From: Candidatus Moraniibacteriota bacterium
Lineage (GTDB): Bacteria; Patescibacteriota; Minisyncoccia; Moranbacterales; UBA2206
DNA length: 64,000 bases
Direction: 5' to 3'
NCBI GenBank assembly: GCA_049297495.1
Contig: JBAQUL010000005.1
Location: forward strand, 3,868-67,867
Shown here piece after piece: positions 1-64,000 of the stretch. The notes beneath the pieces were generated by a model. The model was given only the letters and a program-made list of their open reading frames with translations, searched no databases and was not told the origin of the DNA. Numbering within the stretch: position 1 is the first letter of the stretch; the number at the start of each line of letters is the position of its first letter. Both the position numbers and the translations under genes were made by a program.

Positions 1-860
1 GGAGTAGCAATATTATTTGCAAATGAAAAAACGTGCTCTTTATAGGAATCGGTATATTGGACCGCTACCTCAACCAGAGTATCTTCTTGCTCTTTGCGTG
101 CATAAAAAGGCATTTCATTTTTAATCACTTTGCCCCGATTGAGAAATTTGATATATGACACTAGCCCACCATCAAACAAAAAACCATAGGCTCGCTCTTT
201 TTCTGCCTCACGTGTGTCATAAATTTTCACACTAATACCTTTAGTCAAATAAGACTGTTGGCGAAGATAAGCCAAGATTCGCTCCCAAGAATATGTAATT
301 TCGGGAAAAATTTGCGGATCAGCTTGAAAAATGATTTTTGTGCCTGTTTCCTTTGCTTTGCCCACCACAATTGGCTCCTTACTTTTCGGCTTGCCTCTTT
401 CAAATTCCATCGCATAAATTTTTCCATCCCGCTTCACCTCAGCGCGCAAATAGACCGAAAGAGCATTGACCACAGAAACACCCACGCCATGTAACCCGCC
501 TGATATCTTATACCCATTACCACCAAATTTTCCTCCCGCATGAAGAACGGTTAACACGGTTTCCAAGGTGGATTTTTTTGTCTGAGGATGCTTTTCCACT
601 GGGATACCACGTCCATCATCTTCCATTTCAATCATATTGTCAGGCAAAAGTCGCACAATAATGTTTTCACAATAACCCGCCATCGCCTCATCAATAGAAT
701 TATTCACAACTTCCCAAATCAAATGATGCAATCCATCAACGGATGTTCCCCCAATATACATACCTGGACGTTTGCGCACCGGTTCCAAACCTTCCAGAAC
801 TTGAATGGATTTAGCTGTATAATCCCCGTTACTTTTCTCCTTTTTTTTAACTTCTGCCAT
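1..860 (-). CDS. gyrB: DNA gyrase subunit B, N-terminal part (C-terminus runs off the window start)
   Basis: Reverse-strand translation from the ATG at 858-860 reads MAEVKKKEKSNGDYTAKSIQVLEGLEPVRKRPGMYIGGT...HHLIWEVVNNSIDEAMAGYC...ILHAGGKFGG...GLHGVGVSVVNALS, the canonical GyrB GHKL ATPase N-terminus. It is not in the ORF track because it is truncated by the window edge. Confidence 0.9.
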   Translation of the reverse strand, partial: MAEVKKKEKSNGDYTAKSIQVLEGLEPVRKRPGMYIGGTSVDGLHHLIWEVVNNSIDEAMAGYCENIIVRLLPDNMIEMEDDGRGIPVEKHPQTKKSTLETVLTVLHAGGKFGGNGYKISGGLHGVGVSVVNALSVYLRAEVKRDGKIYAMEFERGKPKSKEPIVVGKAKETGTKIIFQADPQIFPEITYSWERILAYLRQQSYLTKGISVKIYDTREAEKERAYGFLFDGGLVSYIKFLNRGKVIKNEMPFYARKEQEDTLVEVAVQYTDSYKEHVFSFANNIAT

Positions 861-898
861 ACGTTTTAAAATTTGATTTGTTAGAAATTATATTTACA

Positions 899-1080
899 TC
901 CCCTTCGCCCTCCGGGAGAAGGTGGCCCCGCCGCGGCGGGGATGAGGGCAAGGGTGTTATATTAAGCAAAAACTAAATTAGTCTAGATTATTCTTAATTT
1001 ATAGCCCTTGCCCTCACCTGTCACGTACTCGTGACATCCCTGCCTACCGCCAGGCAGGCTCTCCCGAAGGGCGAGGAGAA
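899..1080. repeat. GC-rich composite palindromic intergenic element (copy A): nested hairpins plus roughly 16-bp terminal inverted repeats around an AT-rich core
   Basis: The near-palindrome CCCCGCCGCGGCGGGG, GATGAGGGCAAGGG paired with CCCTTGCCCTCACC around an AT-rich loop of about 60 nt, GTCACGTACTCGTGAC, CCTGCCTACCGCCAGGCAGG, and ends TTCGCCCTCCGGGAGA versus TCTCCCGAAGGGCGA. About 65% GC in an AT-rich genome. A second copy lies at 10031-10209. Confidence 0.6.
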
Positions 1081-1104
1081 AATCCCTTGAAAATTATTTT
1101 TAAA

Positions 1105-1497
1105 TTATTCATCATCACGATCAGACAGAAAATAGAGTTCAATAAGAAATATCCCTGCCACAGTCAGAAGTCCATCCCACCACAAAAGCATGCGCAGTCC
1201 CTGAAGGACTAGTAGACTTGTCGCTAAAAGTGCCAAAAGTATTCCTTGACGCAAACTCAAGATGATATTTTCACCCACCAATTCTCCTCGCATCATGCGC
1301 CTGCGAAGTCTGAGCAGAAATAAGTTAAACAAGGAGCTTAGCAACAAGAAAAATGCTAGATAGAAGAATATTTTTATCCAAACATCTTTTTCTGGCTCAT
1401 TTTGAGTTATTATAAAAACCAAAGCCGAAAGTGAAAGAAGACCGATTATTCTTATGAGCCATAAATAACCTCTTGGTACCATATTTTTCTTCGTCAC
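1105..1497 (-). CDS. small integral membrane protein, hypothetical
   Basis: 130-aa ORF with three or four hydrophobic helices; no recognisable motif. Confidence 0.45.
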   Translation of the reverse strand: MTKKNMVPRGYLWLIRIIGLLSLSALVFIITQNEPEKDVWIKIFFYLAFFLLLSSLFNLFLLRLRRRMMRGELVGENIILSLRQGILLALLATSLLVLQGLRMLLWWDGLLTVAGIFLIELYFLSDRDDE

Positions 1498-1638
1498 ATA
1501 GTAGTCCCGATTTATCGGGGCGAAGCATAATTAACGAGCAACAAACAAAAAACCAAAGCAAGAATATGCTCTATTTTTGCTTATCTTGCGCCTCATTAGC
1601 GCCCTCCTATTATAGCCTTTTTTGGAAAATCATGCAAG

Positions 1639-2139
1639 CTAGCTTTTTTGAAATTTATCTTTTGGGGTGTGGCAAATTGGACAAAACTCCGGCGCTTCAG
1701 AAATCGCTGGATAACCACAAACGGGACAAATATAATAATCGACGTCGCCCAAATCCGCACCGGTTTCTAACTTTTCCAATGCCTCACGAAAAAGCTTCTG
1801 ATGAATCATCTCGACACTAAGAGCATTTTTAAAAGAGCCCTCTGCGCCACCTTCCTTTTCTTCTTGGGCTGAAGAAATAAACTCTGGATACATCGTATCA
1901 ATTTCATAGGTCTCGCCAGCCACCGCTGCTTTCAGATTTTCTGCCGTATCCTTGACTTCGCCTAATGTCTGCAAGTGTCGCAGAGCATGCACTGTCTCCC
2001 CTTCCGCCGCCGCGCGAAAAAGTTTCGCGATTCCAATTTTTCCTTCACTCTCGGCTTTTTTGGCAAAAGCCAAATATCGACGATTCGCCTGCGACTCTCC
2101 AGCAAAGGCCGCTTTTAAATTTTCCTTTGTTTTATTCAT
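1639..2139 (-). CDS. rbr: rubrerythrin
   Basis: 166 aa with a ferritin-like diiron region (E..E..H repeats: AEGETVHALRH, AGETYEIDTMYPEF) and a C-terminal rubredoxin-like CPVCG...CPICH motif. Confidence 0.85.
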   Translation of the reverse strand: MNKTKENLKAAFAGESQANRRYLAFAKKAESEGKIGIAKLFRAAAEGETVHALRHLQTLGEVKDTAENLKAAVAGETYEIDTMYPEFISSAQEEKEGGAEGSFKNALSVEMIHQKLFREALEKLETGADLGDVDYYICPVCGYPAISEAPEFCPICHTPKDKFQKS

Positions 2140-2248
2140 AGTTTGCTTACTTAATTCTTACAACACTAGTATACCAAAATTCAAACATCCCGGCAAAACA
2201 AATGAAAAAACGGGCAACCCTGCATTACGCAAAGTTGCCCGTGTTGAA

Positions 2249-2932
2249 CTAAAAGTTGAAAGTTAAACCAAGGCGAATTACATTAGCCTCGGTTGTCTTT
2301 GCTCCGCTGGGAAGATCCCACTCATGCGTCCAACGAACAAAAACTGAAATAGTCTTGTTGATGTTATAACCAACGAAAGGACCAATCATTGCCCACTGAT
2401 TGGAATTACTCCACCAGTAATCATAGACCGCATCCACTCCGACAAAAAACTTATCACCCAAAGGATAACTTACCTCCCAGAAACTATCCAAATAATTGAG
2501 AGATTTCGCGTCCAGACCAAAATAATTTCGCATATCAACGATGACGTTTAATTTGCCAAAACTATTGATGTACCATCCTCCAGCCTGAAAGAACTGTCCG
2601 CAATCGCCAAATGATGCGCCCCCGACAAGGTACCACGGTCCATCATTCCAGGTCGCGTACGGTTTTACCTGAATAGAATCAGCCGTCCGGCTTTCACTGA
2701 CAACAACGCCACCGCCCCAATCATGGAAGTGCGAATAAGAAAAAAATTCCTGCGTATCAAAACTCTTTCCACCATTGACGAAATGCCAATCATTTTTAAG
2801 TGTGATGCTGGTGGACACTCGGTCAACCAAGGAATCTTCCGCCCAAATAAAACTGGGGGTTACGACAAACATACAGGTAACAGCTATTGCAATAACGATA
2901 ACGATATTTTTTTTCATGTTTTTCTCCTTCAC
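2249..2932 (-). CDS. secreted beta-rich protein, porin/OMP-like, with a signal peptide and a C-terminal aromatic residue
   Basis: N-terminal hydrophobic signal (KKNIVIVIAIAVTCMFVVTPSFIWA), alternating aromatic and hydrophilic segments rich in W/Y/G, and a C-terminal ...RLGLTFNF ending in Phe, as in beta-barrel OMPs. Confidence 0.4.
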   Translation of the reverse strand: MKEKNMKKNIVIVIAIAVTCMFVVTPSFIWAEDSLVDRVSTSITLKNDWHFVNGGKSFDTQEFFSYSHFHDWGGGVVVSESRTADSIQVKPYATWNDGPWYLVGGASFGDCGQFFQAGGWYINSFGKLNVIVDMRNYFGLDAKSLNYLDSFWEVSYPLGDKFFVGVDAVYDYWWSNSNQWAMIGPFVGYNINKTISVFVRWTHEWDLPSGAKTTEANVIRLGLTFNF

Positions 2933-2995
2933 ATGCCGGAGAAAAACCGTTCTCCGGCTATTTAGTTATTAGCATAATTATCGACAAATCGAATG

Positions 2996-4141
2996 CTAAA
3001 CCAAATAGCCAGCAACTGGAACATGAAAAATTTTTTGCCATATCTCCTGCTTGATAAATCTTAATCTTTCGAGCTGAAATCTACTTACCGCAAGAATGTT
3101 TTGAAAGTTTATGTCTTCAACCACGAAAACACTTTCTCCAAAACTATCGACATGCGATGCTAAATTTCCAGCAACGTATTTCGCTGAATCAATGCTCATC
3201 CTTGGCAGATGTATTTCCGTCTGTTCAAAAATGAAACATTGACCAACTTTTGAAATGAAGCCTGCATCAGCGTCGACTGGTCTCGGTAAAACTGAGAAAA
3301 TCAATGTCACCAGAATAGCTGCTACAAAAGTATGCCGTGGTCGAAGTCCTTCTTGCAAAAGCATTCGACACCAAACCGAGATTGCCAATCTGCTTTTGGC
3401 AAATTGTTCAATCTTACCAACTTCCCTTTCGGAAAGATAAGTAAAATAATTTTCTTTTGTTTGGCGGTAACGTGCTTCGGCAATAAATTCACGCCGACCA
3501 TTACCAAACCATTCAAAAAACACTTTAGTGAGATAGAACGGATGCGCCACGACGCGCCAAACAAAACTTAGTGGTCTAGGGATCCCTTTTTTCTTCCTCT
3601 CATCAATTGCCCAAATTAGATACAGACAGATTGTTGGAAAAAGGTTTTTGAAATAAAACCAGACAAGCCATAAAAAAAATTTCTCCCAGCTTACCCGTTT
3701 TTCATTTTGCTTCTCACCACAAAGCCCAGACGCAATATCTACTTCTGGCCCATATATATCTCGAGCCAGAGAAATATCACTGCTTGAATAATATCCTCTT
3801 TTGATGCCATCCCACATGAGTTGGCTCAACGGATCAATCCAAAACTTGCCTTGAATCCGAATGCCCAAAGTTCTTTCTTTGTTGCCAACGGCAATCAGGT
3901 CTTCAAAGTAGTTATAGGGAGAATAAATCGCTCCCTGTTTGTCCCGCTCCTGCGCCAAAGCTATTCGATGTTTGGCGAAGCCTTCTGCCTCCTTTCTTTT
4001 GGATTCCGCCATAGAAACAGGCATTTCGCCCCGATCAATCACTCCGCGAACCCCCTGGATGATGCCAGTATTCAAGAAAATAGCAACTATCACCAAAAAT
4101 TTCAAAAATCCTGGCCTATATAAGCTTTTCAACGACCGCAT
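2996..4141 (-). CDS. hypothetical protein with an N-terminal membrane anchor
   Basis: 381-aa ORF with one N-terminal TM segment and several internal hydrophobic stretches; no motif recognised. Confidence 0.45.
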   Translation of the reverse strand: MRSLKSLYRPGFLKFLVIVAIFLNTGIIQGVRGVIDRGEMPVSMAESKRKEAEGFAKHRIALAQERDKQGAIYSPYNYFEDLIAVGNKERTLGIRIQGKFWIDPLSQLMWDGIKRGYYSSSDISLARDIYGPEVDIASGLCGEKQNEKRVSWEKFFLWLVWFYFKNLFPTICLYLIWAIDERKKKGIPRPLSFVWRVVAHPFYLTKVFFEWFGNGRREFIAEARYRQTKENYFTYLSEREVGKIEQFAKSRLAISVWCRMLLQEGLRPRHTFVAAILVTLIFSVLPRPVDADAGFISKVGQCFIFEQTEIHLPRMSIDSAKYVAGNLASHVDSFGESVFVVEDINFQNILAVSRFQLERLRFIKQEIWQKIFHVPVAGYLV

Positions 4142-4276
4142 ACAGCTTCACCTCCCTTCGTACCTTCATTAGATTGCATTATTAAGTTGGGAAGAAACAA
4201 TAGTCAACAGTACATTAAATATTGTTTTTTGTCAAGCCAAAAAAGGCCTTGCCAAATCGAAATCCAGAAAGGATAA

Positions 4277-5185
4277 TCATTCGACAATGATAACTGATTC
4301 CACTTTTTTATTCGTACCAAGTAGTATCACGCCAAAAATCATTGGAATAAATGCTAATAATTGAAATTTAGTTGGAATATTCCCGAGTAGTATCCACGCG
4401 AAAAGCAATGTCAAAAGCGGAGTAACACTATTTAGTGCGCTAGCTTTCGTCACACTAATTCGATGAATTCCCTCAACCCAAAGAATTTTGGAAAGACCCA
4501 AAAGAAAAAATCCATTGATAATCAAGAAAACAAAAGATTTTCCCAAGTCTAGTTCGGAAAAATTCACTCTCGTCAAATAGGCCAGTATGAATATGACTGG
4601 AGCGCTAATGAGACTCCTGATAAACAGAATTGTCTCGCTCTTGACTTGTTTCCTCGCTCGCCTTTGAAAATAATTTCCAAAAGGTGAAATAAAGCATGCT
4701 AACAAAATTAGCAAATCGCCAATCTGAATCCCGTGAATGCTTGGATAGAAAATAATTATTGATCCTGCTAACATCAAAATTGCTCCCGCAATATGCGCAA
4801 GAGAAAAATATTCCTTTCGCCAAATATTAAAAAACAAGAAGCTGAAAAAAATTTCCGTCAACTGAATCAGACTAGCATTACCCGCAGTCGTATAGCGCAG
4901 TCCGGTGAAAAATAGCCCGTAATAAACAATGCCAAGCAAAAAAGTTGTTATCAAAATGTCCTTAATCGCCGCTTTATTTCGCAGTTCCTTCCAGCCATTT
5001 TTAACAGATAAAACTATCCCGAAAAAAACGGCAGCAAAAAGCGTGCTCCAAGCCAAAGAGAGGAGCGGAGAAATATTTACAAGCGATAGAATTGTTATAA
5101 CCGGAAAAAGGCTCCACAAAATTGATTCGGAAAAAATAATCACTTCTCCCTGCCTTTCTCTTTCCAACCTCTCAAATCCAAACAT
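4277..5185 (-). CDS. DMT-superfamily (EamA-like) permease
   Basis: 302 aa, about 10 predicted TM helices in two repeated halves, typical of EamA/DMT transporters. Confidence 0.6.
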   Translation of the reverse strand: MFGFERLERERQGEVIIFSESILWSLFPVITILSLVNISPLLSLAWSTLFAAVFFGIVLSVKNGWKELRNKAAIKDILITTFLLGIVYYGLFFTGLRYTTAGNASLIQLTEIFFSFLFFNIWRKEYFSLAHIAGAILMLAGSIIIFYPSIHGIQIGDLLILLACFISPFGNYFQRRARKQVKSETILFIRSLISAPVIFILAYLTRVNFSELDLGKSFVFLIINGFFLLGLSKILWVEGIHRISVTKASALNSVTPLLTLLFAWILLGNIPTKFQLLAFIPMIFGVILLGTNKKVESVIIVE

Positions 5186-5225
5186 AGTTTTGCAATCTCC
5201 CCATCATACAATCTAATTATATTAT

Positions 5226-5900
5226 CTATGTTTTTTGCTCTAATTTTGCTATTCCAGTCGGACCACCATAAGCAGAGTAATCCTCCCGTGAATTTGGATA
5301 GACCCGTCTTGATACACTCACCTGAAATTCCTTCGAAAATTCCTTCGCTGCCTCCATCACACAGCCCGCCAACTCAGGTTCACCGTCACCATCCGGCCAA
5401 CTAATAACGAGGTTCATTCCCGCCAAAGTAACTTTTCTCGTACCGACAGATTTTAATTTTTCGAAAAGTGCTTCCCAGCTACCCTGCTCCGGGGTAGAAT
5501 CATCTGCATGTGTTCCCACAACAAGTGCAGGTGCGGATAAATCTGCCTTCAGCAAATTTTCCAACTCCGCCATCTTGCGCGCATCATGGAAAATAAAAAT
5601 TGGAGGATGCCCTTCTTTTTGACCGGCAAGCAATCTTTTTAATGCTTCCCGCATACCCTTCAAGCTATCCGCGCTCGCAAATCCTATATCAGTGTGAATT
5701 GATTCTTTTTTAGGATAATACGGATGGATAAAAGCGATTATCCCTCCCTCGCTCTTTTCAATTCGCTCCCGCAACCATTCCTCCTGTTCTTGAGATAATT
5801 CTTGAAAATTAACAAGTTCACCCTTCGGAGCACATTCTGTTTTAGCTTCTTTTTTCACCTCGGTTAATCTCTCAAAAGACCCCGCATTAAATTCTGCCAT
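5226..5900 (-). CDS. hypothetical protein
   Basis: 224-aa ORF with GC content slightly above its neighbours; no motif recognised. Confidence 0.4.
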   Translation of the reverse strand: MAEFNAGSFERLTEVKKEAKTECAPKGELVNFQELSQEQEEWLRERIEKSEGGIIAFIHPYYPKKESIHTDIGFASADSLKGMREALKRLLAGQKEGHPPIFIFHDARKMAELENLLKADLSAPALVVGTHADDSTPEQGSWEALFEKLKSVGTRKVTLAGMNLVISWPDGDGEPELAGCVMEAAKEFSKEFQVSVSRRVYPNSREDYSAYGGPTGIAKLEQKT

Positions 5901-5988
5901 ATGCGTTATAATTTAATTCTTTGGATTATCTGCTTTAGTATGCCATAAGCGATATGTCACATTACCACATACCAAAACCACAAAGTTT

Positions 5989-6639
5989 CTAGATATTCTT
6001 TTCACGCTTGGTTCCGATATAGGCTCTTATTTGCTTGTCTCCGTTTATGGCAAATGCCAACGATCGCATACATCCATCATCAATATCCCCTTTCATTTTG
6101 CGCATACCTTTGCGACAAGTTGTGATAGTTCCACCCGGAAGAATTATTGGCAACAAATATTTCTCTTTTTTTATAATTGTCCTCGAGTTTATTATTTCCA
6201 ACACAACTTTCATCGCTCTAATTCTTGATAGCTTGGAATCATTCTTTTTCAATTCATGAGACATCTCATTAGCTGAGTCGCGAAGTGATCCATAAGTCCA
6301 TGCCTTAGGAAGGCCACCAGCGCCCTTCCAGAGACCCACTTCAGATAAATCAACAAAACCAATATGCCAATCAACGCTGTCATAAGCTTTCAGTCTTTTT
6401 TTATATTCCGTGGAGATGATTAAATCAAGAGCAGTTTCTTTTAGCTTTAAGACTGCACGTTTATTTATTGCTATATTTTTTGAAAATGTTTCTTTGGTTG
6501 GTTTCGTGATCTGTTTTTTTAACGCGTCTTTACGCATCCTTTTTGACGTAAACCTATTAGAAAGCACAAAACACCTCTTAACCTCCAACCCTTTCACTTT
6601 TTTCAATAGTTTCATATTTATTGCATCAATACCCTTCAA
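5989..6639 (-). CDS. hypothetical basic protein next to the tRNA/homing-endonuclease cluster
   Basis: 216-aa K/R-rich ORF; no motif recognised; the true start may be an internal Met. Confidence 0.4.
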   Translation of the reverse strand: MKGIDAINMKLLKKVKGLEVKRCFVLSNRFTSKRMRKDALKKQITKPTKETFSKNIAINKRAVLKLKETALDLIISTEYKKRLKAYDSVDWHIGFVDLSEVGLWKGAGGLPKAWTYGSLRDSANEMSHELKKNDSKLSRIRAMKVVLEIINSRTIIKKEKYLLPIILPGGTITTCRKGMRKMKGDIDDGCMRSLAFAINGDKQIRAYIGTKREKNI

Positions 6640-6763
6640 TCCAATATTCCTCTGTTTTATTATATCACAGTTAGAATATAATTTTACACATGAAAAATAC
6701 GACCCATAAGAGCCGTATAGTTTGCGGAGACGGTCCCGCCGCAGCGGGATGACCTATTAACAA

Positions 6764-6840
6764 TGGCGGGGACGGCCGGACTCGAACCGGTGACCTACTG
6801 CGTGACAGGCAGTCGCTCTAACCAACTGAGCTACGCCCCC
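6764..6840 (-). tRNA. tRNA-Asp (GTC), CCA encoded
   Basis: The reverse complement folds as a cloverleaf: GGGGGCG/TA/GCTC-AGTTGGTTA-GAGC/G/ACTGC-CTGTCAC-GCAGT/AGGTC/ACCGG-TTCGAGT-CCGGC/CGTCCCC/GCCA. The anticodon loop CTGTCAC gives anticodon GTC. Confidence 0.85.
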
Positions 6841-6866
6841 AATGTATTATTCTATTTTAAATTTAC

Positions 6867-6922
6867 ACCTACTGCGTGGCAGTCCGCCGGCTGGCGGATC
6901 TAACCAACTGAGCTACGCCCCC
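6867..6922 (-). pseudogene. tRNA fragment: 5' half of the tRNA-Asp sequence fused to a GC hairpin, with no T-arm
   Basis: The reverse complement starts GGGGGCGTAGCTCAGTTGGTTAGA (identical to the tRNA-Asp 5' part), then the hairpin TCCGCCAGCCGGCGGA, then CTGCCACGCAGTAGGT. There is no T-arm or 3' acceptor strand. The same hairpin type recurs at 10543-10558. Confidence 0.6.
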
Positions 6923-7001
6923 AAATTGTATTATGTATCTGGTATTTAGTATCAAGTATTCATACAACATACTAGATACCTTATACTAAATACTATTTTT
7001 G

Positions 7002-7075
7002 TAGCAGGAGTGAGACTCGAACTCACGACCTCAACGTTATGAGTGTTGCGCTCTAACCGGCTGAGCTATCCTGCC
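7002..7075 (-). tRNA. tRNA with CAT anticodon (elongator Met or Ile2-type)
   Basis: Reverse complement GGCAGGA/TA/GCTC-AGCCGGTTA-GAGC/.../CTCATAA/.../GTGAG-TTCGAGT-CTCAC/TCCTGCT/A. C11:G24 indicates an elongator tRNA. One 31:39 mismatch was seen. Confidence 0.7.
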
Positions 7076-7091
7076 ATTTTAATCAATCATT

Positions 7092-7769
7092 TCAAGCAGC
7101 TTCGCCGAGAGCTTTCATCAAACCCATAATCTCATAGAACAATTCCGAACTTTTTGCGATTCTTATGCACAGCGTTCCATAATGCTGAAAATGATTTTCG
7201 TAAACTTTTTTATTTTCTGTTTTTATTAAAATCGGCTTTCTGAACTGCTTAACCGATACTCCTGTTATATTTGACCAATATCTATCAACTTCGCGCAATC
7301 TTTCCTTGTGAATTTCGTTTATTGCAACATGCATGGCAAATCTTTCATTTGGAATATGCAACGCTTCCCTAAACCATCTCATGGCAAATTTAACAATCAG
7401 CTGATCTGAATTATAGAATCTTACCCTTGGATCTCTCTTGCTCCCCTCTCCCCAATATAAAGCAAGTCCAGCAATAAGCAGCTCCCTCTTTTTCAGAGCA
7501 ACAATCTCTTTTCTTCCTTTTTCTATGTACTGTTCTATTTTTTGTAGTTTCCTGTTTTTTTGAGACAACGCTCCTTTCATGCGCCCTTCGTACCCGCCCC
7601 TCACCATTTTAACATGCAATTTTTTAATTTGTGCAACAGATAAGATAATATCCGAACACCAAACACTAACAGAACTCTTAGATACCTCGAGTTCTTTTGC
7701 GATGTCTTTGATGCTATAGCCTTTTTTTCTCAGGCCACGTGCTGCTACTATTTCTTTTGACTTTGCCAT
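7092..7769 (-). CDS. LAGLIDADG-family homing endonuclease with an N-terminal HTH
   Basis: 225 aa. N-terminal HTH (GYSIKDIAKELEVSKSSVSVW) followed by the motif LIAGLALYWGEGSKR, which is the LAGLIDADG signature. It sits between tRNA genes. Confidence 0.75.
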   Translation of the reverse strand: MAKSKEIVAARGLRKKGYSIKDIAKELEVSKSSVSVWCSDIILSVAQIKKLHVKMVRGGYEGRMKGALSQKNRKLQKIEQYIEKGRKEIVALKKRELLIAGLALYWGEGSKRDPRVRFYNSDQLIVKFAMRWFREALHIPNERFAMHVAINEIHKERLREVDRYWSNITGVSVKQFRKPILIKTENKKVYENHFQHYGTLCIRIAKSSELFYEIMGLMKALGEAA

Positions 7770-7835
7770 GGACTCCCCCTATATGGTTATACTATAATTA
7801 TACGGGAAGTTCTAAAATCAATCAACCTTATTATG

Positions 7836-7907
7836 TTGCGGGACCAGGATTCGAACCTGGAACCTTCTGGTTATGAGCCAGACGAGCTGCCATTGCTCCA
7901 TCCCGCT
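7836..7907 (-). tRNA. tRNA-Met (CAT), probably the initiator tRNA-fMet
   Basis: Reverse complement AGCGGGA/TG/GAGC-AATGGCA-GCTC/G/TCTGG-CTCATAA-CCAGA/AGGTT/CCAGG-TTCGAAT-CCTGG/TCCCGCA/A. The 1:72 A-A mismatch and A11:U24 are initiator hallmarks. The anticodon stem lacks the 3xGC run, so the initiator call is tentative. Confidence 0.7.
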
Positions 7908-7969
7908 ATCTTTTTGAACTATTCCCTATTCTAGCTCAAAAAATCCGAAACGTCAATTATTCTCAAAAA

Positions 7970-8509
7970 CTAATCGAACACCAAGAAAAATCTTAAGAAT
8001 TCCTCATAACAATCAAATGTCTTTAGGGCCTCTTCTCGAGTGAGCACAAAGCTATCATCATGAATAATGCGATTCCGAATCTCATGTGCACGTCGCAATT
8101 CTTCGATGTTCTCAATTTGACCGGGAGTGATATTGTCCAAGCGCTCAGTCATATTTTCACCCTTATAATTCATCTTAGCAATAAGATCCTCCACAATCTT
8201 ATCTGCTTCAATAATCGCCACCTTATACTCCGATTCGTTCTTGCTATTGAACCTCCTTTTCACTTTAGCCCACTTCACACGCAACTTTCCTTTCCGATAT
8301 GCGAGCTCTGGCGGAATATTCATTCCCACAAGTGTATCACGAATATCAGCGCCCAGGCCACGTTGTTTGAGCATCAATGCAAGATCAATAAACATCACAA
8401 TCACATACACTTCCAAGAAAAATTTCAAAAAAGAAAAAGTGAGCGAAGTGTAAAAAGCTTTTGCCAGTAACAATATTCCGGTGATAAAATTTTCCAAAAA
8501 AACGTCCAT
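7970..8509 (-). CDS. membrane-anchored hypothetical protein with a C-terminal R-x4-H (HEPN-like) motif
   Basis: 179 aa with an N-terminal hydrophobic region of two helices; the C-terminal segment ...ELRRAHEIRNRIIHDDSF contains RNRIIH, matching the HEPN Rx4-6H pattern. Confidence 0.35.
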   Translation of the reverse strand: MDVFLENFITGILLLAKAFYTSLTFSFLKFFLEVYVIVMFIDLALMLKQRGLGADIRDTLVGMNIPPELAYRKGKLRVKWAKVKRRFNSKNESEYKVAIIEADKIVEDLIAKMNYKGENMTERLDNITPGQIENIEELRRAHEIRNRIIHDDSFVLTREEALKTFDCYEEFLRFFLVFD

Positions 8510-8556
8510 TTTTTAGCTACTTTTCGCCAGTTTTTTATATTTTATTTTAGCGAAAA

Positions 8557-10011
8557 TTATTTACTAATCTCATAAGCATGCGCCGCGCGCAACATATTTT
8601 CCTCGTCAAACCATTTTGCCATTAATTGAAATCCAAACGGAAGTTTCTTTCCATCAACTTCAACCTCCGGCCCCGGAACAGAAATCGCTGGCACGCCGAC
8701 AATATTAGCTGTAATGGAAAACATATCAGCCAGATACATTTTTAAGGGATCTTCGTTTTTTTCTCCTATCTTAAAAGCTGGGGTAGGCGCAGTAGGAGCA
8801 AGAATCAAATCAACTTTTTCAAATGCTTTTTCAAAATCACTCTTAATCAGCGTTCGCACCTTTTGCGCCTTGAGATAATAGGCATCATAATAACCAGATG
8901 AAAGTGCGTATGTTCCAAGCATAATCCTTCTCTTCACTTCCTTACCAAAACCATATTGGCGAGAATCGAGATAGGTCTCCAAAAGTTTTTTAGGCATACC
9001 GTCCTCCCTCACACCAGAATCCTGCTTATCATCAACATTAAGCCCATATCTAATTCCGTCATATCTTGCTAGATTCGAACTGACTTCGCAAGGTTGAATG
9101 ATATAGTATGTCGCTAAGGAATATTTTGAATGTGGCAGTTCAATCTCTACAATTTCTGCCCCTAATTTCTTATAAGTTTCAATAACTTCAAGAATGGATT
9201 TCTTCTCTTTTTCATCCAGCCCATCAATATATTCAGCCACAATTCCAATCCTAAGTCCCTGGACTTCTCCGGTCAAATATTTCGTATAATCCTTTCCTGA
9301 GCTATGGGCTGAGGTAGCGTCCAGCTTATCCTGTCCGGCAATCGCACTAAGTACAATTGCTGCGTCTTCTACGTTTTTTGTTATTGGTCCAATTTGGTCA
9401 AGACTTGATGCCATCGCAATTGCCCCATGGCGCGAAACGCGACCATAAGTTGGCTTCAAACCGACTACTCCGCAGAAAGAAGCTGGCTCACGAATTGAAC
9501 CGCCCGTATCTGTCCCTAATGCCCAAGCGGCTTCGCCCGCAGCTACCGCTGCCGCTGAACCGCCAGATGAACCACCAGCTACACGAGTCAAGTCTAATGG
9601 ATTTTTTGTAACACCATAGGCGCTGTTTTCTGTCGATGATCCCATGGCAAATTCGTCCAGATTAGTTTTTCCCAAAAATACTGACCCAACCTCTTTCAAT
9701 CTTTCAATCACCGTCGCGTCATAGGGAGCGATATAGCTATCTAAAATCTTAGAAGCAGCCGTTGTTCTCACGCCAGAAATGCAAAGATTGTCTTTGATTG
9801 CTCCCGGAATCCCCTCTAAGAGTTCAATTTTTTCGCCTCGAACAATTTTTGCGTCCACTTTGCGGGCTTGTTCTAACGCCAAGTCTTTAGTTAAAGTTAG
9901 ATAAGCAAAAATATCTTTATCTTTTTCTTCAATACGCGCAAAATACTCTTCCGTCAATTTCACTGAAGTTATTTCACCTGATATTAATTTATTGTGGAGT
10001 TCTCTGATCAT
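8557..10011 (-). CDS. gatA: Asp-tRNA(Asn)/Glu-tRNA(Gln) amidotransferase subunit A
   Basis: 484 aa with the amidase signature GGSSGGSAAAVAAGEA...GTDTGGSIR and GatA-typical length and N-terminus. Confidence 0.9.
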   Translation of the reverse strand: MIRELHNKLISGEITSVKLTEEYFARIEEKDKDIFAYLTLTKDLALEQARKVDAKIVRGEKIELLEGIPGAIKDNLCISGVRTTAASKILDSYIAPYDATVIERLKEVGSVFLGKTNLDEFAMGSSTENSAYGVTKNPLDLTRVAGGSSGGSAAAVAAGEAAWALGTDTGGSIREPASFCGVVGLKPTYGRVSRHGAIAMASSLDQIGPITKNVEDAAIVLSAIAGQDKLDATSAHSSGKDYTKYLTGEVQGLRIGIVAEYIDGLDEKEKKSILEVIETYKKLGAEIVEIELPHSKYSLATYYIIQPCEVSSNLARYDGIRYGLNVDDKQDSGVREDGMPKKLLETYLDSRQYGFGKEVKRRIMLGTYALSSGYYDAYYLKAQKVRTLIKSDFEKAFEKVDLILAPTAPTPAFKIGEKNEDPLKMYLADMFSITANIVGVPAISVPGPEVEVDGKKLPFGFQLMAKWFDEENMLRAAHAYEISK

Positions 10012-10030
10012 GGATTCGCCTTATTCATAT

Positions 10031-10209
10031 CCCCTTCGCCCCTCAGGAGAAGCCTGCCTGCCGGTAGGCAGGGTGGCCCCGCCACGGCGGGGATGAGGGC
10101 AAGGGCGTTTGATATATTTATTACTATCTTATATACAACAATTTTTCCTTTAAATAAAACCCTTGCCCTCACCTGTCCTTCGGACATCCTCTCCCAAGGG
10201 GAGAGGAGA
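10031..10209. repeat. GC-rich composite palindromic element (copy B) lying between gatC and gatA
   Basis: Shares with copy A the blocks CCCCTTCGCCCCTCAGGAGAAG, CCTGCCTGCCGGTAGGCAGG, GTGGCCCCGCCACGGCGGGGATGAGGGCAAGGGCG, an AT-rich loop, and CCCTTGCCCTCACCTGTC, then the hairpins GTCCTTCGGAC and CCTCTCCCAAGGGGAGAGG. It fills the 221-bp gap between the gatC stop (10233) and the gatA start (10011). Confidence 0.6.
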
Positions 10210-10232
10210 CAGTTTTTATTGACTACTGAAAA

Positions 10233-10514
10233 CTATAATACTGACTTCACCTTATCATACCCATTTTTACTCTCCGGAAACAATTCAACAATTTTCTCTT
10301 TATTTAAAAAATCTTCCATCCGATCTTCTCTAGAAACATCATTCATGCCTGTAATATGCGCGGTTGGCAAAACTCCCGCCACATCCACCTCATCAAGCTG
10401 TTTTATCCAATCCAAAATCGACGACAAATCATGGGAAAATTTATCCATTTCTTTTTCGGTAATCCCGATTCTAGCTAAATTCGCGATGTGCTTTACTTCG
10501 TCCTTTGATAACAT
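10233..10514 (-). CDS. gatC: Asp-tRNA(Asn)/Glu-tRNA(Gln) amidotransferase subunit C
   Basis: 93 aa, MLSKDEVKHIANLARIGITEKE..., a typical GatC N-terminus. Confidence 0.85.
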   Translation of the reverse strand: MLSKDEVKHIANLARIGITEKEMDKFSHDLSSILDWIKQLDEVDVAGVLPTAHITGMNDVSREDRMEDFLNKEKIVELFPESKNGYDKVKSVL

Positions 10515-10679
10515 AAACGCAATAAATTAAAATTTCAATCCGCCAGCTGGCGGACAAATGCCAAATAAATTTCAAAGCTCAAAATTCAAAAACTTTGTCA
10601 TTTTAATTTTGGGCTTGATTTGACACCTGCCTGCCGGTAGGCAAGGTTAGAAATTTGGTTTTTGACTTTTTAAAAATCA

Positions 10680-12992
10680 TTACTGGATCATTCTTCTGAA
10701 TTCCTCCTCGTCTATAATCCTCACCCCCAACTCCTTCGCCTTGCCATATTTCGACCCAGGATTTTCCCCGGCAATCACATAGTCGGTATTTTTGCTAACA
10801 GATGAGGAAACACTTCCTCCTGCTTTTCTAATCATATCCTTTAGAACGTCTCTTGTAAAGTTTTCAGCCTCTCCGGTGAGCACAAATGTTTTTCCCCAAA
10901 TCTTTTCATTTACTTCTTTTTTCTCATTATCTATTAAAATTTCCACGCCAGATTCTCTCATTTTCTCTAGCATTTTCACATTTTCCATATCCGAAAACCA
11001 CTGATTCAGACTCTCCGCCGACTTATCTCCAATACCCTTGATTCCCATCCAATCTTCTTTTTTTATCAAAGGAAAAAACTTGATAATGTCCGCCAGATTT
11101 GTAATTTTAAAATTTGACATTTGGTCATTGATTTGAAATTGGAAATTTGGATTTTGAAATTCCCTGTTAATCGCCCCAGTGATTAACAGGGCAGTTTCTT
11201 CGCCAGCATAGCGGATCCCCAGGGCATAGAGAAATTTATCCAATGCAATATGTTTACTTTTTTCAATCGCCAAAATCAAGTTATCAGCTGACTTTTCGGC
11301 AAAGCGCTCAAGCGGTTCCAAATCTCCTTTTTTCAGTTCAAAGATTTCCGCCATATCAGAAATCACTCCCTCGCCAATCAGTTGCTCAACAATTTTTTCA
11401 CCCAATCCGTCAATATTAAAGCCTTTTTTGGAAACAAAATGAATAATTTTTTCTTTCTCCACCGCAAAACATTTCGGATTAGCACAATAGAGTGCAGCGC
11501 TCTCTGTTCCCCCGCCTGCAACGCTATGCTCGCCCGAAGCTGTTGCATCGCTACGAGCGGGCGTAGCATTGCGGGCAGGTTTTCCGCCAATAATTTCCTT
11601 TCTCACTGGCCCACCACAAATCGGGCAAACCTGAGGCATCACAAAAACCTTTTCTTTTCCCGTACGAAGGCCAACTAGTGCTTCGGTTATTTCCGGAATA
11701 ACATCTCCCGCTTTTTGCACAACCACCGTATCCCCGATTCGCACATCCAAACGGCGTATTTCATCTTCATTGTGCAGTGTCGCGCGACTTACCATTGAAC
11801 CAGCCACCAGTACCGGTCGCAGATGTGCTACTGGCGTGAGCGCTCCAGTACGCCCCACCTGCACCCCAATATCTTCTACAACTGTAGTCACTTTTTCAGC
11901 TGGAAACTTGTAGGCAATGCCCCAACGAGGGGATTTTCCCGTGTAACCCAATTTCTCTTGAATTAAGCGCGAATTGATTTTAACCACCACCCCATCAATC
12001 CCGAAATCCTCTTTATCTTTTTTCCTCGTCCACTCCTGGTAATAATTTTCAATCTCTTCGACACTTTCACACAAGCGATAATGCTCATTCACCCGAAAAC
12101 CCAATTCTTCTAGAAGCTCCAGTTCTTCAATCTGTGTTTGTGGTAGTTTAATATTACTTTCCTCTTTGACATTTGGATTTTTGATTTTATTTGACATTGG
12201 AAATTTGGATTTTGAAATTTCCAGCATATCAATATCATACACAAAACACTCCAGCCGACGCTCAGAGGCAACCTTTGGATCGAGCTGTCTGATTGATCCG
12301 GCAGCGGCGTTCCTTGAGTTAGCAAACAATGCCTCGCCTTTTTTCGCACGCAACTTGTTGATTCGCACCAATTCTTTTTTCCCCATAAAACACTCTCCTA
12401 CCACGATGCAATTTATCGGCTGATTTAATTTCAGAGGAATATTAAAAATCGTTTTCAAATTCTCTGTCACATCCTCGCCAATCACGCCATCACCCCGCGT
12501 CGCTCCACGCACAAAGTCACCATTTTCATAGGTCAGAATAACTTTCAACCCATCAATCTTGAGCTCGCAAACATAATCCGGTTTAGTATTTGGTATCGAA
12601 TCAGTATTAAAACCAAATTCTAATTTATTTTTGGGAATTGGAACTTTGGATTTTGAAATTAAGCGAAGCGTTTTTTCTTCCCATTTCACCATTTCCTCCA
12701 AATTGAAAGCATCATTAAACGACCATTGTCTGGTTTTGTGAAGCACTTTTTGAAATTTATCGAGCGGTTTCCCGCCGATTCTTTGGGTCGGAGAGTCGAG
12801 AAATTTCCACTGGGGATATTTCTCCTCCAGCCCTTTAAGCTCTGCCATGAGGGATGAATAAACCTCATCGGTCAGATCTGGCTTATCTAAGTCATGATAT
12901 TCGTGCCGCAATTTATTAATCTCAGCTGAGAGCTTCTGAATCCGCTGCCTAATTTGTTCGTTATTTTCTTGCATAAGGGTATTATAACACAC
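10680..12992 (-). CDS. ligA: NAD-dependent DNA ligase, unusually long at 770 aa, with in-frame repeat-derived insertions; the probable true start is Met7 at 12974
   Basis: Adenylation motif CELKIDGLK, an OB fold, the Zn finger CPICGG...CANPKC, HhH and a C-terminal BRCT domain are all present. The Met7 start MQENNEQIRQRIQKL fits LigA N-termini. Three AT-rich repeat copies (11105-11162, 12165-12222, 12618-12660) are translated in frame as ...EFQNPNFQFQIND..., ...ISKSKFPMSNKIKNPN... and ...ISKSKVPIPKNKLEF.... A GC-rich segment (about 11515-11585) inserts roughly 30 aa (KPARNATPARSDATASGEHSVAGGGTESAAL) between the Cys pairs of the zinc finger. Confidence 0.9.
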   Translation of the reverse strand: MCYNTLMQENNEQIRQRIQKLSAEINKLRHEYHDLDKPDLTDEVYSSLMAELKGLEEKYPQWKFLDSPTQRIGGKPLDKFQKVLHKTRQWSFNDAFNLEEMVKWEEKTLRLISKSKVPIPKNKLEFGFNTDSIPNTKPDYVCELKIDGLKVILTYENGDFVRGATRGDGVIGEDVTENLKTIFNIPLKLNQPINCIVVGECFMGKKELVRINKLRAKKGEALFANSRNAAAGSIRQLDPKVASERRLECFVYDIDMLEISKSKFPMSNKIKNPNVKEESNIKLPQTQIEELELLEELGFRVNEHYRLCESVEEIENYYQEWTRKKDKEDFGIDGVVVKINSRLIQEKLGYTGKSPRWGIAYKFPAEKVTTVVEDIGVQVGRTGALTPVAHLRPVLVAGSMVSRATLHNEDEIRRLDVRIGDTVVVQKAGDVIPEITEALVGLRTGKEKVFVMPQVCPICGGPVRKEIIGGKPARNATPARSDATASGEHSVAGGGTESAALYCANPKCFAVEKEKIIHFVSKKGFNIDGLGEKIVEQLIGEGVISDMAEIFELKKGDLEPLERFAEKSADNLILAIEKSKHIALDKFLYALGIRYAGEETALLITGAINREFQNPNFQFQINDQMSNFKITNLADIIKFFPLIKKEDWMGIKGIGDKSAESLNQWFSDMENVKMLEKMRESGVEILIDNEKKEVNEKIWGKTFVLTGEAENFTRDVLKDMIRKAGGSVSSSVSKNTDYVIAGENPGSKYGKAKELGVRIIDEEEFRRMIQ

Positions 12993-13021
12993 AAAAAGCC
13001 AGAAAATAAACTGGCTTTTTA
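12990..13021 (-). terminator. intrinsic terminator-like hairpin downstream of the repeat-protein gene and immediately upstream of ligA
   Basis: GCCAG-AAAATAAA-CTGGC followed by TTTTT on the plus strand; the reverse complement is also hairpin plus TTTTTGTGTG. A TATAAT hexamer (12980-12985, minus strand) lies just upstream of the ligA Met7 codon. Confidence 0.5.
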
Positions 13022-13042
13022 ATGCGTACTGTCAATCAATTT

Positions 13043-14242
13043 CTAATTGGAAAACTTCAAAATAAGCTCATCGCCGCCAATTTCACCCAAATCATCCGCT
13101 CCCACAAAAACGTGTTTTTTTCCATTAATTTCTCGCACAAAAGCAATATTTTTCCCATCAGTCGAAATAATAGGATTAGCACCATCGCCTAAATCTTTTT
13201 CATTATAAATTACATGCTTTTTGCCATCCACCGTCTTAACATAAGCGAAGCCTTCATCTCCGATCACGGGATCGGATCCCACGCCCAATTCTTTTCCATT
13301 ATGCACAACAACAGTCTCCCCTTTCTCATTTAATCGCATGAAAAAGAAATTGTTTTTTGCGATACCAATTTCCTTTTCCGGAGCAATATTTCCATAATCT
13401 TTCCCGTTAAAAATAACATGCTGCTCCCCATTAACACCTCTGCGATACAGATAATTCTCTCCCGAGCATTGCACGCCATATCCATTGCCAATTTCCTCTT
13501 TATTTCTAAAAACCAGTGGTTCCTTTATTTTATCTGAAAACGAAAGCGAGCTGGCAGGAGAAGAGTAGCACACATAATTATCATCTACAACAAAAGAAGA
13601 GCCGCTTGATCCTAAAGGTTCTCCCTTATACACAATGTGATTCATGCCATCTATTTCACGCAAAAAGGCAATGCTTTGTCCGCTCTTCGACAAAACAACG
13701 GTTTCGCCTTGCCCCATATCTTTTCCATTGTATATAATATGAACATTCCCATCTATTTTCTTTTTGTATGCAATATTATTCCCAGAAATAATAGCAAAAT
13801 TTCCATCTTCAGTATAAGTCTCTCCCAAGTCCTCATTATTGAAAATAAGGTGGGGAGAATTTTCAATATTGCGATAAAAAGCCAAGCTACTACCAGAAAG
13901 CAATGGATGAAAACCCTCGCCGATGTCCTTTCCATCAAAAACAATGTGACTGATTCCATCAACCTCCTTTTCAAAAACCAGCTTCCCCTCAGAAAACTCA
14001 AAATATTGACTGGCCACTTCTCCCAAATCTTCCCCATCATAAATCAAATGAAATTTATCATTCACTAATTGCACAAAAGCCACATCTTTTCGAGCTACAG
14101 CTACATTTGCGCCTTCTTTTTTGCTGCCAAATATTTCAAATCTTCCTTTTCCGAAACTAAGAAACCACACTAAAATTAAAATAGCAATCAAAAATACTGT
14201 AGCCAAAATAAGTACATTCTTACTTGATTTGATAGTTATCAT
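13043..14242 (-). CDS. membrane-anchored tandem-repeat protein with 8-9 repeats of about 37 aa (beta-propeller-like)
   Basis: N-terminal TM segment, then repeats of the form ..IAF.RE.DG..H.I(F/Y)NGKD.G.G (HIVFDGKDIGEG, HLIFNNEDLGET, HIIYNGKDMGQG, HIVYKGEPLGSS, HVIFNGKDYGNI, VVVHNGKELGVG, HVIYNEKDLGDG, HVFVGADDLGEI). Confidence 0.55.
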   Translation of the reverse strand: MITIKSSKNVLILATVFLIAILILVWFLSFGKGRFEIFGSKKEGANVAVARKDVAFVQLVNDKFHLIYDGEDLGEVASQYFEFSEGKLVFEKEVDGISHIVFDGKDIGEGFHPLLSGSSLAFYRNIENSPHLIFNNEDLGETYTEDGNFAIISGNNIAYKKKIDGNVHIIYNGKDMGQGETVVLSKSGQSIAFLREIDGMNHIVYKGEPLGSSGSSFVVDDNYVCYSSPASSLSFSDKIKEPLVFRNKEEIGNGYGVQCSGENYLYRRGVNGEQHVIFNGKDYGNIAPEKEIGIAKNNFFFMRLNEKGETVVVHNGKELGVGSDPVIGDEGFAYVKTVDGKKHVIYNEKDLGDGANPIISTDGKNIAFVREINGKKHVFVGADDLGEIGGDELILKFSN

Positions 14243-14292
14243 TTTTAAAAGTTAACCAATTAACACTTACATGATTTAACCATGAACATTCT

Positions 14293-17184
14293 TTATGGAA
14301 CGGTCACGATCCCAGTATTGCAAGTTCCGGTCGTGCCATCAGCCGCGTACGCGATCACAAAGCACTGATATTGCCCGCTAGCCCATGGACCGGTACCCAT
14401 ATACCATGAACCAGCACTAACACCTCCATAGTCTGGAGCAAATTGCAGGCCTGCCCAATAAGTCGTATCTACAGCCCAGCATCCACTAAAAACTAACCTA
14501 GCAGCATTTGTGGATACCCAAGTCAGTGCAAAATTTGACGTTGAAGAATATGTTGCAACAGGACTGTTAATTGATGTTCCCCACACTATACTACAAGTAG
14601 GCGCGCTTGAAACACAATTGCTTCCAACCCGAGTATACCCATTGGCACATTTATAGCGACAACTCGTAGTGCTTCCGGTTACATCATAGTCAGTTGTTGC
14701 ATCAGCTACAGGAGACCATGAACCACTCCAGGTTTGAGGATAAGAATCTACCGTATTATACATCGTAGTACTTCCGCCCGGTTTAGCGCTACAAGTAAAA
14801 GTCTGGGTGCTTCCCACACAATTCCAGCCATCCCAAGTATAATTGTTTGCGCATTTATAGCGACAGTCCCCAGATGAAGCCTCATCGCTATGAACAGCGC
14901 TTTTCGTTGATGGCTCCCACGTATCACCATCCCATGTCTGAGTGAATGTTGAGCTAGTATTCCAGACAGTTCCTGTTGCCGGCTTATCGTTGCAAGTTGC
15001 AGATCGAGTATTGGGAACACAAATTCCACCAGAACGAGTATAGTTAAAATCGCACTGAAAGTCACAATTATTGGTTATATTGTAATCTCCGCAGCTACGC
15101 TCAGAACAGTAGTAATTTCCCGTACGAGTACTATGCGCAGGAATGGCCTGAGTACAACCAGGATTAGTCCAATCTGAACACTTGTGATAACAGCAAGCCT
15201 TGCTGGTACCTGTAAAGATAGTCGGGTTTGTAACGCCATACTTCCCGGAGTCATAATCACAAACCAACCGACAACGCTCCGTAACGGTATACCCGGGATC
15301 GCCAGCATTGGCGCATTTCGTATTAGACGCGCAAGTACTGGTATTGACCCAACTCGTTCCGTGATATGGATCTAGGGTATAGTTACAAGCTCCTAGCGTA
15401 ACGGTTGGCGCATTATCATGCGATATAAATGGAGGGCTAACAGAAGGACAATTCTCAGAACAACACTTACCGCTTGGATACTCGGGATCGCCAGCATTAT
15501 TAAATGGATTATAATTCGTCGCACATGTCAAATTACATCGTTTAGTCAGAGTATACGGTCCACAGTTGTTATTATTTGCACAACTCGTATCCGCTGTATT
15601 CCAAGAAGCCTTTTTGAAAGGAGATATTGAACAATATGCGTCTGGATTACTTACGATAGTTGGAGGTGTACCGGACTTATCCGGGCACAACTGCTTGCAA
15701 CATCGGGGTTGCGATGGATCTGACTCGGTTGTGTGGTAAGTGGTAAATGACACTCCATCGTAATAACCATTCCTCGGATTCATATCAACATCTATTTTAT
15801 TTTGTGGCGACCATGAATTAGAATTGAGTTTTATTGATGGATCAGAACCTTCAGCTGCCGCCGGGCAAGTCAAACAATATCCCACCGTTCGATATGGATG
15901 CAAGCAAGCATCTCCAGGCACACAAGCCTGCGCTGTTTTACACCAACCAAGACCAGTAGTGATTCCATTTCCACTAGCTGTTACACCATTGGCGATACCA
16001 ACAGCAACAGTATCGGTAACGCTTGGATAATGACTAGAAGAAGATGTCAAATAGCCCTCTCTGTTAACACATTTTTGAAGCGCGCAATTTTCCTCTGGCA
16101 ATTGCGGCGTCCAATTAGGATCCGGCTGGAAGCATTCTGTCCCATTGCAACAGTTATATGATTGTGTCGCTGTAACAGTTCCCCGTGGCTGGCAACCAGC
16201 TTGCCCGGGACTAGTGCAAAGTTTGACACACTCAAGCCCACCCAAAAGATCTCCGGTGTTACAATCAGAAGTTGACTCAATCGTTATCTCCTTATTTGTT
16301 GTTCCAGCTCCAGTTCCACTCGTATCCAGATAAAGCGAATCAAGGCTCAAGGGATATTTATTTCTTGCTTTGATTGTAAAAAAATAATGCTCATTATATT
16401 GCCCGCCAGAATTGGCCAATGAACCGGGAGTAGAACCAAAAAGTGCTCCACTAAGTTTCTCGTCTCCATTTTTAAGTACCACACTAGAGCTAGGCGTCGT
16501 CACTGGCAACCAAAACGGAACAAACACGCCAGAAGCATTTCTATTTGTTGCTATCCACCAGCCATTACCCGAGACCGTATAATCAGCTTTCAAACTTCCT
16601 TGCATCGACTTTCTCACTTCATAATCTTGAATTTTTTTCGTTACATCAGCGCCACCACCGGGAGTGACAGATAGCTTCACATCACACCTATTCCATGTAC
16701 AAGGAGTAACGCCATCCCCGCAATTTGTCACCGTAAAATCACCACTTCCCAATCCACTATTAATCCGATCGCTCACATCTGCTTGAATTTTACGATTTAA
16801 TCCCTGACTAGCAGCATCGACACCTTGACTCCGAAGCTTATACACTTCTGAAAGATAACCGGAAACTATTTGCGTTGGTGAAGGAGAAGCTGCATTAAAA
16901 CATTTTATAGTATTCCCATCGCAAAAACCCGCTTCATTGTAACGTGCATTTTCCGGAATCCTATTCCCGGCAATATTATTATCCAAAGCTTTCAGATTGT
17001 TCAAAAAAACTTCCGCAGCTGAATCTGAAGCCTGATAGGCGCTATAGCCTTTTTTTGAATCAAGCGTGAGGATTGTTCCTTGAATTGCGCGATTGACAAT
17101 CGCGATTGAAATCGCTGAAATCACCAAAAACATAATCAGGACTCCAATCATAAAACTTCCTCGTTTGTTTTTTTGAATCTTCAT
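14293..17184 (-). CDS. giant Cys-rich extracellular protein with a pseudopilin-like N-terminus lacking Glu5; GspK/PilX-like putative pilus-tip protein
   Basis: 963 aa. N-terminus MKIQKNKRGSFMIGVLIMFLVISAISIAIV is prepilin-like but without F1/E5, as in GspK-type minor pilins. It is the last gene of the pilD/pseudopilin operon. It contains more than 60 Cys, repeated C..RC...C modules, and C..C.. modules shared with the 1364-aa and 733-aa proteins. Confidence 0.55.
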   Translation of the reverse strand: MKIQKNKRGSFMIGVLIMFLVISAISIAIVNRAIQGTILTLDSKKGYSAYQASDSAAEVFLNNLKALDNNIAGNRIPENARYNEAGFCDGNTIKCFNAASPSPTQIVSGYLSEVYKLRSQGVDAASQGLNRKIQADVSDRINSGLGSGDFTVTNCGDGVTPCTWNRCDVKLSVTPGGGADVTKKIQDYEVRKSMQGSLKADYTVSGNGWWIATNRNASGVFVPFWLPVTTPSSSVVLKNGDEKLSGALFGSTPGSLANSGGQYNEHYFFTIKARNKYPLSLDSLYLDTSGTGAGTTNKEITIESTSDCNTGDLLGGLECVKLCTSPGQAGCQPRGTVTATQSYNCCNGTECFQPDPNWTPQLPEENCALQKCVNREGYLTSSSSHYPSVTDTVAVGIANGVTASGNGITTGLGWCKTAQACVPGDACLHPYRTVGYCLTCPAAAEGSDPSIKLNSNSWSPQNKIDVDMNPRNGYYDGVSFTTYHTTESDPSQPRCCKQLCPDKSGTPPTIVSNPDAYCSISPFKKASWNTADTSCANNNNCGPYTLTKRCNLTCATNYNPFNNAGDPEYPSGKCCSENCPSVSPPFISHDNAPTVTLGACNYTLDPYHGTSWVNTSTCASNTKCANAGDPGYTVTERCRLVCDYDSGKYGVTNPTIFTGTSKACCYHKCSDWTNPGCTQAIPAHSTRTGNYYCSERSCGDYNITNNCDFQCDFNYTRSGGICVPNTRSATCNDKPATGTVWNTSSTFTQTWDGDTWEPSTKSAVHSDEASSGDCRYKCANNYTWDGWNCVGSTQTFTCSAKPGGSTTMYNTVDSYPQTWSGSWSPVADATTDYDVTGSTTSCRYKCANGYTRVGSNCVSSAPTCSIVWGTSINSPVATYSSTSNFALTWVSTNAARLVFSGCWAVDTTYWAGLQFAPDYGGVSAGSWYMGTGPWASGQYQCFVIAYAADGTTGTCNTGIVTVP

Positions 17185-17213
17185 TTTTTCAAAAATTATT
17201 GCTAAAAATCTGC

Positions 17214-17786
17214 TTAATTATCATCTCTATATTTCGCTCGCATCGAAACGGTCGTCTGTGCTGTCATCCTCGGAGGGCCAGCTTTCACGAGCACTGTCGT
17301 AATCCTTCCAATAAAGGCTCCTCTCACATAAAAATTTCCCGTGACATCACTCGCAATCACATAATTCGTTGGCGCGCCTACTGTTGGAGTCTCAGCTCTT
17401 GAGAGAGTCTTGGCTACGGAATCAAACGTATATGTCACTGTACTGCCAGTAGCATTATTTTTCAAATCAATAGGATTAGTCAGCCCACTTGGTATTGGCC
17501 CAGGAACAAAATCACTCATACGAATATCTTTTGCCAAAGAATTCAAAGCTAGTGACAATTCTTCATTATTGGCTTGATATCTCTTGATTGATGTACGATT
17601 ATTGAGGTAAGCAATAGTAACAGCCACAATCGCCATGGTCAAAATACTCATAACAGCAATGGCTATGAGTAGTTCAATGAAAGTCAGCCCTTGTCTTCCC
17701 GCAGACCCAGTCGAAGTGTTAGCATTGCAAGTAATAGAATACTTTTTATTTTTATTTAAAATATTTTTCATTTTAGTTTTTTGCAT
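17214..17786 (-). CDS. type IV pilin-like minor pseudopilin
   Basis: Class III signal ...GRQG|LTFIELLIAIAVMSIL. The start ATG overlaps the upstream stop in a TAATG arrangement, suggesting translational coupling. Confidence 0.75.
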   Translation of the reverse strand: MQKTKMKNILNKNKKYSITCNANTSTGSAGRQGLTFIELLIAIAVMSILTMAIVAVTIAYLNNRTSIKRYQANNEELSLALNSLAKDIRMSDFVPGPIPSGLTNPIDLKNNATGSTVTYTFDSVAKTLSRAETPTVGAPTNYVIASDVTGNFYVRGAFIGRITTVLVKAGPPRMTAQTTVSMRAKYRDDN

Positions 17787-18364
17787 TACTCTGTATTCCC
17801 CCATGAATAAATAGTATCAGTCATAGTCAAGGTTTTATTGCTAGTAGTCCCCCATGTTACCGTACTAGTTATTATCCTTGAGTCTGTCGCCGGTGTAGAC
17901 GGACCATTGACAAGAGTAATATTTCTTCTAAATGTTGTCACTGTCGTTCCCGCTCCGCATGCGTTACTATAAAAACCAGTCGTATTATTTCTACACAAAG
18001 TTGTCGCGCCACAAGTAGCTGTTGGAGCAATGCTACTAAAATCAGAGCTATAAAAAACACAAAAACCAGATCCATTACCAGGGAAAGGAGAGTCAAATGC
18101 GCTCTTATTCGCAGGACATGGTACGGTCCCATTGATGCATGTTTTCCAATTATTATCCCGAATATTTCTAACGATTTCAATCCCCTCCTGAGCCAAATTT
18201 GAAGCGATAATAATATCTCGTTTGGAAAATTCCGTACGATATGAAGCCGCCATTACAGTCAAAAAGGTGACAAGCACAATTCCCACAATGAAAGTAGCAA
18301 TCACCGCTTCAATGAGCATATATCCCAACCTGTTTTTTTTATTTTTAAAAACTCGCTTTTGCAT
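17786..18364 (-). CDS. type IV pilin-like minor pseudopilin
   Basis: Probable start at MQKRVFKNKKNRLG|YMLIEAVIATFIVGI, a prepilin cleavage/methylation motif; the longer ORF extension overlaps the upstream gene. A Cys-rich C-terminal domain follows. Confidence 0.7.
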   Translation of the reverse strand: MQKRVFKNKKNRLGYMLIEAVIATFIVGIVLVTFLTVMAASYRTEFSKRDIIIASNLAQEGIEIVRNIRDNNWKTCINGTVPCPANKSAFDSPFPGNGSGFCVFYSSDFSSIAPTATCGATTLCRNNTTGFYSNACGAGTTVTTFRRNITLVNGPSTPATDSRIITSTVTWGTTSNKTLTMTDTIYSWGNTE

Positions 18365-18386
18365 TTTATCTTTTTTGTTCAAAAAA

Positions 18387-18914
18387 CTACTTACATATTG
18401 CTTGATAAGGGGTAACTTCCACATTTCGACTTCCTCCATAGCCGGAGCAAGTGATAATCGAGGTTGCTCCACCACCAGGAAGGGTGCCAACGGCATTGGG
18501 AGTGGCATATGTAGCTGACCATGTCGGAGAAGCACAAGTGACTCCACCAGGAATATGAAACGTTTCACTTAACCCAACAGGATTATTAGAAACTATTTGT
18601 ATGGTACCGCCAGTTATTGTAATCGTGAAAGACTCTGGAACACTGCCGCCAAACCCGCCAGCCACCTTCCCCGACAAGGCATAGTTTCGCGTCTTATTAA
18701 TCATCGCTGACACCTGACCACAAGCATTATTTATGTTTGTCTTATTCTTCATTCCACTGAGCGCACTCCAAGACATCGCAGTGACTATGGTGACAACAGC
18801 GATAATCACAATCAGCTCTAAAATTGTAAATCCCTGATTGCCCGAAACAACCGTATTATAAGTAGACTCGTCTCCAGTTGTCACTTTTTTTTTCGAAAAC
18901 AAATTATCAAACAT
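18387..18914 (-). CDS. type IV pilin-like minor pseudopilin with a long leader
   Basis: ...VVSGNQG|FTILELIVIIAVVTIVTA, the canonical G|FTxxE motif. Confidence 0.75.
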   Translation of the reverse strand: MFDNLFSKKKVTTGDESTYNTVVSGNQGFTILELIVIIAVVTIVTAMSWSALSGMKNKTNINNACGQVSAMINKTRNYALSGKVAGGFGGSVPESFTITITGGTIQIVSNNPVGLSETFHIPGGVTCASPTWSATYATPNAVGTLPGGGATSIITCSGYGGSRNVEVTPYQAICK

Positions 18915-18926
18915 ACATAAGTAATA

Positions 18927-19712
18927 CTAAAATAAGTTCAGATACCAGCCCACAATTGGAACATAGTAGAAAAGAGCAAAAAATGTCCCAATAATCAAAA
19001 ATGGAGCAAAAGGAAGTTGACTCTTCATCTCTTTCTTCTTCATTCCAATAAGAATTATACCATAAATAGCACCAATTGCGAAAGCTAGAAAAAGCCCCAG
19101 AAGAATTCTTGGCCAACCCAAAATAAACCCAAGCAGGATAACGAGATAGGCGTCACCCATTCCCATCCATTTTTCCTTTGAGAAATAGGACAAGGAGAAA
19201 AAAAACAAAAATGCACCTCCACCAGCCATAATTCCAGAAACTGCCATTCGTTCCCAGACAGTTGAAAATGTTTGCCCAAAATCAAAATAAACATTGAAAA
19301 TCAAGACCAAAATGATTGCTGGCCAAAGAATCAAATTGGGAATTTCCATGTACAAAATGTCATAGATAAAAATTACCAAAAGAGCGCTAACGAGAGCAAG
19401 CATCACGCCAGTAATCAGCCAGGTCGCAGGATCTTCTAGTCTAAAATATTGATTTGCTAAAAGCGCAAAAACAACGCCCGTGAGCAACTCCACTAAAGGA
19501 TACTGCCAAGAAATTTTTTCTCCACACTCACGACATTTAAATTTCAGAAGGACAAAACTCAAAACCGGGATATTATCATACCAACGAATAGTTTTTTTGC
19601 ATTTTCGACAATGAGAACGCCCCATTATCGTTTCTGCCGTACGAATACGATAAATAACAACATTAAGAAAACTACCAATAATCAGACCGAAAAGAAAAAA
19701 AATGATAAGCAT
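18927..19712 (-). CDS. pilD: prepilin peptidase / N-methyltransferase (A24 family)
   Basis: 261 aa, polytopic membrane protein with CRKC...CREC zinc motifs in the first cytoplasmic loop and the layout of the A24 peptidase family. Confidence 0.85.
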   Translation of the reverse strand: MLIIFFLFGLIIGSFLNVVIYRIRTAETIMGRSHCRKCKKTIRWYDNIPVLSFVLLKFKCRECGEKISWQYPLVELLTGVVFALLANQYFRLEDPATWLITGVMLALVSALLVIFIYDILYMEIPNLILWPAIILVLIFNVYFDFGQTFSTVWERMAVSGIMAGGGAFLFFFSLSYFSKEKWMGMGDAYLVILLGFILGWPRILLGLFLAFAIGAIYGIILIGMKKKEMKSQLPFAPFLIIGTFFALFYYVPIVGWYLNLF

Positions 19713-19773
19713 TATTTTTGGATTAATTTTTTATTCAAACGCCATTAGTACTGCCCGTTTTCAACTAAAAAAC

Positions 19774-19803
19774 TCATTACCTCATCACAAAATCTCATGT
19801 CAA
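19774..19803 (-). promoter_or_regulatory. candidate sigma70-type promoter upstream of pilD
   Basis: Minus-strand TTGACA (19798-19803), an 18-nt spacer, then TAATGA (19774-19779). Confidence 0.25.
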
Positions 19804-19858
19804 GAATAGCATAATTCTTGTGGTAGGGCAAACTCTATTTCTCTATTCTACCATTATA

Positions 19859-20650
19859 TTATTTTTTATTTCTCAAGATAATCACATAACTTTCAGTGAA
19901 GCTGGCATAATACTTGGCATAAATTTCCTGAACAACCGCCCTACCACTAATTTTGAACAATATAAACGAGACTAGCAAAGCAACATTGTCAATCACAAGA
20001 GCCAATAAATTATTCATAACAAATAATGGAAAAAGCCAATATTTCGATCCGGGCAAATAATGCAAGAAATTATTCCAAAGAATTATGAGAGTTTTGAGGT
20101 AACCACTAAGTGGAACAATCCTAATCACCTCGAAACCTTTAAACAATTCTCTGAGACCATATTGAGTGAACCGATAATAATCATGCGGAATCTCATGTTC
20201 AGGAAAAGTCAGTGGCACCGAAATAAAAATCAGTCCTCCATTTTTAACAACCCGCCTAATCTCTCCAATGGTCTCTTGTATTTTTGATGTATGCTCCAAT
20301 ACTTGAGTCGAGATCAAAGCGTCAAATTCACTCTCTCCAAAAGGAAGCTCCCAATTAAACCCAAAAAAATCCGCTTTACTGTCCTGACTAACATCAAAAC
20401 CAACATACGCGTTTACTTTTGGGAATAGAGCTTGGTACGGTTTCGCTCCGCAACCCAGATCAAGAATTTTTCCAACCTTCTCCCGTTCAAGCATCCCAGA
20501 AAAAATCTTCACCTCTCCAAGTAATGCCCGAAGGCTTAAATATGCCCACTGCCATATTCGCGGAGTCGTTCTCTCAGAAATAATTTCCTTAACAGTTTTT
20601 TTCACAACTAAACCTTTGCATATCTCAATATCGATTGTATTATTTTGCAT
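19859..20650 (-). CDS. class I SAM-dependent methyltransferase
   Basis: 263 aa; motif I ILDLGCGAKPY and a methyltransferase-11/12-like fold. Confidence 0.75.
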   Translation of the reverse strand: MQNNTIDIEICKGLVVKKTVKEIISERTTPRIWQWAYLSLRALLGEVKIFSGMLEREKVGKILDLGCGAKPYQALFPKVNAYVGFDVSQDSKADFFGFNWELPFGESEFDALISTQVLEHTSKIQETIGEIRRVVKNGGLIFISVPLTFPEHEIPHDYYRFTQYGLRELFKGFEVIRIVPLSGYLKTLIILWNNFLHYLPGSKYWLFPLFVMNNLLALVIDNVALLVSFILFKISGRAVVQEIYAKYYASFTESYVIILRNKK

Positions 20651-20725
20651 AAAAGCGACAGAGTTGATAGACTAATTATACGTAAGCTAAGTAATGCTTT
20701 CAGTATAGCATAATTTGATCATTCT

Positions 20726-22618
20726 ATGTGCGGAATCACAGGAAAAATCCATCTCAACACAGGCCTTGTTTCAGTTGAAGATATCGAAAAAATGAACTTG
20801 GCTATCGCCCATCGCGGACCAGATGATAGTGGAACATACATCTCCCCTAACCAAAAAATTGGGCTTGGACATCAAAGACTATCCATCATCGATCTCTCCC
20901 ATTTTGGACATCAACCAATGAGTTATATGGATCGCTATTGGATCGTATTCAATGGTGAAATATATAATTTTCAAGCCTTAAAAAAAAATCTACAAAAAGA
21001 AAAAATTTACACCTTCAAATCAAATACTGACACAGAGGTAATCATGGCCCTCTATCACAAATACGGCACCGATTGCCTCCATCATTTACGAGGAATGTTT
21101 TCTTTCGCTATCTATGACGACAAAGAAAAAACCTTATTTTGTGCCAGAGATAGAGTTGGGAAAAAACCCTTTAAATATTACCTTGACGACAACGTTTTTA
21201 TTTTCGCATCAGAGCTCAAGGCAATCCTAACTCAAGCGGAATACAAAAAAGAACCGGATTATGCAGCTATCCGCCACTATTTAACGTTTCAATATTGTCC
21301 AGCGCCACTTACGGGCTTCAAAAATATCAAAAAACTTGAACCAGCCCACTACTTATTAATCGATCTCAAAACAAACCAGACCAAACTTGAACGTTACTGG
21401 AAACTAGATTATTCCGAAAGATTAGACCTATCTGTTAGCGACTGGAAAGAAAAAATTATCAATAAATTGGAGGAATCCGTAAAACTGCGTATGATCGCCG
21501 ATGTTCCTCTAGGGGCTTTCCTTTCCGGAGGAATTGACTCTAGCGCCATCGTTGGAATGATGAGCAAATTCAGTCCCACATCAATCAAAACTTTTTCCAT
21601 TGGATTTTCGGAAAAAAAATATGACGAGCTAGGATACGCGAAAATAGTAGCCCGTAAATTCAAAACTGATCACACCGAGTTTATCGTCAAGCCCGAGGCA
21701 ATGGAAATCCTGCCTGAGCTTGTCCGCCTTTATGAGGAGCCCTTTGCCGATCCCAGCGCCATCCCAACATATTATTTAAGTAAATTGACCCGCGCGCACG
21801 TTACGGTCGCCATGTCAGGAGATGGCGGAGATGAAAACTTCGCCGGATACTTCAGGTACGCCATCCAGAAACTGTCCCTTCAACTTGATTACTTGCGTTT
21901 TTTCAATAAACTCCCTGCCGATATTATTGCCAGGATTCCACTTGAAAATATAAAAAGTGAACTACTGTCCAAGATATTTCTTCTCTTAAGTCACCTGCCG
22001 CTAGATTATCGAAAGCGCTATGCAAGTTACATGTATCGCCAAAACAACCATATTGAAAATAACTTATTCGCCGAAAACTTTCAAAAAATCACATCCAGAG
22101 AAAATAGTCTTGAGTTAATAGTCAATAAATTCAATGAATCGGGAACTGAAAATAAATTAGACCAAACTCTCTATGCCGACTTCTCAACCTATCTACCAGA
22201 TGACCTAATGACAAAAGTGGATCTTGCCAGCATGTCCGTTGCCTTGGAAACACGATCGCCCTTCCTAGATCATGAATTTCTAGAGCTAACCGCCAAAATC
22301 CCGTCCAATTTAAAGGTTAAAAAATTCAATCAAACAAAATGGATTTTGAAAGAAACGCTTGAAGACCTCTTGCCTGACCAAATAATTAACCGGTCCAAAA
22401 AAGGCTTTGAAACACCCCTGAATATTTGGCTGAAAAATCAGCTGAAAGACTATTCCAATGAGCTACTCCTTTCTCAAAAATCCAAAAACAGAAACATACT
22501 TAATAGTGAGACTGTAAAAAAAATACTCGATATCCATCAAAACACTTCTGTCGATTTGTCGCATAAAATCTGGTCGATGATAATTTTAGAAAATTGGTTT
22601 AGGGAATATTTTGACTAA
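20726..22618 (+). CDS. asnB: asparagine synthase (glutamine-hydrolysing)-like amidotransferase
   Basis: 630 aa; N-terminal MCGI (Cys2 nucleophile) and a PP-loop SGGIDSS. Confidence 0.85.
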   Translation: MCGITGKIHLNTGLVSVEDIEKMNLAIAHRGPDDSGTYISPNQKIGLGHQRLSIIDLSHFGHQPMSYMDRYWIVFNGEIYNFQALKKNLQKEKIYTFKSNTDTEVIMALYHKYGTDCLHHLRGMFSFAIYDDKEKTLFCARDRVGKKPFKYYLDDNVFIFASELKAILTQAEYKKEPDYAAIRHYLTFQYCPAPLTGFKNIKKLEPAHYLLIDLKTNQTKLERYWKLDYSERLDLSVSDWKEKIINKLEESVKLRMIADVPLGAFLSGGIDSSAIVGMMSKFSPTSIKTFSIGFSEKKYDELGYAKIVARKFKTDHTEFIVKPEAMEILPELVRLYEEPFADPSAIPTYYLSKLTRAHVTVAMSGDGGDENFAGYFRYAIQKLSLQLDYLRFFNKLPADIIARIPLENIKSELLSKIFLLLSHLPLDYRKRYASYMYRQNNHIENNLFAENFQKITSRENSLELIVNKFNESGTENKLDQTLYADFSTYLPDDLMTKVDLASMSVALETRSPFLDHEFLELTAKIPSNLKVKKFNQTKWILKETLEDLLPDQIINRSKKGFETPLNIWLKNQLKDYSNELLLSQKSKNRNILNSETVKKILDIHQNTSVDLSHKIWSMIILENWFREYFD

Positions 22619-23762
22619 CAATATTATGAAAATACTTGTTTTCACCGCAATGTATCCCCCCTGCATTGGAGGACTGAGCAGTCATGCCGATGAATTCAAT
22701 AGACACTTGGCTAGTGAAGATACAAAAATCACTGTTTTTACCTGCCTACTCATCAAGGACTCGGCCGAATATGAAAAAATTAATGAGCATCTGGACATCA
22801 TCAGATTCCCAGCCTTTGAAATTGTTCCCAACTATCCCCTGCCCAAATTTTGGAAGTTTAAATTTTGGAAACTATATCTTAGCTTATTCAAAACAGACTA
22901 CGATCTCATCATCTCACGTATTAGATTTTTCAACACGTCTCTTTTGGCCATGCTGCTCGCCAAAATCAAAAGAACTAGATGGATCCACATCGAGCACACT
23001 TCCAACTTCACCATCCTATCAAGCCCACTAAAATCATTCGTCGCAAAAATCTATGACCTAACGATCGGTAGACTCATTTTCCGATCGTCAGATATGAATA
23101 TTTCCATCTCGAGAGCAGTTCAGAAGTTTGTCTATAAATTTGACAAAAGACATTCTCCAATCATTTACCGCGGGCTAAATTTGGACGCAATAGATTCCAT
23201 CCCTCCTGATATTGATTTCAAAAACAGATTCAAAGATAAGATAATCATTCTGACCGTAGCCAGACTCTATAAATGGAAAGGGATTGAATACAGCATAGAA
23301 GCAATCAAAAGCCTTCCGGAGAATATAAAAAAACAAATAATTTTTATTGTCATTGGTGATGGAGAAGATTTTTCCAGACTGCAAAAGTTATCCGACAAAT
23401 CAACCATCCTGCTCGGAAGCATGCCGAGAGAAAAAGCGATTGGGATAATAAAGGTATCAGACATCTATATCCATTCCGCCCTGCACGGTGGCGGACTTTC
23501 CACATCTCTTTTGGAAGCAATGTATTGCAACTGTGCAATCATTGCTACGCCAAATGAGGGAGCAGATGAAGTTATCAATTTGAGAGAAGACACTCTCATG
23601 GAAATTCCTCACATCCAAAAAATAAGCGCCACCATAACAAACATCATTTCCAATCAAGAAAAAAGAATCTCCACGGGGAAAGAAATGAGAAACAAGATAA
23701 TAGAAAATTTTAGTTGGGAAAAATCGATAAAATTGTATCAGAGAATACTAAAAAGAAACTAA
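22611..23762 (+). CDS. glycosyltransferase family 4 (GT-B)
   Basis: 383 aa; C-terminal GT4 signature ...HGGGLSTSLLEAMYCNCAIIATPNEGADEVI. Overlaps asnB by 8 bp, suggesting an operon. Confidence 0.75.
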   Translation: MTNNIMKILVFTAMYPPCIGGLSSHADEFNRHLASEDTKITVFTCLLIKDSAEYEKINEHLDIIRFPAFEIVPNYPLPKFWKFKFWKLYLSLFKTDYDLIISRIRFFNTSLLAMLLAKIKRTRWIHIEHTSNFTILSSPLKSFVAKIYDLTIGRLIFRSSDMNISISRAVQKFVYKFDKRHSPIIYRGLNLDAIDSIPPDIDFKNRFKDKIIILTVARLYKWKGIEYSIEAIKSLPENIKKQIIFIVIGDGEDFSRLQKLSDKSTILLGSMPREKAIGIIKVSDIYIHSALHGGGLSTSLLEAMYCNCAIIATPNEGADEVINLREDTLMEIPHIQKISATITNIISNQEKRISTGKEMRNKIIENFSWEKSIKLYQRILKRN

Positions 23763-23776
23763 AACACGCTCATTGA

Positions 23777-24343
23777 TCATTTTTTAACTACTCTAAAATG
23801 AAACTCTATTTCCTCAAATCCCCCTACCCAGTAACACCATATTCTTGAACACAAAAGAGGAGCTAGATTAGCAAAAAAATCTAAAATTTTCCCAGTTGAC
23901 ATGGCCATGAAATAAACAAGTGGAGATACGAGGGTTTTTTTCAAATAAGGCTGACACATCCAAGCAAGAGTTATCTTTTCTGGAACAAATTCAAATCCTT
24001 GATAACCTCCCTGAAAAGATGGGTTAAAATAATGGCAAAAGGCTAAGTCAAATCCTCTTTTGTGTTCTGGATGAGTAAATCCTCTTGAAAAATGAGGGAC
24101 TTTTAATTTTACCATCCCCCCATTTTCAACTATACGATGCAACTCCTTCATAACTCCAAATGGATTATTCAAATGCTCCAAAACATGATCCGCCTCAACC
24201 AAGATAAATTCATTGTCTACAAAGGGATATGGGAACATCTCCAGGTTATGTCGAATATCAGGCTCTGAAACTGAAAAATAATCCACATTAACAAATCCTT
24301 TCTTTTTGAATTCTCCGCATCCTAAATTTAGTTTTCTTATCAT
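23777..24343 (-). CDS. SAM-dependent methyltransferase
   Basis: 188 aa; LNLGCGEFKKKGFVNVD motif I. Confidence 0.7.
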   Translation of the reverse strand: MIRKLNLGCGEFKKKGFVNVDYFSVSEPDIRHNLEMFPYPFVDNEFILVEADHVLEHLNNPFGVMKELHRIVENGGMVKLKVPHFSRGFTHPEHKRGFDLAFCHYFNPSFQGGYQGFEFVPEKITLAWMCQPYLKKTLVSPLVYFMAMSTGKILDFFANLAPLLCSRIWCYWVGGFEEIEFHFRVVKK

Positions 24344-24372
24344 AGTAATATCGCCAGTTAAGTTATTTTATA

Positions 24373-25293
24373 TCACTCAATCCTCCTTTTTCTATTAATT
24401 ATAACCAGTAGCTCTTCATGCCTCCTTTTAATTGAGCTCAAAATCAATCCAGCAATAAAACTGATAAAAGCAGCGATCATTGAAAGGCCGGCAACAATTA
24501 ACGTTGGGATGCGCAAAACAATTCCCGTGTGTATATAATCTCGAATGCTATACCATCCAAGAAACATGCCCATCAGAAAAAAGATGGAACTCAAGAGTGT
24601 AAAAAATTGCAACGGCTTATAGTCACGAAATAAGGAGATGATTGTATAGAGAACAACTGTACCATCCCTTACTGCATTAAGCTTTGAAAGACTTCCTTTT
24701 TTTCTCAGATAAAGCGCTATTGGAACTTCCTCTATTCGTACGCCTCGCTCCAAAGCTTGGATAGTTAACTCCGGCTCAATCCCAAAGCCACCGGCCAAGA
24801 GAGCACTTGAATGAACAAACTTCTTATCAATTGCTCGAAAACCCGATTCCATATCTTGAAGCTTTGTCCCAAACAAGAAATTTAGTGATTTGGTGAGAAA
24901 TTTATTTCCCAACCAATGACTACCGGTAAAAATACTCTCATTCTTTGAGTGTATCCGATTTCCTACTACCATATCGGCATTATCCTCTAATACTGAAACT
25001 AACAAATTATGCACGTCTTTAGCTTCATAAGTGTCATCACCATCGACTAAAATAAGCACATCTCCATCAAATTCATCAAATATTTTTTGGACAGCGAACC
25101 CTTTGCCTTGCCTTTTTTCGCTAGTCACATCTGCCCCGGCTTTTCGGGCAATTTCTGCTGTCTGATCTTTTGAATTATTGTCCACAACCAAAATTCGCGC
25201 TTCCGGCAGCTCTCTTTTAAAATCTGTGATTACCTTGCCAATTGTCAATTCTTCGTTATAACAAGGAATTGCTACTACAATTTTATTATTCAT
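24373..25293 (-). CDS. GT2 polyprenyl-phosphate glycosyltransferase (DPM1/ArnC/GtrB-like)
   Basis: 306 aa; VVAIPCYNEE...LILVDGDD (DxD), a GT-A domain plus two C-terminal TM helices. Confidence 0.8.
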   Translation of the reverse strand: MNNKIVVAIPCYNEELTIGKVITDFKRELPEARILVVDNNSKDQTAEIARKAGADVTSEKRQGKGFAVQKIFDEFDGDVLILVDGDDTYEAKDVHNLLVSVLEDNADMVVGNRIHSKNESIFTGSHWLGNKFLTKSLNFLFGTKLQDMESGFRAIDKKFVHSSALLAGGFGIEPELTIQALERGVRIEEVPIALYLRKKGSLSKLNAVRDGTVVLYTIISLFRDYKPLQFFTLLSSIFFLMGMFLGWYSIRDYIHTGIVLRIPTLIVAGLSMIAAFISFIAGLILSSIKRRHEELLVIINRKRRIE

Positions 25294-26997
25294 TTATTTA
25301 AGTTTAAATACATCAACTTTTACATTCTCATTCTGCGCCTTGGCCTCATAATGATCTTCAATCAAATCAGGGTTTAATGCGATTATCTTGCTAAAGGCAT
25401 CAACGTCAGAAACAATAAATCGAGAACCGAATTCAGTCTTAACTGAATCAACCATCTTTCTTCCATTTTCCTTAGCATATTCTTTGCCAGCATCCTCCCC
25501 CTGTGTAGCCAATCTATCGCTAGTTGCTTTTACCAAATCCTCGCAATCCCGCGCTTCATCACAATAAAAATTATACCTATACATATTATACCAACGCCAA
25601 TACAGCTTCTGATCATATTGTTTCAGCGCAGTTGGATCCATCCCCATCGTATAAACATTCTTACTATCACCAAAAAATAATCGAGGAAAACTACCCCAAT
25701 CATGAATAAAAACTAATTCTTTTTCATTCGAATTGGACTCCAGCCACCTAGCAGCTTCAATATAGCTGGCATAGCGAATGTTACCAATTATTTTTTTTAG
25801 CTCAATAAAATTATTCAATGAAACCAGTGCAACAAATGCCACCAAGCCCACAGCCAGATACCTATACAGACCACTATTGAAAACGATTAGTCGCTCCTTT
25901 TGGAATATACTCACGATAACTGCCAACAAAAAAATTAGGGTGAACTGATAATAATCGTAAAATCGTCCAGAAACGACCATCGTTCCCAAGCTAAGAAGCA
26001 ACAGAAATATGAAAGAAGAATACGCTATGATATAGAATTCTGCCAATTCACAATCTTGACCCATACAAATCAAAGAATTTGGTTCCTTTTTTTGTCTTAT
26101 ATAGAAAAAGATTATTGTTGCAACACAAATAAGCGCGATAACAAAAAATACATCAACACCGATAAAACGTCCGCTAAAAGCATCTAGCGCCGACAGTTCC
26201 ATTCCGGACACCTTCGATGTTCTGTCTATCACGCTTGTCTGCGCAACAAAAATATTCCCAAGCCAAGTCCAAAGATTAGGAAAGTTAGGCAAAAAGACCA
26301 TCCCTGAAGCAGTCGCAAAAAAAACTGCAAAAAAATTATAATAAAAAAACTTCTGCAAAACCAGATATCGCGCCATCTCAACAATCCCTACTATCACAAG
26401 TGGAAGCCAAAATGTCGCATTATGCCAAAATAAATGCACCAATGTAAGCAAAAATAATTTTCGATACTCTTTCTTGACCGCTAAAAGCATTTCCAAAAAA
26501 ACCAGACCTATTGTTAAAATAAATGGCCGACCCATCAATAAACGATGGATCAAAAAAGGAGAAGTAAGTATGAAAAAAGTGAAAAATAGGGGATACTTTA
26601 TACTTGCCTTTTTTAAGGCATAATAAAAAAGCGCCAAAAGACTGGATGCGAAAAATATATCACTTAATTTTAATCCGGTTATGCTATCCTTGAAGAAAGT
26701 AAAAGGAGCGGTAGCGATATTAAACAAGGATAGTCCAAATTTGCTTTGCCCAGCTTCTGTTTTTAGCAGAAAACCCCCTGTGAAATTTTTCACTTCATCC
26801 CAACCACCTTTTCTTAAAATTTCAGCATACTTAAAATAATAAAAATGGTCATCAATAGTTGAAACTCCCGAGTTATCCAAATACGCCCACGAATAAAGCA
26901 GTGCTACAACCAAAAAAACACCTACGGAAATAAGTGCCGGATAATTTGAATATAAGAATCTAACTTTATTTAAAAATAGCCGTAAGCAAAGAAGCAT
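25294..26997 (-). CDS. GT-C family polytopic membrane glycosyltransferase (ArnT/PMT/TfpW-like)
   Basis: 567 aa, more than 10 TM helices, and a DD/DE motif in the first extracytoplasmic loop (TIDDHFYY). It abuts the DPM1-like GT2 (1-bp gap) and lies about 200 bp from the major pilin genes. Confidence 0.65.
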   Translation of the reverse strand: MLLCLRLFLNKVRFLYSNYPALISVGVFLVVALLYSWAYLDNSGVSTIDDHFYYFKYAEILRKGGWDEVKNFTGGFLLKTEAGQSKFGLSLFNIATAPFTFFKDSITGLKLSDIFFASSLLALFYYALKKASIKYPLFFTFFILTSPFLIHRLLMGRPFILTIGLVFLEMLLAVKKEYRKLFLLTLVHLFWHNATFWLPLVIVGIVEMARYLVLQKFFYYNFFAVFFATASGMVFLPNFPNLWTWLGNIFVAQTSVIDRTSKVSGMELSALDAFSGRFIGVDVFFVIALICVATIIFFYIRQKKEPNSLICMGQDCELAEFYIIAYSSFIFLLLLSLGTMVVSGRFYDYYQFTLIFLLAVIVSIFQKERLIVFNSGLYRYLAVGLVAFVALVSLNNFIELKKIIGNIRYASYIEAARWLESNSNEKELVFIHDWGSFPRLFFGDSKNVYTMGMDPTALKQYDQKLYWRWYNMYRYNFYCDEARDCEDLVKATSDRLATQGEDAGKEYAKENGRKMVDSVKTEFGSRFIVSDVDAFSKIIALNPDLIEDHYEAKAQNENVKVDVFKLK

Positions 26998-27113
26998 ATA
27001 AAGATTATCCAGAATAAATTAAACCGATAAAGATGGGCACTGCGAAATAAACTTTAAAAAAAATATCAAACAGCCATTTTCGAATAATCGCAAAAAACAC
27101 CTTTTTTTGTCGA

Positions 27114-27157
27114 CCCGCTCCGCAATAAATTTAAACAATCTGTCTATGCGGAGCGGG
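27114..27157 (-). terminator. GC-rich hairpin downstream of pilA1; possible terminator
   Basis: CCCGCTCCGCA...(22-nt loop)...TGCGGAGCGGG, an 11-bp stem; the U-tract is not immediately adjacent. Confidence 0.3.
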
Positions 27158-27199
27158 AAATCCATTAGCGTCTATCGACAAAAACATTCTCAAAATACT

Positions 27200-27634
27200 T
27201 TAGAGCCCTGTTTCAACATAGGTACATCCGGCTTCAGAACATGCAGCAGCCACCGTTCCAGTTCCAACATTACAAGTTAGATTGAGAAAAAATATACCAT
27301 CAGAATTGCTTGTAGTAGCATTAAAGGTTATTGGATTGATAAATGAACACGTTTTTGGAACTAGGTTCGGAAGCATGGAAACAGTTCCTGGGCAAACATT
27401 AGTTGTAGTTGTTCCAAAGCCAGCATTAGTTGGAGCAGCAAGGGTGGAACCCATATCTTCACACATCGCAAACGCCGGCACCAAGCTGGAAATACCAGCC
27501 TTAAACGATGCCGATTTTGCCTTCGCTCTCGCCGCATTCAAACTAACCAACACGATCGATGCCAAAATTCCAATGATCGCAATCACGATCAAAAGTTCAA
27601 TCAGCGTAAAACCTTTTAATTTTTTATTTTTCAT
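27200..27634 (-). CDS. pilA: type IVa major pilin (paralog 1)
   Basis: Start MKNKKLKG|[21 protein letters not shown], a canonical prepilin; 145 aa with C-terminal Cys pairs. Conserved 5' leader with RBS (AACTAGAAAGGTGGGTGAAATTATG). Confidence 0.85.
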   Translation of the reverse strand: MKNKKLKGFTLIELLIVIAIIGILASIVLVSLNAARAKAKSASFKAGISSLVPAFAMCEDMGSTLAAPTNAGFGTTTTNVCPGTVSMLPNLVPKTCSFINPITFNATTSNSDGIFFLNLTCNVGTGTVAAACSEAGCTYVETGL

Positions 27635-27786
27635 AATTTCACCCACCTTTCTAGTTTGCCTCTAAGTCACCAATAAGTAGATGACTAAAAGCATTATTTT
27701 TCCCACTAAATTCCGCTCTAGTCGGGTACCAGCTTCGCTGGACTTAGTAAGATTATTTCCTATGTAAAATCAAATCTTAATTCTTT

Positions 27787-28158
27787 CTATGGGCAGAGAT
27801 CAAAATTAACTCCGGCACTTGTAATAACTGCTCCTGTGCAAGTCGCAGGCAAACTAGCAGGATCAACTGGAGTCACATCAATATCATCAAAACTTCCCGA
27901 TCCATTGCACATATTGTCTGTTGAAGCTGGCGAACTCACAGATGGTGGAACCGCTGTAATGAGCATTGTGTTACCATCGTCAGAACTACATTCACTAGCA
28001 TAAGCAGATTTCAAGCTTGCAACTCCGGATTTGAAATCAGCTTGCCTGGCTTTCGCTCTCGCACTATTTAAACTAACCAAGACGATTGACGCCAAAATTC
28101 CAATAATCGCGATTACAATCAAAAGTTCAATCAAGGTAAAGCCTTTTTTATTTTTCAT
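27787..28158 (-). CDS. pilA: type IVa major pilin (paralog 2)
   Basis: MKNKKG|[31 protein letters not shown]...; the same N-terminal 45 aa and 5' leader as paralog 1 (AACTAGAAAGGCGGGTGAATTATG), with a divergent C-terminal domain. Confidence 0.85.
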
Positions 28159-28192
28159 AATTCACCCGCCTTTCTAGTTTTAAAAATCTTTT

Positions 28193-29416
28193 CTATTTTA
28201 TCTGTCCTGCAATATTATATATCGGCATAAGAACTCCCACGGCCATAAAACCGACACCGAGTCCAATCATAATCATTAAAATTGGTTCAATCAGCGTTGA
28301 CATATTTTTTGCCATCAATTCCACTTCTTGACTATAAAACTTAGTGATATGCCCAAGTACCGCGTCGACTTGACCAGAATCCTCACCAATTTTGATCATA
28401 TGCGAAACCATTGGGGGGAAAAGTGGACTTCTGCGCAAAATGTCACTCATCGTCTCTCCTCTTTTCACATTTTCCGCAGTACGCAAAAGCAACTCTTCAT
28501 AGGCCGAATTTCCAATCACCGCACTAACAATCGTAAGCGCTTTTATAATTGGAATACCACCTGCCAAAAGCACAGCTAAATTTTCAGAAAACCTTGTGAT
28601 ATAAACATACCGAAATAACGTCCCGATTACTGGCAACTTTAATTTAATCTGATCCCATTCTTTTTTCCCCTCTGGCGTGTTGAGATAGTAAGCAATACCA
28701 GCGATAGCGCCAAAAATAAGCACCAGCACTGCCCACCAATATTGCACCATGAAATCCCCGGTTTTGATGAGTACATTCGTATACCAAGGAACTTCTGCTT
28801 CCAACTCCTTAATCATTATAGTTAGCTTCGGGATAATCAGCGTAATTACCAAAAAACCGATAATGAAAAACACGACCATAATTATTGCAGGGTAAAGCAT
28901 GGCCGATTTCACCTTGTTACTCAGATTATAGTTTTTTTCGATATTATCCGCCACATATTCGACAGACTTTCTCAAATTTCCCGAGGCTTCGCCGGCTTTG
29001 ATGATATTGATGACCAAATTAGAAAAGACTTCTTTATGTTTAGCAAGCGCATCAGACAGTGGAACACCATCCTCGATGTCCTTCATTGCTTCAGCCAGAA
29101 TGATTTTCAAAAAACTGCTCGTCGTTTGCTCTCCGATAGCTGCGAGAGCCACCACAATCGGCACCCTTGCTTCAATCAAAATTGCCAGCTGTCGAAAAAA
29201 GATTACCAACTCCTTGCTCGTGACTTTGTCAAAATATTGAGCGACTACTTTTTTGACTGAACTCCCCACCTCTTCCTCAAGACTGATTGGAAAAAGCTCA
29301 TTTTTTTGCAAAATAGCCGCAGCCACATCACGACTAGCTGCGCTGATGTAGCCAGTATTAACTTCTCCTGTTTTTGTTTTAGCTTTAAATTTAAATTTCA
29401 TATTTTTCACCCTCAA
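28193..29416 (-). CDS. pilC: type IV pilus inner-membrane platform protein (GspF family)
   Basis: 407 aa with two GspF repeats and three TM segments. Confidence 0.85.
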   Translation of the reverse strand: MRVKNMKFKFKAKTKTGEVNTGYISAASRDVAAAILQKNELFPISLEEEVGSSVKKVVAQYFDKVTSKELVIFFRQLAILIEARVPIVVALAAIGEQTTSSFLKIILAEAMKDIEDGVPLSDALAKHKEVFSNLVINIIKAGEASGNLRKSVEYVADNIEKNYNLSNKVKSAMLYPAIIMVVFFIIGFLVITLIIPKLTIMIKELEAEVPWYTNVLIKTGDFMVQYWWAVLVLIFGAIAGIAYYLNTPEGKKEWDQIKLKLPVIGTLFRYVYITRFSENLAVLLAGGIPIIKALTIVSAVIGNSAYEELLLRTAENVKRGETMSDILRRSPLFPPMVSHMIKIGEDSGQVDAVLGHITKFYSQEVELMAKNMSTLIEPILMIMIGLGVGFMAVGVLMPIYNIAGQIK

Positions 29417-29507
29417 CCATTTTTTTTATTTTTCAGAAATTTCCAGTCTTATGACTTTTTTATTATACCATCATTTCAAATAAATAGAAAATTCAGTAAC
29501 TTCTCAA

Positions 29508-30578
29508 CTAGTATCTGAGCAGTGTTTCGAAATTTTTTGTGTCCCTTGCATAGGCCGAAGCGACTTCAAGAGAAACCAAACCTCTTCTGACTAAATCGGC
29601 CAGTGAGCGATCCATTGTCACCATCCCCTCTTGAGAACTCGTTTCAATCACATTACCAATCTGATAACTTTTGTTTTCTCGGATCAAGTTTTCCACCGCA
29701 TGATTTTTAATCATGATTTCAACCGCCGGAGACCGACCCTCGTCAACCCTGGGGATCAAACGCTGAGACACGACTGCCAAAAGCACGCTGGCCAATTGGG
29801 CTCGGACTTGATTTTGCTGATGCGCAGGAAAAACATCCACGATACGATCAATTGTTTGCGGGGCATCATTGGTGTGAAGTGTCCCAAAAATCAAATGCCC
29901 GGTTTCAGCCGCTGTCATTGCCGCGGAAATCGTGTCCAAGTCTCGCAGCTCACCAATAAGCACTACGTTCGCATCCTCGCGAAAAAGTCCCTTTAGCGCC
30001 AGCTGAAAAGAATTCGTGTCTTGATAGACTTCTCTTTGATTGATAATTGAGCGATCCTGCTCATAGACATATTCAATTGGGTCTTCAATAGTCAAGATAT
30101 GCTTTTCTTGGTTATGATTAATATCATCAATCATAGCGGCTAGTGTTGTCGATTTTCCATGCCCCACCGGTCCTACCATTAAAAATAATCCTTGCGAAAC
30201 TTTGGTGAAATCATAAAGAATTTCCGGCACACCCAATTCCTCCAACGTACGAATACCTTTGGAAATTAGACGAAATGCCATACTTGTATAGCCCTGTTGA
30301 AAAAAAGCATTAACGCGAAAACGCACCTTGTCCTCAAAATTATAGGAGAGGTCGACTTGCCCTTCTTTTTCTAATTGCTTTTTCTTCTCTTCATTCAAAA
30401 CAACATCGCAAATCTCACGTGTAACTTCAGGTGTAATTATTTCATCTTGATTGAGCGAGATGAGTTTTCCGTCAATTCGATAGGTCGGATAGCGACCAAC
30501 CACCAAATGCAAGTCTGATGCTCCGCGTTGCGCGGCGATTCTTAATAAATTTTTTATTTTTTGTTCAGTTCTTAACAT
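29508..30578 (-). CDS. pilT: twitching-motility retraction ATPase
   Basis: 356 aa; Walker A GPVGHGKSTT, Asp box, His box, and PilT length. Confidence 0.85.
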   Translation of the reverse strand: MLRTEQKIKNLLRIAAQRGASDLHLVVGRYPTYRIDGKLISLNQDEIITPEVTREICDVVLNEEKKKQLEKEGQVDLSYNFEDKVRFRVNAFFQQGYTSMAFRLISKGIRTLEELGVPEILYDFTKVSQGLFLMVGPVGHGKSTTLAAMIDDINHNQEKHILTIEDPIEYVYEQDRSIINQREVYQDTNSFQLALKGLFREDANVVLIGELRDLDTISAAMTAAETGHLIFGTLHTNDAPQTIDRIVDVFPAHQQNQVRAQLASVLLAVVSQRLIPRVDEGRSPAVEIMIKNHAVENLIRENKSYQIGNVIETSSQEGMVTMDRSLADLVRRGLVSLEVASAYARDTKNFETLLRY

Positions 30579-30584
30579 AAATGT

Positions 30585-30974
30585 TTAGCTATTACCAATA
30601 AGCAAATTTATTTTCTCCAAAACTTCTGATGGCGTGAAATGAGATTTGATCAAATAATCCTTCGCTCCCAATCCCATCCCCTTGTCAATCTCGGCCTTTT
30701 GACTTAAGTTAGTGAGCAAGATTACCGGGATATTCTTTAGTTTATCATCATTTTTTATCCGTTCCAAAACTTCTAGTCCGCCAAGATAGGGCATGATAAT
30801 GTCTAGCAAAATCAAGTCGGGAATTTGTTTTTCTTCTTGTAGTTTTTTTAGCGCGTCAATTCCATTATTCGCACTGATCACATCAAAGCCGGACTGCGTG
30901 AGTTTTGTGTGATAGATGTCCATGACGAAATAGTCATCCTCGATAATCATGATCTTCTTTTTCTGCTCTTCCAT
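30585..30974 (-). CDS. single-domain CheY-like response-regulator receiver
   Basis: 129 aa; MIIEDD...LILLDIIMP...K, with the conserved D/D/T/K positions of a REC domain. Confidence 0.75.
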   Translation of the reverse strand: MEEQKKKIMIIEDDYFVMDIYHTKLTQSGFDVISANNGIDALKKLQEEKQIPDLILLDIIMPYLGGLEVLERIKNDDKLKNIPVILLTNLSQKAEIDKGMGLGAKDYLIKSHFTPSEVLEKINLLIGNS

Positions 30975-31003
30975 AAAATTATAGTTAAAAAATAAAAATA
31001 TAC

Positions 31004-32677
31004 TTAATCGTTTTCCTCAGTCAGGGTTGTGAAATTGCACTCTGTTACTCGCTCTACCTCTTCAATTGTTGTGAGCCCTTGGATAATCTTCAATATTCCA
31101 TCCTGCTCAATCGTAATCACCCCCATCCGATCGCGCTCTTTTTTGAGCAATTCTTCACTGCCTCTTTTTTCAATAATAATATTCCTGATTTCCTCTGTCA
31201 CCGGGACTGCTTCATAGATCGCTACTCGCCCTTTAAGTCCCGTTCCGTTGCAAGCGTCACACCCAGCGCCATGATAAAACTTGAGTCCATCCGCCAATTT
31301 TATCCCATAATTCTCCAATTCTTTTTCGTCAATATTCTTTATTTTTTCCGCTATTCCGCCGCTAACCACAGGAGAAACCGTAATCTCTTTTTTGCATTTT
31401 TCGCAAATTCGCCGCACCAAACGCTGGGCAATCACCATTCTTAGTGACGAAGAAAGCAAGAATGGCTCAATTTTCATATCAATCAACCGCGGAATGGCGC
31501 CGATAGCTGTGTTTGTATGCAACGTAGAAAACATCAAATGCCCCGTAAGAGCAGCGTGAACCGCCAGCTCTGCTGTTTCGGCGTCACGGATTTCTCCCAC
31601 CATAATCACATTGGGATCTTGACGCAAAACCGTTCGCAGACCTGAAGCAAAAGTATAGCCTATTTCCGGCTTGATCTGGCTTTGATTCAGGCCTTCGATG
31701 AAATATTCCACCGGATCTTCCAGTGTTATGATATTTCGCTCTTCGTTATTTAAAATTTTTAAAAGAGTGTAAAGTGTGGTTGATTTTCCACTACCAGTCG
31801 GACCAGTCATCAAAATCATCCCATATGTCTCACGAATTGCCACACTAATATCATGCTTTGCCATCCCGACGAGTCCAAGATTATCAATACTACTCGTACC
31901 ACTATCCTTGTCCAAGATTCTCATTACAATCTTTTCTCCGCCAACAACAGGCAAAGATGAGACGCGAAAGTCGATATCTTTTTTGTTAAAATTCAGTCGA
32001 AACCGACCATCTTGCGGCTTTCTCTTTTCATCAATTTTCAAATTGGCCAAAATTTTTATGCGAGAAATCACCACCGGACCAATCTCGATCGGAAAAATCA
32101 AGCTGACATGCAGAACACCGTCCACTCGAAAACGGACACGATAATCTTTGTCCATCGGTTCAATGTGGATGTCGCTAGCCTTTCCTTCCACAGCATGACT
32201 AATAATCACTTCCACTAACTTCGTAACAGGCGCGTCTTTCAAAATTTCCGCTTCCTTTTTCTTTCCTGAAACAGCACTATTACTATCCTCAATCGCTAAT
32301 TGATCCTTTTCATCTTCGAAAGAGTCAACTGCTTCCTTCAACGCCTCATTCGTTTCATTATAGAAAGCAAATAAATCAGCGAATACTTTTTGCGAGACTG
32401 CATAAGTCTCAATTTTGCCCCTCTCTTTTTCCGCCACAAAATTCAAAGTGTTCAAAGCTTGCGCGTCTTCCGGATCAGTCATTGCCACCTTCAAAATATC
32501 TCCCGACTTACCAAAAACCATCATACCATATTTCTCTGCAACTTCCTTGGGAATCATATTGACAAGACTGCCCGCAACAGTTTTCGGCGCCTCACGCAAA
32601 ATATTCTGTCGAAGACCATCCGCAGCATTTCCATCGACAGCCTCTTCATTTTTCACATCATCATCTTTCGGAGTCAT
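31004..32677 (-). CDS. pilB: type IV pilus assembly ATPase (GspE family)
   Basis: 557 aa; N-terminal GspE_N domain, Walker A GPTGSGKSTT, and a C-terminal tetracysteine motif CEKC...CDAC. Confidence 0.9.
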   Translation of the reverse strand: MTPKDDDVKNEEAVDGNAADGLRQNILREAPKTVAGSLVNMIPKEVAEKYGMMVFGKSGDILKVAMTDPEDAQALNTLNFVAEKERGKIETYAVSQKVFADLFAFYNETNEALKEAVDSFEDEKDQLAIEDSNSAVSGKKKEAEILKDAPVTKLVEVIISHAVEGKASDIHIEPMDKDYRVRFRVDGVLHVSLIFPIEIGPVVISRIKILANLKIDEKRKPQDGRFRLNFNKKDIDFRVSSLPVVGGEKIVMRILDKDSGTSSIDNLGLVGMAKHDISVAIRETYGMILMTGPTGSGKSTTLYTLLKILNNEERNIITLEDPVEYFIEGLNQSQIKPEIGYTFASGLRTVLRQDPNVIMVGEIRDAETAELAVHAALTGHLMFSTLHTNTAIGAIPRLIDMKIEPFLLSSSLRMVIAQRLVRRICEKCKKEITVSPVVSGGIAEKIKNIDEKELENYGIKLADGLKFYHGAGCDACNGTGLKGRVAIYEAVPVTEEIRNIIIEKRGSEELLKKERDRMGVITIEQDGILKIIQGLTTIEEVERVTECNFTTLTEEND

Positions 32678-33465
32678 TATTTTGCAAGTATAAAAGGATT
32701 ATTCCCTCTTTTTTGTCCCGGCATAACATTATTAACATCAACATTTCGACTACTGCTTATTTTTCCAATAATCTGACTATCAAAACTTCCCGTCGAAAAA
32801 ATTTCATTACTAAGATCAGCATCAGTCAATCTCTTCGGTTCATTCAAATAATTAAACTCCAAAAGCATATTTGCTTGCAACGAATCACTTACCTCCTGAT
32901 TTTCTGTCATCAGCGTTTTTATCTCTAGTCCTGCAAATTTATTAAATCTTTTCAACTTTTGAATTTTCGCAATCAACACTTTTATATTATCATAGCCACC
33001 AACAACTGAGTATTTTACTTTCAATTTCTTTGGTACTAGCTTCGGTGCGTTAGGCACAATAGCTCCTGTGACAGGATCGGTAATCGGCGGTGCAATTGAA
33101 AGCGTACTAACCTCTGCAGCGACAGCAGCATCTGACAACTCGGAAACCGAAATTTCCAATACGGCCAAAGTGCTTCCTGTTGCCTGTAAGTTTAGATTTT
33201 CAATAATTTTTTCTTCCTCCTTGCTCTTGGGAATGTAATCAAAAACAACTGCATTTTGGGTAGTATTACTATTTAGCTCTGATCCCAATTTCTCTGCGTT
33301 ACTGATATTGCTATCCAGCTTAGCCATGAGCGCCTCTTGCTCTGCCATTTTCGCACTCCTTTCTCTGACACCATCCACGCCGTCATAGGCAGGATAGACG
33401 TACCAAATAATTGCGACTACGATAACAATGATTAGTCCCGGAGCTAATAGTATTTTTATTTTCAT
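32677..33465 (-). CDS. pilO: PilO-like pilus assembly protein
   Basis: 262 aa; N-terminal TM segment, a coiled coil, and a C-terminal alpha/beta domain. Its stop overlaps the pilB start. Confidence 0.6.
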   Translation of the reverse strand: MKIKILLAPGLIIVIVVAIIWYVYPAYDGVDGVRERSAKMAEQEALMAKLDSNISNAEKLGSELNSNTTQNAVVFDYIPKSKEEEKIIENLNLQATGSTLAVLEISVSELSDAAVAAEVSTLSIAPPITDPVTGAIVPNAPKLVPKKLKVKYSVVGGYDNIKVLIAKIQKLKRFNKFAGLEIKTLMTENQEVSDSLQANMLLEFNYLNEPKRLTDADLSNEIFSTGSFDSQIIGKISSSRNVDVNNVMPGQKRGNNPFILAK

Positions 33466-33470
33466 ATTTT

Positions 33471-33983
33471 TTATTTAATCGTTAAAACAACAGGGAAATT
33501 AATCATCCTTCTTTTCGCATCAAGCTTTGTCTCCCCTGCAAGGACAGTTGAAAAATAGTCATCCCCCTTAAAGCTCAAAATTTGCTTTGCCACCGTGTCA
33601 TAACTGTCAGCAAAGCAATCAATCTTAATTATCTTGGCCGCTTCATCATAGGTATAGGATTCAAGATATACGCCATCAATCATCACACTTTCGATATTTT
33701 CCAGATCCCTCCCATTATCCCGTTCCATTGCAAGAAGCTCATTTGAAATCGTCAATCTATTTTGAAAATCCAAAACTTTTTTGGAATCGCCAATGGTAAA
33801 CATATTAAATTTAGCCGCATACTCTTCTTTAGCAGTCGCTAAATCGGTCCCCAGCTTATTCCCATAAAAAATCATTCCTCCATAAATCAGCAAGACAACA
33901 AAGAATATCACTAAGAGAACAGTAGTGCCTGTTCCAAGCATTTTCGTATTTTCTCTGTCTGTAACTAAATTTATATTTGCCAT
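33471..33983 (-). CDS. pilN: PilN-like pilus assembly protein
   Basis: 170 aa; single TM segment plus a periplasmic domain. Confidence 0.6.
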   Translation of the reverse strand: MANINLVTDRENTKMLGTGTTVLLVIFFVVLLIYGGMIFYGNKLGTDLATAKEEYAAKFNMFTIGDSKKVLDFQNRLTISNELLAMERDNGRDLENIESVMIDGVYLESYTYDEAAKIIKIDCFADSYDTVAKQILSFKGDDYFSTVLAGETKLDAKRRMINFPVVLTIK

Positions 33984-34072
33984 TTTATTATTTCTACCTC
34001 GCTAAATTCGTCACTCATTCTGGACGACCCTGCCCAAAAGCAAGTTCAGCGAAATATCTTAAATTGTTTTAA

Positions 34073-35209
34073 CTATTTTTTATTTAAATTATCTTTCAAA
34101 TACTCGTCCACACCCTTCAATGCCAATCCAACCGCAATATTGAGATTATTTTGGATATCCGCAATGGTTGATTTTAACCGACTATCATAGCCGATTCGTG
34201 CAAAAGGATTGCCAATTGTTGTTTTTATCTTCAGCTTATTGGAAAAATAATCTGCAATGCCTGTCAATTTTGAAGTTCCGCCAGAAAGGATAATTTCCTC
34301 AATTTTATTCCGCTCACCATCCTTGCAATAAGCCCGAATCATTCGTTCTACCTCTCCCGTGATCAGTTCGAGTGTGAAAAAACTAATTGCCGATTCAGTT
34401 TCAAAAAAATTCTTACCAGAAATTTTGAGCGCCTCTGCTCTTTCCATGTCAATTCCCATTGCCTTTGCTATCGTCTTAGTCATTTCGATTCCACCCGCAT
34501 CAATATTTCGATTAATTCTGATTACCCCTTTTTCAACCAAGATGATATTGCAAACTCGCGCGCCAATATCCACAATAACGAAGCTACCTGTGTCATTACC
34601 CACTAGCGAGCGCACGACTGAAAAAGTTTCGATATCAATCGACTTCAAATCCAAGCCAGAAAGCTTGATCAGATTTTCATATTTCAAAACCTTTTTTCGT
34701 GAAGCAGCCACAAGTAAAACCTTAACCCGCACCCCGGAATCAGACTCCTTGACATCTCCACCAGCATCACCCGAAACCGGACGCTCTCTAATCAAAGACG
34801 CGGAATGGGTCTCTCTTTCGACAACCTCCCAACTAATTACCACTTCATCCAGTGAGGTTGGGATATATTTATGCGCCTCAAACTTAATTGCTTGCTCCAT
34901 GTCGCTATCAGCCATTTCAGGAAAATCAATGAGCGTTATGAGTCCTCCAAAAGCCGGCAAAGAAACATAGGCATCTCGCCCAGAAAACTTAGCCTTTTTA
35001 ATGACTCTTTTTAGGCATTGTGGCAGGATAACTTGAAAATATTCAACATTTTCATCTCCTTTTCCAGAATTGCTTCCATCCAGTGACATCCAGGCATAAT
35101 TAGAAAGCATCGGCCTTCCATCTACGACAGTAAGTTCAACCACCTTAATAGCAGCTGACCCAATATCAACACCCACAAATACATTTTTTTTGAAACTAAA
35201 ATCAAACAT
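34073..35209 (-). CDS. pilM: PilM, actin-like ATPase of the pilus alignment complex
   Basis: 378 aa; N-terminal VGVDIGSAAIKVV phosphate-1 motif. Confidence 0.8.
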   Translation of the reverse strand: MFDFSFKKNVFVGVDIGSAAIKVVELTVVDGRPMLSNYAWMSLDGSNSGKGDENVEYFQVILPQCLKRVIKKAKFSGRDAYVSLPAFGGLITLIDFPEMADSDMEQAIKFEAHKYIPTSLDEVVISWEVVERETHSASLIRERPVSGDAGGDVKESDSGVRVKVLLVAASRKKVLKYENLIKLSGLDLKSIDIETFSVVRSLVGNDTGSFVIVDIGARVCNIILVEKGVIRINRNIDAGGIEMTKTIAKAMGIDMERAEALKISGKNFFETESAISFFTLELITGEVERMIRAYCKDGERNKIEEIILSGGTSKLTGIADYFSNKLKIKTTIGNPFARIGYDSRLKSTIADIQNNLNIAVGLALKGVDEYLKDNLNKK

Positions 35210-35242
35210 TATTATAAGTAATTTTTTGCTTTTTATCTTTCT

Positions 35243-35290
35243 TTAAATTTATTATACCATACTTTTCAGAAAAACAAACACGAAATTCCT
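35243..35290 (-). promoter_or_regulatory. candidate sigma70 promoter with an extended -10 upstream of pilM
   Basis: Minus-strand ...GTTTGT-N17-TGGTATAAT... (-10 at 35251-35259) about 35 nt upstream of the pilM ATG. Confidence 0.35.
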
Positions 35291-35371
35291 CTCCAAGGAC
35301 AATAGCTAGAAATATGTCTCGGTTTTTTTGTCCAGCCCAACTTTCTATTTTTGTCTATTCTAGCTCAAACC

Positions 35372-35809
35372 CTATTTCTCTTGTACTTGAACTTTTGTTA
35401 CGGAAATTTCTGTCGCATTTTTCGTGGTCTTATCGTAAGTCACTTTGACAGAATCCCCCACCTTGAGATCAGACAATTGAGCAGTTCCCAAGCTTTTTCC
35501 ATCAAGACTAACATTTAGCACAGAGATTGAACTGCTCACGTTGACGGATACGGTTTCTCTCATCTGCCTTATGCTCAAAGTTTTTTCATCAATCGTACTA
35601 ATACTACCCATAATGCTCACGGTGTCGTCCTGTTTCACACTTTCCGCAGCTTGTTTTGATGAAGCAGTAACTTCTTTTTTTTCAGTAATCGTTTTTTGAG
35701 AAGGAACCGTTTTTTTATTCTTCTCATTGCTACTTCTGACTACCACAAAAAGTCCAACCAAAAGTACGAAAAGCGCAAAGCCTAAGATGAGAATTTTTTT
35801 TCTGTCCAT
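35372..35809 (-). CDS. small membrane-anchored hypothetical protein
   Basis: 145 aa; N-terminal TM segment and a Ser/Thr/Lys-rich ectodomain. Confidence 0.45.
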   Translation of the reverse strand: MDRKKILILGFALFVLLVGLFVVVRSSNEKNKKTVPSQKTITEKKEVTASSKQAAESVKQDDTVSIMGSISTIDEKTLSIRQMRETVSVNVSSSISVLNVSLDGKSLGTAQLSDLKVGDSVKVTYDKTTKNATEISVTKVQVQEK

Positions 35810-35833
35810 AAAATTATTATAATAAGTTACTTT

Positions 35834-38800
35834 TTAATGAGAAATCTCCTGCCAGCCTCCTGAATTACAAGGACAATAAATCGTTCCCGTGCAAGAAGTT
35901 GCGAGACATGGTGGAACACCACATCCAGGTGGAGCAACAGGAAGACATTCTTCATTTTGAACTCCGCAAACACCAGGAGTGCAAGTGGTCGGGTAGTAAC
36001 ATTGAGGAGTCATTGAGCAAGAATAATATTCACAAATTCCGCTTGCACCAGTGCAAGCACCAAAAGTTGCTTTGTTTGTCCATGGTTGCAAAGAGCTAAA
36101 ACCCGTCTCTTGAGTTCCTGGGCATTTTGTTGTTCCTGCTGGTGGAGTGACTGGATTACAACCAAATGTTCCAGCTGGAGTATAATATTCACAAATTCCG
36201 CTCACTCCCGTGCAAGCGGCAAGAGTTCCTTTGGGGGTCCATGGTTGAGCAGAACTAAAGCCTGCTTCTCGAGTTCCAGGACATTTTAGCGTTCCGACTG
36301 GTGGAGTGACTGGATTACAGCCGAATGTTCCACTAGGGATGTAATACTCGCACATTCCAAGCACCCCGGTGCAAGCAGCAAGAGTTCCCCGATTTGTCCA
36401 GGACTGAGGAGAAATAAATCCCGATTCTCTGGTTCCTGGACACTTCATTGTTCCGGTAGGTTGAGTTGTCGGCATGCAAGTGTACGAAGTCGTAGGAACG
36501 CAATGGCAACCATCACAACTTGTTCCCGATGGACAAGGCGTTCCACCACTAAATACCGTACTACATTCACAATCATCATTAACTAACACACTAGCAGAGC
36601 AAGGGGTACCTCTTGTTGCTCCCATGTATGGAGTGAATGTGCAGGTTTCCGTTCCAGTTTGTGAGGCAGTAAAATCAAATGGATAACCAGTAATATTAGA
36701 CAATCCGTAATCACCTTCTGGAATTGTTGCACCGATTCCAGAGCAAGTACCAAGCATCTTATCCGCATTGGAAGGAATCCATGTGAGCCTGGAAGTTCCA
36801 GGAGCGGTTAAACTCGTTGGTGAGAAATTTGCAACACAAGAAGGACTAGCGCAATCTATGGTTGTACTACAAGTCTTATTAGCGCCACCATTCAATCCTA
36901 AACATGTCCATCCCCACCATGTGCCAGAATATACCGTCGGCGCTCCTTGTAATGTACCCAGGGTGCAAAGATTACTAGTTGGCGCTAAACAGGAAATTCC
37001 TCCATTCGAAGAACCACAGACTGCATCAGCCCTCACGGAAACTGTTGCTTCGCAAGTAGCGCCTGGAGTTGCTCCATTGTACGGAGTAAAAGTACATACC
37101 TCTGTTCCAGTTTGGTCTACGGTAAAAGGAATCGACCCGGAACCACTGGCAGGATTAGCGACATTCATCGCAGGACTAATCGGCATTGGACCTGTGCAAG
37201 ACACTGTCATTGAATCACCGATGGAATCCCATTCAAGGACAGAACTAGCAGGAGTAGCTGATGTGGTAGTTATATTAGAAGGAGAGAACGAAGCATGACA
37301 TGAAGCTGGCTGGCAACTCTTAGTAGCAGAGCAACTCACGCTACCGCCACCATTAGCCCCCGCACAAGTCCAAAACCATGGACCAGAGCCAGTAACCGTA
37401 GAAGCGGTGCTTGATGAATCACAAAGATTAGCAGTCGGCTGTGTGCATGGGGATGTTCCATTAACAATGCCACAAACCCCTCGTGGCCTCACCAGTACAC
37501 TGGCGGAACAAGGAGTTCCGGCAGTTGCACCAATATATGGCGTGAAAGTACAAGTTTCCGTCCCACTATCCGTCGCGACAAAAGGAAAGGGAAAATTACT
37601 ATAAGACAGACCATAATCAGCCGCTGGAATCGCGCTCCCAATACCAGAACACGCGCCAATTGTCCTGTCCGCGTTGGAAGAATTCCAGGTAAGATATACC
37701 GTATCAGGAGCTTGAATGTCTGTGTCAGAAAATGAAACAGTACACGTAGGAGTGGGAATTACCGCGCTGACTACCGCAGAAGCATAACAAGCCGCGCCGG
37801 CCGTTGAACCATTATATGGAATAAACGTGCAACGAACAGTCCCTGTTTGATTCAAATAAATACCAAAGTTAGTGTAGCTGGCAGCGACATTGGGACCGTC
37901 TATGCTTGGCGAAAGTCCGCTGCAAAAAAGCATTCCATGTGTTGAATCATTCGTTGACCAAGTCAAAGGTCCCCAGCTATTAACATTATAGGAGCTAGCA
38001 CTAAAATGAATTTCACAAGTAGGATTGGAGGGAGGAGCAACCGTGTAATAAATATCGCCAGTCGCTAAATCAAAATTGCCACCACCAGATGTTGTGCCAG
38101 AGCAATTAGCGGCAACACCCCCAGAGCCTTCTCCAGTTATACAAGCCTTGAGAGAAATGACACCACTTGACGATGGCGCGTTACCAGCACTCCAAGAACC
38201 AAAATTGCTAACAGTACAACCGTTTTCAGCAGTGAATGCGCTATTGCCCTTCCAGCCAAAATCAGACCAGCTACCCGATGTGTTCGTTGCAGCTAATAGT
38301 GTAGTATTCCCACCAGAATAATTAACGCAACCAGTGAGGGCTGCACTTCCGTCATATGTCACGGATATCGCCTCTCCTGGGATATAAGTTCCTTTATTTA
38401 AATTCACAGAATAACTAAAAGCTCCCCAACTATTAAATGGCCTAGAAAGTGTAAGAGCCTCCACGCTTTGCAATCTCCAACCAAACAAAGCCCCAAACAA
38501 AAGCAAAAGCAATAACAAATTTTCAGTTTTGTTTTTCTTGTAAGAAAAAAGTGTTTTAACAACAATGGCAATCACCAAAAATAACAGGATTATGGATACT
38601 ATCAACAATACTGCTTTCTTGATATTATTTGGACTACTTTTTTGAGTTTCGCCTTCGCTGATTTTATCTTTTTGAAAATGCAAGTCTCTTTCCGCCAAGA
38701 CTTTACCTTGTTCATTTTTGAGGGTTATTTTAACATTCGGACTAGAGCAATCAATGTTGGATTTAAGCTCAAATTTAGCTATGTTTGAATTTTGATCCAA

Positions 38801-39928
38801 GGCTTGTCCCTGAATTTGCATGCAGAGTTGATTGGCTTGATTAGCTATTACCAAATCAGCTGTTACTTTTTTCCCAGCTGCATTGCCGATGTGCGAATCA
38901 TTGGAACCATCCACCAAGCCAGACCACAACAAAGTAACATTAATCATTTCGCCTTTTTGATAACTAATTTTATCCAGATCTAGTTTTTGAATCGTGGCAC
39001 TTTCGCCGGAAACAACATAGCGCAAAATTACTGGACGAGCGACAACTGCCAGGGCATTGCTTTTCAAAAAAGTAACTCTCGCTTCGTATGTCTGAGGTGA
39101 AGCGGGCTTATTAATCGTCAGATCGATAAATTTTTTCTCTCCTGGTTGGAGAGCTAGCTCCGCCCCTCGCTGGTCTTTGTCAGCCGAACTACCATAGAGA
39201 GAATGTTTGAAAGTGCTCAATAGAGGATAAACCGAAACAGATTCCTTGAAATGACTGGTAACTTCGCAGCTAAAAATCAAGCCTTCTTCTGGCTTAAGCG
39301 ATACCCCTTGAGGCAATGAATAAACCTTACCATTCCCATCTCCCTCGATTTTTAATCCGCAAGCATCGGTATTGATTTCCAGGTACTCACCAGAACCACT
39401 AAGCGCTATAGGCTTTTCTAATTTTAAAACAGCTAGCGGCAGGCCACTTTCATTTTTGGCTACTAGCCACAACTCAAAATCACCAGAGAGATAACTTGGA
39501 GCCTGGTAAGAAAAAACTTTTTGAGTAGAACTATTTCCCTCAATTGAAAGCACATCGGCGGAATACACTCTCTCGTCATACAACGTCTCATCCTTAATCA
39601 ATTGCACACCATAACGAATGCCGGCTTCGCTTTTGGAATAATTATTTTCCAAGCGGAAATAAAGATCTAAATTATTATTTTCTTGTTTTAAAAGAAGGGG
39701 GTCGCGAAAATTGATATCAGCAACAACATCCATCTGTTCTGACGCGATCGCCCCTCCTGGCTCGCGCTGTATTTCCAGAGCACTATCAGTGGGAGTGTTC
39801 GTTGAAGATTCCGCGGCGGCGACTGATTGGCCAAAGAAAATAAAAGATAACATGCACGCCATTACCAGGCCCTCATTTAATTTTTTTTTCATCTTTTTGT
39901 TTTGTAAGAAGTTGCCCCTCAACTTCAT
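35834..39928 (-). CDS. giant Cys-rich surface protein (1364 aa) with an N-terminal signal peptide, a mid-protein membrane hairpin and a C-terminal repeat array
   Basis: Signal peptide (MKKKLNEGLVMACMLSFIFFGQSVAAA). TM helix around aa 432-455, then a second hydrophobic segment (LLLLLLLFGALFGW) 14 aa later. C-terminal modules: CTFTPY(I/N/M)GAT.GT.C.A(S/T)V.V three times, CPGT(R/Q)E.GF.S.Q.WT.K.T..ACTG..G.CEYY three times, and ANLC...GPW.WTC.G.NGG motifs. Confidence 0.7.
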   Translation of the reverse strand: MKLRGNFLQNKKMKKKLNEGLVMACMLSFIFFGQSVAAAESSTNTPTDSALEIQREPGGAIASEQMDVVADINFRDPLLLKQENNNLDLYFRLENNYSKSEAGIRYGVQLIKDETLYDERVYSADVLSIEGNSSTQKVFSYQAPSYLSGDFELWLVAKNESGLPLAVLKLEKPIALSGSGEYLEINTDACGLKIEGDGNGKVYSLPQGVSLKPEEGLIFSCEVTSHFKESVSVYPLLSTFKHSLYGSSADKDQRGAELALQPGEKKFIDLTINKPASPQTYEARVTFLKSNALAVVARPVILRYVVSGESATIQKLDLDKISYQKGEMINVTLLWSGLVDGSNDSHIGNAAGKKVTADLVIANQANQLCMQIQGQALDQNSNIAKFELKSNIDCSSPNVKITLKNEQGKVLAERDLHFQKDKISEGETQKSSPNNIKKAVLLIVSIILLFLVIAIVVKTLFSYKKNKTENLLLLLLLFGALFGWRLQSVEALTLSRPFNSWGAFSYSVNLNKGTYIPGEAISVTYDGSAALTGCVNYSGGNTTLLAATNTSGSWSDFGWKGNSAFTAENGCTVSNFGSWSAGNAPSSSGVISLKACITGEGSGGVAANCSGTTSGGGNFDLATGDIYYTVAPPSNPTCEIHFSASSYNVNSWGPLTWSTNDSTHGMLFCSGLSPSIDGPNVAASYTNFGIYLNQTGTVRCTFIPYNGSTAGAACYASAVVSAVIPTPTCTVSFSDTDIQAPDTVYLTWNSSNADRTIGACSGIGSAIPAADYGLSYSNFPFPFVATDSGTETCTFTPYIGATAGTPCSASVLVRPRGVCGIVNGTSPCTQPTANLCDSSSTASTVTGSGPWFWTCAGANGGGSVSCSATKSCQPASCHASFSPSNITTTSATPASSVLEWDSIGDSMTVSCTGPMPISPAMNVANPASGSGSIPFTVDQTGTEVCTFTPYNGATPGATCEATVSVRADAVCGSSNGGISCLAPTSNLCTLGTLQGAPTVYSGTWWGWTCLGLNGGANKTCSTTIDCASPSCVANFSPTSLTAPGTSRLTWIPSNADKMLGTCSGIGATIPEGDYGLSNITGYPFDFTASQTGTETCTFTPYMGATRGTPCSASVLVNDDCECSTVFSGGTPCPSGTSCDGCHCVPTTSYTCMPTTQPTGTMKCPGTRESGFISPQSWTNRGTLAACTGVLGMCEYYIPSGTFGCNPVTPPVGTLKCPGTREAGFSSAQPWTPKGTLAACTGVSGICEYYTPAGTFGCNPVTPPAGTTKCPGTQETGFSSLQPWTNKATFGACTGASGICEYYSCSMTPQCYYPTTCTPGVCGVQNEECLPVAPPGCGVPPCLATSCTGTIYCPCNSGGWQEISH

Positions 39929-40123
39929 ATTGAATAATAAATTATATTATTTCCTAACTTCACCTAAACATTTCTCACCCTCAAAAGTACACATCCTTAT
40001 GAGCATATAATATCATAAAAGGCAAAAACTTCCAAATATTTATCCTACCCGCGCTACTATTTCTATTTTTTGCCAAATTATGCTAAATTATATTAATAGA
40101 CAAGCCTCCTGTTAGTTTTCAAT

Positions 40124-42613
40124 ATGACCAGAAAAAAAATCGACAAAAGAATGCCTCACTTGGAACCGAGCTTTCATGATATTTTGATTTGCAAAAAAAA
40201 TGATTGTCGCCCATTTATTGAAATACTAATCGAAGAACCAGAAAATATTTCACATCATAATCTGGGGACGCTGATGGGAATTTTCCAGATCGACGACAGA
40301 AGCGAGGATTCCTCCTATGTTGTGAATTACCTAATTTCCATCATTAAGAAAGAATATTTTTCCCGCGCCAATCGTGGTCCCGTTGAAAACTTTGAATCAG
40401 CTCTACACAAGGCCAACCTTGCCCTCGCCAAACTTGCCACGCATGAAAATATTGGCTGGATTGGGAGCATCAATGCTATTTGCGCTGTAATTGAAAAAAA
40501 TAATATTCTCCTCTCTCAAACCGGAAATGCCTCAGCTTTTCTTTTGCGCGGAAACACCTTCACCGAAATTACTGAAATTCAAGATGGAACTATCGATTCC
40601 AACCCCCTAAAAACGTTTCAGGACGTCATTTCAGGAAAAATCGAAAAAAATGACAAGCTACTACTCACTACGAAAGAAATTTTTGACATTTTTTCCCTGG
40701 AAGAAATCAAAAAAAGCGCACTCAAATTTTCACGTGAAAATTTCATCCAATTCCTAAATACCGCACTCGTCAACGAACTTGACCAGGTAGCCTCTCTCGT
40801 TATCGACATAGACGAAAAAACTGATGAGTTCCCCGAAACCCCACCAACTCCAAGAAGAGAAGATGTGAATGTTTTTAGTCAAACTGCCTTTCAAAAAGAA
40901 CTTTCTCCTAAAATATTAGAGAAAGAAAGGGCTAAGGAAGATATCTTGAGAAAAGAGCGGCAAGAAATAATCCAAGAGCTCAAAGATGAGGCAAAAGATT
41001 TTGTCGATAAAAAAACTGGACATATCTACATAAAAGAAGCTCACAATGCGCCCAAAGAAGCTCAGATTGAAAAAATTGAATTCGACCCACTCCCCTTTTT
41101 CAAGGAAAAATTCTCTGGCTTAAGACACTCTAGTGCAAAACTGCTCAAAAATGCAACAAGCATACTAAAAGATCAATCTGCTTCACTTTGGGAGAAAAGC
41201 CGCGCTAAAATCTCTCAAATTAAAGTTAAAAAAACTCCTCCAGAAATTGAGTTTTTAGACCGAAAGACTGAAAAAATCGATGAACCAAACACAGTCTTCG
41301 CTCAGACTGAGCCAGAAATCACCCCACTAGAAAGATTAAGCCATGCATATTCCAAACTAGAAATCAAAGCAAGAACCGAATCACTTGTAAAAAAAATCAA
41401 GCCAGGATTTGAATGGTTAGAAGAAAAAACTGCTGATGGATTAATTCTTATCCTGAGAAAGCCCACCAATCTCACCATACAATTGATTGAATCGCTGAAA
41501 AACAAATGGCGCAACCACAAAATTAAAAACCAAACCGAAATAAAGACCCAAGGATACCCCTGGGAAAACTCACCGGTCTCGTCTGACATAGGCCTCCAAA
41601 AAATCGCGACAACACCTCTGCAAAAAACCACAAATCTCGGTCAATTCATCGAGCCCAAGAAAATCCTGCCAAATTTTTCTCGTCTGAAACAAATCTCCAA
41701 AAGCCTTGATCGAAAACAAAAGCTATCAGCTTTGGCAGCGTTAGTTCTTCTTTTGGTTGTCCCATATTGGATCGTAAAATTAGAAAACAGAGAAATCGAG
41801 AAAAAACCGGAAATTGTCGAAGAAATCCCCGCAGTCATACTGCCACTGGAAAATGACTTGAACGTCCAACGCATTGAAAAACTAAACGAGATCTACGGCG
41901 GAAGTGTCTCGCGAATCATAAATCTCAACGATAAATTTTTCGCCCAAAAAGACTCCGAGATTATTGAGCTGGAAACGAAGAAAAGTTTTCCCCTTTCTCC
42001 AGATTTCCAAAATCCGGAATTATCGCTCGGAATGGACGATTTGAATTTAATTTTCATTGTTAAGAACAATAAAATCATATCCCTCGCGCCTACTTCAGGA
42101 AAATTCCAAGCCAATTCCATTGCGTTTCCCGAAAAAGCTAAAATAGCTGATGCCAAGACCTATCTTACCTATCTTTATTTGCTCGATGGAGCAAATAACC
42201 AGATCTATCGCTACCCAAGAGCTGAAGGCGGATTTGGCGAAAAAAACACCTGGCTAAAAGAACCTCTAGATCTATCCAATGCCAAAAGCCTCGCCATTAA
42301 TGAAAATATCTTCATTATAAATGGCCAAAGTATCATCAAATTATTTCGCGGAAAGAATCAGCCCTACATGCTGGAAAAAACCGCAACGCCCATCTCGCCA
42401 GATAAACTCAGTACCCAAAATGCTAGCACCAACCTATACATCCTAGATAAAACTAACTCGAGAATAATAAAACTGGACGGTGAGGGAAAAATTCTGGCCC
42501 AATACTATAATGCGGAAATCACCAACGCAACTGATTTTTCCGTCAGTGAAGAAAATAGCTTGGTTTATATCTCAGATACAAATGGAGTAAAAAGCTTCGC
42601 AATGAATCAATAG
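40124..42613 (+). CDS. large hypothetical protein with a mid-protein TM segment; the N-terminal domain weakly resembles PP2C/SpoIIE
   Basis: 829 aa; coiled-coil region, a TM helix around aa 535 (LSALAALVLLLVVPYWIV), and a C-terminal beta-rich domain. Confidence 0.45.
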   Translation: MTRKKIDKRMPHLEPSFHDILICKKNDCRPFIEILIEEPENISHHNLGTLMGIFQIDDRSEDSSYVVNYLISIIKKEYFSRANRGPVENFESALHKANLALAKLATHENIGWIGSINAICAVIEKNNILLSQTGNASAFLLRGNTFTEITEIQDGTIDSNPLKTFQDVISGKIEKNDKLLLTTKEIFDIFSLEEIKKSALKFSRENFIQFLNTALVNELDQVASLVIDIDEKTDEFPETPPTPRREDVNVFSQTAFQKELSPKILEKERAKEDILRKERQEIIQELKDEAKDFVDKKTGHIYIKEAHNAPKEAQIEKIEFDPLPFFKEKFSGLRHSSAKLLKNATSILKDQSASLWEKSRAKISQIKVKKTPPEIEFLDRKTEKIDEPNTVFAQTEPEITPLERLSHAYSKLEIKARTESLVKKIKPGFEWLEEKTADGLILILRKPTNLTIQLIESLKNKWRNHKIKNQTEIKTQGYPWENSPVSSDIGLQKIATTPLQKTTNLGQFIEPKKILPNFSRLKQISKSLDRKQKLSALAALVLLLVVPYWIVKLENREIEKKPEIVEEIPAVILPLENDLNVQRIEKLNEIYGGSVSRIINLNDKFFAQKDSEIIELETKKSFPLSPDFQNPELSLGMDDLNLIFIVKNNKIISLAPTSGKFQANSIAFPEKAKIADAKTYLTYLYLLDGANNQIYRYPRAEGGFGEKNTWLKEPLDLSNAKSLAINENIFIINGQSIIKLFRGKNQPYMLEKTATPISPDKLSTQNASTNLYILDKTNSRIIKLDGEGKILAQYYNAEITNATDFSVSEENSLVYISDTNGVKSFAMNQ

Positions 42614-42630
42614 CTAGTATCTTTTAAAAA

Positions 42631-42666
42631 ACAGGAACGGAGCTCATGGCTCGTTCCTGTTTTTTC
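42631..42666 (+). terminator. Rho-independent terminator
   Basis: ACAGGAACGGAGCTCATGGCTCGTTCCTGT followed by TTTTTT, a perfect 11-bp stem. Confidence 0.8.
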
Positions 42667-42685
42667 ATTAGTTTTATTTTTATCT

Positions 42686-42826
42686 CACGACTTACGCGTT
42701 TGTCAAAGAATTATTCGCACGCACAGCCTATTTAGCTGAAAAAGCCTTTGGTAAACCAGCAGTAAATAAACCAAAATGAGGAAGCGTCGCTTTCAAGAAT
42801 AATTATTTGGCAAACACGTAAGTCCT
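42686..42826. mobile_element. MITE-like element copy 1 (about 140 bp with roughly 22-bp terminal inverted repeats)
   Basis: 5' CGACTTACGCGTTTGTCAAAG and 3' TTTGGCAAACACGTAAGTCCT are inverted repeats. Same family as copies at 49543-49690 and 59411-59557. Confidence 0.55.
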
Positions 42827-42861
42827 ATATCTATAAATAACCGACGATAAATAAGCATTTT

Positions 42862-45321
42862 CTAAAATCTCGTCCGGGCGATGATTTCCTGATTGACGAC
42901 ATGTCGATCTCGGCCAAAAGTCAGACGAGACAGCTCCTTGATTGCATTAGCCACTTCCTGATCGCCTCTGGTCGGAGGAAAGCCCTGGATATTGAAAGGT
43001 TTGGTCAGTACGCCGTCAATTAGAACTTTCGCAAACCCTTTGTGATTATCCACATTCACTAAATCATTCTTTGAAAAAGTCGGCGCCACCTGTTTCTCCA
43101 GAAATTCCGCGTCTTCCGGACCGACGCGATAAAGAATCATAGAGCCAATATTGCCAAACACGGCCTTTGAAATCTCTTCCTTGAGTTGAGCGATAAATTG
43201 ATGAGCGATATTGAGACAGAGTCGATATTTTCTCGCTTCGCTGAGAATTTGGGCGATAGAATTGGTTGTCACATTTTGAAACTCATCAAGATAGAGATAA
43301 AAATCCACGCGATCATTCTCTGGAATATTAGTACGCGCAAGCGCTGACATCAAAATTTTTCCCACAATCACCATGCCCAAAAGTCGCGCGTTAATTTCCC
43401 CAATCTTTCCCTTGGAAAGAGCCACGAGTAGGATTTTCTTATTATCCATGATATCGCGAAAATTAATCGTGCTTTTTTGTTGAGAGATAATCGGACGCAT
43501 CATGTCATTGGAAATAAACGGAGTCAGTTTGGAGGTGATATAGGGCACCATATTGGCCAGTGCCGCTTCACCTCCGGCTTTTTCCGCTTCTTTGGTCCAA
43601 AAATCTATCACTGTCTGATTGGTACATTTGGAAAGTTTCATGGCGCGAAAATCCTCATCCGCCATCACCTTGGAAATTTCCATTAAAGTTGATCCTGAAT
43701 CCGGGTCGCTCATCACGAGAAACATCGCATTACGCATATATTGCTCAAACATCGGTCCACCAGTCGCTTTGAGATCATAGAGTTGATCAAAAATGCCAAT
43801 CATTTCGTTGATCACAAAGGTCATCTGCTCCGGATAGGCCGGATCATATTCCAGCATATTAAGCCCAAATGGCCGCTCAACATCCGATGGGTCAAATACA
43901 ACCACATCTTGTGCCCGCTCCTTAGGAATGCAGGCCAAAATATCCTCAATCGCATCGCCATGCGGATCAATAAAGCAAAAGCCCCGCCCTTCCTTGGCAT
44001 CCTGTTTGGCCATTTCTTGCAAGATAGTCGTCTTTCCTGTTCCAGTTTGACCAATCGCATAGAGATGCCGCCTGCGATCACTCTCAGTTAAACGAATATC
44101 CGTCTTTGCTCCACGATATTCATTGAAGCCGATAAGCACGCCTTCCGTAGGAATCCCGACCGGTGGTGGGGCAGCGTTCGCTTTGAGCCATTTAATTTTT
44201 GGTGCTTCGGTGGTGGAGATGGGAATGTGAAAAATACTGGAAATCTCTTCCACACCAAGAATCATTTTTTCTTCCGATTTAAAATTACGGAAAATAAAAT
44301 CAAAAGCAATCACTTTTTTATTTTTTCTTTGCACTTGAAAACAGTTTATATCCGCATTTTCATATTGCGCGAAAGCATTCTCAATATGCGCTAAGATTTC
44401 CTGGGCCCGCTCACTTGTCGCAGCTGACGTTACCAAGCGAATATTGGTTTCAAATCCAGTCTTTGAGGCTTTTTTTTCAATCCCCTTCACCAACTCTTGT
44501 TCTTCTGGAGTAAGCTGCACAGTTTTTTTGTCCCCCGACAGTGGATCATCTTTTTTCCCTGGAGTGATAATGGATAGCGCCGCAGAACCAAGTTCACTTC
44601 CCACTTTTGCCATAAAAGATTTATCCACGTCACGTAGTCTTTTCCCTTGCTGCATCTCGTGAGCGATGCGCCGCCCTTCCGCCCGCCAAGCTGTCCCAGC
44701 TGGACGCAAGACCAATTGGATAGCTGCTCCCTCGCTTACCGTGTCAAGCTTGCTGAGTGCATTAGCAATAGCATTCAGTGGATCCATTTCTTGATTTTCA
44801 TAGGTACGAATCGGCAAAGCAAATTTATTTTTCAACTTAATAATTGATGCCTCGGTCTTACTCCCAGGAAAGAAAATATTAAAATCGGTTGTCTTTTCCA
44901 AGGATGCATATGGAAAAAAACTATGAATCTGCTTTTCTATATTTTCCCTAAATTTTCTTGGCACCGCAATAAAAAAAACGATTTCCTCATTCTTAGAAGA
45001 ATTGGCAATCTCCAATGAGATTGCGGGTGAGCCATACAGTAATTTTTTGAAAAAACTCCGAGTATCTCTGATTGAGGAAAAAGCCGTGAGCATTTGCTCC
45101 ATCGCTCCAATCTCGCCCTTCCAATTCTCTCCTTCCTTAGTTTTCTCCTCCTCACTCTTATTGATTTTTGAAACGCGAATCACATCAAGATCCAAATTCA
45201 TTGATTGATTAACCTGAGCGCGAAAACCTAAAAAGCTTGACACAACAAGCCAAGCACCACTAAACAAAGTCGCTATTCCTGAGACCAAAAGTACGATATT
45301 AATTAAGCTAGAATAATCCAT
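42862..45321 (-). CDS. TraD/VirD4/TraG-family P-loop ATPase (type IV coupling-protein-like) with an N-terminal TM segment
   Basis: 819 aa; Walker A AIGQTGTGKTT, FIDPHGDA, Walker B YLYLDEFQNV, and the ...NIAHQF motif. Confidence 0.55.
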   Translation of the reverse strand: MDYSSLINIVLLVSGIATLFSGAWLVVSSFLGFRAQVNQSMNLDLDVIRVSKINKSEEEKTKEGENWKGEIGAMEQMLTAFSSIRDTRSFFKKLLYGSPAISLEIANSSKNEEIVFFIAVPRKFRENIEKQIHSFFPYASLEKTTDFNIFFPGSKTEASIIKLKNKFALPIRTYENQEMDPLNAIANALSKLDTVSEGAAIQLVLRPAGTAWRAEGRRIAHEMQQGKRLRDVDKSFMAKVGSELGSAALSIITPGKKDDPLSGDKKTVQLTPEEQELVKGIEKKASKTGFETNIRLVTSAATSERAQEILAHIENAFAQYENADINCFQVQRKNKKVIAFDFIFRNFKSEEKMILGVEEISSIFHIPISTTEAPKIKWLKANAAPPPVGIPTEGVLIGFNEYRGAKTDIRLTESDRRRHLYAIGQTGTGKTTILQEMAKQDAKEGRGFCFIDPHGDAIEDILACIPKERAQDVVVFDPSDVERPFGLNMLEYDPAYPEQMTFVINEMIGIFDQLYDLKATGGPMFEQYMRNAMFLVMSDPDSGSTLMEISKVMADEDFRAMKLSKCTNQTVIDFWTKEAEKAGGEAALANMVPYITSKLTPFISNDMMRPIISQQKSTINFRDIMDNKKILLVALSKGKIGEINARLLGMVIVGKILMSALARTNIPENDRVDFYLYLDEFQNVTTNSIAQILSEARKYRLCLNIAHQFIAQLKEEISKAVFGNIGSMILYRVGPEDAEFLEKQVAPTFSKNDLVNVDNHKGFAKVLIDGVLTKPFNIQGFPPTRGDQEVANAIKELSRLTFGRDRHVVNQEIIARTRF

Positions 45322-45490
45322 AATCTTGAACTATGATTTTTATGATTATCAACAAATTTCAAAATCCTAATATCAAATTTCCAATCAAGTCTTAAATTCA
45401 AATGACAAAATAATTTTCTGGCTTATTTTCTTGGATTTTGAATTTTGGTTTTTGTTTGACATTGAAAATTAGAAATTGAAAATTAATCCT

Positions 45491-45931
45491 TCATTCTTCT
45501 GTTATCATTCCCTTCTTTACCAACGCGTCATGCAAATCTGTCGCCAGGAGTCGATCATGCAATTCGTCAAGCAAATAATTATCCTCCATGTGTTGTGCCA
45601 CCTTGACTGCATGCACAACACCCTTCGCCTCAGCCAATTCGACTAATTTTATAATTTTATTTTCATAATCCGTCCCTTCGCCAGCTATTTTGGCGTCCGT
45701 CGAAACATCATTTTGGGCCACAGGATTCGAACTTTTCACCTTGGCAAGAATCTTGGCATAGGTGTCATCACGCTCCACCTTTCCCTCTTTCCTTTCCGGC
45801 GCTTCTGGGGTAGGAATAACTTCTGGGTCATCCTTGGGCGAACTGGACACAACACTCTTTTCACCCTCGGGACCACCTTTTAAGAATTTATTTTTCAAAT
45901 CCAAATCTCCATCTTCAATTGGCTCTAGCAT
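45491..45931 (-). CDS. acidic hypothetical protein
   Basis: 146-aa ORF, D/E-rich. Confidence 0.4.
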   Translation of the reverse strand: MLEPIEDGDLDLKNKFLKGGPEGEKSVVSSSPKDDPEVIPTPEAPERKEGKVERDDTYAKILAKVKSSNPVAQNDVSTDAKIAGEGTDYENKIIKLVELAEAKGVVHAVKVAQHMEDNYLLDELHDRLLATDLHDALVKKGMITEE

Positions 45932-46102
45932 ACGTTTTAGCTTAATTGTTTATACTGGTTTATCAAAAATATCATTATTTACATCATCCCTTTGAAAAAT
46001 ATAGTCAGTAATTTCCATTTTTTATCCAAAACGCACAGCTTCAATTCGAAAATTAAGAAATTTAAGCATTGTTTGGAAATTGGAAATTGGAAATTTCTCC
46101 CC

Positions 46103-46402
46103 CTACTCCACTTTCTTCATTTCTTCTTTGAAATCAGCAATAATCTTTTGCACCATTTCATCATAATTCAATACCTTTTCCTTCAGAAATTCACCGATTT
46201 TCTCTGGTTCGCTTTTTTCATCAACCATCTTCTCATACATCTCACGATCTGCCTCACTCAATCGCTCCATCGTTTCCACAAAGATTCTTTTCAAAAGCAC
46301 TTCCGTCATTTTAATCAGAATCTCATTTTGCTTATCCAGTGGAAGATTGGAAAGCCCCAATTCTTCCATTAGCTCTTTTTGCAATTGATCTTGATCAACC
46401 AT
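46103..46402 (-). CDS. small hypothetical protein
   Basis: 99-aa helical, E/K-rich ORF. Confidence 0.35.
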   Translation of the reverse strand: MVDQDQLQKELMEELGLSNLPLDKQNEILIKMTEVLLKRIFVETMERLSEADREMYEKMVDEKSEPEKIGEFLKEKVLNYDEMVQKIIADFKEEMKKVE

Positions 46403-46484
46403 TTTATTTTTGTTACCGCCAAATAATTCAGCGAGTAAGATTAATTTTTTAAATTGAACTTTTTTTATTTTTTAGCAAAGAAGC

Positions 46485-49367
46485 CTATTTTCCGCCACGA
46501 TCTAACAACTTAAAGTTTTTATACTCCACGCCACCGGCTTCAAGCGATGATTTGATCATTCTAGTCGTCCAAGAAAACATATTCTCTCCGGGAAGCGGAT
46601 TGGAAAAATTAGTTCCAAATTGTTTAGCAACGTATCCTTTTAATTCCACAATCTTTGAGCTCTGCCCATTTTCGCTACCCAAAAATTCGGCCGCCCCAAC
46701 AGCTTTTAGCCCCGCTACTCCACCCTCAATTTGTTGTCCCGCAAAAGTCTCTCTGGCAAGCGAATTAAAGGCCTTGGCGTAGGCTTTTTCATAACCACCT
46801 TTGGCTGATTCGAGCGCTGCCGCCCTTGCGCCACTAACATCATTAGTATCACTTACAGCTCTCGTATACGCCTCTTCCGCCGCAGCCTTTAACCTGCCAA
46901 GATCTAGTAATTCCCCTCTGTGTGATTGCATGGATTCTGGCATCGACTGAATATTTCTCAATATCTCAGCACCACCCTTGCCATACACTTTTTGATATTC
47001 ATTATTTAATTCTTGATGCATGCGATCTCCATCGGCCGAAGCATGTGATTGCGCATTTGAGTTCGGACTACTATTTTCTACACCTTCTTGCGCACGCACA
47101 CCACTATCAACCGAGCTGGAATGAGGTTCCACATCTGGCGCTACACCTGCTGAGACTGGTGCTTCTGGAGTAGGACTGACATCTGGTCCGACTGGCATCA
47201 CTTTTTCGACCGAAGGCTGATGAACTTCCGTTCCTCCTGCAGGCACATCCGGAGTGTTAACATGCGCACCAAGGATGCGGTCCACTTTGACAGTTCCTTT
47301 CTCCCAATCAACAATAACCTTTTGCCCCGGTTTGATTTTACCCAGCTCCTTAAGAGTTTCTTCATTATCAGGATTTGACGCTATCTGATGAGCCAATGTT
47401 TCTGCGTCATGAGGGCTCATGCCTTCTGCAATTTTCTGATTTATCATTATCCTCTCGACACTGTCACCCTTTGCCGCGACATACTCAGAGGCACCTTGCG
47501 CTGATACTGGCGCCTCAACCGAGCTAAACCTATCACCATCAGACGCTCCAGCATGCGTCGCTTCCATTTTTGGATTGAATCTGTCACCATCGGACGCACC
47601 AGCGTGTGTCGCTTCATGAGCAGAATCCGCATGATCAATAGGATTTGTGCCGACTTCAACCGGCGCCGGTTCACTAGCAAAAGCTAATCCTCCAGATTCG
47701 TCTGCGCCGCCCACATTCACATGTTCCCAAAGACTAGTTGCACCATCTTTCATTAGACCAAAACCCTTCCCGATGAGCCACCCTGCTGCCCCCGATCCTA
47801 CAGCAACAGCAACACCCGCCCCGATCAATTTTCTGTTTCTCGCTTGACTCTTCTCTTTTTGCAAACCATCATGATAAGTCTTCATTTCCTTACCACAATA
47901 TTCATTAAGCGCCTGAATATGTTCTTGAAGACTTCTTTCCACATTTCCCATCATCTCATTCTTGTCTTTTCCCGCTTTTTTGTTCACTTTATTCCTTGAA
48001 CGCGCCTCTAGCCCTGCCGTCACACTAGTGCCAAGCACTGCGCCACCAAGCCACCTTCGAACCAGATTAACGCCAGTTACACCAGCCACAGCTACAGCCG
48101 ATCCAGTGAATGCAGCATAACCTCCAGCTGCAAAAAGAGCTACCGCAATACCTGTTTTTATTCTTGGATCCAGCGTACGGTACTTATTAATCAATTCTGC
48201 GCCTATCTTCAAAGCTTTCTCGCCAAATCTTCCCATCTTCGTTTCTGACCAGGATGCTGTTCGCGCATCCGTCCTTGCTCCCGCCAAATCAAGTTTCTCG
48301 GTGAAGCCAAAATATGTTGCCATGTCACCCATCTCTTTTTTCATTTCCGTCATCGCCGCCGCTTTTTCCGCTGGTGGCAAACTATCCATGTTGGCATATT
48401 TATCTCGCATCGCTTGGATTTGCAAATTCCGCAACTCATTTAATGCTCCTTGATATTGCTGATAAGCAAATGAATCTTTGGCGCCAGTTGGCAAATTTTC
48501 AGTCTTCATACCCAGCACACTTTTGAGCTTTGTGAAAATATTCGTTGTTCTATAATCCTCAGCGGCATAACCTTTTCTTTTTTCTTCTACTAAAATTCTC
48601 AGCTCTTCGAGCTTGCCAAGCTTTTCTTTTTCTTCAGGACTATAAGCAGCATCTTTCTCTTCGCCCATCTTAAACCGACCATCATCTTTTTCCTCTATGC
48701 TCTTGCCAATTTTTCTGCCCATATTTTTCCGAGTCTCTCTCTTAGCGTCGGTCTTCTCTTTTTCTCCAGCAGGAATGATATCTCCAATTTCTCCTTGATA
48801 AGCGGCAAAAGCGCCTTCCTGCATCCCATCATCCTCTCTTCTTATAATATCCGCTTCAGGCTTAACACCCTCAGCTTTTTTCTTGCCAGTATCGCCAGTC
48901 TCTTCTTGGTAGGCCGCAAAAGCGCTTTCTTGCATTTCATCATCCTCTCTTCTGATGATATCTGCCTTCGCATCAATACCTTTCGAGACTGGATCAGTTT
49001 TTGTCCCACTTTCAACATCCTCCACCTGATAAGCTGCGAAAGCATTTTCTTGCATATCATCACCATCTCTTCTGATGTGATCCATCTTTGCATCAATACC
49101 CTTTGAGACTGGATCAGTCACCATCTTCTGCGCATCCTCTCCTTGGTAGGCCGCAAAAGCGCTTTCTTGCATTTCATCACCTTTTTTTCTAATCATATCC
49201 GCTTCCGTATCGACACCCACGTGTTTTTTTTCACCGCCAGCCATTCCCGCTTTTGCCCTAGCAAGTTCAAGCCGCTTTCTTTTTTCCTCAGTTTGAGGGA
49301 ACTCAATTATTTTATTTTTCTTAACCCCAGGTTTGGTCTCTGGCTTAAATGCAAAACTTTCCTTCAT
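46485..49367 (-). CDS. large membrane protein with about 5 tandem 27-aa repeats, Gly/Ala-rich TM helices and a LysM-like C-terminal segment
   Basis: 960 aa; repeats DPVSKGIDAK.D.IRR.(G/E)D(D/E)MQE.AFAAYQ (81-bp DNA tandem repeats at about 48770-49120); TM helices TGIAVALFAAGGYAAFTGSAVAVAG and LIGAGVAVAVGSGAAGWLIG; LysM-like ...GDSVERIM...LGKIKPGQKVIV. Confidence 0.6.
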   Translation of the reverse strand: MKESFAFKPETKPGVKKNKIIEFPQTEEKRKRLELARAKAGMAGGEKKHVGVDTEADMIRKKGDEMQESAFAAYQGEDAQKMVTDPVSKGIDAKMDHIRRDGDDMQENAFAAYQVEDVESGTKTDPVSKGIDAKADIIRREDDEMQESAFAAYQEETGDTGKKKAEGVKPEADIIRREDDGMQEGAFAAYQGEIGDIIPAGEKEKTDAKRETRKNMGRKIGKSIEEKDDGRFKMGEEKDAAYSPEEKEKLGKLEELRILVEEKRKGYAAEDYRTTNIFTKLKSVLGMKTENLPTGAKDSFAYQQYQGALNELRNLQIQAMRDKYANMDSLPPAEKAAAMTEMKKEMGDMATYFGFTEKLDLAGARTDARTASWSETKMGRFGEKALKIGAELINKYRTLDPRIKTGIAVALFAAGGYAAFTGSAVAVAGVTGVNLVRRWLGGAVLGTSVTAGLEARSRNKVNKKAGKDKNEMMGNVERSLQEHIQALNEYCGKEMKTYHDGLQKEKSQARNRKLIGAGVAVAVGSGAAGWLIGKGFGLMKDGATSLWEHVNVGGADESGGLAFASEPAPVEVGTNPIDHADSAHEATHAGASDGDRFNPKMEATHAGASDGDRFSSVEAPVSAQGASEYVAAKGDSVERIMINQKIAEGMSPHDAETLAHQIASNPDNEETLKELGKIKPGQKVIVDWEKGTVKVDRILGAHVNTPDVPAGGTEVHQPSVEKVMPVGPDVSPTPEAPVSAGVAPDVEPHSSSVDSGVRAQEGVENSSPNSNAQSHASADGDRMHQELNNEYQKVYGKGGAEILRNIQSMPESMQSHRGELLDLGRLKAAAEEAYTRAVSDTNDVSGARAAALESAKGGYEKAYAKAFNSLARETFAGQQIEGGVAGLKAVGAAEFLGSENGQSSKIVELKGYVAKQFGTNFSNPLPGENMFSWTTRMIKSSLEAGGVEYKNFKLLDRGGK

Positions 49368-49542
49368 TTTGTTGTTTCTAATTTTTTATAAATATTAAAA
49401 AGATAACTGTGACTTTCACTTGTTTAAATTATACAACAAAAAAACAATTCTTGCTACAAGACAAATAACTTCCTGCTGTGGATAACGTAAAAATATGATA
49501 TACTAATCTTACAATGAATTTAAAGATTAAAAAAAATGATCA

Positions 49543-49690
49543 GGACTTACGCGTTTGCCAAAAATAAGCTTTTCCATAGCCGGGGTTGATTAAAAAAAGC
49601 TTTGGTAGTTTTGGGCGTTAAGATAAACAAAAAACAAACTCTAAGTAACCACGCGCTTTAAAGATTGTTTTTGGTAAATGCGTAAGTCCT
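49543..49690. mobile_element. MITE-like element copy 2
   Basis: TIRs AGGACTTACGCGTTTGCCAAAAA and TTTTTGGTAAATGCGTAAGTCCT; about 75% identical to copy 3 over the whole element. Confidence 0.6.
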
Positions 49691-49716
49691 AATAATAAAA
49701 TAAATATATTAAACCT

Positions 49717-51573
49717 ATGTCAATCCAAAAATTTTTGGAAAAAAACTACAAGCTAGTTATTGGAATCATCCTCGCCTTCATCTTTACGGTTTCCGTCCTG
49801 AACGCTTGGTGGGACAGCGCCATTTTCGATGAAACTGCCCACATCCCTGCCGGCTATTCCTACCTGACAATGCATGACATGCGCCTTAATCCGGAACATC
49901 CACCCCTCCTGAAAGATCTTGCCGCATTTCCTTTGCTTTTTTTAAATTTAAACTTTGATACCACGCAAAATTTCTGGACCACCGATATTAACGGTCAATG
50001 GGTGGCCGGTCACAATCTTTTTTGGCTGAATGGTAACAATTCCGATCTGCTTATTTTTTGGGCGCGCATTCCTTTTGTCCTTCTTTCTCTGCTTTTTGGT
50101 CTGTTTATTTTCAAATGGAGCAAAGAACTCGCAGGAACGCTTGGCGGACTCCTTGCTCTAACCCTCTATGCCTTTGATCCAAACATCTTGGGCCATAACC
50201 ATTTCGTTACAACCGACCTCGGTATTGCCGGATTCATGATGCTGTCCTTTTATTATTTTTTGAAATTCATCAAAGATCCTTCCTGGAAAAATGTCACACT
50301 CGGCGGACTCTTCCTCGCCCTTGTCCAGCTGACGAAATTTTCCTCCATCATGCTCTTTCCAATCTTCGGTCTTGTCGCAGTTATCTACCCCTTGGTTAAA
50401 AAAATTCCCGCCGAAGAAAAGAGTGCTTGCCTTTTTAAACTAAAAAAAATAGGAGAATACTTGGGAAAAAGCATTGTCGCTCTCACTTTTTCGCTCCTGA
50501 TTGTTTGGCTATTTTATGCCTTCAATAATTTCGATATGCCAAAAGAAAAATTAGCTGAAACAATCAACTTCTATTTCACTCCCACAGACACAGAAAACGT
50601 CAAAAATATCTACACCAATAAAGTCCTTCTTGCTCTCAATGAGACAGCCCTGTTTCGTCCGTTATCAGAATATTTCCTTGGTATCGCCATGGTGTTTAAA
50701 AGAGTGGCGGGTGGCAATGGCGCCTACTTCATGGGCCAAGTTTCCAATGCTGCCTTTCCGGCCTATTTCCCAACAGTTTTCGCCCTAAAAGAGCCACTGA
50801 TTATCCTACTGCTCATGCTATTTGCTGCCGTTATCGGTTTTTGGAACAATCTTAAAGCGTTTTTTGATCGTTTCAAGGAATCCGCTCAAAAATCCCCATG
50901 GCTCACGGCGCTTAGCGACTACCTGAGACACAACATTGAAATCCTAGCAATGTTCGCCTTTATCCTGCTCTATGCCTACATCAGCATCACCGGAAATCTC
51001 AATATTGGCTTTCGCCATCTCTTCCCAATCTTGCCTTTTGCCTACATCCTTACTGCCAAAATCATCATCGATTTTTGCGAAAAAAGAAAAAATCTTCCCG
51101 CAAAAATACTATCCTTGTCAATCGTACTTATCTTTTCATTGCTACTTATTATTGAAACTGTGACTGCCTACCCCTATTACATGTCGTATTTCAATCAAAC
51201 CGCTGGCGGACCGAAAAATGGCTATAATTTTGTCACAGATTCCAATGCTGATTGGGGACAAGACCTAAAAAGATTGCAACCCTTCCTTGATGAGCACCCG
51301 GAAATTGATAAAATCCGTGTTGATTATTTTGGTGGAGCAGATATAAAATACTACGTCAAAGATAAATATATCATGTGGTATGACTCCAAACGTCCCCTAG
51401 AAGCTGGCTGGTATGCCATTTCAACCAATTTCCTTCAAGGCAGCATCTATGACGCAACAAAAAAAGACCAAACTACTTATCGCTGGACTCAAAAACTTAA
51501 ACCCCAATATCAAGTAGGAACATCTCTACTCATCTATCACGTCAGTGAGAATGATTTGAAAAACTTGAACTAA
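49717..51573 (+). CDS. GT-C family membrane glycosyltransferase (ArnT/PMT-like, GT39/83-type)
   Basis: 618 aa; the first loop carries the DE motif (AIFDETAHIPAGY), about 12 TM helices, and a C-terminal soluble domain. Confidence 0.65.
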   Translation: MSIQKFLEKNYKLVIGIILAFIFTVSVLNAWWDSAIFDETAHIPAGYSYLTMHDMRLNPEHPPLLKDLAAFPLLFLNLNFDTTQNFWTTDINGQWVAGHNLFWLNGNNSDLLIFWARIPFVLLSLLFGLFIFKWSKELAGTLGGLLALTLYAFDPNILGHNHFVTTDLGIAGFMMLSFYYFLKFIKDPSWKNVTLGGLFLALVQLTKFSSIMLFPIFGLVAVIYPLVKKIPAEEKSACLFKLKKIGEYLGKSIVALTFSLLIVWLFYAFNNFDMPKEKLAETINFYFTPTDTENVKNIYTNKVLLALNETALFRPLSEYFLGIAMVFKRVAGGNGAYFMGQVSNAAFPAYFPTVFALKEPLIILLLMLFAAVIGFWNNLKAFFDRFKESAQKSPWLTALSDYLRHNIEILAMFAFILLYAYISITGNLNIGFRHLFPILPFAYILTAKIIIDFCEKRKNLPAKILSLSIVLIFSLLLIIETVTAYPYYMSYFNQTAGGPKNGYNFVTDSNADWGQDLKRLQPFLDEHPEIDKIRVDYFGGADIKYYVKDKYIMWYDSKRPLEAGWYAISTNFLQGSIYDATKKDQTTYRWTQKLKPQYQVGTSLLIYHVSENDLKNLN

Positions 51574-52497
51574 TTATTTCTTTTTCTTTTCCTTCTTTTC
51601 TTCTTTTTTCACTTCTAGCACCACAACATTTTCCACTGCCTGAGACTGCTCAAGCCCCTCTTTAAATTTATAGAAAACCTTATTAGCGATGCGCAAATCC
51701 ACGTACTCGAGATCTTTTTGGCGCTCTTTTTCGATCTTATCAACAACCGCAGTCCTTAGCATCAAAATCTCCCGCTCTATGCCCACGGCCTCGCTAAAAT
51801 AGATTTTCCAACCATCCTCTGTCTCTACTTTCAAATCACCCGACATTCGACTCGGTGTCTCATATTGCTTTTTAAGAACAATTCCCGTACCGTCAAAGAC
51901 CGCTTTTTCTAGCTTCAAAATAAATTCCTGAAAAGAACTTTCAAGGGGGCTAGTTTCTGCATCAATCTGCGCATCACCCAAGTCATTAAGGGTTATGATA
52001 TTTTCCTTTTCCAGTTCTTCTGTGCTGAAATTCGAAGCTCCGTATGCCTCACCTTTCTCGTTCAGAACATAACAATTGCCCAGACTACAAAACAACATTG
52101 TAAGTTTCCTCTCTTCAATTGTCACACTCAAGCCATTTGGAAAATACTTATCAACCCGCACGGTTTTTATCCGCTTAAAATTATCCAAAAGCATCTCTGT
52201 CGTTTTTTTCCCACTAAACACAATCAAATTATCTCTACGGACTAATCCTAAATACTTACCCCGCAACTCATTCTCAATCACATTCCGGATCGGCGCCTCT
52301 TCTAATTTATTTAAACCAGCAATTCCTATGCTTGTTATTGTTAAATAATCAGAAAAAAATAGCGTAAAAATCACAGTTGCAAAAAACAATACCGCTACTA
52401 GACGATAAACCCATTTGCCAGAAAACGGCTTCTTGTTCCGTGGCAAATCAACCTTTTTTCGACGTTCCTTGTGATTTATTATTTTGAGCATACTCAC
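51574..52497 (-). CDS. ftsQ: cell division protein FtsQ/DivIB
   Basis: 307 aa; N-terminal TM segment and a POTRA-like domain (DNLIVFSGKKTTEMLLDNFKRIKTVRVDKYFPNGLSVTIEER); K/E-rich tail. Confidence 0.65.
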   Translation of the reverse strand: MSMLKIINHKERRKKVDLPRNKKPFSGKWVYRLVAVLFFATVIFTLFFSDYLTITSIGIAGLNKLEEAPIRNVIENELRGKYLGLVRRDNLIVFSGKKTTEMLLDNFKRIKTVRVDKYFPNGLSVTIEERKLTMLFCSLGNCYVLNEKGEAYGASNFSTEELEKENIITLNDLGDAQIDAETSPLESSFQEFILKLEKAVFDGTGIVLKKQYETPSRMSGDLKVETEDGWKIYFSEAVGIEREILMLRTAVVDKIEKERQKDLEYVDLRIANKVFYKFKEGLEQSQAVENVVVLEVKKEEKKEKKKK

Positions 52498-52585
52498 ACT
52501 GCCTTAACAAAAAAACCTCGTATTACGATTCCGCTCACGCGTAAAGAATCCTCATTTCAAAGCATCAACGTCATCAAATTAATAG

Positions 52586-53467
52586 TCAGAAAGCCAAAAC
52601 CAAATTTTCTACCACCAAGCGCACATTGGAATTCGTACTGTTGATTATTCGCCTACTCTCCTCTATTTTTTCTATCAGTTTCAATGCTTTTGCCGGAGAG
52701 CTCACAATCAAACTTTTTTGGCCCAAAATCACCCCGCGTAAAAGAATGATCCAAAGATCCATTTTTTCCAAGAGCAGTGGTGTGTTTTTGCTTAGGACCT
52801 CAGCACAAAGCAGCTTTTCATTTCCGCTCATAGAAAACAGCGCTTGCACCTCCCTGACTAGTTCGCGCCTTTCCTCTAGCTCAACTTTTTTATCTAACAA
52901 ATTACACGCCAAACCTGGACGACCCAGTGACCAAAAAATTAATTCTTCCCTGTTGGGCAACGCTTCATCAATCATTCCGCTCATCTCAGTTTCTGACAAA
53001 AGACTAAACCGCTTAATCTGACAACGAGAGATAATCGTTGGCAACAGTTTTTTCTCGTCTTCAGCAATAAGGATGATAATCGTATTTTCAGGTGGTTCTT
53101 CAAGTATTTTCAACAATGAATTTTGTGCTGATATATTTAACTTTTGCGCACTGCGAATAATTGCCACGCGATAATTTTTCGAAAAAGAAGTTAAACTGAA
53201 TTCTTTTTGCAATCTCTTGATTGATTCTAATTTAATTTCTTTCTCCTTGAGAATGCCATCTTTTTCTTCAATTTCCGGCTCGATTATGAGGAGATTCAAA
53301 TCTACCACGCCATCCCTATCCCCGGTCAGTTTTTCTGCAAATTCCTTGGCCACTAAAAATTTCCCGAGCCCCTCTGGACCACAAAAAAGATAACTTTGCA
53401 CAAAAACTTTTTTTTCTATCGCCCTATTCAGCGAATCGACAACCTTCTTATTTCCCAGAATTTTCAT
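52586..53467 (-). CDS. holB: DNA polymerase III subunit delta'
   Basis: 293 aa; ...HSYLFCGPEGLGKF... in the AAA+ clamp-loader delta' arrangement. Confidence 0.7.
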   Translation of the reverse strand: MKILGNKKVVDSLNRAIEKKVFVQSYLFCGPEGLGKFLVAKEFAEKLTGDRDGVVDLNLLIIEPEIEEKDGILKEKEIKLESIKRLQKEFSLTSFSKNYRVAIIRSAQKLNISAQNSLLKILEEPPENTIIILIAEDEKKLLPTIISRCQIKRFSLLSETEMSGMIDEALPNREELIFWSLGRPGLACNLLDKKVELEERRELVREVQALFSMSGNEKLLCAEVLSKNTPLLLEKMDLWIILLRGVILGQKSLIVSSPAKALKLIEKIEESRRIINSTNSNVRLVVENLVLAF

Positions 53468-54611
53468 ATATATTGCTAATAAACAACTCCAATTCCTTCA
53501 CAAACCGTTCTTCGCTAAATTCTTTGGCTCGCGCAATAATCACCTCCTTATTATAGGTATTTTCATTTTCCCGAAATCTACGCACACCATCAGCAATAAT
53601 CTCCGAAGTAACGCTGTCAAAAAACTCACCCGTCTTTCCTTCAAGCAGAATTTCTCTCATTCCGCCCATCCTAAGACCTAGCACGGGAACACCCTGCAAC
53701 ATCGCCTCCACTGGTGCAATACCAAAATCATCCAGTGCTGGAAAAATAAAGCCGCGCGCTCCAATATAGATTTTTGAAAGTTCCGCATCGGATTGAAAAC
53801 CTAAAAACTTAATATTTTTTTCTGCTATTGACCTAAGATATTTTTCCTGATCACCCGTGCCCACAATCACCAATGGCAACTCCAATTTATTAAACGCCTC
53901 CACGACCACATCAATTTTTTTATAGGCAGAAAGTCGTGAGACAACAAGAAAGTATTTCTCTTCTGCAAGTTTAGCGCCACTCGCTTCATTGATAGAAACT
54001 GGCGGGTCGATTCGCAACGCTTCGCATAGCGACACGGGCGGATAAATCACCGGGGCTTCACGATTATAGTATTTTTTAATCCTATCTTTCGTATAGTGAG
54101 AATTGGCAATTAAATATTCTGGTCGATCCGCAGCGGCAAAATCCCAAAGGCGGATATAATTCAACATATATCGACTGAAAAAATTGATGATGCCCCCTTT
54201 ATTTTGCTGACGCAAATATTCCCCGTTCATATCCCAAGCAAAACGCATCGGACTATGCAAATAGGAGACATGGATCGTATCGAGACGAGTCACGATTCCC
54301 TTGGACCATGCCCCAGAGCTAGAAATGATCAAATCAAAATCTCGCAGGTTAAAAGTTTCTGGCGCCACTGGCAAAAATGGCAAGAGCCACTTCTTTCTAT
54401 TGCGTAAGAACTTCGGCCACTTTTGCAAAAAAGAAACTTCCACTCTTCTATCCCTCAACCAATCGGGAAAGTTATCTTTCTCCGCAAGCAAGGTATAGAT
54501 TGGCGCGTTTGGAAACATTCCTGAAAGCGTTTTCAGGACTCGCTCCGCCCCACCAAATTCAACAAGAAAATCGTGCACCAAAGCAACTTTCAGCTCTTTT
54601 TTATCAAACAT
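53448..54611 (-). CDS. glycosyltransferase family 4
   Basis: 387 aa; GT4 C-terminal motif ...FPALDDFGIAPVEAMLQGVPVLGLRMGGMREIL. Confidence 0.75.
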   Translation of the reverse strand: MFDKKELKVALVHDFLVEFGGAERVLKTLSGMFPNAPIYTLLAEKDNFPDWLRDRRVEVSFLQKWPKFLRNRKKWLLPFLPVAPETFNLRDFDLIISSSGAWSKGIVTRLDTIHVSYLHSPMRFAWDMNGEYLRQQNKGGIINFFSRYMLNYIRLWDFAAADRPEYLIANSHYTKDRIKKYYNREAPVIYPPVSLCEALRIDPPVSINEASGAKLAEEKYFLVVSRLSAYKKIDVVVEAFNKLELPLVIVGTGDQEKYLRSIAEKNIKFLGFQSDAELSKIYIGARGFIFPALDDFGIAPVEAMLQGVPVLGLRMGGMREILLEGKTGEFFDSVTSEIIADGVRRFRENENTYNKEVIIARAKEFSEERFVKELELFISNIYENSGK

Positions 54612-54816
54612 AGCATTTAAGACCCAAATTGGTCATTTTAGACAATATTTCAGTAATTCCAATTCTAGCACAAATCAACAGTTTTTGCACCAAAACCGGA
54701 GACATGCTAAAATATCTTCAATAAGCTCTCTTTTGCATAAAGCCAAGTGGTTTGCAGCTGTATTCAATACGTCCTCAACGTAGCATTGATTAAATAATTA
54801 ATTTGATAGAAAAAAT

Positions 54817-55251
54817 ATGTTTTCAGAACATGCGCCAATGGCTAGCCCTGAAGAATTAAATCCTAACCCAAACAAAAGAGAGGGCAATACTAAGCCCGCA
54901 AATGATTTCACAAAAGAAGATATAAGGATAATTGAGGATGACAGAAATACGCTCGTGGCAAATGTTCACAATGCTAGTCGCCCAATAATGGATCAGTTGC
55001 TGAGAAAAAATAAACTTTCAAAAGTTGATGTTGCGCGGGCGGAAGCCGCTGCAATAAATGAAGAGCTGCGTAAAATCGAAGAAGGAGTAACCCGCATAAA
55101 CGAAGACCTCAAGCAGCTAGAAAACCAGAACGCCACAGAACAAACCGAGGCAGCTAATTCTGTCACTATCTTAAAATTGAAAACTGAACTGGAGACCCTC
55201 TCGGCTAGAAAAAGAGCTATAAAATCCGAACTTGAAATATTCGAGCCATGA
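54817..55251 (+). CDS. coiled-coil hypothetical protein
   Basis: 144-aa helical ORF. Confidence 0.35.
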   Translation: MFSEHAPMASPEELNPNPNKREGNTKPANDFTKEDIRIIEDDRNTLVANVHNASRPIMDQLLRKNKLSKVDVARAEAAAINEELRKIEEGVTRINEDLKQLENQNATEQTEAANSVTILKLKTELETLSARKRAIKSELEIFEP

Positions 55252-55295
55252 GCCATCTCGCTAGATCAAGACCCTACTCAAAAATCACACAAAAG

Positions 55296-56378
55296 TTACT
55301 CCGTCAAAACCGTCGCGATAAGATCGGCACAATTTTTCCAACTAAACCGCTTGATATTTTCATAACCCTTTTTAATCATATCTTTGGCCATTTTTTCATT
55401 CTGCACAAGAGTGATTATAGCTTCAGAAATCATTTCTGGCTCTGCTGGATCAACTAAATACGCGCTTCCATTGGCCACTTCGGGAAGCGATGATGTATTG
55501 GAAGTGATAACTGGAACGCCTTGACTTTGCGCTTCCAGAACAGGCAAGCCAAAACCTTCATAGAGTGTCGGAAAAAGAAAAACAGTTGCGTTTTTAAATA
55601 ATTGCCATTTTCTAGCGTCTTTCACATAACCCAGTATAATAATATCTTTTCTATACGCAGACCTCCCGATACGCTCCCGTATTTCAACATCTCCAAAACC
55701 AAATTTGCCACCCAAGACTAATTTGTGCTTAGCCTTGGTCTTTTTTTTAAATAAATCAAAAGCTTCCACTATACCTGAAATATTTTTGCGTTTTTCCAAG
55801 CGTCCCATAAAAAATAGGTATGGCTTCATCTCCTCAACCTCTCCATCATCTTCCCAGTCAAGCTCTCCTGTTTTATCTTCATAACCCTCATAGACAATAT
55901 TAATTTTATCTTCCGGAACCTCATAGAGGTTCATCAAATCTCTTTTAGTGTTTTTGGAAACACAAATAATCTTTGTTGCCCAACGGCAAGAATTTTTAAT
56001 CGAAAAGCGCATATAGAATCGCTCAAAAGGAGAATATGCTTCTGGCATAATTTCATACTCCAATCCATGTACCGTCACAACAGTTTTTTTCGGATGAAAA
56101 AACGGCACAGTGTGTGCCGGAACAAAAAGGACATCAATCGGATGAAGAAAAAGTTCCATGGATAGTCCGATTTGCGTCCAGAGGCGTGGAAATCGAATCT
56201 TTTTGATTTGCCAATTTTTGGGCACAGAAAAATCCACCTTCTGCGTCCCTCGCAGATAAAGAATAACGCGATGTTCTTTCAAGCGCGTACGCAACTGCCT
56301 AATCACCTGATAGGAATATTCCTCAACACCCGTTCTTTGTTTTAAAAAAGCCCGCGAACCATCAATACCGATTTTCAT
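55296..56378 (-). CDS. glycosyltransferase family 4
   Basis: 360 aa; ...FPTLYEGFGLPVLEAQSQGVPVITSNTSSLPEV. Confidence 0.75.
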   Translation of the reverse strand: MKIGIDGSRAFLKQRTGVEEYSYQVIRQLRTRLKEHRVILYLRGTQKVDFSVPKNWQIKKIRFPRLWTQIGLSMELFLHPIDVLFVPAHTVPFFHPKKTVVTVHGLEYEIMPEAYSPFERFYMRFSIKNSCRWATKIICVSKNTKRDLMNLYEVPEDKINIVYEGYEDKTGELDWEDDGEVEEMKPYLFFMGRLEKRKNISGIVEAFDLFKKKTKAKHKLVLGGKFGFGDVEIRERIGRSAYRKDIIILGYVKDARKWQLFKNATVFLFPTLYEGFGLPVLEAQSQGVPVITSNTSSLPEVANGSAYLVDPAEPEMISEAIITLVQNEKMAKDMIKKGYENIKRFSWKNCADLIATVLTE

Positions 56379-56402
56379 AAGAGTTTTTGAACTTTAGTTT
56401 TA

Positions 56403-56535
56403 TTATAAGACTAAGGACGTTTGTTTTCGAGTGCAGTTCGAGGCAAAATCGAGCAGCGAGTGAGACGTAATTACTGTTACGACGAACGAGTAGCGGAGGT
56501 TTTAACGAAGAAATGCGCCGAAAACAAACGTCCGT
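56403..56535. repeat. structured intergenic element bounded by a perfect 15-bp inverted repeat
   Basis: GGACGTTTGTTTTCG (56406-56420) and CGAAAACAAACGTCC (56518-56532) flank about 97 nt of GC-richer sequence with internal hairpins (for example CGTAA-TTACTG-TTACG). Confidence 0.5.
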
Positions 56536-57542
56536 TATTTCGAAAGCATCATTGTCCTCTTATACATATCCAGATTCTCCAGAGCAATCCCAATTCCTTT
56601 GATCACACAATAAAGTGCGTCATCTGCCACATAACACGGGACACCGATGGTTTTGGTAATTAGCTGATCAAGGTTGCGAAGGAGCGCCCCGCCACCAGAA
56701 AGGACCATGCCTTTGTCCATAATATCGGCCGCCAGCTCCGGCGGAGTTTCTTGCAATACCTTCTTGATGGCATTGATAACTTCTCGCAGCTCGTCTTGAA
56801 TCGCTTCCGTTACTTCATTAGAAGAAATGCGTACCGTTCGTGGTAAGCCTCCGGTCAAATCACGTCCTCGCACATCCATATAATCTTCCTTCACTTGAGG
56901 CAAAGCCGAACCAATCTTGATCTTTACTTCCTCCGCTGTACGATCTCCGATCGAAAGACTGTATTTTCGCTTGATATAATCGGCAATGGCTTGATCAATC
57001 TTGTTCCCGCCAACCCGTGCGCTATGCGCGGAAACAACACCACCGAGAGACACCACGGCTACTTCTGATGTTCCTCCTCCGATATCAATAATCATATTGC
57101 CCGCGGCATTGTTTATTGGAATCCCCGCACCGATTGCCGCTAGAATTGGCTCCTTCACAACATAGGCCATTTTCGCTCCCGCTCTGATTGTCGCATCAAT
57201 CACCGCCCTTCTTTCCGTGGAAGTCACACCGGCTGGAATAGAAACCATCACTTCAGGACGAATCAAGCGAAATCTTCCGCTGACTTTATTGATAAAATAC
57301 TTAAGCATCGCCTCAGTTATTTTATAATCAGCAATCACACCATCACGCATTGGACGACTCGCCACGATAGTGTCTGGCGTTCTTCCGAGCATTTCTTTGG
57401 CCTCATTGCCAATCGCAAGGACCTTGTTCTCCAAGAGCGATATCGCCACTACGGATGGCTCATTGGAAACAATCCCCTTGCCAGGGACAAAAACTAAAAC
57501 ATTGGCTGTGCCCAAATCTATTCCTATTTTCCGTACAAGCAT
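56535..57542 (-). CDS. mreB: rod-shape-determining protein MreB
   Basis: 335 aa; IGIDLGTANVLV..., actin-like ATPase motifs. Confidence 0.9.
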   Translation of the reverse strand: MLVRKIGIDLGTANVLVFVPGKGIVSNEPSVVAISLLENKVLAIGNEAKEMLGRTPDTIVASRPMRDGVIADYKITEAMLKYFINKVSGRFRLIRPEVMVSIPAGVTSTERRAVIDATIRAGAKMAYVVKEPILAAIGAGIPINNAAGNMIIDIGGGTSEVAVVSLGGVVSAHSARVGGNKIDQAIADYIKRKYSLSIGDRTAEEVKIKIGSALPQVKEDYMDVRGRDLTGGLPRTVRISSNEVTEAIQDELREVINAIKKVLQETPPELAADIMDKGMVLSGGGALLRNLDQLITKTIGVPCYVADDALYCVIKGIGIALENLDMYKRTMMLSK

Positions 57543-57552
57543 GATAATTTCC

Positions 57553-58008
57553 TTATTTTAACTTAATATATTTTCCAGCTAGATAATTTTTAATTGTTTC
57601 TCTTGTTGTCTGATTAAGCTTTCTCGGAAGTCTTTCTAGACTAAACCATTCAACTCCATCACATTTTTCCGGTTCCCGATTTTTTGGTACACCCGATTTA
57701 ATCTTAGCCAAATAATTAAACGCCACCCAGTGCTGTTTATCTTTTTTAATAATATGATCAGTATGTGGCAGATATCCCCAGATATCAACAACTATACCCA
57801 CCTCTTCTTTAATTTCTCTCTTTAGAGCCGCTTCTACTTTTTCTCCATAATCGACTCCTCCTCCTGGCTTTGACCACAAACCATCTTCATTTCTTGTGCC
57901 CTTTCTCCTCGCAAGAAGAACCTCTTTCTTATCATTGAATATTAAAATTCCACCGCCAACTCCGATATAGTCTTTCCCAGCTTTTAGCTTAGATTTTTCT
58001 GTAAGCAT
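57553..58008 (-). CDS. NUDIX hydrolase
   Basis: 151 aa; Nudix box GGGVDYGEKVEAALKREIKEEVGI. Confidence 0.8.
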   Translation of the reverse strand: MLTEKSKLKAGKDYIGVGGGILIFNDKKEVLLARRKGTRNEDGLWSKPGGGVDYGEKVEAALKREIKEEVGIVVDIWGYLPHTDHIIKKDKQHWVAFNYLAKIKSGVPKNREPEKCDGVEWFSLERLPRKLNQTTRETIKNYLAGKYIKLK

Positions 58009-58017
58009 AGATTCAAA

Positions 58018-59292
58018 TTATTTACTACTTTTTTCAGCGATTCTTCTGATATCAGCGCCCAATTTTTGCAATCGCTCTTCAATTTTTTCATAACCTCTAT
58101 CCACCTGATAAATTTCCTTTATTGTAGTTTTACCTTCCGCAATAAGTGCTGCAATAATCAGTGTTGCGCCAGCGCGCAAATCAAAACTAGTGATCGTTTT
58201 ACCTTTTAGTTGTGTTGGTCCGCTGATAAGCACTCGATGCGGATCAAGAATTTTCGCCTTAGCCCCCATCTTCCTTAGCTCCCCTACATAGTTAAAACGA
58301 CTTTCATAGAGCGAATCATGAATAAGCGTCTCCCCTTCGGCTTGCGTAGCCAGAACACCAAAAGGCGCTTGAACATCTGAAGGAACGCCAGGATAAGTTC
58401 TTGTGTCCACCTTGGAAACCGCCTTTAGTTTTTTTGCCGGAATAACTTCAATAGCATTTTTGCTAATCTTGAAATCTGCTCCAAATTCACGTAATTTCTC
58501 CAAAACCAAATCAAGATGCTCCTCCCTGGCATTTTTCACCACAATATTACTCCCCGTCGTTACACCTAAAATAAGAAAAGTAGCTGCCTCATTAGCATCC
58601 GGAATAATCGTATGACTTGCTTTGTGTGTTTTTTTTGCGCCAGTAATTTCTAAGCTATGCGTTCCCAAGCCTTTAATTTTTGCACCAAGTGACACCAAAA
58701 ATCTTCCCAGGTCTTCAACGTGTGGCTCGCAGGCTGTCGCTTTGATTATCGTTTTTCCCGGAAGAGCAGCAGCGAGCATCATTGCATTTTCAGTCGCAGT
58801 CACAGACATCTCTCCCAATGTAAACCTTGCGCATCTTCTATTTTTTGCCACCACCGAATAGCCCTGCTCACTTTGCAAGATATCCACTCCCATCTTCCTT
58901 AAAGCTTCAAAATGTGTACCAAGAGGCCTTGCACCAATTACACAACCACCAGGACGATAAAACTCAAACTTATCAAAACGCGCACTAAGAGAGCCTAGAA
59001 GTAAAATTGAAGAACGCAACTTTTTCACCGTTACAAGATCGATCTTTCTTGGATCAATCTTCTCATTTTTAATACTAATTTTTCTTTTTCCCAACCACTT
59101 TATTTCCGATCCCATACTCGTTAATATTTCAAGCATGCGATAAACATCTTCAATAAGCGGAATATTGGAGATAATACATTCTTCCTTGGTAAGCAGTGTC
59201 GCAGCAAGAATCGGTGTTGTCGCATTTTTCGAACCACGAACCTCAATCTCCCCCTTCAATTTCTTTCCTCCTAATATTTCAAAAGTTTCCAT
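58018..59292 (-). CDS. murA: UDP-N-acetylglucosamine 1-carboxyvinyltransferase
   Basis: 424 aa; METFEILGGKKLKGEIEVRGSKNA..., catalytic Cys loop and EPT family length. Confidence 0.9.
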   Translation of the reverse strand: METFEILGGKKLKGEIEVRGSKNATTPILAATLLTKEECIISNIPLIEDVYRMLEILTSMGSEIKWLGKRKISIKNEKIDPRKIDLVTVKKLRSSILLLGSLSARFDKFEFYRPGGCVIGARPLGTHFEALRKMGVDILQSEQGYSVVAKNRRCARFTLGEMSVTATENAMMLAAALPGKTIIKATACEPHVEDLGRFLVSLGAKIKGLGTHSLEITGAKKTHKASHTIIPDANEAATFLILGVTTGSNIVVKNAREEHLDLVLEKLREFGADFKISKNAIEVIPAKKLKAVSKVDTRTYPGVPSDVQAPFGVLATQAEGETLIHDSLYESRFNYVGELRKMGAKAKILDPHRVLISGPTQLKGKTITSFDLRAGATLIIAALIAEGKTTIKEIYQVDRGYEKIEERLQKLGADIRRIAEKSSK

Positions 59293-59410
59293 TGATTTAG
59301 CTTTAAAATATTATATCTCGCCCATATATCGACTATACACTAAACAAGGCTTTAAAGCAACCTTTATTAGAAGAGACGCTCCATAGTGGAGCGTCTCTTT
59401 TTATAAATAC

Positions 59411-59557
59411 AGGACTTACGCGTTTGCCAAAAACAAGCTTCCCTATAGCCAAGATTGGCCTGGAAAATTTCAGCAGTCTCGAGAGCTAAAAGAAGCAAAA
59501 GCAAGCTCTGGGCAGTCATGCGCTTTGAAGATTGTTTTTGGTGAACGCGTAAATCAT
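59411..59557. mobile_element. MITE-like element copy 3
   Basis: AGGACTTACGCGTTTGCCAAAAA ... TTTTTGGTGAACGCGTAAATCAT; internal similarity to copy 2 (AAGCTTCCCTATAGCC.., GCGCTTTGAAGATTGTTTTTGG). Confidence 0.6.
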
Positions 59558-59569
59558 TAAAAACTAAAA

Positions 59570-60787
59570 TTAATTCATCACCCGCTCATAATTATCTGCC
59601 CAATATAGCACTTTTTCACCATAATTGACACCTTTTGAATCGCAATATGCTGACCAATTGCCACCAGCTAAATACACGCAATAGGCCTTGGCTTCAGCGG
59701 ATTTCTTATGCTCCTTTACGCCGTCAACCTTTGTAAGTTTTATAGCCATTGCCACAACACCATCAGTCAGATCCCAGGGATCAGGCGGATTATGCCCGGT
59801 CACTGAAGCAATTGAACTTTTGTACCCGGCCCAAGTATCGGACATAAACTGCGCCACACCCATTGCGCCACCAGTCCCCTTGTATCCGGAAGGTGGACAA
59901 GAAACTTTTCTTTTTTTCCATTCATAATCCAGCTCACTGCAAATAGTTTTAAATATCCCCAAGCGATAACTACTCATATTGCTTTTATCGGCAGTACAAC
60001 CACCAGTATATCTTCCCAGATTAGATTCTACCACCAAAACACCCAGCAGATAATCTTTTCTAATTCCCGTTTTTTTAGCAGCAAAGGCCGCTGCATCTGT
60101 CACATTCTTAAAGCTGACTGAACTGGATAATAAGCTCGATAATTCACTTTTCAATTTATCAATTTTGGCGTTAAGTTCCGACAATGTGGCTTGCGCCTCT
60201 TTAATGTCAGTTTTTATCTCTACTTGTTGTCCTTGCTGAATAGCCACTAATTTCTCATGATCTTCTTTTTTTTCAGCAAGCTCTTCTTTCGTCTTGGAAA
60301 CATCTTCTTTGGCCTTTTTAATCTCACCAAGAGTGAGCACTATCTTTTCTTTCACATTTAAAATTTGATCGAAATCTCCTGACATCCCATAATCCCTAGT
60401 ATCACCCAAAAGTAAGCCCGAAAGAGGGTCCTCGTCGGCATAATAAGCTTCGAGGATATAGCCCTCTAGTATTTCACGATTCAATTTTATTCGCTGATTA
60501 AGGTTGTTAACTTCAATCTCCTTTCTTCCGATTTCACTCTGCGTTTTTTGCAATAAATTTTTTGTCACCCCCAACTCCGCATTCTTTTTTTGAAGCAATG
60601 TTTGAGAAGTATTCAGTTCTTTTTTCACTTTCTCAGCCTTACTTTGCACTTTTTCAATATCATCCTTAATGTCTTCTGCATCATCTGCCGCAAAAGCCTT
60701 TTCCTGATAAATCTTAAAATCAAAAACAACTAACCAGACCACGAAAATGGCTAACGCTAAATTTTTTATTATTCTTTGATAATTCAT
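59570..60787 (-). CDS. coiled-coil protein with a C-terminal lytic transglycosylase (MltB/SLT_2-like) domain
   Basis: 405 aa; N-terminal TM segment, a long coiled coil, and a C-terminal ...GTGGAMGVAQFMSDTW... resembling the MltB G.MQFMP.TW motif. Confidence 0.55.
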   Translation of the reverse strand: MNYQRIIKNLALAIFVVWLVVFDFKIYQEKAFAADDAEDIKDDIEKVQSKAEKVKKELNTSQTLLQKKNAELGVTKNLLQKTQSEIGRKEIEVNNLNQRIKLNREILEGYILEAYYADEDPLSGLLLGDTRDYGMSGDFDQILNVKEKIVLTLGEIKKAKEDVSKTKEELAEKKEDHEKLVAIQQGQQVEIKTDIKEAQATLSELNAKIDKLKSELSSLLSSSVSFKNVTDAAAFAAKKTGIRKDYLLGVLVVESNLGRYTGGCTADKSNMSSYRLGIFKTICSELDYEWKKRKVSCPPSGYKGTGGAMGVAQFMSDTWAGYKSSIASVTGHNPPDPWDLTDGVVAMAIKLTKVDGVKEHKKSAEAKAYCVYLAGGNWSAYCDSKGVNYGEKVLYWADNYERVMN

Positions 60788-60883
60788 ACTTCGATATTAT
60801 AGCAATATTTGGAGAAAAATAAAAGTGAAGACAAAAAAAGCTCTGCCTCCACCAAAAAACTTCTACAAACTCCCATCTTCCAC

Positions 60884-61612
60884 TCAGGATTGCGCCAAAA
60901 TTAAGCGAAAACTCTTGATAATATCGTCCGCCTCGGAAAAAACAGCCTCGTCAAAATCATCAGGAATCAATTCTGTTTTGCTCTTTTCCACTGCGTCCAA
61001 CTTATCATACCGTGTATATACGAATACAAATCTAGCATTTCGCCCCAATTCCCGATCGTCATTATCACAAAGAGGAAACTGCCTATTCTTATCGCGACAC
61101 GTTTTTTTCGAGTTCTCCAAATCGGCTACTGGCACCAACTCTATCCGAAATATCTCACTATAATCTTCTTTTTTAACCTTTTTCATCTCACTATCAGAAA
61201 AGGGTAATCCAAAAGTAACCGCCGAGTTCATTCCCTTAGGAGAAATTTCCTTGACCGCAAACCGCTTGCCATCTTTTGGCATGAGCAATTCAAAACCCAA
61301 GTCCTTATTAGTATAAACAATCTCATTATTTACCGCTTGATTTTCAAGTGAGTTATTTCTCTTTTTCAATGCGTTTTTTTCAGGCGAACTTTTTGTGAAA
61401 TTTATAGATGAGCAACTTCTTATTTGTTCATTCAAATGCCATGCCCATCCGCTAAAAAAAATAATCACAACAACCACAGCTACTAATACAAAAACTATTG
61501 AAATATCCTTATTCATTTTTTCACCCAATCCCACTATTTCTTTTTTGGGCGGGATTTCTTTTGGCAGATTCAATGTGACTACTTTTTTATTTTTTTTGAT
61601 TTCTTTTTTCAT
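60884..61612 (-). CDS. membrane-anchored hypothetical protein
   Basis: 242 aa; single TM segment (ISIVFVLVAVVVVIIFF). Confidence 0.4.
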   Translation of the reverse strand: MKKEIKKNKKVVTLNLPKEIPPKKEIVGLGEKMNKDISIVFVLVAVVVVIIFFSGWAWHLNEQIRSCSSINFTKSSPEKNALKKRNNSLENQAVNNEIVYTNKDLGFELLMPKDGKRFAVKEISPKGMNSAVTFGLPFSDSEMKKVKKEDYSEIFRIELVPVADLENSKKTCRDKNRQFPLCDNDDRELGRNARFVFVYTRYDKLDAVEKSKTELIPDDFDEAVFSEADDIIKSFRLILAQS

Positions 61613-61720
61613 ACTTATATTATACCAAGAAAATCCATTTACGCAAGAGTCAATCAGAAAAGTAATTCAAATCATCTACGCAAATCCTATTTTTTTCTGA
61701 CACACAGTTCAATCCTAATG

Positions 61721-63922
61721 TTACGGGCAATTCTTTGTCCCCTGTCGCCGCTGGCAACCATCAAAACAAACAAGCTCTTTGCAGGTATGCGCAGCGCAAT
61801 CCGGATTATCTGGTTGACAGCTAGTTTTCGTATCTGAAATCACACAATTGCAATTCGTACAGCTTTTTCCTGCTGGACAAAGCTGCTCAATTCCGTCACA
61901 AGTCTCACCAGAATCAATCACGCCATTGCCGCATTTCTCATTTGATTTACACGCATAAATAGCACAACCGCTGCCATCCATTCCGGTTGTTATGATATCC
62001 GCCTCGCCACCTGGACAAAAATTCGCTCCGGGAAAATTATCGCATCCGGAAGTCTGAGCGGCGATTGTCGAAATCGTATCATCCGGATCGCCGTTGGAAA
62101 GCCAAGTAGCAGAAGCGTACCATTGCTTATAGCTGCCAACGTCAAAAACAGAGCCATATTGATATGTAGTCACTGTTCCTGATTCAGGACTGACTATATC
62201 AGGGAAATTGCCACGCAATATTTTCACATATAACCAGCCTCCTTCACTAATCATGGGGCTATAGCTAGATCGCCCTACCGTTATTACTCCTCCGGCATTT
62301 CTCGCATATTGAGTAGCTTCCTTTAATTGAGAAATTGAAGCCCCGCTCGTGGGCATACTATTATAATTTGGAATAGCTGAAATGTCAGGCAACTGACCAA
62401 ATCTTGCTGCAGTGGCAATTTGCGCCTCCCTAGTCATACCCAAAAGATCCAGCGAAGCCCGAACGGCGCCAGCAGGCACATATACCTTGAAACTATCTGA
62501 AATGGTTTTATCAAGAATATTTCTACTCAGACCAAGCTGTCCATTTTCAGGTAAGTTGCAAGATGTTTGTCCATAGCAATAAATCCGGGGGTCATTAATA
62601 TTATATTGCGCCTTATAGCCAATAAAATTGTCATAGCATTTACTCTCCCCGGCATTGCAGTTGATCACACCTTCATTATTGCAAGCTCCTGCGCTACAAA
62701 AATTAATTTTCTGCGGAGTCTGATGATACGATTCATAGCCACTATCATCAACCTTGGTTCGACAACTTGCTGTCGTTCCACTATTTGTTCCTGTGCAAGT
62801 CCAACTCCAAGGCCCCGCTCCCGTAACCGCAGAAGCTGTTCCAGTCGCACAAAGATTAGCAGTTGGAGCAGCCGAAGCCATTTTTCCGGCCGCACTGCCG
62901 CAGACACCATTTATGCCAACGGCACCAGTTGGCTTTTTAACCTCAATTCTAATCAAAGATGGTGTCCCGGGAAGACCATCAGATCTATTAGTCGGATAAA
63001 AACTGCAAACTTCAACGCCTGATACGCCGATATTAAACCAAGCAGGATAACCATCAGTAGCAGTTTTGGCAAAGGGAAATGAACCATTTTGGGCACCATA
63101 CCAATCCGTGCTGCTCAGAAAAAAAAGTGTTCGCGGGATAATCACCGGTCCATCGCAAGCCAAGTCTGTTTTTGAGGCGTCAGTAGAACTCCAAGTAAGC
63201 CAGGAAATATTAGCATCAGTTGGTTGATCTTTAATCGATACCGATTCAACAAGGCCGGGATTAGCTTTAGTAGCTATACCTGAGCAAGCCGCTGTTTTCG
63301 CACCGGGAATCCAGACTGTGCCATTCCAACAAGAATTGCCAAGACAAACCTTTTGATCACAGCCAGGACCAGTTGGAAGAGCTGGAGCAGCCACGCCTTC
63401 GCAAGTTCCATTGCACTCATCTGAGCAAACAGAGCCCATGGGAGTTGTCGTGGCGCAAGAGCAATTAGGCACGCAAGAAGAACTCGACTCATCGGGATCA
63501 CCATCAGAAAGCCAAGTGGCAGAATCATACCAGTTTTTGAAAGTGTCATAATCAGCAACACCACCAGAATTGCTATATAGCCATGGCTTAGAGCCATCGA
63601 AAGATAAAATTTTCACATACAACCAACCACCCTCAGCTAAAGTCGGAAAGTGCTGGTCAGCTGAAACTATCAATGGTTGTTGGCTAGCTCTGACAAACTG
63701 TTGCCCTTCTTTCAGTTCGGGAATAGTGTGTCCAGCTAAGTTTGCGCCAATGCCAGTGGAAAATTCATTCCAGGTAAGGCCTGCGGGCATTTCATATTCT
63801 GGAGGAGAACCAAATTTAGCCACCGCTCCCACCTGGGCATGATTAAAAACTTGAAATGAAACAGGAAAACTCTTTGACCCGGCCGGCACATAGAACTTAA
63901 TTTTATTCCCAACAAAATCCAA
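61721..63922 (-). CDS. Cys-rich secreted-type protein with an internal domain duplication; shares the ANLC..GPW.WTC module with the T4P-associated giants
   Basis: 733 aa; duplicated domain (..GGWLYVKIL..ATWLS(D/N)GDPD..) at aa 1-140 and again at about aa 470-600; ...PTANLCATGTASAVTGAGPWSWTCTGTNSGTTASC...; C-terminal Cys-rich region. No signal peptide at the annotated Met, so the N-terminus may be mis-called. Confidence 0.55.
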   Translation of the reverse strand: MDFVGNKIKFYVPAGSKSFPVSFQVFNHAQVGAVAKFGSPPEYEMPAGLTWNEFSTGIGANLAGHTIPELKEGQQFVRASQQPLIVSADQHFPTLAEGGWLYVKILSFDGSKPWLYSNSGGVADYDTFKNWYDSATWLSDGDPDESSSSCVPNCSCATTTPMGSVCSDECNGTCEGVAAPALPTGPGCDQKVCLGNSCWNGTVWIPGAKTAACSGIATKANPGLVESVSIKDQPTDANISWLTWSSTDASKTDLACDGPVIIPRTLFFLSSTDWYGAQNGSFPFAKTATDGYPAWFNIGVSGVEVCSFYPTNRSDGLPGTPSLIRIEVKKPTGAVGINGVCGSAAGKMASAAPTANLCATGTASAVTGAGPWSWTCTGTNSGTTASCRTKVDDSGYESYHQTPQKINFCSAGACNNEGVINCNAGESKCYDNFIGYKAQYNINDPRIYCYGQTSCNLPENGQLGLSRNILDKTISDSFKVYVPAGAVRASLDLLGMTREAQIATAARFGQLPDISAIPNYNSMPTSGASISQLKEATQYARNAGGVITVGRSSYSPMISEGGWLYVKILRGNFPDIVSPESGTVTTYQYGSVFDVGSYKQWYASATWLSNGDPDDTISTIAAQTSGCDNFPGANFCPGGEADIITTGMDGSGCAIYACKSNEKCGNGVIDSGETCDGIEQLCPAGKSCTNCNCVISDTKTSCQPDNPDCAAHTCKELVCFDGCQRRQGTKNCP

Positions 63923-64000
63923 TGGTGTAAAACTTTCCGGATTACTATGATTAGGATATGAATAATGCCATAAGTAGCCATGGTCACCAGCAAACGTCGT

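Follow-up and report, generated by a model that had tools for sequence, protein, structure and literature searches.

Three repeats in the 64-kb window, by which is meant the whole stretch of DNA that was analysed, are very probably non-coding MITEs of 141-152 bp that carry the ends of a 1,073-bp, ISAba11-like insertion sequence (IS) of the IS701 family. Small non-coding size, terminal inverted repeats (TIRs), target duplications of fixed length, dispersed copies, a cognate autonomous element and insertion polymorphism, the features by which a MITE is recognized, were all found. The kind of mobile element is an ordinary one and nothing about it is conceptually new for bacterial MITEs. Its relevance is practical: the elements are of use in annotating and assembling the genomes of an uncultured lineage and in tracking its strains.

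The elements, their family and their boundaries

The preliminary description of the window had put forward three repeat copies with inverted termini, and that much is borne out: at up to three mismatches the 22-mer GGACTTACGCGTTTGCCAAAAA has five matches in the window and none in 100 dinucleotide-preserving shuffles. Copies 1 and 2 account for two matches each, one per arm, and copy 3 for one, at its left arm; the right arm of copy 3, TTTTTGGTGAACGCGTAAATCAT, is too degenerate for a match. A profile HMM made from the three copies matched these at full length and turned up no further credible match in the 64 kb. The three places had been given correctly, but the conserved element runs about 2 nt further at each end than was thought, and copy 1 has CACGACTT as its actual start rather than AGGACTT. 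Similarly, there are inverted arms as proposed, but in each window copy the paired terminal stem is not limited to 22 bp and reaches about 30 bp. The elements and the duplications that flank them are as follows.

42686..42827, + strand: MITE copy 1 (subfamily A, 142 bp), CACGACTTACGCGTTTGTCAAAGAATTATTCG ... GAATAATTATTTGGCAAACACGTAAGTCCTA
42681..42685 and 42828..42832: target duplication of copy 1, left TATCT, right TATCT, perfect
49541..49691, + strand: MITE copy 2 (subfamily B, 151 bp), downstream of the putative, conserved -10 element of the GT39 gene and ahead of its ATG (49717)
49536..49540 and 49692..49696: target duplication of copy 2, left ATGAT, right ATAAT, 4/5 matching
59410..59558, + strand: MITE copy 3 (subfamily B, 149 bp), with the degenerate right end GTAAATCATT and a right boundary uncertain by 1 nt
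59405..59409 and 59559-59563: target duplication of copy 3, left AAATA, right AAAAA, 4/5 matching, register ambiguous by 1 nt with the decayed right end

The earlier statement that all three are intergenic, non-coding and in the same orientation holds, all being on the + strand. No ORF of at least 80 aa overlaps the three window copies, whose longest stop-free stretches are of 30-49 codons, and none of at least 110 aa overlaps any of the 29 copies known from the window and its relatives, all of which are intergenic. Over their full length copies 2 and 3 have 73% identity, close to the 75% or so first given for their interiors, and the greater divergence of copy 1 also stands, as it has only its arms in common with the other two and belongs to a separate subfamily, A. 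Each of the three folds strongly (-44.6 to -55.5 kcal/mol, z = -5.5 to -5.9 against shuffles). Together they occupy about 0.7% of the window. The window itself has 40.6% G+C. Many of its proteins lack a Pfam match; among the others are a VirD4/TrwB-like ATPase, MurA and a PMT_2 (GT39) glycosyltransferase, the last being identical to an NCBI-annotated protein of a Candidatus Moraniibacteriota MAG.

Further copies, which had been suggested as a check, are plentiful. The arm pattern GACTTACGYRTTTRYCAAANA was run against 185,579 species-representative genomes, giving 39 loci, and JGI metagenomes were scanned as well, giving 57 more; both collections cover relatives of the window genome, the best match to the window being 87-90% identical. 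About a quarter of the genome and metagenome loci are single-arm chance matches in unrelated taxa, and the remainder belong to assemblies of Moraniibacteriota, Parcubacteria or Falkowbacteria, or to ones left unclassified as 'MAG: bacterium'. The arm pattern recovered 14 full MITE copies in Moraniibacteriota MAGs, with more in metagenomes, and with the window and profile searches included the de-duplicated set is of 29 copies, representing about 24 independent insertions. Subfamily A, that of window copy 1, is 141-143 bp in length and subfamily B, that of copies 2 and 3, is 149-152 bp. Other subfamilies with different interiors are seen at L061, L079 and L102 (recovered loci are designated by L numbers), and deletion derivatives of 40-55 bp at L022, L045, L081 and L088. 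The flanks of dispersed copies are unrelated (flank identity about 0.5). As the most similar non-orthologous copies are at most 88% identical, the sampled insertions are old, and among them there is no sign of recent movement at that level of identity. In viral contigs the arm pattern has 12 single-arm matches, a number in keeping with chance, and none of them matches the element profile.

Alignment of the copies together with their flanks gives the true ends as 5'-CAGGACTTACGCG...CGCGTAAGTC(C/A)TA-3'; the conserved stretch spans CAGGACTTACG to CGTAAGTC(C/A)TA, and with variants the family ends are 5'-(C/T)AGGACTTACGCGTTTGCC...GG(C/T)AAACGCGTAAGTC(C/A)TA-3'. Target-site duplications of 2-10 bp had been named as something to look for, and duplications of 5 bp are present in one exact register only. 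At the boundaries CAGG...C(C/A)TA the mean match between left and right flanking pentamers is 4.04/5 and the duplication is perfect in nine of the 24 independent insertions, against 1.2-3.5 of 5 matching and 0-2 perfect for all other offset combinations. When left and right flanks were re-paired in 10,000 trials, the mean number of perfect duplications was 0.4 and the maximum 4. The targets are rich in A and T, and 19 of the 24 have A as their second base.

The parent insertion sequence and its known relatives

Many matches, from JAURXY, JBAQNP and a number of metagenomes, covered just the first 25 nt or so of the profile, at a distance of about 110-140 nt from a contig end. Each of them runs on into one common sequence, and that sequence is an IS. 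A complete copy at L019:5099-6170, 1,073 bp counting a leading T, is bounded by TAGGACTTACGCGTTTG...CAAACGCGTAAGTCCTA and has a single ORF of 322 aa, the stop codon of which is within the terminal repeat. The ORF scores 366.7 bits on the NCBIfam model NF049921 'IS701 family transposase' (cut-off 250) and has Pfam matches to DDE_Tnp_1 (3.3e-14) and DDE_5 (4.9e-14). A census of related MAGs and metagenomes found seven full-length copies and about 25 fragments, many of them at contig ends, with transposases that range from 95% down to 50% identity and the same end kept in all. One copy, L076, has a perfect 5-bp duplication, ATCGT/ATCGT; the other five of the six full-length copies with both flanks lack one, and chimeric metagenome joins across a multicopy IS may account for this. 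A full-length transposase element with the same TIRs, another of the checks proposed at the outset, thus exists in related Patescibacteria MAGs and metagenomes and not in the window, where no transposase gene is encoded.

The correspondence between MITE and IS is specific for each end. The two IS ends diverge after nt 17. The left arm of the MITEs (GACTTACGCGTTTGCCAAA; …TTTGCCAAA) equals the IS end in which the transposase ORF has its stop codon, and the right arm of subfamily B (TTTTGGTAAACGCGTAAGTC; TTTTGGTAAACGCG…) is the transposase-start end of an IS of the L014 type. That the MITE arms copy two different IS ends explains why a G·T (G·U) mismatch between them is constant. The MITE interiors of about 100 nt are unrelated to the interior of the IS. 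Mobilization in trans by the ISAba11-like transposase is the proposed mechanism. A full-length IS in the same cell would supply the 322-aa DDE transposase, which would recognize the conserved terminal 12-17 nt or so on both MITE arms, move or copy the MITE and integrate it at AT-rich 5-bp targets, with the target being duplicated in consequence. Such a scheme implies that an active IS is, or once was, in the window's own genome. Co-occurrence of IS and MITE was seen at the level of a sample, Ga0172379, and in no case within one MITE-bearing genome.

The closest characterized relative of the parent IS is ISAba11. In tblastn comparison the transposase of the parent IS is 35-36% identical over 94% of the length to the 'IS701-like element ISAba11 family transposase' of Acinetobacter plasmids. 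The ISAba11 copy in pNDM-AP_882 (L123) is 1,101 bp, has the termini TAGGACTTACGCA...TGCGTAAGTCCTA and is flanked by TATAG/TATAG, and a 'characteristic 5-bp direct repeat' has been reported for that same insertion (PMC7885321). The first 12 nt of the termini, TAGGACTTACGC...GCGTAAGTCCTA, are identical between ISAba11 and the IS described here; both are about 1.1 kb in length (1,101 and 1,073 bp) and have one DDE transposase ORF, which ends with a TAA inside the terminal repeat; both duplicate an AT-rich 5-bp target; and the transposase of the parent IS matches the IS701-family NCBIfam model above its cut-off. In contrast, the inverted repeats diverge past nt 12-13, the transposases have no more than the identity just given, and the hosts are Gammaproteobacteria for ISAba11 and a Patescibacteria (CPR) lineage here. 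Because of the common 12-nt terminus and the similarity in size, ORF layout and 5-bp duplication, the window elements are to be seen as MITEs of an ISAba11-type IS.

Among small intergenic repeats of other bacteria, the Correia elements (CREE) of Neisseria bear comparison, being MITEs of 100-155 bp with long TIRs that are abundant in intergenic DNA and are co-transcribed with neighboring genes as long hairpins, which are substrates for double-strand-specific RNases. They differ in having TA duplications, rather than 5-bp ones, and no cognate transposase is known for them. Correia elements also carry IHF sites and promoter elements, which are not part of the likeness drawn here. RUP and BOX of Streptococcus pneumoniae and ERIC of enterobacteria are likewise small intergenic repeats with inverted-repeat structure, and RUP is thought to be mobilized in trans by IS630-Spn1. 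They have different termini, a different duplication length (TA for RUP) and a different IS family, and there is no sequence similarity to the elements considered here.

Among the papers searched, we found no description of a MITE derivative of ISAba11, of MITEs derived from IS701-family insertion sequences or of MITEs in CPR/Patescibacteria. A close parallel is nevertheless available in MITEAba12 of Acinetobacter, which is about 113 bp, non-coding and has TIRs in common with the co-resident ISAba12; its transposition via ISAba12 was observed experimentally and it prefers AT-rich targets (PMC6382973). Its duplications have the length of those of its IS, and the proportion of copies with intact duplications, about 40%, is similar to the nine in 24 seen with the present family. 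It differs in its IS5-type termini, GGCTTTGTTGCA, in its 9-bp duplications, and in that its movement was witnessed experimentally, whereas mobility of the elements described here is deduced from comparative data.

Neighboring genes and empty sites

All three elements are in what should be transcribed intergenic DNA. The neighboring features that bear on this are a promoter motif and two hairpins, the latter read from the sequence by eye.

49496..49504, + strand: putative extended -10 element TGATATACT for the GT39 gene, preceding copy 2, motif conserved in L110 and L113
42632..42665: hairpin CAGGAACG..CGTTCCTG with A-run and T-run flanks, partly picked up by scan
59372..59402: hairpin with a 12-bp stem, AGAGACGCTCCA-TAG-TGGAGCGTCTCT, followed by a T-run, putative terminator

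With the predicted promoter being upstream of it, copy 2 would be in the 5′ UTR of the GT39 gene. The hairpin at 42632-42665 probably serves as a terminator in both directions, for the converging genes 40124-42613(+) and 42862-45321(-), and copy 1 is between it and the stop codon (42862) of the latter, a VirD4-like gene on the - strand. Copy 3 has the hairpin at 59372-59402 on one side and, on the other, the stop codon (59570) of the gene 59570-60787, which is on the - strand, and L120 has a similar hairpin, AGAGACGC..GCGTCTCT, at the same place. Scans for consensus promoters and terminators around the three copies gave nothing above shuffles and overlooked hairpins that are plain to the eye. 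Given these positions, in a 5′ UTR for copy 2 and between stop codon and putative terminator for copies 1 and 3, all three elements should add to mRNAs a hairpin of about 30 bp and -45 to -55 kcal/mol. By analogy with Correia elements, the added hairpins could be cut by double-strand-specific RNases and so alter mRNA processing or stability. Those that several copies would place in the UTRs of genes for the cell envelope and secretion, among them the genes for the GT39 glycosyltransferase and the VirD4-like ATPase and a transglycosylase-like gene, are candidates in which an influence on expression can be tested for.

Comparison with relatives shows where elements have come in. The syntenic loci of relatives were obtained via orthologs of the GT39 protein. 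Two Moraniibacteriota genomes, the closest ones in the collections, are of particular use: CAIZXS bin-1411 (L032), syntenic to 40983-48867 of the window at about 87% identity, and JBAXPY ELA543, which is 78-90% identical to the window. The site of copy 2 is empty in ELA543 (L110, 86% identical there) and in L113 (79%), in both of which the motif AATATG(A/C)TATACT is followed after about 47-49 nt by the ATG with no MITE between. Removal of copy 2 and one ATAAT from the window restores the alignment with both. ELA543 does have a MITE of its own upstream of the GT39 promoter; since its position is different from that of copy 2, it represents an independent insertion. Copy 3 is absent from L118 and L120, where MurA and the gene that follows it are 160 bp and 78 bp apart, respectively, with no element between them, compared with 277 bp in the window. 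Copy 1 has an ortholog at the same place in CAIZXS bin-1411, 88% identical, and is absent from the syntenic intergenic region of about 100 bp in L113, where the DNA is too diverged for an exact junction. The comparison is thus near base level for copy 2, and for copies 1 and 3 it is one of absence in diverged intergenic DNA. No MITEs were found in the syntenic stretches of about 20 kb of L116-L121. L046/L055 were considered as a further empty site and set aside, as a 3.9-kb insertion interrupts their synteny with the window and so allows no base-level comparison.

Once in place, old copies decay in a near-neutral fashion. The four orthologous pairs are 88-97% identical, and the 120-nt flanks of the same pairs are 86-98% identical. 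In the ortholog of copy 1 in CAIZXS bin-1411, three uncompensated changes in one arm bring the folding energy from -44.6 to -27.5 kcal/mol.

Alternative readings and significance

The preliminary description allowed that the repeats might instead be a structured small RNA with a long closing stem, and a family of small or cis-regulatory RNAs kept for its RNA function, and not as mobile DNA, is indeed what the strength of the fold (z about -5.5 to -5.9) might suggest. The stem is paired at 95.5%, with more double-sided changes than in column shuffles, and in 24 of 29 copies folding is better on the + strand than on the - strand. The last of these has a simple origin in that the mismatches are G-U on the + strand, an asymmetry that goes back to the parent IS, whose two ends differ, and the + strand advantage is equally strong where it is the - strand that is transcribed (L030, L036); strand-specific selection on an RNA was rejected on both grounds. 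Orientation with respect to transcription is mixed as well, nine sense and five antisense among the elements between co-directional genes. RNAalifold on 17 subfamily-B copies recovers the terminal stem alone, of 26 + 6 pairs, the central 70 nt or so being unstructured in the consensus. A match to a known family had been set beforehand as a possible refutation of the MITE interpretation; at gathering scores Rfam finds three tRNAs in the window and nothing in the elements, and at E <= 10 the elements give sub-threshold chance matches, the best being of 20.8 bits where the gathering score is 211. The 5-bp target duplications, the sites that are empty in relatives and the orthologs that drift like their flanks and lose stem stability are also at odds with an RNA gene. 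The stem does have 11 pairs with double-sided changes, above any of 500 column shuffles and any slid register, yet this is not evidence for an RNA because both arms must fit the same transposase and the copies come from few masters. An RNA family is accordingly a very unlikely reading, and it is concluded that the elements are not maintained as RNA genes. The MITE interpretation, in contrast, draws support from the further copies, the duplications, the cognate IS and the null result with Rfam.

Other routes to the same structures within the realm of mobile DNA fare no better. Each copy might be a full-length IS that lost its interior in place, and not a unit that transposed in miniature form; in favor of this, the element ends are those of the IS and there are the still smaller remnants of 40-55 bp noted above. 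The copies at unrelated loci and in different genomes have, though, a common interior of about 100 nt (73-88% identity) that is unlike that of the IS, and from this it follows that they spread as miniature units from a few masters, those of subfamilies A and B; deletion in place is as improbable as an RNA family. Still less probable are REP/BIME-like palindromes mobilized by RAYT, a Y1 transposase of the IS200/IS605 type. Short, intergenic and palindromic repeats near terminators are what they would have in common with the window elements, but these are, at about 145 bp, far larger than REPs, their termini are identical to those of an IS with a DDE transposase, and 5-bp target duplications are not made by Y1 transposition; the duplications and the cognate DDE IS in effect refute it. 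A different matter is whether some of the MITE hairpins, that of copy 2 in a 5′ UTR and those of copies 1 and 3 in 3′ UTRs, are now retained by the host as an RNase III site, stabilizer or attenuator, which would be compatible with the MITE explanation and would add a function to it. For this there is precedent in the Correia elements of Neisseria, and the positions are suggestive: copy 2 starts 37 nt past the conserved putative -10 element and ends 25 nt ahead of the ATG, copies 1 and 3 are between stop codon and hairpin, and copy 1 is kept in two species that are 87% identical. As orthologous copies are conserved no better than their flanks, the stem of the L032 copy has decayed and close relatives that keep the same genes have the same sites empty, such retention seems unlikely, if less so than the readings above.

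There are features for which a simple MITE model does not provide. Besides the excess of covariation in the stem, L028 and L110 have subfamily-B interiors with arms that both differ from the consensus at positions 11-17 and are changed in concert at 5-7 positions, from GCGTTTGCC to GCCAACCCC or GCCTACCCC. The variant arm sequence is GACTTATGCCAACCCCAAA, and the two arms of L028 are identical to each other at 27 of 28 positions. The ordinary explanation is that L028 and L110 are chimeras with an unseen subgroup of the IS. These concerted arms, covariation above that in every shuffle and the + strand bias in 24 of 29 copies, which comes about via G-U-compatible changes, also prompt the thought, though the chances are against it to much the same degree as for retention by the host, that complementarity of the arms beyond the core of about 12 nt recognized by the transposase is under selection or actively homogenized, the hairpin being needed either for transposition, as single-stranded DNA or a cruciform, or as an RNA hairpin co-opted in these reduced genomes for the processing of mRNA.

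Genomes of the Candidate Phyla Radiation are about 1 Mb in size and usually called streamlined and repeat-poor. Proliferating selfish DNA is still carried in these small genomes, and it is of the same element kind as an IS that is studied clinically in Acinetobacter, with the terminal 12 nt conserved across phyla. Presence or absence of the MITEs provides markers of strain and species history in an uncultured lineage. The repeats also fragment metagenome assemblies: in the Logan assembly of the window's own genome a contig starts inside copy 2, and further contigs likewise have their start or end within a MITE or the IS.

Terminal sequences and arm variants

ISAba11 of Acinetobacter pittii, carried on pNDM-AP_882, has the same 12 terminal nt, TAGGACTTACGC, as the Patescibacteria IS, the ISAba11-like IS701-family element with the same ends as the MITE, although their transposases share only 35-36% identity. 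In both elements the terminal repeat contains the stop codon of the transposase gene, TAA (GCGTAAGTCC).

L123:259-1359, ISAba11
L019:5099-6170, complete Patescibacteria IS

Two subfamily-B MITEs from relatives or metagenomes have positions 11-17 altered jointly in both arms, the variants being GACTTATGCCAACCCCAAA, and GACTTACGCCTACCCCGAA with GATTTATGCCCATCTCAAA, with GACTTAYGC retained at the termini and the interior still of the B type. In the L028 copy, one arm matches the other at 27 of 28 positions despite the altered positions.

L028:7150-7298, arm-variant subfamily-B MITE
L110:5209-5359, arm-variant subfamily-B MITE

There are also mini-derivatives of only 40-55 bp, in which almost nothing separates the left arm from the last ~12 nt of the right arm; TAGGACTTACGCATTTACCAAATACGTAGGTCATA is one example. 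They could have arisen by internal deletion or be footprints of excision.

L022:3789-3833, mini-derivative
L045:5786-5835, mini-derivative
L081 (~8308), - strand, mini-derivative
L088 (~2128), mini-derivative

Asymmetry of strand and position

In 24 of the 29 deduplicated MITE copies from the window and its relatives, the + strand, the element's own defined orientation, folds more stably than its complement, with a mean gap of ~6 kcal/mol, and this is independent of the direction of the neighbouring genes. The advantage is partly inherited from the unequal ends of the IS. Across the same 29 copies the right end usually lies very near a gene boundary (median ~14 nt; ~40 nt for the left end). 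A preference for certain targets or for one orientation could explain this closer spacing, as could chance, given how compact the genomes are.

Rearrangements and assembly breaks

In two relatives, L110 and L113, the large upstream gene is separated from the GT39 promoter by two genes (of ~292 and ~306 aa) that the window lacks, and so a deletion or insertion of ~2 kb also occurred around copy 2, the MITE in the putative GT39 5′ UTR. Elsewhere, ELA543 has ~3.9 kb of additional DNA that separates the orthologue of window gene 18927-19712 from that of 19859-20650. Within it are a subfamily-A MITE flanked by a perfect AACCT duplication and, apparently, small accessory genes.

L110:3088-5454 and L113:7808-9995, two-gene stretch upstream of the GT39 promoter (compared with window 49497-49540)
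L055:6588-10518 (same as L046), extra DNA in ELA543 (compared with window 19712-19858)

Contigs from several assemblies start or stop within the MITE or IS, and one in the Logan assembly of the genome to which the window belongs starts at window 49658, within copy 2, which indicates that these repeats fragment CPR metagenome assemblies.

L109:1-37; L021, L037, L044, L048, L050; L099, L100, contig starts inside MITE or IS
L020, L040, L042, L049, contig ends inside MITE or IS

Three clustered tRNA genes in window 6767-7907 have no relation to the MITEs.

Window 6767-6840, - strand, tRNA gene
Window 7002-7075, - strand, tRNA gene
Window 7836-7907, - strand, tRNA gene

Follow-up and report, generated by a model that had tools for sequence, protein, structure and literature searches.

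FtsK and the coupling proteins are both ring translocases and are related to each other; the classical coupling proteins have two transmembrane (TM) helices. In a Bacillus subtilis plasmid conjugation operon (NZ_CP154917.1), which also holds a TcpC-type protein and an AAA_10 VirB4, an 885-amino-acid "DUF87" ATPase is encoded directly upstream of the Replic_Relax relaxase; its position suggests that it acts as the coupling protein.

In the Patescibacteria, 5,713 VirD4-like homologues were counted in 2,918 genomes, of which just 148 lay near virB4, and VirB4 is present in most classes of the phylum, according to the main-text passages of Quinonero-Coronel et al. 2025 (PMC12102498). The exaptation of these VirD4-like genes is considered possible there, and the passages report that the VirD4-like homologue of Ca. 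Southlakia epibionticum is non-essential for epibiotic growth, while other type IV secretion genes are essential (PMC12102498).

The gene cluster described here lies in a 64-kb window, i.e. the whole stretch of DNA that was analysed, from a Candidatus Moraniibacteriota bacterium. The relevant features are the following.

About 17–35 kb: complete type IV pilus cluster
40124–42613, plus strand: 829-aa gene that converges with the ATPase gene, without a family match in Pfam
42626–42665, no strand assigned: two-way terminator-like hairpin (A-run, GC stem, T-run), from reading of the sequence
42686–42827, plus strand: MITE-like element, copy 1, 142 bp, with end motif, hairpin fold and target-site duplication
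42862–45321, minus strand: gene of the 819-aa ATPase
45491–45931, minus strand: gene of a 146-aa acidic protein
46103–46402, minus strand: gene of a 99-aa DUF5663 protein
46485–49367, minus strand: gene of a 960-aa protein
49541–49691, plus strand: MITE-like element, copy 2, 151 bp, in the spacer from which the 960-aa and PMT_2 genes diverge, with end motif and hairpin fold
49717–51573, plus strand: PMT_2-family glycosyltransferase gene (Pfam), divergent from the 960-aa gene
59410–59558, plus strand: MITE-like element, copy 3, 149 bp, beyond the four-gene interval, with end motif

The gene cluster and its relatives

An earlier, sequence-only reading of this DNA had placed four minus-strand genes alone between element copies 1 and 2, and the list of open reading frames agrees: the interval of ~6.7 kb holds four long frames, all on the minus strand. 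The terminator-like hairpin sits between the 829-aa gene and copy 1, and an ATPase transcript whose 3' end reaches it would have to read through copy 1. Conserved neighbours of the ATPase gene include FtsQ (POTRA_1), MreB and DNA polymerase III delta'. Profile searches of the window found no VirB4, VirB6 or relaxase, and VirB3 and VirB8 homologues were not detected in it either; no relaxase or type IV secretion channel genes are present in the window or in the flanks of the relatives examined.

The order of the genes is conserved. The PMT_2 gene, on the opposite strand, forms the upstream boundary and is followed by the genes of the large protein, the DUF5663 protein, the 146-aa protein and the ATPase, and then by the 829-aa gene, again on the opposite strand. 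The latter is the syntenic neighbour in most relatives, and the content of the spacer between it and the ATPase gene varies among them. The same order, with the elements absent, is found in L003 and L124, whose ATPases are 85% and 71% identical, respectively, and a metagenome-contig search anchored on DUF5663 returned the four-gene order in 12 of 15 informative loci, with ATPase identities of 63–93%. The sequence-only reading had raised the question of whether the segment between the elements is absent or relocated in relatives; in L003, L124 and these 12 of 15 loci both gene order and flanks are kept whether or not an element is present, which is the outcome that the same reading had named as refuting its proposal. 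End motifs in L138 and L152 occur at one end of the cluster only. The closest relative retrieved (L141, 97% ATPase identity) is a 4.6-kb contig that covers the ATPase end only; its spacer at the site of copy 1 is 69 bp long and contains a terminator but not the element. The flanks are rearranged in L001/L002 (92%) and L142 (94%), so the synteny is not absolute. In the distant relative L125 the ATPase gene comes after the ribosomal-protein operon, and in some relatives the slot downstream of the ATPase gene is occupied by a DNA methylase or PDDEXK gene.

Judged by gene order and sequence, the four genes are a conserved, apparently vertically inherited chromosomal cluster of Candidatus Moraniibacteriota (Patescibacteria/CPR). 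Its always-retained core is the 146-aa acidic protein together with the 819-aa ATPase, while the large membrane protein and the DUF5663 protein are, by the same comparison, a fast-evolving and sometimes-lost pair, both being absent from the variants L005, L123, L139 and L140.

All Moranbacteria-type loci examined (those with at least 63% ATPase identity) have the 146-aa gene next to the ATPase gene, with a small extra gene between the two in L138 and L140. The protein has no family match in Pfam and 165 homologues, whose named sources are Moranbacteria, the Parcubacteria group or the Patescibacteria group. It and the 99-aa protein had been described as acidic or helical, and their D+E contents of 22% and 26%, respectively, confirm this; the 99-aa protein, acidic and helical, matches Pfam DUF5663 (34 bits, cut-off 23.7).

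The 960-aa protein evolves fast, and a word-based search returned only 6 homologues. The 27-aa tandem repeats initially assigned to it are not found; its repeats are four acidic copies of 37–40 aa, at about residues 45–200, in which AFAAYQ recurs at residues 70, 109, 149 and 186. The central region (about residues 245–533) is conserved and the C-terminal part is variable. The Gly/Ala TM helices noted before correspond to Gly/Ala-rich hydrophobic segments at residues 407–436 and 514–533. As for the LysM-like end, a LysM-like pattern (KGDS...PGxxI) does exist and is conserved among the homologues, but it lies at about residues 640–700 rather than at the terminus and Pfam gives no LysM match at E ≤ 10, whether the whole protein or the excised region is searched, which leaves the proposed cell-wall-binding role unsupported.

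Family and fold of the ATPase

The ATPase contains the following parts.

About residues 3–41: predicted N-terminal TM helix, with the hydrophobic helix at residues 1–33
About residues 40–395: DUF8128 N-domain, preceding the coupling-protein-type P-loop domain
Residues 424–431: Walker A motif, GQTGTGKT
About residues 499–612: helical insert in the P-loop domain, from the model
D679/E680: Walker B motif

The motifs GQTGTGKTT, DEFQ and IAHQF are all present, as is a hydrophobic N-terminal helix, and residues G424, G427, K430, D679 and E680 are invariant in an alignment of 51 sequences. Two Pfam domains score above their cut-offs, TrwB_AAD_bind (PF10412; 29 bits, cut-off 20.5) and TraG-D_C (PF12696; 27.5 bits, cut-off 22), which upholds the original identification of a TM-anchored ATPase of the TraD/VirD4 family. 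The NCBIfam equivalog models for TraD, TrbC and CD1115 are not passed (18–36 bits against cut-offs of 250–800). The Pfam VirB4 domains AAA_10 and CagE_TrbE_VirB do not match the ATPase, and FtsK/SpoIIIE is matched neither in Pfam and NCBIfam nor in a profile search of solved structures. Against solved structures, the family profile finds TrwB at 3e-8, DotL at 2e-6 and HerA at 1e-3. The ATPase thus groups with coupling proteins and not with HerA/FtsK, the alternative that would have spoken against the first identification.

Relatives of the ATPase fall into 21,144 clusters at 50% identity (E ≤ 1e-3). The best 120 of them share at least 70% identity and, where named, come from Moranbacteria/Parcubacteria. 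The protein itself is 100% identical to an NCBI entry called "TraM recognition domain-containing protein".

The 885-aa Bacillus ATPase is its homolog over both the N-domain and the ATPase domain, with a similar length and the same domain order (hhalign probability 100%, E 5.5e-54, 656 aligned columns within columns 73–785), although the two are only ~22% identical and the window gene lacks the Replic_Relax relaxase, TcpC and VirB4 neighbours. The same comparison with the AAA_10 VirB4 of that operon gives a probability of 3%. TrwB of R388, DotL and Cag-beta, which are the nearest solved sequences, share with the ATPase a P-loop domain with a helical insert and an N-terminal membrane anchor. Unlike them, it has a single predicted TM helix, and the identity is about 14–15%. 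In the AlphaFold2 model (pLDDT 87.8), TrwB (TrwB-deltaN70) superimposes on the C-terminal domain with a TM-score of 0.63–0.69, normalised to TrwB, over about 415–460 columns.

The ATPase also carries an extra N-domain of ~350 residues, which TrwB does not have. In a fold search by one method, the only significant solved-structure matches of this domain (pLDDT 90) are 14 TrwK/VirB4 chains, with E-values of 5e-7 to 7e-5 and TM-scores of 0.41–0.46; the next match follows at E 3e-3. The modelled DUF8128 N-domain therefore looks like the N-terminal domain of TrwK/VirB4 (R388) in its fold.

At the level of homology, the ATPase is a chromosomal "orphan" homolog of the VirD4/TraD-class coupling proteins of monoderm and archaeal conjugation systems. 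It belongs to the "orphan" VirD4-like genes of Patescibacteria already reported in the main-text passages of PMC12102498, with which it shares a chromosomal location away from virB4, coupling-protein domains, the lack of a relaxase and a wide distribution in the phylum.

Readings of function

The reading preferred here, to which a probability of roughly 0.7 is given, combines a coincidental bracketing by the elements with a vertically inherited cluster and an orphan VirD4/TraD-class ATPase that has a VirB4-like N-domain. The ATPase would form a membrane-bound, ATP-driven ring, anchored by its single N-terminal helix, which would recognize a macromolecular substrate and push it up to the membrane or through it. 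[quoted passage not shown] As VirB4, VirB6 and a relaxase were not found in the window, the link to type IV secretion is one of family only. For the other three proteins, adjacency, charge and evolutionary rate suggest that the small acidic ones might be adaptors or chaperones and the hypervariable large protein a membrane partner or cargo. Of the translocation of DNA or protein proposed in the sequence-only reading, the part carried by coupling-protein homology stands at that level, and the part that relied on cell-wall binding through LysM does not.

Two other, mutually independent readings are, taken together, rather unlikely. The first makes the four genes a dedicated export pathway, in which the 146-aa and DUF5663 proteins would be adaptor and chaperone for the coupling-type ATPase, and the ATPase would recognize and deliver the hypervariable large membrane protein, an effector in host interaction or a surface organiser of these epibiotic bacteria. 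[quoted passage not shown] The second takes the DUF8128 family as a surviving intermediate, its VirB4-like N-domain and VirD4-like motor being a possible link between the two classes of type IV secretion ATPases.

The neighbourhood of the cluster raises a different function, that of a housekeeping DNA translocase, either FtsK-like and clearing the chromosome when the cell divides or a DNA-uptake motor working with the neighbouring type IV pilus and competence machinery. The conserved FtsQ, MreB and DNA polymerase III delta' neighbours, the pilus cluster in the same window, a very high sequence conservation typical of core genes and the kinship of coupling proteins with FtsK as ring translocases are all consistent with it. 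However, the searches that would reveal FtsK/SpoIIIE gave no match, and the position of the L125 gene after the ribosomal-protein operon indicates that the division-gene neighbourhood is lineage-specific synteny. DNA uptake is further disfavoured in that ComEC-dependent transformation is not essential in a cultured Patescibacterium (as reviewed in PMC12857230), where it is argued that interaction with ComEC is thereby ruled out as the reason for the essentiality of T4P/T4SS. A housekeeping translocase is accordingly considered unlikely.

The architecture of the ATPase resembles that of VirB3-VirB4 fusions, with a TM helix, an N-domain of ~350 residues and a C-terminal ATPase in ~820 residues, and it might be read as a divergent form of VirB4, which is the core ATPase of type IV secretion, with the cluster as a minimal secretion apparatus. 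The best full-length Foldseek matches are indeed TrwK/VirB4 (E 2e-14), ahead of TrwB (2e-12) and HerA (1e-10), and the N-domain alone matches VirB4 chains only. Nevertheless, the full-length TM-score to VirB4 is just 0.28–0.30, and the sequence comparisons point the other way, with coupling-protein domains above their cut-offs where AAA_10 and CagE_TrbE_VirB fail, TrwB and DotL as nearest solved sequences, and 3% for the Bacillus VirB4 against 100% for the relaxase-adjacent ATPase. Nor were homologues of VirB3, VirB6 or VirB8 detected in the window. A divergent VirB4 is decidedly unlikely.

An anti-phage defence module, or a chromosomal module derived from a phage or plasmid, is very improbable. 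The ATPase matches PADLOC mad8 (E 1.2e-10), HerA models weakly and, over its full length, phrog_5156 (unknown function; E 1.4e-83); relatives at 26–39% identity occur on 11 IMG/VR contigs, and the methylase or PDDEXK genes found downstream in some relatives would fit as well. Yet defence islands are patchy, while this cluster has a fixed position and at least 70% identity in the best 120 ATPase relatives, the other three proteins match neither PADLOC nor PHROGs, and Pfam scans of the window found no integrase, relaxase or phage structural genes near the cluster.

The flanking elements and the meaning of the locus

Bacterial MITEs are non-autonomous derivatives of insertion sequences, and the elements of the window are like them in being 125–150 bp long, multicopy and intergenic, with terminal inverted repeats, a 5-bp duplication, a hairpin and no open reading frame. 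They differ in that only about 16 terminal nucleotides are common across lineages, while the interiors differ. The ends of the family are YAG-GACTTACGCGTTTG...CAAACGCGTAAGTC-CTR, with a length of ~125–150 bp and a 5-bp target duplication, and those of copy 1 are CAC-GACTTACGCGTTTG ... CAAACACGTAAGTC-CTA. The window copies have terminal inverted repeats of about 22–27 nt and lack coding capacity. The 20-nt end motif matches the window 5 times against 0.02 expected, and the copies fold into long hairpins with z-scores of -4.5 to -5.9 (-5.7 and -5.9 for copies 1 and 2), so the presence of MITE-like copies on both sides of the four genes is well founded. That copies 1 and 2 share one orientation is a weaker point of the sequence-only reading: the forward alignment of their interiors exceeds 200 of 200 shuffles, while the reverse alignment does not.

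The paired-end pattern was found at more than 116 places in species-representative genomes. At one single offset, the 5-bp duplication is perfect in 57 of the 116 listed loci and matches at 4 of 5 positions in a further 18; perfect duplications at the neighbouring offsets 0, 1, 2 and 4 number 0 of 116, and at offset 5 there are 2. The family spans many CPR lineages and extends to a few MAGs whose labels name other phyla, and the literature searched contained no report of MITEs in this phylum; with its conserved ends and 5-bp target duplication, the family appears to be an undescribed MITE. Pfam detected no transposase domain in the window genes scanned, and no transposase lay between the end-motif pairs of the 116 loci (8-kb pieces). 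A parent autonomous insertion sequence with the same ends was likewise not found among end-motif pairs 0.4–6 kb apart in these pieces; such pairs surround ordinary genes, e.g. a GAPDH-like gene in L032, just as housekeeping genes fill the roughly 9.7 kb between copies 2 and 3.

The target-site duplication of copy 1 is perfect (TATCT at 42681–42685 and 42828–42832), and the flanking 5-mers of copy 2 (ATGAT/ATAAT) and copy 3 (AAATA/AAAAA) match at 4 of 5 positions. Copy 3 has a degraded right end and shares 73% identity with copy 2. Between copies 1 and 2 the identity is 64% and the longest exact match spans 14 nt, which makes this pair a poor substrate for homologous recombination.

That the pair moves or recombines out the 6.7 kb as a composite transposon or deletion-prone cassette, as the sequence-only reading had suggested from two same-family copies flanking cargo in one orientation, is hardly credible even with the varying presence of the large-protein and DUF5663 half and the rearranged ATPase-gene flanks of L001 and L142, since a 5-bp duplication belongs to each copy separately, TATCT and ATAAT on the outer sides differ, so that none surrounds the whole unit, the copies have diverged, no transposase was found in the window genes scanned or between the end-motif pairs of the 116 loci, about 12 relatives hold the cluster in the same place with the elements absent save for the single end copies of L138 and L152, the variable part is not the part bounded by the elements, and three copies in 64 kb would place a neighbouring pair ≤6.9 kb apart 52% of the time by chance. 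Copies 1 and 2 are independent insertions into intergenic DNA, and their bracketing of the four genes is a coincidence; with the mobile cassette dropped, no significance attaches to the bracketing.

What remains for the biology of these bacteria is the orphan coupling-protein homolog and its cluster. The main-text passages of PMC12102498 count the orphan VirD4-like genes and describe neither the DUF8128 N-domain and its VirB4-like fold, nor the 146-aa partner and the cluster of four genes that includes DUF5663 and a hypervariable membrane protein; DUF8128 and DUF5663 found no mention in the literature searched. The locus offers a concrete handle on the question posed in 2025, i.e. what role is played by the thousands of Patescibacteria VirD4-like genes far from virB4. 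To this it adds a large DUF8128 subfamily whose homology to the ATPase next to the relaxase in monoderm conjugation operons spans the full length, an N-domain that resembles that of VirB4, and a Moranbacteria ATPase accompanied by a small conserved partner, usually joined by DUF5663 and a membrane protein that evolves rapidly. The 146-aa, DUF5663 and large proteins are testable candidates for adaptors or substrates.

Position of the gene cluster in relatives

The source of the window is a metagenome-assembled genome of Candidatus Moraniibacteriota (Patescibacteria/CPR). Only four long open reading frames (819, 146, 99 and 960 aa) lie between the first two of its three MITE-like elements, all on the minus strand. 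The elements, given with their flanking 5-mers, and the genes concerned are:

40124-42613, plus strand, convergent 829-aa gene
42686-42827, element copy 1, TATCT/TATCT
42862-45321, minus strand, ATPase (819 aa)
45491-45931, minus strand, 146-aa protein
46103-46402, minus strand, DUF5663 protein (99 aa)
46485-49367, minus strand, large protein (960 aa)
49541-49691, element copy 2, ATGAT/ATAAT
49717-51573, plus strand, PMT_2 glycosyltransferase
59410-59558, element copy 3, AAATA/AAAAA

Loci were fetched around homologues of the ATPase with 97% to 38% identity. The order in one of them, L003 (ATPase identity 85%), is GT4, GT4, DNA polymerase III delta', FtsQ-type POTRA, PMT_2 (opposite strand), a 1080-aa protein, DUF5663, a 147-aa protein, the ATPase and an 846-aa gene (opposite strand), which matches the window gene for gene and contains no element end motif. 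The identities to the window are 74% for PMT_2, 79% for DUF5663, 59% for the 146-aa protein and 47% for the 829-aa protein, and the large protein, at 32%, is alignable over its central third only. A metagenome scan anchored on DUF5663 found the large protein, DUF5663, the 146-aa protein and the ATPase together in 12 of the 15 loci with enough flanking sequence, usually with PMT_2 upstream and a homologue of the 829-aa gene downstream. End motifs occur near the cluster in one of 24 DUF5663-anchored loci (L152, at the spacer between the ATPase and 829-aa genes), and another relative, L138, has a single element copy beside PMT_2, with different flanks.

The closest available relative, L141, is a 4.6-kb contig covering the ATPase end only (ATPase identity 97%, 829-aa protein 84%). 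It has no element at the site of copy 1 and has instead a 69-bp spacer with a terminator; this absence and the spacer length are what the comparison establishes, an exact empty-site alignment being prevented by spacer divergence.

The cluster consists of a stable and a labile half. The 146-aa and ATPase genes are neighbours in every Moranbacteria-type locus examined, with a small selfish-looking gene (PDDEXK_3 or 23S_rRNA_IVP) occasionally between them; in L138 (9548-9943) and L140 (9566-9961) this is a 131-aa gene, 23S_rRNA_IVP in one and PDDEXK_3 in the other. The large protein and DUF5663 are absent from four loci (L005, L123, L139, L140) and inverted in the pair L001/L002. The surroundings differ in two fairly close relatives, L001/L002 (2092-9140, ATPase 92%) and L142 (3072-8535, ATPase 94%): L001 lacks both PMT_2 and the 829-aa homologue next to the cluster, and L142 has unrelated genes downstream (EamA, cellulase, YkuD). 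The breakpoints in these relatives carry no element ends.

The sequence-only reading had proposed a composite mobile unit or a deletion-prone cassette. That proposal fails, since the cluster keeps its position in relatives regardless of the elements; it is a fixed and ordinary component of the chromosome, passed on by vertical inheritance.

Spacer between the ATPase and 829-aa genes (window 42614-42861), a variable slot among relatives
L141: empty, 69 bp, terminator
L003: two small unknown genes
L005: DUF3276, DNA methylase and a 338-aa gene
L123: DUF3276
L124: DNA_pol_B_exo2-like gene
Window and L152: MITE

The elements and the meaning of the bracketing

Copies 1 and 2 have common ends of the form GGACTTACGCGTTTGCCAAA and its complement. 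The 20-mer end motif occurs five times in the window at up to 3 mismatches, against 0.02 expected, and these occurrences define three elements, each predicted to form a long hairpin (z -4.5 to -5.9). Identity is 73% between copies 2 and 3 and 64% between copy 1 and these two, with which copy 1 has little in common beyond the ends. The same orientation of copy 1 is weakly suggested by its interior, which aligns better forward than reversed.

Across species-representative genomes the paired-end pattern matches at more than 116 sites, while by our estimate about 0.1 would be expected by chance in this collection. When 116 elements were registered on the conserved ends, a 5-bp direct duplication appeared at exactly one offset (perfect in 57, a 4/5 match in 18), with no perfect duplication at the neighbouring offsets 0, 1, 2 and 4 and two at offset 5. 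The element is thus YAG-GACTTACGCGTTT...AAACGCGTAAGTC-CTR with a 5-bp target-site duplication; a parent insertion sequence would have the ends TAGGACTTACGCGTTTG and 5-bp duplications. Rfam gave no match at the elements, and a search of the fetched 8-kb pieces for an autonomous parent gave only MITE pairs around ordinary genes.

The family, recognized by conserved ends of ~16 nt and the 5-bp target duplication, is present in many CPR lineages (Moranbacteria, Kaiserbacteria, Saccharibacteria, Magasanikbacteria, Jacksonbacteria, Taylorbacteria and Paceibacterota among the matches listed) and in MAGs labelled Cytophagales (at least 14 contigs, one bin), Poribacteria, Bdellovibrionales and Gammaproteobacteria. 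The interiors differ from lineage to lineage, and the ends alone are common. The library searched yielded no literature on MITEs in Patescibacteria, apart from two hits with passing mentions of the terms.

The elements are real MITEs, inserted singly. A composite transposon would be expected to show a duplication outside the pair, and here each copy has its own; recombination between copies would have parted the two flanking 5-mers of each. The longest identical run between copies 1 and 2 is 14 bases. The composite-transposon reading is rejected on the individual duplications and on the synteny in relatives without elements. With three copies placed randomly in 64 kb, a neighbouring pair lies within 6.9 kb in 52% of placements. 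In element-bearing loci, translations read as GAPDH-like (L032, 4747-6255), glycosyltransferase/NUDIX-like (L044, 1431-2983) and membrane-fusion-like (L051, 2177-3670) lie between paired copies of the same element. Such pairs around single ordinary genes indicate that in MITE-rich genomes bracketing arises readily without composite transposition. The bracketing observed in the window is real, and it is incidental.

Family and fold of the ATPase

The motifs on which the sequence-only reading assigned the ATPase (GQTGTGKTT, DEFQ, IAHQF) are all present in the 819-aa protein, which is 100% identical to an NCBI entry. It scores above the curated Pfam cut-offs for two coupling-protein domains and far below the thresholds of NCBIfam equivalog models. 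Its family comprises 21,144 clusters at 50% identity (E <= 1e-3), or 5,346 at E <= 1e-30, and identity is at least 70% across the best 120 relatives, which belong to Moranbacteria/Parcubacteria where named. The Walker A glycines and lysine, the Walker B Asp-Glu and the SEARKY and AHQ motifs are invariant in a 51-sequence alignment. Some family members (for example P0183-P0188 and P0193) reach 1,400-2,000 aa; in these the DUF8128-ATPase unit is N-terminal and a long C-terminal extension follows. The PHROG family phrog_5156, of unknown function, matches the ATPase over its full length (E 1.4e-83), and 11 IMG/VR contigs (L126-L136) carry sequences related to its ATPase domain, with identities of 26-39%.

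One rival to a coupling protein is a VirB4-type core ATPase. In the AlphaFold2 model (pLDDT 87.8, pTM 0.79), TrwB superposes on the C-terminal half with a TM of 0.63-0.69, and the best matches of the full-length model are VirB4 (TrwK) chains. Residues 38-395 were for this reason modelled separately (pLDDT 90.1), and the only significant matches among solved structures are 14 TrwK/VirB4 chains (E 5e-7 to 7e-5, TM 0.41-0.46); the hit after these has an E of 3e-3 and a TM of 0.16. By this one method, the DUF8128 N-domain, which precedes the coupling-protein-type P-loop domain, looks like that of VirB4.

Comparison with plasmids favours a coupling protein. A translated search found full-length relatives of the ATPase, at 21-27% identity, on Bacillus, Streptomyces, haloarchaeal and Sulfolobus plasmids. 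The relative on a 27.5-kb plasmid of B. subtilis is an 885-aa "DUF87" protein whose gene directly precedes that of a Replic_Relax relaxase. Their operon also encodes a TcpC-type protein and an AAA_10 VirB4, the VirB4 used for the comparison. The CPR family profile aligns with the 885-aa protein over 656 columns including the N-domain (probability 100%, E 5.5e-54), whereas its probability of matching the VirB4 of the same operon is 3%. The window ATPase is therefore grouped with the ATPases that occupy the coupling-protein slot in monoderm conjugation systems and that as a group would carry a VirB4-like N-domain.

An FtsK-like or uptake translocase is another unlikely candidate: against solved structures the ATPase profile matches TrwB (3e-8), DotL (2e-6) and, at 1e-3, HerA, with no match to FtsK. 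A defence or mobile-element remnant fares worst, its defence form being rejected on weak PADLOC matches, to the ATPase only, in a fixed locus.

Partner proteins and proposed role

The large protein has four repeat units of 37-40 aa, missed by Tandem Repeats Finder and found by a repeat search and motif scan, in place of the 27-aa units reported earlier. The LysM-like end described with them is likewise not borne out, no LysM domain being detectable at E <= 10; a LysM-like pattern conserved among homologues lies at about residues 640-700. Neither the single sequence nor an 18-sequence profile matched Pfam, NCBIfam, PADLOC, PHROG or a solved structure. A word-based search returned only 6 homologues, where the ATPase has more than 7,396, and the alignable part is confined to a central region with hydrophobic segments; judged from such comparisons, the protein evolves very fast. 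The 146-aa protein has 165 detectable homologues, from Moranbacteria and the Parcubacteria and Patescibacteria groups where the source is named; many of their contigs agree in length with contigs that carry ATPase homologues. No mention of DUF8128 or DUF5663 was found in the literature searched.

The spacers between the cluster genes are unusually long (~170 bp, against 20-45 bp in relatives) and are filled by AT-rich repeats of the GGAAATT/TTGGAAA type, with repeat sites at 45344-45478, 46050-46096 and 11075-12654. A 56-nt segment (45354-45409) is 80% complementary to 12165-12220 within the NAD-dependent DNA ligase ORF, where the translation reads as a Lys/Asn/Ser-rich segment that looks like an adenylation-domain insert. 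The 829-aa neighbour has weak beta-propeller-like matches only. Elsewhere in the window, a complete type IV pilus cluster (17214-35209) encodes a prepilin peptidase (PilD), several N-methyl pilins, PilC, PilT-like and PilB ATPases, a response regulator and PilM/N/O. After it comes a gene for a 1364-aa protein (35834-39928) that matches no family and has three 159-nt tandem repeats (36020-36496). The 64-kb window contains no VirB4, VirB6, VirB8 or relaxase.

Quinonero-Coronel et al. (PMC12102498) report that 2,918 Patescibacteria genomes contain 5,713 VirD4-like homologues, of which no more than 148 are near virB4. In their account Ca. Southlakia epibionticum does not need its homologue for epibiotic growth, and they regard exaptation as possible. 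[quoted passage not shown]

In the likeliest mechanism, which we infer as a whole, from ATPase to adaptors and cargo, the ATPase would be a ring-forming, membrane-anchored member of the coupling-protein class, retained as a core chromosomal gene, which would select a macromolecule and then move it up to the membrane or across it. The ATPase probably partners a type IV secretion system encoded elsewhere in the genome of the lineage, and its role would be other than conjugation, as no relaxase lies near its gene. The two small acidic proteins would fit the profile of adaptors or chaperones, and the large repeat-bearing membrane protein, rapidly diverging and sometimes lost, would fit a role as partner or cargo under selection by host or phage.

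The cluster provides a well-defined case of the unexplained orphan coupling-protein genes found in Patescibacteria, to which it adds candidate partners and an unexpected N-domain predicted to be VirB4-like.
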